38,204 nucleotides of DNA from Jimgerdemannia flammicorona (taxonomy: Eukaryota). Numbering within the stretch: position 1 is the stretch's first letter; the number at the start of each line of letters is the position of its first letter. Where the stretch lies: contig RBNJ01000166.1 of the NCBI GenBank assembly GCA_003990765.1, positions 1 to 38,204 on the forward strand, read 5' to 3'. Of this stretch, positions 1 through 38,204 are shown piece by piece. Made by a program: the position numbers and the translations under genes. The notes under the pieces were generated by a model. The model did not search any database. It had not been told where the DNA came from and saw nothing but the letters and a program-made list of their open reading frames with translations.

Positions 1-12438: not shown

Positions 12439-12937
12439 CAAACACATATATACTCAAATGGTCTCAGCTTTAAGAGAGTATCTCCTTGATATAACAAGCT
12501 CTTTACTACTAGAAAACATCTGTCCAACTAGTGCACTTATTGTGAAAATAGTCAGATAATCTCTGGCCATATTACTCAAATTAGAAAAGTCCATTTGATA
12601 TCCCTATAAATTTAAAATATAAGAAATTTTAAAGCTAAAAACTTGCAATATTTAATAAAAATAATTATAAAAATTCTTATCTTCTACTAATCTAATGTAC
12701 TAATATCCTCTAATAAGACTACTCAATCAGTAAACAAATACATTGTAAGCTCATCTATTGAAGATTTTCTTTTTCTTTTTTTACTATAAAGATGCTATAT
12801 AATGGAATTATTTACATAGTTATCTAAACTATAGTCAGAACTCAGTAGAGGTATATAGTTTTTCTGATATATGTTAGTAATTGATTGCTCTGCCTCCTCA
12901 ATAAATTCTTTTTTCTAGTTTTGATCTTTATAATATT

Positions 12938-13401
12938 TGTAATAATTTCACAGTCATATTTAGTCTTAATACATTTTCACATCTTTTAGTTAGTCTTTTC
13001 TTGTTATTTCTTGAATATTCTACTATACTCCACCACCTTCTACTTACTTAGAAATCTTCTCTCAGTACCCAGATATTACTAAAACATTCTTATCTTTCCT
13101 TGACACTAAGTATCTTATCTTAGCTAGTTATGGAATCTTTCAGAACATTGTAGAATAGTATTAGTCAGCTTTGCTAAGAATCTATTTCTTGGTATTTCTC
13201 TTTCTTTTTAAAATCCTTCTGGATTTTTCTTTCAGATTATATATAAATATCCTTATTCTCTATCTGAATAAAGCTCAGAATATTTTCTCCTAGAAATCCT
13301 TTGAGAATACTTGAACCTTTAAGTATCTCTTCAAACTACTTTAGGCCAACTAGAACTTCCAGATTAAGCTACTTTCTCTAAAAGAAACTAGAACTATTAT
13401 A
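12938..13401 (+). mobile_element. Solo LTR, 464 bp, of a separate family
   Basis: TGTAATA...TATTATA (CA>TA) inverted termini. 5-bp TSD ATATT at 12933-12937 and 13402-13406. TATATAAA near 13239 and AATAAA near 13267. Removing it restores the hAT-2 reading frame. Confidence 0.8.
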
Positions 13402-14234
13402 ATATTAGAGCTTTAATTGTAGATCTAAAACTGATCAAATATTAGAATTATAATTAAAATAATAAAATTTCTTATTTTAATTTATAAAAAATAATACTTT
13501 ACTCACTGATACTGACAGAAAATACAGAAGTACTTGTTTTTGAATAATATTTTTTAAGCTTCTTCAAAGCTACTTCAATAGCTTTCTTTTGTCTTAAGAG
13601 AAATATATCTTTATTCTTCAAAAGTCTTCAAGTTGATCAATTAAAAGATTATATACTAGAATTGCAGAATATATTATTGGAAACTTTTGCTAAACAACTT
13701 CATTTATATATTCATTAAAATGCTAAAGAAAAATAAAGAGTAAAAGTATAAAAAAAGATAAATAAAGTAAAACTAAATCTACAAAAATACTAATAAATAC
13801 CTTTTTACTTACCTCTAAAACTTTAACAACTTTTCTCAATTTTGCCTACTTATTTTCTTCAATTATCATATCTTGCATATCTTTATTAGTAGTAGCTATA
13901 GAATCTAGTGCCTAAATTATATATATTTGAATAAGTTAATATTAATTAATAAGTTAAATTCTATTTTATAATATTATTATTAATAATCTATATATTATAA
14001 CAAGTATTAGTACTTATTCAATCATTATAAATATTGAGTTCTAATGTATACTGACATTTAAAACAAGTTCTTTTAGATTAAGAGAGATTGCTTTATACTG
14101 TTTAACAAGTTTTTTTCACCATAGTAGTGATGATCAAATTGTAACAATTAATTTATATAACTTTGAAATAGTATTAGAGCTCTTGCTAGTTTCACTCCAA
14201 TTACTAAATAGTGGTGTGAGATAATCTTAAGTAG

Positions 14235-14734
14235 TGTAATGGTCAATCTGAATTAGTAATATAAATTAGAGAAATTAAACATTTGATCATAGTACCTGAA
14301 TCTAATTCCCAATATAGCTTAGCCTTACAAATAGCAGTCATATTTTACAAGTGTAGAAACTTTAACATTCATAGAAACTTTGGCAACTGTAGAAATTCTA
14401 CAGATGTAAATCCTTCACAATTGTAAAGATTCTAGCAGATGTAGAGAATTTATATGTACTTACTGACTCACAGAAAACATAGTCATAACTTAGCCATCTT
14501 ATAGTTAGCAAAACTTGTATAAATAACCCAGTATCTTAGAGTGAATAAACCTCAGATCAAAATAGTTCAAAGCAAAGAGATAGCAAAGGAACTAATAAGC
14601 CTGTGGGTAGATATACTTCGAACTCACCCACTCTCCCCTGCAACTTCAAGAGACTCTGCAAGAGTCAGAACAGTCAAGTTTTCAAGATATAGAAATCTGA
14701 TATACTTTCAAGAGTAAGCATCTGCTATGTTACA
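14235..14734 (+). repeat. 5' LTR of family C
   Basis: TGTAATGGTCAATC...TGTTACA; direct repeat of 20478-20962. Confidence 0.93.
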
Positions 14735-14848
14735 ACTTAGTACCCATTGGCTGATGATTTAAGACGAATCCCTCACTTTCAAGCTAAACAATGAACAACC
14801 ACCTCTACCTGAACAACTATACAAACTGAGCCCCAATACCCAGACAAG

Positions 14849-17800
14849 ATGGATATGAGACCACCAGTATTCTATGGATATACCTCAGATGAATCAATTA
14901 TCACCTTCATTGATGATTTTGAGCAGTATGCTACTGTAAGGACCCTGACAGCAGCACAGCAAGTAGCCCTCATGCCCTTCAGCCTACAAGGTCCTGCTAG
15001 AGCAGTATTCACAGCTGCAACCCATGCAGGAAATGATGCCAATGCTATACTGACAGCACAGAAGACCTGGCTCTGAAATACATATTATATAGATGAGATC
15101 AAGCAACCCCTGAAGGATCAGCTCAATACAACATACTAAGAAATGAGTGAGGATCTAAATACATTCTATACCAGAATTCGATATCAGATAGTCCTTGCAG
15201 ATTATGCTACTGCTATCCGAGATCAAGTAGCCGAAGCAACCTTCATAAAAGGAGTCTATCCAGAAATAGCCATGGCTATCTGCTCATCACCAGTGATTCT
15301 GGATCTGCTACAAAAGGTCACCTATGCTCAGCAATACTGGATAGCCAGACACCCACAAGACCATACAATGGAGAGAGTTACAGGAGTTAGAATTGAGACA
15401 CCTAAGTCAACCAGTGTAATCCCTACCACAATGATCAATTGAAACACACCTCAGCCCAAAGCTACAGAGCAGCAAAAGAATAGTGACCCTTTGGAGGAAC
15501 TTACCAAGAGATTCATGGAAATGACTACCCACTTGAGAGATGTGGTAAAGGAAATTCAAGGAAGAGACTACCACCCTGTTCAGAAGTTTGCCGCCACCTC
15601 AGACAAGAAGAAAGGTACCTGCTATAGCTGTGGAGAAGAAGACCACTACTCATATGAATGTATGAGTGAAACTAAGCATAAGGCCCAATCAAGCAATGCT
15701 GCTAGAAATAAGGAATAGGCCAATATAATCACCTTTGAAGAAATCAGAGTATCCAATGAAGAGGAATGAGAGGCCTATCCTGCTCAGACCATCAAGAAGG
15801 ATATTCGTAAAGAACCCTACAAGAGACCACCAGGAAGACTCAAGAAGAACCCAGTGGAAAAGCAGATGGAAACTGCTACAGAAAGCCAAGCTGAAGAGAT
15901 GGACCAAGATATGGAGCTGGAGCAAGCAGTTCAAGATATCATCCAAGGAACCACTCCAGCCAGTGAAGAAGAAAAAGAAAAAAAGCTTCACAAGACTAAG
16001 ACCTTCAAGTATGATATCTTCAAGGACCTCCGTCAACAAAAGGTCAATGCAACCTTTGGTCAGCTCACAGAAATCCCAACATTCAGACAGCAAATGAGGT
16101 TTGGACTTGCCGAAACAACTAAGGAACAAGGATGGAAGATAACTGAGGCCAATATCATTCAAGAGGACTCAGGAGAAGAAAGTGAAGACAATCGCAAAAC
16201 CTCCACCTATGCTATCTGCCAGATCGAGGACTGAGTCTTTAAAGCCATTATCGATACAGGAGCAGGAGAATGTCTCATCACTAAGAAAGCAGTAGACCAC
16301 CTAGGCTGGGAGATAGAAGAAGCCACCAAATTGGTATTTGTTATAGCTGATAGAACATGAGCAACACCTCTGGAAAGGATCTGGGATGTACCCATCAAGT
16401 TTGGAGAAGTCATCATTCTGGTAGATATTATTGTCACTAATGCAACCAACTATTATATGTATCCTCATTAGCAATCAATGGCTTCACAAAGCCAAGGCAA
16501 TGATCAATCTCAGTGCACAGAAGATGCAAATCATCTACTGGGGAAAGAAGGTCAGAATTCCCATTAATGTCCACAAAGGAGTCCACCCTGAGATAGAGGA
16601 AGAGCAAGAAGAAGAAACCTATATGGTTACCACAAAGAAAGGAAAAGATAAGCAGTGGATAGAGGAAGAATGGTACAAAAGGATTGCAGACAGATACACC
16701 CCACTAGGCAGGTGTCCCTATGGTGAAAGAATATACTGTGCCCAGCACTTGGATCGCTGCTACTCCTGCATCATCAAAGTGAAAAAGATCTCCAACAAGC
16801 CAAAGAAGAACCAGGAGAAACTAGAAGATGGACCACCAGAGCTATTGAATGACAGCAATGATGAAGAAGACATCACAGTCAAGATATGAAGGATTCACTC
16901 CAATGCAGTCTTACCACAGTACAAATCAGAGAATACAGCAGGAATAGACCTATCTACTACAACATACACAATCCTCAAACTGCAAACCACTACTATGCTG
17001 GGAATAGGAATCGAAGTAACCATCCCACCAAATCATGTTGGAATCCTCAAGACAAGGAGTAGCTTGGCAAAAAGTGAAATATCCATAGAAGGAGGAGTCA
17101 TTGATTCAGACTATATAGGAGAAATCCTCCTCCTCATTAGGAATCATAATCCAACAATCCCATTTGAAGTAAAGAAGAAGGATCGGCTGGCACAAATGCT
17201 CATCCTACCTGTCCTTAACCCAAGAATCAAGGAAGTCACAAACATCAGACAAACTCAGTGAGGAAGAGCTGGATTCGGCTCTACAGGAAGAGAAGTCCTT
17301 GTAGCAACCAAGATTACAGAATTGGAGCACAAGAAGGAGAAAAGCCAAGACAAATACACTTATATAATTGGAAAGAACTTTCCCCTCAGGAAGGAGTTAC
17401 AGAACCTCTTGCATACATTTGAAGATATACTGGCCACAGATTTCAAGGACATCAAGACCAAGAAACCCTTATACTATCATGATGTCAATACTGGAGATGT
17501 GAAACCAATTTATCAAAAAGCCCACTCTATTCTGCCAGTATACAGGGAATGGCTCAAGACTGAAATTAAGGAAATGGAGGAATCCAGTATTATTAAGGAA
17601 GCCAGCAGCCCTTGGTCTTCACCTATTGTCCTTATACCAAAGAAAGGAAGCCAATCAGGAGAATTTTCACCAAGACTCTGCACAGACTATAGAAGACTCA
17701 ATGAGGTCACAGAGAAGGATAGACAACCATTGCCCAACATTGGTGACATTCTTATCATGCTGAGAAATGAATCACAATTTTACATCACTTTGGATCTGTT

Positions 17801-19994
17801 CTCAGGATTCTACCAAATTGACCTTATATCTGAAGCCAAAAGATCAGCCTTCATCACTCCTGATAGAATCTATGTTTATCTCCACATGCCCTTTAGAATG
17901 TGCAATGTACTAGCAAGCTTCCAGTAAATGATGAATAGCATCTTCAAGGATATTATGGAAAAATGGATGATGGTATATGTGGATGATGTGATCATCTTCA
18001 GCTGAATAGCCAAGGAGCACTTGGAATATATTGAAGAAATCCTCAGAAGGCTTCGCAAAAATAGCCTCTACATTAAGCCCAAGAAATGCAAATTTGGAGA
18101 AGAAGAAATCACATACCTCAGACATATCATCAATCACAAAGGAATACACACAGATCCCACAAAGATCAAGGCAGTAGCAGTATATCTGGTACCTACCAGT
18201 GTCACTGAAGTCTGAGCCTTCATGGGACTAGTATCCTATTACAGGAGATTTATTTGAAGATTCTCCTACATTGCCAGCCCTATCTACAATCTGTTCAGAA
18301 AAGAGGTCAAGTTCCAGTAGACACAACAATAGCAACTAGCCTTTGATAAACTCAAGATCAGGCTGACCCAGGCCCCAATCTTGAGAAGACCTGACTAGAT
18401 ACAAGAATTTATTCTACAGACAGATGCCAGTGCAATGGGACTTGGAGCTGTCCTTGCATAGAAGAAGAATGGCACTGAGTATATAATAGCCTATCTCAGC
18501 CAAGGTACTTATGGAGCAGAGCAGTCCTATGAGTTATATAAGCTAGAATGTCTTGCAGTCATCTGGGCTGTAGAGAAGTTCCACTATTACCTAACAGGCA
18601 GATACTTCACCATCCAGACAGACCACTCAGCACTCACCTGGTTGCTTACCACCAGTGAACCCAAAGGAATCTATGCCTGATAGATCATGAAGCTGCAAGC
18701 ATATGATGCCACAATCACTCACCATCCCAGAAGAACCAATGCCAATACTGATGCCCTCTCACAGACACTCCGAAGGACCCCACCCCCACAAAATCACCAT
18801 GAATAGAGAGCTGTACTATGGAATCATCAGCTATCTGGGGTAGCAAAAGATGCCCCCACATCTGGAAGAATAAATAAAAACAATTATTAATCGGACATAG
18901 AAACAATTCAAAACTGATGGAGAAATACTCAAGAAAGGACAACAATTAGTCATCCCTGAGCACCAGAAGAATCAAGTAATGAAAGAAGTACATGAACAAG
19001 ACCACATAGGAGGAACAAATACATATGACAAAGCAAGAAGGACTATGTGGTGGCCTGGAATGGAAGAAGATATCAGACAATTTGTCAGAACCTGTGACAA
19101 ATACCAGAAACAGAAACAAGACCAATGAAACCAGACCCCAGGATCAGTATGCATAGAACTAGTACTATTTGCCCACATAGCAATGGATATAATTGGCCCT
19201 CTACCCTTGACCCTGACTGATAACTGATATATCATTGTCATCATAGACCTTTTTATAAAGTGGATAGAAGCAGGACCCCTCAAGGAAGCCAATGTACAGT
19301 CAATCGCTGATTTCTTCTACAAGGAATCATCTGCCGGTTCAAGACCCCAATACAAGTAACTACAGATAGAGGAACAGAATTTGTGAATCAGCTCTTTGAG
19401 GTTCTCTACAAGAAGTACAAGATCCAGTACATTCAGACCACAACCTATCACCCCCAAGAAAATAGACAAGTAGAAAGGACCAATAAGACTCTCAAGAATG
19501 TTATCACTAAGATCTGTGATAACTATGAAAACTGAGATCACTATCTGCCAATAGCATTATCCACTCTCCAGGATATCCAATCATAAAGTACCCACTTTAC
19601 CCCTCAAGAAATGCTGTTCAGAGAAGAATATTCTCAGGGAACCCTATCATCTAATGGAGATGCTGTATGGAAATATGTGGATATGGAAATATGGAGACTA
19701 TACCAAATCAGGAAGAAGGCTGAGGATTACATAACTAAGGTGCAGACACTACAACAGAGGAATGCAGAAAAAACCCACCTAGAGATTATCAAGATAGGAG
19801 ACAAAGTCCTAATGTATTAGAATATAATAGAAGCTTCATGGTTATGAAAACTGGAGCCCAAGTGGGAAGGACCTTACCTTGTGCAAGATATAAAAGGGAC
19901 CACCTTTTGGCTATGAAAACTCTCAGGCACAATCATCCCCACTACTATCCACCGAAACAGACTTAAGAAGTACCATGACCAGCCAATGAAGTAA
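14849..19994 (+). pseudogene. gag-pol polyprotein, degraded
   Basis: RPPVFYG Gag start; CYSCGEEDHYSYEC knuckle; AIIDTGAG protease; SPWSSPIVL, CTDYRRLN, LDLFSGFYQI, VYVDDVII (RT); LQTDAS, LECLAVIW, TDHSAL (RNase H); HEQDHIG..CDK, TDRGTEF, YHPQEN (IN). Many TGA/TAG stops from C>T. Confidence 0.95.
16870..17290 (+). other. dUTPase domain between protease and RT
   Basis: All five motifs: TAGIDL, RSSLA, GGVIDSDYIGE, RLAQ, *GRAGFGSTG. Confidence 0.92.
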
Positions 19995-20499
19995 TGCAGC
20001 TACCCTCAAGATCACCAGTGCTGCCCAATGAGCCATAGAGAGACAATGGTGTTCTACTGAATCACCAACAATGGAGGAATCCTTTGATAGTATACAAAGT
20101 ATAGTCCAGACCCACCTATTACAAATTTTGCACTTCAAAGCCTACCAGATATGAACTGAGTTTCAGAAATACTTCAAGCTAGAACAACTACTGAATTCAA
20201 ATCTGAAGATGGGGAAAGAAGACTGGATTAAAGAATGTTAGCTCACCTATATTCAGATTATGATCACTAAGAGAGTGTACAAATTATTCAAAGATGATGA
20301 GTCAGCTCTAGCTCATCTTCAAGAAGTAATCCTAGGAGATTTTGGACAGGTTAGGAGACAATATTGGAAGAACGTGATGGCGCAAATTGCATAGTACAAG
20401 GAGATACAGATCATAGAAGCCTGGGAGTTTGAGTGAATAGGATACTTCAGGGATGAATCACCTATTCAGGAGGAAGTTGTGATGGTCAATCCGAATTAA
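19975..20499 (+). pseudogene. Extra ~174-aa ORF after integrase, running through the PPT into the 3' LTR; product unknown
   Basis: One frame of 175 codons from ATG 19975 to TAA 20497-20499, with no frameshift. All six internal stops are TGA or TAG, revertible to CGA/CAG. Confidence 0.6.
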
Positions 20500-20962
20500 T
20501 AACATGAATTAGGGGAATTAGACATTTGATCGCAGTATCTGAATTCAATTCCCAATATAGCTTAGCCTTACAAATAGCAGTCATATTTTACAAGTGTAGA
20601 AATTTTAACATTCATAGAAACTTTGACAACTGTAGAAATTCTACAGATGTAAATCCTTCACAATCATAAAGATTCTGGCAGATATAGAGAATTTACACTT
20701 ACTGACTCACAGAAAATGTAGTTATAACTTAGCCACCTTATAGTTAGCAAAACTTATATAAATAACCCAGTATCTTAGAGTGAATAAACCTCAAATCGAA
20801 ATAGTTCAAAGCAAAGAGATAGCAAAGGAACTAGTAAGCCTACAGGCAGATACACTTTGAACTCATCCACCCTCCCCTGCAACTTCAAGAGACTCTGCAA
20901 GAGTCAGAACAGTCAAGTTTTCAAGATACATACTTTTAAGAGTAAGCATCTGCTACATTACA
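20478..20962 (+). repeat. 3' LTR of family C
   Basis: TGTGATGGTCAATC...CATTACA. Confidence 0.93.
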
Positions 20963-21177
20963 GTAGTAAGATTCAGAATATAGGCTTGATACTACATATA
21001 TACATATAATTGTTGTTAGCATCAAAGATTATATTTTTCTATTAAAGTTTTATTATCAAAATATAAAGAAATGTGATATTATTAGAGACATTATCTATTA
21101 TAATAGTTAATATCTATATTTTAAATTTTTGATATATAAAATTATATAGAAAGTAATTAATAATTAAAAGTAAAAAA

Positions 21178-21210
<33 letters not shown>

Positions 21211-23377
21211 TCTCTTTTTATATTAGTTTAAAAATAAAAAATTCTATATCTTAGTTACAATTCTGAGCTCACAAATATAGTTTATAAATACTTCTGCAAT
21301 ATTTTCTCTAGAGTAAGGACTCTCAAGCTTTATAAAGTCAAGAGTAAGAGTTTGAAGCTACCAATTGGAATCAATCTAATATTCAGTAATACTAAGAAAT
21401 GAAATAATATTGGGAAATATCTAGATATCAATTATAAATGAAATTTTACCTATAATAATTACTAATATTTTATCTAAAGCTTTTGATGAAGATTATTATA
21501 TTCTTTTTTATAAGTCTCCATAATATATATTATTATGAATAGTATCAATACTTGGGGTATATAAATTAGGCTTGAGAAGACTAAAGAGACTTTATAAAGA
21601 AGTACTCTCAATTGCTATAAATAATTAATCATTATATATAATCTAATAAACAAGTCAATTTTGAAACTCTAGAGCAGAATATAGCTAAATTGAGGGGGGT
21701 TTTTTTTAAGTATAAAAGATATATTTTCAAATTTATACTAAAATAAAAAGGAGATCACCTACTTACTATAGCTGAAATATTAATTTTACTTAATACTATA
21801 TTTAACTCTATTTTATCTGAATATTGGGCCTTTATATATTTTATCATATTTGTTATAGAACAACTATATATTTTATATTTCTGCCTATATTTTAAATTTT
21901 TTATATTTATATCAAATAAACTATAAATATATTCAATATATAAGTATACAACCTCCAAGCCACTGAAATCACATATTACTCTCAGAACTAATTTGGAAAC
22001 TACATGTGAGACTACAAAACAAATTACTGAAGAGATCACCTAGTTATACAAAATATACTAGTAAGTATGAGAACTTACTGTTAAGACACAAGAATACTAA
22101 AAGAAGTACTATAATCATAAGACTAACCCTGAACCTCTATAACTAATTTTGGTATACTATACTATTACAAAAGGAAACTGAAGTACCAAACTCAAACCAA
22201 GATGAGAAGAACCTTATCTCATCTATCAAAGGTTTACAAACTATACTTATCAACTTAAGACCAAGATATACTATAACTATATAAGACCTTATTACTTAGT
22301 AAAAGTAAAATACATTTGAATAACTTCATTTGCTCTATTTATATCACCTCTATTAGAGGATGACAAATGCTTCATCTAAACTCAAGAAAGCCAACATTAT
22401 TGAAACCAATCTCAAGCCTATCTACATAATAGATATTATAACTAGAAATTACCTCAGATTATAGAAAATATCATTTCCAAGAGGTTTGAACCCCCAGCTA
22501 TGACAATGAGAGCCCTCATCCTAGACAAGAATAGCTAGTTCTTACAAATATACCAGCAGTCTAAAAAAAAAAAAAAGAGAACTAAGATCTGTTATTCTTA
22601 TACAATCATTACTACTGAGAATAGCTTTAATTTTGCAAGAGACAGAAGTGATAATATCTTTGAAACTAATGATATCAGAAGTCAGAAAACTGCTCAGACC
22701 TTATTAAAGATGATGTCATCAATAATGATATCATCAAAGACAACCAAGACAGTATCTAAATCTATAGATAGTCTAGTAGTTATTAGCATAGTTAGATTAG
22801 CCTTGTATGATGTAACTGTGAACTGACTCAGCAAGGCACTAAGTACTACATCTATATTTAACATAGTCTAGATAACCTCCTACTAGTATAAATATCCCCT
22901 CCCCCAGATCTCAGAATCTCAGACTCAAATAGGCAAGAACAACTCCTGAACACTTTCTCACAATATTCCTTCACATAACTACTTCTAGTATAGTAATATT
23001 ATAAATAGCAAATAAATCTATTTAATAACTCACAAACCACTCTTAAGTAAATCTGCTTCCCATTAAGTCTCACTCCTAACCATATTATGAAATTTCCTAA
23101 TTGGGTATTGTCTACAGTAATACACCAATTCAACTAAGCTGGTCTTAGTTTCTTAAACTTCCTGAAATATAGAAAATCCTGAATATCTAAAACTAGTCCA
23201 AATAAGAACTTTGGTTGAGATGTCAACCTGATCTTGAAATTAATAAGTGTAGAGGATATACTCTATATGAAATTAATCTTGACCTAAAAAAAACCATCTT
23301 CCAGAATATCCAGAACTTCCAGAAAACTCTTTCAGAACTATGTAATAGTTACCCTAATAAGTAACCCTCTTATAACT

Positions 23378-23389
23378 TGGTAGCAGTGG
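23378..23389 (+). promoter_or_regulatory. Primer-binding site TGGTAGCAGTGG, probably for initiator tRNA-Met
   Basis: 3 nt after the LTR end. TGGTAGC is complementary to the GCTACCA 3' end typical of tRNA-iMet. Confidence 0.65.
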
Positions 23390-26300
23390 TTTATAATCCA
23401 ATTCCACTTCAAGATACTTCCTTACCCTACTATAAATCCCTCTGAAAATTCCTACAAGTTGGTATAAAGCCCAACCTCTGAACTGGAATTTATCCTAAAC
23501 TATCTGATAATCTGAAGAGAATTAAATCTGACATATAAGGACAATTTGACCTCCACATCTGCAACAAGTGGGACAGACTTCATTTATAAAAAGAAGTACT
23601 TCAATTAAATCAGCAGATAGGCCAAACTCTATTTACTGATCTCCTTGCTCTATACCCCACAAGTTAAGATGAAGAAGGTCTTATAGAAGCCTTCTTTATT
23701 CTTCTCAATGAGAGTTTTGTCAGCTCTATAAATTTGAGCAATCTAGGACAACCAGCAGTAGTCTTTCTAATCTTAGTTCTTTATAAAGCCCAAGCCTCCA
23801 TAGCCAAGTAGCTCAACTCTACCAACTTTCACTATACCAAGACCAAGACCACCTTATACTACCACTTCCAGAATTGCAAGGCCTACTATATTCTTAAAGA
23901 AAAAGAGAAATTCTTCATCAATAATCTGACCCTGAACCAGAAGCAGGTCTAGCTACAACTCTATCTAAAACCAAGATCAATACTGAACTAGGATCTGACT
24001 TTAAATTAAGTCCATCTGAAATCTGATATATCTGATTCTGTCTACTTCAATGCCAAGCAAACCCAACTATATGGAGATCAAACTGAAGAGAAGGAGGAGT
24101 ATCTTAGTGAATTCAATTCTAAATATACTACTGAAGACATATCTCTATCAGAACAGAACATACCTATACAGCAATAGACAGCTATCTATTGAGCCCTCAC
24201 TTCAGACTCACAACTATTACTCCAGTAACTTACACAGACCCAAAGAACACCATCACACTCTGCACCAGTACCTCAAGTAGTTTCAGTAATACTACTACCA
24301 ATAGTCCAATGGCCTTTAGTAAACAATATGACAAATCAATAGATTCTAGACCTTACAGCCCAGGTAGCCATAATGGCAGCAATCATTACTATCTTAGCTA
24401 AACAGACCTGACTAATAAAAAATCTGAGTCTACCTATCTTCAATGGTACTGTACAAGAAGTCTAAAGCTTTATTAGTATAGTTGATACCAACTTTGAAGC
24501 CAACCAATAGACCAACAAGTGAGTTGCTGACTATCTTTTAATAAACAATTAAGACCACACTCTGGAATAACTCTTTGCTATTACTATGGCCTACATCTAT
24601 TGAGTTATTATATTCTTCTGAGAACCCACTGAAGAATAGTGACAAACCCTTCCTAAAAAAACCCCTTACATAGGACACCTGACCTGTAGTTGTCCAAAAT
24701 GCAACAAATAATACTCCAGGATATAGAGTCCATTCTGTAGCTGGACTCAAATAACTCATGATTACTCAATACTATGGTGAAACTATGATTACTGAATCTT
24801 AAGTTAAACTCTATAACTTCAAGTTTGATATATATAATAAGAAAGAATTCAAAACCTTCTGTACAAAACTCAAGTCACTCTTGAATACTGTTGGCCTAGG
24901 ATATATTACCAATAATGAAGTATGAAATAGTACAAGAGTAGACTATTTATTTGATATACTATCTGAATGGCTTATAAGAAAATCTGAGAACAAGGATGCC
25001 CAGTTAGTTGTGATTATCAATAATGATGCCTGGTAAGAATCAAGACTATGGTCAAGTAAATCCTAACAGCTAGACCAATTCTGCCTTGAAGACAATTCAA
25101 CAACAAGGAAAAAACTTAGACTAAGAAAGAAGAACCCAAGTATAAAATATCCCAAGCTCTCTCTATATCCACCTCATAGACACCCAGAAATCCTAAACCT
25201 ACCCAGCCAAGTACCTTCAAAAAACTCACTGAAGGAGAAAGAAATGAACTTTAAAGAAGCAGAGCATGCTTCTATTGCTAAAAGACAGGACATATAACCA
25301 GTGCCTACCCTAACTAAAAACCCTGAACAGCAATATGAGCAACTATTATCACCCTGTACTACCTCAACAATCTGATTACTAAGACATTAGACTTTGTTAA
25401 ATTAAGACCAACTGCCAAGGCCCCAACTAAAGAAAGTTAAAAGGCAGCTGGATATGACCTATATACAGCTAAATAAACTATAGTTTTTAACTGAGAAGTC
25501 AAGCAAGTCTATATAGAGATTAGCATCCAGATTCCTAAAGAATATATTGAAAGAATATGCTATCACAGCAGCCTAGCACTTAAAGAATTCTCAGTAGAAG
25601 GAAGAGTCATTGACAAAGATTATATAGGTGAAATCATTGTCCTCATCTAAAACCATAGTTGGATACTCTTCAAGATCTCTATTGGTTTTTGTATCACCCA
25701 GATCCTATTTGAGAAAATTGAATCAACTTTAATAGTCAAAAAAGTCCCTAAACTACTACCTACCATCTGAGGATCTAAAGGATTTGGCTCATTAAACAAG
25801 GCTCCAGTCCAATCTACTATAAGTAAAGAAGAATAATTCTATAAGAAAATTGAAGATGGATTTATACCAAGTGGCTGATACCCCCATGGTATTAGAATGT
25901 ACTCTTTCTGAATGATCAATGATTACTTCTCTTGTGGCTTAAAGAAAAACCAATAGAAGGAAAGCTCCTACCACTAAAATCACTATCATTGGATCAAACA
26001 AACTGCTTACACTTCAAGCTTTTATTAATAGAGCACCTATTAAGATTATGATAGACAGTAGTATCTCAGACAACTTCATTAATGAAGAAATAGCCAACAG
26101 ACTCAAGGTTCTGACCTCTCTAGTACAACAGACTCAAGCAATTACTATAGCTGATAGAACTTCTCATATTGTTAGCAAGGAAGATCTATCTTTTCAAATT
26201 GGTGACTATCAAGTATATGTTATCCTCCAGATTATACCACTTTTGGATAATGAAATCATCCTTGAGACCCCATAGTTAAAACAAGAGAACTTTATGATCA

Positions 26301-26700
26301 ATTGGGTAAACCATTCTCTGACTATCAAGAAAGGATACCACAATTTCAAATTATAAGGCAAAAAAGACCCACTCAATTCTAGTGACCCTAGATCAAAGAT
26401 CACTTATATCAATAAGCTATAGCTCAAGAAATTGGCCAAAAAATACCCTCTTTTTGCCATCTCTATCTACTCATCCAAAGAAGAACCCAAGAACTCTGAA
26501 GAAGACTTTTCCAAAGTTGATAGCTGTATTAGACCCCTACTACAGAAATTCTGAGATATATTCCTAAACTGAACTGTAAAACCACCTGTATCTATCATTA
26601 TTAATAACTAAGAAGAATACAAAGTTGAATAAATCCTCAACAAATACAGTCACAAGAACCATCCAAATGATATAACAATACTAGATCAAATTAGAAGACC
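23380..26700 (+). pseudogene. Gag-dUTPase-protease-chromodomain remnant (copy 2)
   Basis: CFYC*KTGHITSA near 25267-25310. dUTPase AAGYDL...GSKGFGS at ~25385-25795. MIDSSISDNFI protease at 26048. PPVSIIINN*EEYKVE*IL chromodomain start at ~26580. Confidence 0.85.
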
Positions 26701-27215
26701 TTGATAAGAATATCGAAAGCTAAGAAGAAGAGAGTTGTAAGCACACAACCTCTAAGTTATCAAAATCACATATCACTCTCAGAACTAATTTAGAAACCAT
26801 ATGCAAGACTACAAAATAAGTTACTGAAGAGATCACCTGATTACACAAAATATACCAGTAAGTACAAAAACCTACTACTAAGATATAAAAATACCAGAAG
26901 AAGTACTATAACCATAAGACTAATCCTAAACCTCTATAACTAGTTTTGGTATACTATACTATTACAAAAGGAAACTGAAGTACCAAACTCAAACTGAGAT
27001 ATATCTCATCCATCAAAGGTTCATAAACTATACTTATTAACTCAAGATCAAGATATACTACAACTATATAAGACCTTATTACTTAGCAGAAGCAAAACAC
27101 ATTTGAACAACTCTATTTACTCTATCTGTATCACCTCTATTGGAGAATAATGGATACTTTATCTGAACTCAAGAAAGCCAATATTATTGAAACTAATCTC
27201 AAGCTCATCCATATA

Positions 27216-28272
27216 TATAAGCACACAACCTCCAAGCCACTAAAATCACATGGTATCCTCAGAACTAATTTAGAAACCACATGCAAGACTACAAAACAAG
27301 TTACTGAAGAGATCATCTGGTTACACGAAATATACCAGCAAGTACAAGAACTCACTACCAAGATACAAGAATACTAGAAGAAGTACTACAACTATAAGAC
27401 AGACTCTGAACTGCTATAACTAGTTTGGTGTACTGTACTATTACAAAAGAAAACCAAAAGTACCAAACTCAAATTGAGACAAGAAGAACTCTATCTCATT
27501 TACCAAAAGATTTATGAACTGCACTTATCAACTCAAGACCAAGATACACTGCAACTATATAAGACCTCATTACTTAGCAGAAGCAAAATGCATTTGAACA
27601 ACTCTATTTGCTCTATCTATATTACCTTCATTGAAGAGTGACAGATGTTTCATCTGAACTCAAGAAAGCTGACATTATTGAAACCAGTCTCAAGCCATCC
27701 ATGTGACAGATATTACTACTAGAAATTGCCTTGGATTACAGAAAATATCATTTCTGAGAGGTTTGAATCCCCAGCTGCAATATTGGGAGCCCTTGCCCTA
27801 GACGAGAATGGCCAGTTCTCACAAATGTGCCAGCAGACCAAAAAAAAAGAGAACCAAGATCTGTTATCCTTGTACAACCACTGCCACCAAGGATAGCCTT
27901 AATCTTGCAAGAGATAGAAGTGATGACACCTTGAAACTGATGATGTCAGAAGTCAGAAAACTGCTCAGACTTTGCCAGTGATGATATCATTGATGGTGAT
28001 GTCATTGAAGACTACCCAGACAGTGTCTAAACCTATAAATAGCTTAGCAGTCATAGTATAGTTAGATTAGCCTTGTACAATATAACTGTGAACTAACTCA
28101 GCAGTCAGACAATCTCTTAACATATCAGATCACACTTGTACTATATGACTGCATTCCAACTCAGTAAGGTACTTAGTGCTATATCCATATTTAGCATAGT
28201 CCAGATAGCCCCTCACTAGTATAAATACCCCCTCCCCCAGACCTCAGAATCTCAGACAAACAGACTTGAACA
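27216..28272 (+). repeat. Family-A LTR nested in the 3' LTR of copy 2, truncated by the LINE
   Basis: The LTR start (TATAAGCACACAACCTCCAAGCC) restarts at 27216, about 480 bp into the previous LTR, and follows the LTR consensus to CTTGAACA at 28272. Confidence 0.85.
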
Positions 28273-28330
28273 TCTTTCTCCACTACAATTCACGTTATAC
28301 ATACTTTACAACACACTTTCAAGTCATTTA

Positions 28331-30385
28331 TTGGAGAAAGTTATTAAGGAAATATCGACCAGCAAGCAAGCTGATGCGCATACTAGGTCAGGCAGACCTG
28401 GGGCCTTCAACTGGCAGTATGTTGGGAGAGGGTATGGACTGGGGATAGGGTCTTTTGGTGGCTCAGGTGGGCAGGACAGCTTGGGGAGTGGAAGTGGCAC
28501 TGGTGGGGGGGCTGAAAGACAGTAGAGAAGGAGCTTTGCAGACACGCTGAGGGCTGGGGGTTGGCCAGCAGGATCCCGTGGTGGTCAGGCAGGAGGGAAG
28601 GGGAAGCAGAAGAATGGGGCTGATGTGGGAGCTGGGCCTTCACCAGGGAGAGGTGGTGGAAGTGGAGCTGCCACTGGGGGTAGTGGTGGGACTGCTGATG
28701 GTGGTGTGATGGCGAATCAGGAGAAAAAAAGAGATGTGATGGCTGATGGCCAGGGGGGGCAGGGGTTCCCAATATGGAAGGGGGACCTGGCTGATAGTGT
28801 AATAGGGCTGGCAGTGGCCCCATTGCTCAAGAAGTCAATTTCGGAGTTTGTGGTCACCTTGTGCTTCCAGGGCTTGGCAGTGATGGTGAGGATGGTTCTG
28901 GGGCTGATTTTGAAGCAGGTGGAGGGGGCAGCCTTGGTGAAGTTCTTGAAGGGCTTGGAGGGGGTTGAGGTGGGTTTTGAGGAAGCAGGCCCACTAGATG
29001 AGGCCCTGAAGACTGAAGTTGTGGTTGGAGAGGTGGTGGTATCCATGGTGTGGTGCTTGAGGTGGGACCCCAGGGTGGTGCAGCTCCTAGTGAGGGGGGT
29101 GCCCATGGTGACTAAGGAGGAGACTAGGAAGAGGGTGGAGGAGGTGATGGTAGAGTGCGGTGATGTGGTGGACATAGGCTTTCAGGTGTGGGAGGGGACC
29201 ATAATCAGGATGGGCAATATCAATGTCAGGATTTGGCTGGCAGGCAAGGAGGCCACAGGGAAGGCGAGTGACTAGCCTTCGGTGCTGATGTAGGGAGCTG
29301 TCGTCTGCAAGATGTCCAGGGTGAAAGGGAGTGAAGAGGAGGAGGAGGACTTGTTGGAGGCACTGGAGGAGTTGGGTGGTGCTGTGGAGAGGAGAGTGAA
29401 GGCCTGGAAACTGTTTGAGAAGTTGATGCATCTGAAGGTTGTGGGTGGGAGGCATATCCGTATGGATAAGAAGCAGTGGGAGCGGGCCCAGAGATGCAAG
29501 AGGCAGAGGGAGCTATTGGCTAGTATGACAGATAGGGGGAAGAAGACGTTGGGTGAAGTTGTGGAGTCTGGAGGTATTAAGGCCAGTGTCTGGGCTGGTA
29601 AAGGAGGAGAGGAGGTGGAGGCGAAGGAGACAGGGGCTGGGAAGAGGATAGACAGGGACCCATTTGCTGATGGTACCTTCGAAGTATGGGAGCCAGAGCT
29701 AGATACAACCCCCCCCCCACTTATCAGAAGGGGCCCAGTGGGGAAGAGAGGGATGACGGAGGATACAAGGATGCAGGGGGCCCAGCAGGTGCGCTTTGGG
29801 GTCCCTGATGTGGCACAAGGGGGTCAGGTGGTGGTGATTGGCAAGGATGAGCTGGTGGATGTCCCTGAGGAGGAGTGGGGTGAGGCTGCTAGTATAGGGG
29901 CTGACACCACAATGTTGGATGCAGGGCAACTGGGGACTCTGGGAGGGAAGGAGGTAGGGAACTTGTTGTGGATGTGCAAGGTGATGGACAATCTCACAGC
30001 AGAGGTGTTGGGGGAGGTTGACCTGCAGGCGATGCCTGAGGAGCATTGGGCAAAAATTCTGCATGGTGATGGAATGGTGGAGGCACTGAAGGTGGAGATT
30101 CTGGCGATTTTGCTGGAGGAGGAGGGATATGAGGTTGATGAGGTGAGGAAGGCAGAGCTGGCGGTGGTCGCTGGTGAGCAGGCAGACTACTGTTGGACAG
30201 AGTGTCATGGTCTGTGGCTCTGGCAGGAGGCCTGTCTGGAGTATCGCGAGGACTTTGAGGAGCGTGAAGATGGGGTGATGGTAGAACTTCTGGGTGAGTT
30301 GGAGGCATAGGAAGCTGGAGAAAGGGAACTGGCTGCTGAACATGACTTGGACTTGGTACAGGAGGAGCAGGATGCAGACTTGTAG
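28331..30385 (+). pseudogene. LINE ORF1 (Gly-rich N-terminus, RRM-like core, acidic C-terminus)
   Basis: ORF pieces at 28331, 28625 and 29312 share one frame ending at TAG 30383-30385. LLVRGVP...EEVMVECGDVVDI resembles the ORF1 RRM-like domain. Confidence 0.7.
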
Positions 30386-30959
30386 AGGACAGAACCCCCA
30401 TATATATTATTATTCTTTATGAACAGTACAATCAATATTTTCTCCTTGAATGTGAATGGGCTAAGGGGCTCTGAGTGGTGTAGGAACATTTTTACTTAGC
30501 TCAAGGGATTGGAGGCTGATCTCTTTTTATTGTAGGATGTTCGGTGTGAGGATGAGGACGATCGGGTAGAGTGGACTAGAGAATGGGGGTGTAAGCGCAC
30601 AACCTCCAAGCCACTGAAATTACATGTCACCCTCTGAACAAGCCACCGAAATTACATGTGACCTCTAAACAAATCTGGAAATCACCTGCTTGATCACGAA
30701 GCTGAGTCAAACCGAAGTCACAGCGCACAAAAGCTGAGTCAATATGAAGTCATGGAACATAAGATTTATACAAACAGAATCTTACCAATCAGGACCAAAT
30801 GCATATATACCGAGCACTGAGATGCATCGAATCAGAGAACCAAAACAAATAACAACTACAACTTCCAAATACACAAATATGACCACTGAGATCTACAACT
30901 ATATCCGCGCTGACATTTGGAATGCCATTGTCAACTGAGCCACACCCCCTCTGCCCCTC

Positions 30960-33900
30960 ATGAATATCCATAGCCTAACACCCCTTTACTTCATGGAAGC
31001 CCGATGGAATGCCCTGAACATGCTTAGTGAGGCCCACCGAATCAGACAAATCTCAAGCTACTACCAGATTGGCCACCTCCTGGAAGACATGGTCGAACAC
31101 CACCATGATACAGATATTACCCAGATGTCTCAACACCAGAAGCTCATCGCCCACAAACATCGAGAACTCTTCTATGAGTATAATACCTTTATTCCCTGCC
31201 TCCGAGTTACTACCAGCGAAATGGTTGCTACCCTGTCCTATGGCCAAATCGATGACATGATACAAGAACTCAACCACAAGTACCTCGAATACATCCAGAC
31301 CACAGACAGAACCTTCCTGCACCCTGATGACTATATCCTGCAAATGCCTCAAGTCAGATATACTATGAAGGATGTCTATGATATAATCCACTTCGACGAA
31401 GATAAAGCAGAAGACAATGATCCCTCTGACGCCAACATGACCTCTAGCCAAGGATCTCTGCCAACCCTGATCACACCACCAAACTTGCTGATGAACTTGC
31501 AACAGTTCATAACTGCATATGAGACTTATTGGGACAATGACCACTGGCATGAATACCAACCCATATTCACCCCCGACTACTTCAACTACAATGAGGAGAC
31601 CAGAGAACACAACCTGTACCTCCAGACAACCCTCGAGATTGAACCAACCACTCCACCACCTGAGTACGAGCGATATGAACCACAGCTATAAGAGGGTTAC
31701 TTTTTAGAGTGACCGTTACATAGTTCTGGAAGAGTTTTCTAGAAGTTCTGGATATTCTGGAAGACCGTTTTCTTATGGTCAAGATCAATTTCGTATGGAG
31801 TACATCCTCTATGCTTATTGATTTCAAGATCGGGTTAATGTCTCAACCGAAGTCCTTTTCTGGACTAGTTCTGGATGTTCAGAATTTTCCATATTTCAGG
31901 AAGTTCAAGAAACTAAGACCAGCTTAGTTGAATTGGCGTATCGCTGCAGACAATACCCAATTAGGAAATTTCGTGACGGGGTTAGGAGTGGGACCTAACA
32001 GGGAGCGGATTTACTTAAGAGTGGTTTATGGGTTATGGAATAGGTTTATTTGCTATTCATGATATTGCTATACTAGGAGTATTTGTAAGAAGGGGTATTA
32101 TGGGGAAGTGCTCAGGAGTTGTGTTCGGATTGTTCAAGTCTGTTCAAGTCTGAGATTCTGAGGTTTGGGGGAGGGGGTATTTATACTAGTGAGGAGCTAT
32201 CTGGACTATGCTGAATATGGATGTAGCACTAAGTGCCTTGCTGAGTCGGAATGCAGTCACGTAGTACAAGTGTGATCTGACATATTAAGAGATCGTCTGA
32301 CTGCTGAGTCAGTTCACAGTTATGTTGTACAAGGCTAATCTAAGTATACTATGACTGCTAGGCTATTTATGGGTTTAGGCACTATCTGGGTAGTCTTCGA
32401 TGACATCACTATCGATTGCATCATCTCTGATGAAGTAGTCGTCTAGGAAGAGTGGTTCGTGGATTACTTCTCCTTGTTGGCTGAGGTAGTAATACATTGG
32501 GACTTCATCTCTATCCCACAGGATAGCATCGTCTGTTTCGTATGCTAGATAAGGTGTTGGTGGGCGAAGGATGGGTGTATTGTCTTTGCTTTCATCGGAT
32601 TCGCTGTCTGTGTACCTTCTATAGGTTACAGCACTATGAGTTGCAGGATTGTAGTAAGCTGGTGGCTGTGGTTCATGTCACTCATACTCAGGTGGTGGAG
32701 TGGTTGGTTCAATCTTGAGGGTTGTCTGAAGGTACAGGTTGTGTTCTCCGGTCTCTTCATTGTAATTGAAGTAATCGGAGGTGAATGCGGGTTGGTATTC
32801 GTGCTAGTGGTCATTGTCCCAATAAGTCTCGTATGCTGTTATGAACTGTTGTAAGTTCATTGGCAAGGTTGGCGGAGTGATCAGGGTTGGCAGAGATCCT
32901 TGGCTAGAGGTCATGTTGGCGTCAGAGGGATCATTGTCTTCTGCTTCATCTTCATCGAAGTGGATTATATCGTAGACATCCTTCATGGCATATCCGACTT
33001 GAGGCATTTGCAGGATGTGGTCATCAGGGTGCGGGAAGGTTCTGTCTGTGGTTTCGACATACTCGAGGTACTTGTGGTTGAGTTCTTATATCATGTCATC
33101 GATTTGGCCATAGGACAGGGTAGCAACCATTTCGCTGGTAGTGACTCGGAGGTGAGAAATAAAGGTATTGTACTCATAGAAGAGTTCTCAATATTTGCGG
33201 GTGATGAGCTTCTGGTGTTGAGACATCTGGGTAATATCTGTATCATGGTGGTATTCGACCATGTCTTCTAGGAGGCAGCCAATCTGGTAGTAGCTTGAGA
33301 TTTGTCCGATTTGGTGGGCCTCGCTAAGTATGTTTAGGGCGTTCCATCGGGCTTCCACGAAGTAGAGGGGTGCCAGGCTATAGATATTCATGAGGGGCAG
33401 AGGGAGTGTGGCTCAGTTGACAATGACATTCCAAATGTCAGCGCAGATACAGTTGTAGATCTCAGTGGTCATATTTGTGTGTTTGGAAGTTATGGTTGTT
33501 GTTTGTTTTGGTTTTCTGATTCGACGTGTCTTGGTGCTCAGTATATATGCATTTGGTCCTGATTGGTAAGATTCCGTTTGTGTAGATCTTCTTCATATTG
33601 ACTCAGCTTTGTGTGCTGTGACTTCGGTTTGACTCAGCTTTGTGATCAAGCAGATGATTTCCAGATTTGTTCAGAGGTCGTGTGTAATTTCAGTGGCATG
33701 TTCAGAGGGTGACATGTAATTTCGGTGGCTTGGAGGATGTGCGCTTACAACAGCTGCCAGCTTACTACAATTCTGCAACTCATAGTGCTGTAACCTATAG
33801 AAGGTACGCAGATAGTGAATCTGACAAAAGCGAAGACAATACATCCATCCTTTGCCCACCAACACCTTATCTAGCCTATGAGACAGACGATGCTATCCTG

Positions 33901-34044
33901 TGGGATAGAGATGAAGTCCCAATATATTACTACCTCAGCGAACAAGGAGAAGTAATCCGCAAACCACTCTTCCTAGATGACTACTTTATCAGAGATGATG
34001 TCATGGATGGTGATATTATTGAAGACTACCCAAACAGCGCCTAA
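30960..34044 (+). CDS. LTR-encoded hypothetical protein, 338 aa when 30960-31686 is joined to 33755-34044
   Basis: Removing the nested LTR and one TSD gives 1017 nt of open frame (...ERYEPQ|LPAYYNS...IEDYPNSA*). Disrupted at this locus by the insertion. An upstream ATG at 30879 is separated by a TGA at 30936. Confidence 0.7.
31687..33749 (-). mobile_element. Inverted solo LTR, family B (2063 bp), nested in its sibling
   Basis: Reverse complement of the host LTR. TSD ACAGC at 31682-31686 and 33750-33754. Carries a broken copy of the same ORF (~32376-33391). Confidence 0.92.
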
Positions 34045-34231
34045 ACCCATAAATAGCCTACAGTCATAGTATAGTTAGATTAGCTTTGTATGATGTGACT
34101 GTGAACTGACTCAGCAGTCAGACGATCTCTTGACATGTCAGATCACACTTGTACTACATGACTGCATTCTGACTCAGCAAGGCACTTAGTGCTACATCCA
34201 TATTTAGCATAGTCCAGATAGCTCCTCACTA

Positions 34232-34360
34232 GTATAAATACCCCCCCCCCAGACCTCAGAATCTCAGACTTGAACACACAAGAACATTCCTGAATACTTC
34301 CCCACAATATCCTTTCATACAAATACTCCTAGTATAGCAATATCATGAATAGCAAATAAA
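34232..34360 (+). promoter_or_regulatory. LTR TATA box (GTATAAATA) and AATAAA signal, conserved in the A/B LTRs
   Basis: CTAGTATAAATA(C/T)CCCC recurs at ~22884, 28216 and 34229, and on the - strand at ~6420, 11295 and 32177. AATAAA at ~34355. Confidence 0.6.
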
Positions 34361-37300
34361 TCTATTTCATAACTCACAAACTACTCTTAAGTAAATCCAC
34401 TCCCTATTAGGTCCCACTCCTAACCCTGTCACGAAATTTCCTAATTGGGTATTGTCTGCAGTGATATGCCAATTCAACTAAGCTGGTCTTAGTTTCTTGA
34501 ACTTCCTGAAATACGGAAAACCCTGAACATCCAGAACTAGTCCGGAAAAGGACTTTGGTTGAGACATCAATCCAATCTTGAAATCAATAAGCATAGAGGA
34601 TGTACTCCATATGATATTGATCTTGACCATAAGAAAACAGTCTTCCAGAACATCCAGAATATCCAGAAAACCTTTCCAGAACTATGTAACAGTTACCTTA
34701 AAAAGCAACCCTCTTACAGGGGGGGGGCTGCTGCTTGGTTTGGAAAGGTAGTGATTCTGGTGAGAAAGGGTAGAGGAGACTTGGGGGGAATCGGGAGTTG
34801 GGGCGATCGCTTGGTCTGGGGAGATTGGTATTGGCCAGGGTGGGAATCGGTGAAGGTGGGCTCTTACTACTGCCCTGCAGTTAGGGGTGAGAGAACTGCA
34901 TGGATTAGGGGGCTGCTGGAAGAGGGTATTCTCTTGGAGGAAGGGATCGATGTTCTCAGTGGGGACTTTAATATGGTTTGGGATCAGCATCTGGACAGAA
35001 CTGATGGAGGGAGGAGTGCTGGGGGTAGAAGTGGAGGTCTGGATACATGGGAGGAGGTGGAGACATTGAGCTCCTTGGGGGATATAGGCAGAACAAGGTG
35101 GGGTGACACCAGGGTCTACACACATTGGGTGAATGGCTTGGGCACAAGGATTGACTGGATTCTGACAGCAGAGTGTTGGAGTTCAGATGTTCGGAAGGTA
35201 TTGGAAGTGGAGTGGTGCCCATGGTCTGATCACTGGAGACTGTTGGGGCAGGAGCAGTTTGGGGGGAGTGGAGATGGACCTGGACATTGGTGCCTTAACT
35301 CCTCCCTGCTGGCTGAGAAGGGGTTGTGGAAACTGTGGGAGGAGGACATTCAGGCAAAAGTTTTTATCTGGAAGTGTGAGGGTTTGCCTGTGGCTGTCTG
35401 CTAGATGAAGTTGAAAGAGGCTGCAAGAGTTTATTGGGGAGGGGCTGGTAGAGAGGCTGGGAGGCAGAGAAGGAGGTGCACGAGGTATGCTTCCTACAGG
35501 CTGAGGAGACTACAAATAGATTGGGCAGATTTGCTCACTATTGTAGGGGTGGAGGATTGGAGGATAGAGAGGGTGAAATTGGAGATAGTGGAACTTCAAC
35601 AGGTGTTGAGGGAGGAGGAGGAGACTCATATGTGGGGCATGGCTGCTAGGCTGTGGTGGCAGGGACTTGAGGAGGGTGAGCGGCCTACTAGGTACTTATC
35701 ACGACTTCTCAAAGCTAGGAGAGTGCATCATCAGTGGGATGGGGTCCTGGATACTGATGGGGACATGGTATGCAGTATGCAACAAATCTTGGGGGTCTTG
35801 AAGGAGAGATGGCAGGGATTGTGGAGTGAGGGAGAAGGGGGTGCGGATGAGACAGAGATTGCAAATACACTAGACAAGTGGGGGCCGCCGCAGGTTGCTG
35901 GACTGGGTGACTTGATTTTACCAGTGCAGGGAGAGGAGATCCAGAGTGTCCTGGCTGCAACTAAACTTGGAATGACGCCAGGGGAGGATGGATTACTATG
36001 GGACTTCTGGAAGAAGATGGTTAATGTCCCCGGAGTTTTGGGAGAGATGGCTGCTCTTTGTGACCATGTCCTTCAGAGCAGCGAATGGGTTGGAGAGCAG
36101 CGAGTGGGTTGGAGAGCAGAATCTGGGGCTGGTGGCTTTACTGTACAAAGACAAGGGAAGGAGGGAAGACTAGAAGAACTGGAGGCTGATAATGCTTCTG
36201 GATATGGACAGGAAGATGGTGACTAAGGTGATTGTCACAAGGCTGCAGAAAGTTGCACAACAGGTGCTGGGGGAAGAGCAGCAGGGCTTTGTTGGGGACA
36301 GGCTAATAAGAGATGGGACTGCATGGGTTTATGGGGTCATTGAAGGGGCCCGGGCCTGTAGACTGGATGGAAGGTTGGTCTTTTTGGACCAGGAGAAGGC
36401 CTATGACCGTGTTCGGTGGGTGTGGCTGGGCAAGGTATTAGACCGAATTGGTGTCCCCCCAACATTTAGGGCCTCTATGCTGAGTCTGCTGGAGAGTAGT
36501 TGGGCAGCTCTGACATATAATGGTCACTGTGGGAGAGCATTTCCCTTGGGAAGAGGGGTTCCTCAGGGGGACCCTCTATCCCCGATTCTCTATGCCCTTT
36601 TGCTGGAGCTGTTGATGAATAGGATTTGCCAGAAGGTGGCAGGGCTCTCTATATATGATATAGTGTGGAAGGTGGGGGCCTTTGCTGATGATATGGTGAT
36701 TGGACTTGGGTCTGTGGCAGATGTGGAGGCACTTCAGGAGACTGTGAAATGGTATGAGGCTCACTCAGGGGCAAAACTCAACTGGCATAAGTGTGAGATG
36801 ATAGTGCTAGGGAATGGGCTAGTGGGTGGGGACATCATTGGAACAATTGTCCCTACTGGTGAGGTGGTGCGGTATCTGGACATCTTCCTATCTGTATATA
36901 GTTCTGTCTTGCCAAGAGTGTGGTGGGAGAACAGGGTGAATAGTTGGGGAGAGGCCCTTCAAGGTTGGGGAGGCTGCCATATCTCTCTAGCAGGGTGGGT
37001 GTCAATCCTGAATATATATTGGTTCCCAAAGCTGTGGTATATGGCATATTACCTCAACTTCTCAGCGTGGATGGTGAAGAAGCTGATGAAGGTGGCTAGG
37101 GATTGGATTTGGGCAGGAAGGAGATCCCAGGTCAGTTGGGATACTCTTGCAAGGCCGGTTGTCAGGAGAGGTCTTGGCCTGGTGGATTTTCCCAAGAGGC
37201 TGCACTGCTTGCAAGCCTGGTGGTTGAAGAGAGCTGTGAAATTGCAGGGCAGAGGTTGGGTGCCTCTGCTGCAGAAGGTATGGGAGATGCGAACATCCCC

Positions 37301-38204
37301 TCAAGGGTCCTCCAGGGATCTGCTCCCTTTGGTGGGGCTGACTGGAGTTTGAAGGCTGTGGTTCAAGGGCTTTTGGTGGGGAGTGGCTGATGGAGTACAT
37401 TGAATTGGCCTGCGCTGGCAAGGTAATGAGGGGGAGGCAGTGTGGGGGCCTAATATATGACATTGGGATAGACTGCTCCTGGGGGGTACTCCACTGGCTG
37501 CTTTTGATATCGGGGAGGGTGTAGAGTGTCAGCAGGGGCTGGGCCAGGATCTTTGGCCAAGTGGCTGGCAGGCAGTTGGAATCGGAGAGGAGCGGGACTG
37601 GGCAGGTATCTGGTCTTGGAGTGCAGAGGTACAGCAGTGGCTTCCTCCCAAGTTCTGGGTGGTGTGGTGGAGAATGTTGCGGAGGAATGTCATGCTGAAT
37701 TTCCACTCAGAACATTTAGTAGAGGGTGGACAATTTGACTGCGAGGAGTGTTACAATGTGGGGCAAGCTGGGGGTCATATACAGATGCTAGAACATTGGC
37801 TAGGGGAGTGTGAGGTGTTGGGGGAATTTTGAGCTGAAATAGGAGATAGGCTGGGTGTGGGGCGTCGGCTGGTATGGGAGGGGGGTCACTGGGAGGACTT
37901 AAGATCTCAACTTATGAGTGGGATGGGCGATAGTTGGCTCACTGTAGGGTGGGTGTTAGCAGTATGGGTGGGACTGGTGGGACATTGGCTTTTTGTATTT
38001 GAGGAAGGGCAGCAGTTGGGGCTGCGAGAGAAGGTGTTAAGGTGGGAGGAGCTGGTGGTGGATCTGCTGACTGGATGGTGGGTGGGTTGGAGTCCTCAGA
38101 GGGGACAACATCACAGTTTGGTGGTAAGGATCTGTGAGCAGAGTGGTGGGAGGATGGGGATAGTGTTCGACAAAGTGGTCTTTCATAGGGAAGGAGTAGG
38201 GGGG

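What the first reader, a model, noticed from the sequence alone, without database searches (positions are those of the whole stretch)
30590..34718. A 2-kb LTR that encodes a 338-aa protein in U3
Seen: a TG...CA solo LTR with TSD holds a stop-free 338-codon ORF upstream of its TATA box once the nested copy is removed. The protein is acidic and Tyr/His-rich and has PPxY motifs (PPPEY, plus PPAY in the inverted copy). Known: U3-encoded accessory genes occur in retroviruses (MMTV sag, HIV nef overlap), and PPxY binds Nedd4/Rsp5 WW domains. Inference: an unrecognised retrotransposon accessory protein, expressed from the 3' LTR and spread by every solo LTR.
Basis: partly seen in the sequence, partly recalled or inferred. 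Interest (0 to 1): 0.75.

Follow-up and report, generated by a model that had tools for sequence, protein, structure and literature searches.

The report
Protein gene inside a retrotransposon LTR
A very abundant fungal jumping gene carries, inside its terminal repeat (normally a non-coding control region), a real protein gene of unknown family that selection has preserved, a layout otherwise best known from mouse mammary tumour virus.

Summary
Confirmed and extended. Both window copies are solo LTRs (2.07 kb, 5-bp TSDs) of an abundant, autonomous fungal chromovirus (gag-dUTPase-PR-RT-RH-IN-chromodomain). The ORF is a selected gene: shared non-CpG/CpA variants give dN/dS 0.20 (gag 0.2-0.36; non-coding controls 1.0-1.4). 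An older subfamily gives 0.11-0.26. It has 0 indels against 11 outside it. Inserted copies decay neutrally: 2 of 30 are open. It has no Pfam or Atlas match and no confident fold; one distant homologue (66%) exists. The PPxY idea is weak: that homologue keeps 22 of 25 prolines and loses three of the four PPxY ones. An RT-less sister subfamily replaced the ORF yet multiplied, so the product is probably supplied in trans. TGAGTCA/TATA-like motifs before the ATG suggest a second U3 promoter, as for MMTV sag (inferred; no RNA data). Function is not shown; my best guess is a trans-acting regulator. The scan reported this kind of LTR gene before, on other pieces of this genome.

The parts
30590..31686 (+). 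Outer solo LTR, 5' part (U3 up to ORF codon 269)
   Evidence: begins TGTAAG; about 91% identical to the LTRs of whole element L031
33755..34718 (+). Outer solo LTR, 3' part (rest of ORF, main promoter, inferred R and U5)
   Evidence: ends CTTACA
30585..30589 (+). Target-site duplication GGGGG, left (right copy at 34719-34723)
31687..33749 (-). Nested inverted solo LTR of the same family, TSD ACAGC (31682-31686 and 33750-33754)
30879..34044 (+).
32375..33472 (-). U3 ORF of the nested copy, full length, 5 premature stops
30703..30741 (+). Two TGAGTCA sites (30703-30709, 30735-30741; AP-1/Gcn4-like, label recalled) inside a short direct repeat, upstream of the ORF
   Evidence: intact in 30/30 and 29/30 young copies, present in the old subfamily, absent from the first 800 nt of 29/29 sister LTRs
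30802..30809 (+). TATA-like CATATATA about 75 nt before the ORF ATG, followed by an A/C-rich leader (putative upstream U3 promoter, inferred)
31656..31667 (+). PPEY motif (codons 260-263)
   Evidence: absent from homologue P0003
34107..34113 (+). TGACTCA site upstream of the main TATA, shared with the sister subfamily
34233..34240 (+). Main TATA box TATAAATA
   Evidence: 30/30 young and 27/27 sister copies
34355..34360 (+). AATAAA, putative polyadenylation signal (end of R, inferred)
28526..37352 (+). Host LINE, split in its endonuclease frame by the outer LTR
   Evidence: (RVT_1 5.9e-27; Exo_endo_phos 4.8e-4, below the Pfam cut-off)
5966..12438 (-). RT-less sister element with 1.5-kb LTRs whose U3 middle is different (no 365-codon ORF)
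21936..28273 (+). Second RT-less sister element with 1.5-kb LTRs

Best explanation
SHOWN: the two window copies are dead solo LTRs of an autonomous fungal Ty3/gypsy chromovirus (about 10.6 kb; tRNA-Met PBS; gag-CCHC-dUTPase-PR-RT-RH-IN-chromodomain; PPT). Its 2.07-kb LTR carries a 365-codon gene that was under purifying selection in the replicating source elements, about as strongly as gag, and that decays neutrally after insertion (about 0.93 that it is a real gene). INFERRED: the LTR holds two promoters in tandem. An upstream one (TGAGTCA x2, TATA-like box, A/C-rich leader) makes a roughly 1.5-kb mRNA for this gene that ends at the LTR's own poly(A) signal; the downstream one makes the genomic RNA (about 0.55). 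INFERRED: the product acts in trans, because an RT-less sister subfamily lost the gene and still multiplied. GUESS: it regulates the element's own expression (activator or anti-silencing factor), with a helical N-terminal domain (1-175) and an acidic, aromatic- and proline-rich C-terminal half that resembles an activation or protein-binding region (about 0.35).
For: LTR status: 18 of 30 copies are followed by the PBS, 9 are preceded by the PPT, 2 are TSD-flanked solos and 1 is unclear. The PBS matches a host tRNA-Met(CAT) over 12 nt, counting the added CCA. Whole autonomous elements L106 and L107. Selection: 25 N / 64 S against 59 / 30 expected, omega 0.20, p 3.5e-13; non-coding pseudo-frames 1.09, 1.01, 1.43; shifted frames 2.6 and 1.9; all six ORF segments below 0.45. 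gag frame 0.19-0.36 in four windows. Old against young subfamily: omega 0.26 (transversions) and 0.11 (deamination-free transitions). 0 indel events in 1095 ORF columns against 11 in 985 outside. Neutral decay after insertion: nonsense CpG changes 30/180 against silent 148/810. Homologue P0003: 66% identity, 83% positives, in-frame gaps only. Derived loss: the sister is closer to the young subfamily (transversion distance 0.0105) than the ORF-bearing old one is (0.053); 10 of 10 sister 3'-LTR loci lack RT-RH-IN, while 21 of 22 testable 2-kb 3' LTRs lie behind integrase. Promoter motifs and no branch-point-like motif at LTR 102-289. MMTV has a U3 promoter P2 that drives sag (PMC9412291, passages).
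Against: No RNA, ribosome or protein evidence was obtained. The two 5' TGAGTCA sites lie in one short duplication, so the p of 0.003 overstates them. The 5' 288 nt are only marginally more conserved than R-U5 (p 0.06). An ATG at LTR 209 (29/30 copies) opens a 27-codon frame that ends on the ORF start, which would matter if transcription began further upstream. The U3/R boundary is inferred from motifs, not mapped. No homology or fold supports a regulatory role (Pfam 0 hits, Atlas blank, AlphaFold pLDDT 35 and 42), and no clear DNA-binding motif was seen. The copy samples are the best-scoring 30 of thousands of candidates, not random draws.
Confidence: 0.5

Rival explanations
1. A real accessory gene, but expressed as a spliced or read-through message from the 5' LTR promoter, using only the 3' LTR copy (as HIV nef, or env-like aORFs such as Bagy2).
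For: The ORF lies at the 3' end of the genomic RNA. Splicing is documented for sense aORFs (PMC7264820). Conserved AG dinucleotides occur upstream of the ATG.
Against: No branch-point-like motif at LTR 102-289. No intron-like joint in contigs of run X1 over LTR plus 1.5 kb (this stretch could not show a leader-to-3'-LTR splice). No spliced retrocopy among 43 loci aligned to the internal region. Promoter-like motifs come and go with the ORF.
Confidence: 0.25
2. The protein recruits Rsp5/Nedd4-type WW-domain ligases through PPxY motifs, for particle trafficking, budding or degradation of a host restriction factor.
For: Two PPxY motifs; two or more arise in 1.6% of shuffles. Codons in the old subfamily are compatible with both motifs, including a synonymous change at P260.
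Against: P0003 keeps 22 of 25 aligned prolines, and all 3 losses fall in the two PPxY motifs (PLSEY, PLAY), while 22 of 23 Tyr, 7 of 7 Phe and 3 of 3 Trp are kept. Segment 241-300 is among the less constrained (omega 0.33). No transmembrane segment (maximum 19-residue hydropathy 0.86). Caveat: each loss in P0003 could be a C-to-T change.
Confidence: 0.15
3. A structural or replication helper (particle or pre-integration-complex cofactor, nucleic-acid mimic, chaperone) rather than a transcription regulator.
For: Selection as strong as on gag. Lost together with RT-RH-IN in the non-autonomous sister. Strongly acidic.
Against: A separate reading frame with its own promoter-like motifs. A second chromovirus family in the same genome shows no homologue after its PPT, so it is not a general requirement.
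Confidence: 0.25
4. A captured host-gene or other-TE fragment, or a chance frame, carried passively in U3; or the selected frame is the antisense one.
For: The origin is unknown. U3 is exchangeable in this family. A 210-249-codon antisense frame is open.
Against: Passive carriage predicts omega near 1; found 0.20, 0.26 and 0.11. No longer or unrelated protein matches: 2 hits among 1.84 billion representatives, both this family; none among longer proteins. The open antisense frame has omega 1.77.
Confidence: 0.05

Closest known systems
MMTV sag/Naf ORF in U3 of the betaretroviral LTR (PMC9412291, passages)
   Same: A whole ORF inside U3, present in both LTRs; the paper reports a second U3 promoter (P2) that drives it; the virus also encodes a dUTPase.
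   Different: MMTV is a mammalian retrovirus and Sag is a membrane superantigen (recalled). This protein is in a fungal chromovirus with no env seen, has no transmembrane segment and no Pfam match. A likeness of layout, not kinship.
Additional ORFs (aORFs) of LTR retrotransposons: env-like Athila/Bagy2; antisense Grande gene23, RIRE2, Retand, Botrytis Boty (PMC7264820, main text read)
   Same: A conserved extra ORF in most copies of a family, no database homologue, proposed accessory or regulatory role; Grande gene23 has its own promoter.
   Different: The review places aORFs in the internal region, mostly between pol and the 3' LTR; it describes none inside the LTR. This one lies wholly after the PPT, in sense, and so is duplicated and left in solo LTRs.
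dUTPase-bearing fungal chromoviruses, e.g. PosPlaTy3-3 of Postia placenta (PMC2864245, passages)
   Same: Chromodomain integrase; dUTPase at the N-terminus of Pol.
   Different: The passages seen mention no LTR-borne ORF. A figure legend lists an 'add. ORF' of unknown function whose position I could not see (figure and supplements not read).
crapaud LTR subfamilies of Podospora (PMC10787394, passages)
   Same: A fungal chromovirus whose subfamilies differ by exchangeable U3 sequence.
   Different: LTRs of 339-443 bp; no U3 ORF in the passages seen.
Foamy-virus Tas/Bet and HIV Nef (recalled); VANC anti-silencing proteins of VANDAL transposons (search listing only)
   Same: Element-encoded trans regulators, some from an internal promoter or overlapping U3.
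   Different: No sequence similarity found; these are functional analogies only.

Membership tests
LTR of an LTR retrotransposon | TG...CA ends with short inverted repeat, 5-bp TSD | tested here: met
   (nested copy ends TA; L031 has TSD AAGGA)
LTR of an LTR retrotransposon | Direct repeats around an internal region, PBS after the 5' copy, PPT before the 3' copy | tested here: met
Ty3/gypsy chromovirus | Pol order PR-RT-RH-IN | tested here: met
   (L106, L107, L109)
Ty3/gypsy chromovirus | Chromodomain at the integrase C-terminus | tested here: met
   PF00385 3.7e-18; in frame with IN in L107
Ty3/gypsy chromovirus | RT phylogeny within a named chromovirus clade | not tested
   no reference RT set was held
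Conserved aORF of LTR retrotransposons | Present in most copies, conserved like gag/pol | tested here: met
   omega 0.20 against 0.19-0.36 for gag; in all 30 sampled 2-kb LTRs, absent from the 1.5-kb sister
Conserved aORF of LTR retrotransposons | Located in the internal region (mostly pol to 3' LTR) | tested here: not met
   starts 289 nt inside the LTR, after the PPT
env-like aORF | Transmembrane segment | tested here: not met
   maximum 19-residue Kyte-Doolittle mean 0.86
MMTV sag-type U3 gene | ORF wholly in U3 | tested here: inconclusive
   wholly inside the LTR and upstream of the conserved TATA and AATAAA, but the transcription start is not mapped
MMTV sag-type U3 gene | Sequence homology to Sag | tested here: not met
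   no Pfam family at E<=1 for the whole protein; no such hit
MMTV sag-type U3 gene | Expressed from a U3 promoter | not testable with these tools
   no RNA holder listed; motifs only
PPxY late-domain / WW-ligand protein | PPxY conserved across homologues | tested here: not met
   both motifs absent from P0003; compatible with retention in the old subfamily
PPxY late-domain / WW-ligand protein | Binds a WW domain | not tested
   complex prediction not run: a textbook pair would pass by likeness

The most novel reading that the evidence does not exclude
A fungal chromovirus has evolved a complex-retrovirus-like regulatory layer. Its LTR is a self-contained two-promoter cassette that encodes a new family of trans-acting activator or anti-silencing protein, which non-autonomous derivatives borrow in trans; young 5', 3' and solo LTRs could each express it.
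Probability: 0.25. Interest if true: 0.8.

Novelty: new variant of a known kind. Interest (0 to 1): 0.6.

Why it matters
LTRs are annotated as non-coding, so a selected gene inside one is missed by standard TE pipelines. It shows that a retrotransposon without a visible env has reached the layout of MMTV sag. It also gives a testable candidate for how a family with thousands of copies persists in a genome that heavily deaminates its repeats. The sister subfamily that dropped the gene is a natural comparison for cis against trans action. The protein family itself is new (one distant homologue among 1.84 billion representatives).

Tried and rejected
Expression: no RNA holder listed. Run X1 (contigs, kind unknown) holds the family and shows no intron-like joint; neither says anything on expression. 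Homology: Pfam, ESM Atlas whole and 1-175, phages, viral contigs, metagenome contigs twice, shorter proteins (only 30-69 aa were searched) and longer proteins gave nothing. A look-up of earlier findings by sequence was blank. Structure: AlphaFold pLDDT 35 (single sequence) and 42 (residues 1-175, 13 rows); fold searches were not run because such models give meaningless matches. A longer (about 410-aa) reading: the 47 in-frame codons upstream show no protein constraint (4 N / 1 S, low power) and upstream in-frame ATGs occur in only 9 and 10 of 30 copies. Antisense ORF rejected (omega 1.77). My first view that the family is RT-less (from L031) was wrong: L031 is a deletion derivative. Distant homologues in other gypsy families, reported by earlier notes: I could test only one other chromovirus family (22 of the 30 chromodomain loci), with no hit to its own LTR region; own-genome protein searches were swamped by this family. 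Self-priming instead of a tRNA primer: no complement of 9 nt or more in the LTR. The protein-selected copy set (omega lower still) is biased and not used as the main evidence. Literature: searches listed no report of a whole protein gene inside a fungal retrotransposon LTR; the library lacks most subscription papers, and supplements were not read.
Full report
1. Observation. The finding covers two solo LTRs of one family. The outer copy (30590-31686 and 33755-34718; TGTAAG...CTTACA; TSD GGGGG) sits in the endonuclease frame of a LINE. An inverted copy (31687-33749; TSD ACAGC) has inserted into it. Leaving out the nested copy, the outer frame is stop-free for 338 codons from 30960 to 34044. The family ORF is longer: 365 codons, from LTR position 289 (window 30879) to 1386. 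Both window copies have a premature stop at codon 20 that 25 of 30 sampled copies lack, and the nested copy has 5 stops. No simulation reached 365 codons (0 of 2000 at each of three Markov orders).

2. The element. A DNA search of the genome met 6067 first-look candidates and scored 40, nearly all full-length at 91-93%; candidates are not copy numbers. Of the 30 loci fetched, 18 are followed by a PBS, 9 are preceded by the PPT, 2 are TSD-flanked solos and 1 is unclear. The PBS matches a host tRNA-Met(CAT) over 12 nt, counting the added CCA. Whole elements L106 and L107 read gag-CCHC-dUTPase-PR-RT-RH-IN-chromodomain between two such LTRs: an autonomous chromovirus. 21 of 22 testable 3' LTRs lie behind integrase; L031 is a deletion derivative without RT-RH-IN. 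The host carries Chitin_synth_1 genes, so it is very probably a fungus. Copies decay by C-to-T change, mainly at CpG (19%) and CpA (7%); the two LTRs of L031 differ by 78 transitions and 1 transversion.

3. The ORF is a selected gene. In the 30 DNA-selected copies, variants shared by two or more copies outside CpG/CpA sites were 25 non-synonymous and 64 synonymous, against 59 and 30 expected by mutation class (omega 0.20, p 3.5e-13). Non-coding 3' pseudo-frames gave 1.09, 1.01 and 1.43, the shifted frames 2.6 and 1.9, and the open antisense frame 1.77; the closed-in-register antisense frame that shares third positions gave 0.24, as expected. All six segments of the ORF were below 0.45. The gag frame gave 0.19-0.36 in four 300-nt windows. 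The multiple alignment has no indel in 1095 ORF columns and 11 events in 985 columns outside (one search counted 12 against one reference). Non-CpG singletons gave about 0.5. Nonsense CpG changes (30/180) match silent ones (148/810), so selection acted on replicating sources, not on inserted copies; 2 of 30 copies are open, and 15 of the first 30 protein-selected ones. An older, heavily decayed subfamily (29 loci) carries the same ORF; deamination-proof differences from the young one give omega 0.26 and 0.11. These samples are best-scoring hits, not random draws.

4. Relatives. Only two proteins were found among 5.8 billion clusters and 1.84 billion representatives: P0003 (66% identity, 83% positives, 247 aa, unnamed) and P0004 (95%, 128 aa). 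Pfam, the ESM Atlas, phages, viral and metagenome contigs, and longer proteins gave nothing. AlphaFold was not confident (pLDDT 35 and 42) but placed helices in residues 1-175 both times. The C-terminal half has 41 D/E, 7 K/R, 26 aromatic residues and 22 prolines in 190. There is no transmembrane segment.

5. PPxY. Two motifs arise in 1.6% of shuffles, and the old subfamily's codons are compatible with them. But P0003 keeps 22 of 25 aligned prolines and all three losses are in the motifs, while 22 of 23 tyrosines are kept. The motif is therefore not a conserved feature of the family, although each loss could be a deamination.

6. Natural loss. A sister subfamily with 1.5-kb LTRs (two elements in this window; 4456 first-look candidates) shares the internal region, about 50 nt at the LTR start and everything from position 1325, including the last 19 codons. 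Its U3 middle is different, and its longest stop-free frame in 29 copies is 118 codons. All 10 sister 3'-LTR loci examined lack RT-RH-IN, most with the same junction as L031. The sister is closer to the young subfamily than the ORF-bearing old one is (transversion distance 0.0105 against 0.053), so the loss is derived. The gene is not needed in cis, which fits a product supplied in trans (inference).

7. How it may be expressed (inference). The shared 3' part has TGACTCA (1450), TATAAATA (1576) and AATAAA (1711), so the ORF lies in U3 if transcription starts near 1600. Upstream of the ORF is a similar set: TGAGTCA at 114 and 145, a TATA-like box near 212-220, an A/C-rich leader and A at -3. 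The TGAGTCA sites are kept in the old subfamily and absent from the first 800 nt of 29 of 29 sister LTRs. No branch-point-like motif lies at 102-289. This favours a second promoter inside U3, as reported for MMTV sag (P2; PMC9412291, passages). Against it: the two sites are one duplication, the 5' region is only marginally more conserved than R-U5 (p 0.06), a conserved ATG at 209 opens a short frame ending on the ORF start, and no transcript data were available.

8. Comparison. The layout is that of MMTV sag, without homology. The kind is the conserved additional ORF of LTR retrotransposons, but the review PMC7264820 (main text read) places those in the internal region. dUTPase-bearing fungal chromoviruses are known (PMC2864245, passages), as are exchangeable U3 regions (PMC10787394, passages). 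Eight literature searches listed no whole gene inside a fungal retrotransposon LTR; coverage is limited. Foamy-virus Tas, HIV Nef and the AP-1/Gcn4 label are recalled. This scan has noted the same kind of gene, and probably this family, on other pieces of this genome; those notes are not independent support.

9. Verdict. A real, selected accessory gene of a new family inside a fungal chromovirus LTR: a new variant of a known kind. Promoter and function remain inferred. Interest 0.6.

Noticed in passing
L031 2856-3757; L106 about 3385-4340: The gag frame is under purifying selection (omega 0.23-0.36) for roughly 260-300 codons upstream of its first in-frame ATG; a 1-nt polymorphism near codon 40 suggests a start after it. 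Non-AUG start or a spliced leader is possible.
   Followed up: partly
window 11620-12438 (-), 6620-7433 (-), 21936-22750, 27216-28030: The sister subfamily's replacement U3 reads like a frameshifted, basic coding relic that joins the last 19 codons of the ORF; only weak, patchy selection signal. Its origin is unknown.
   Followed up: partly
L031 6073-6079; sister loci L033-L058: An RT-RH-IN deletion, with short sequence overlap at the junction, is shared by a 2-kb-LTR element and the 1.5-kb-LTR subfamily; the latter also lost half the chromodomain and the 3' UTR but keeps gag-dUTPase-protease.
   Followed up: partly
window 14235-20962: A different gypsy element (about 500-bp LTRs, dUTPase-like stretch before RT) has a decayed ORF-like stretch between integrase and PPT, about 20030-20450; no similarity to the U3 protein by tblastn.
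   Followed up: no
window 11590-11690: One sister LTR (A5) contains an extra ~110-nt insert with a U6-snRNA-like stretch (resemblance recalled, not tested).
   Followed up: no
window 26736-28273: A sister-type LTR begins at 27216 directly after a partial LTR (26736-27212): a tandem or nested LTR, cut off next to the LINE.
   Followed up: no
L056, L059, L013, L092: Family LTRs are often inserted into other LTRs of the same family, as in the window, which suggests chromodomain targeting of repeat-rich chromatin.
   Followed up: no
LTR positions 209-292 (window 30799-30882): A conserved ATG (29 of 30 copies) opens a 27-codon frame whose stop overlaps the ORF start codon, a stop-start arrangement.
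   Followed up: no
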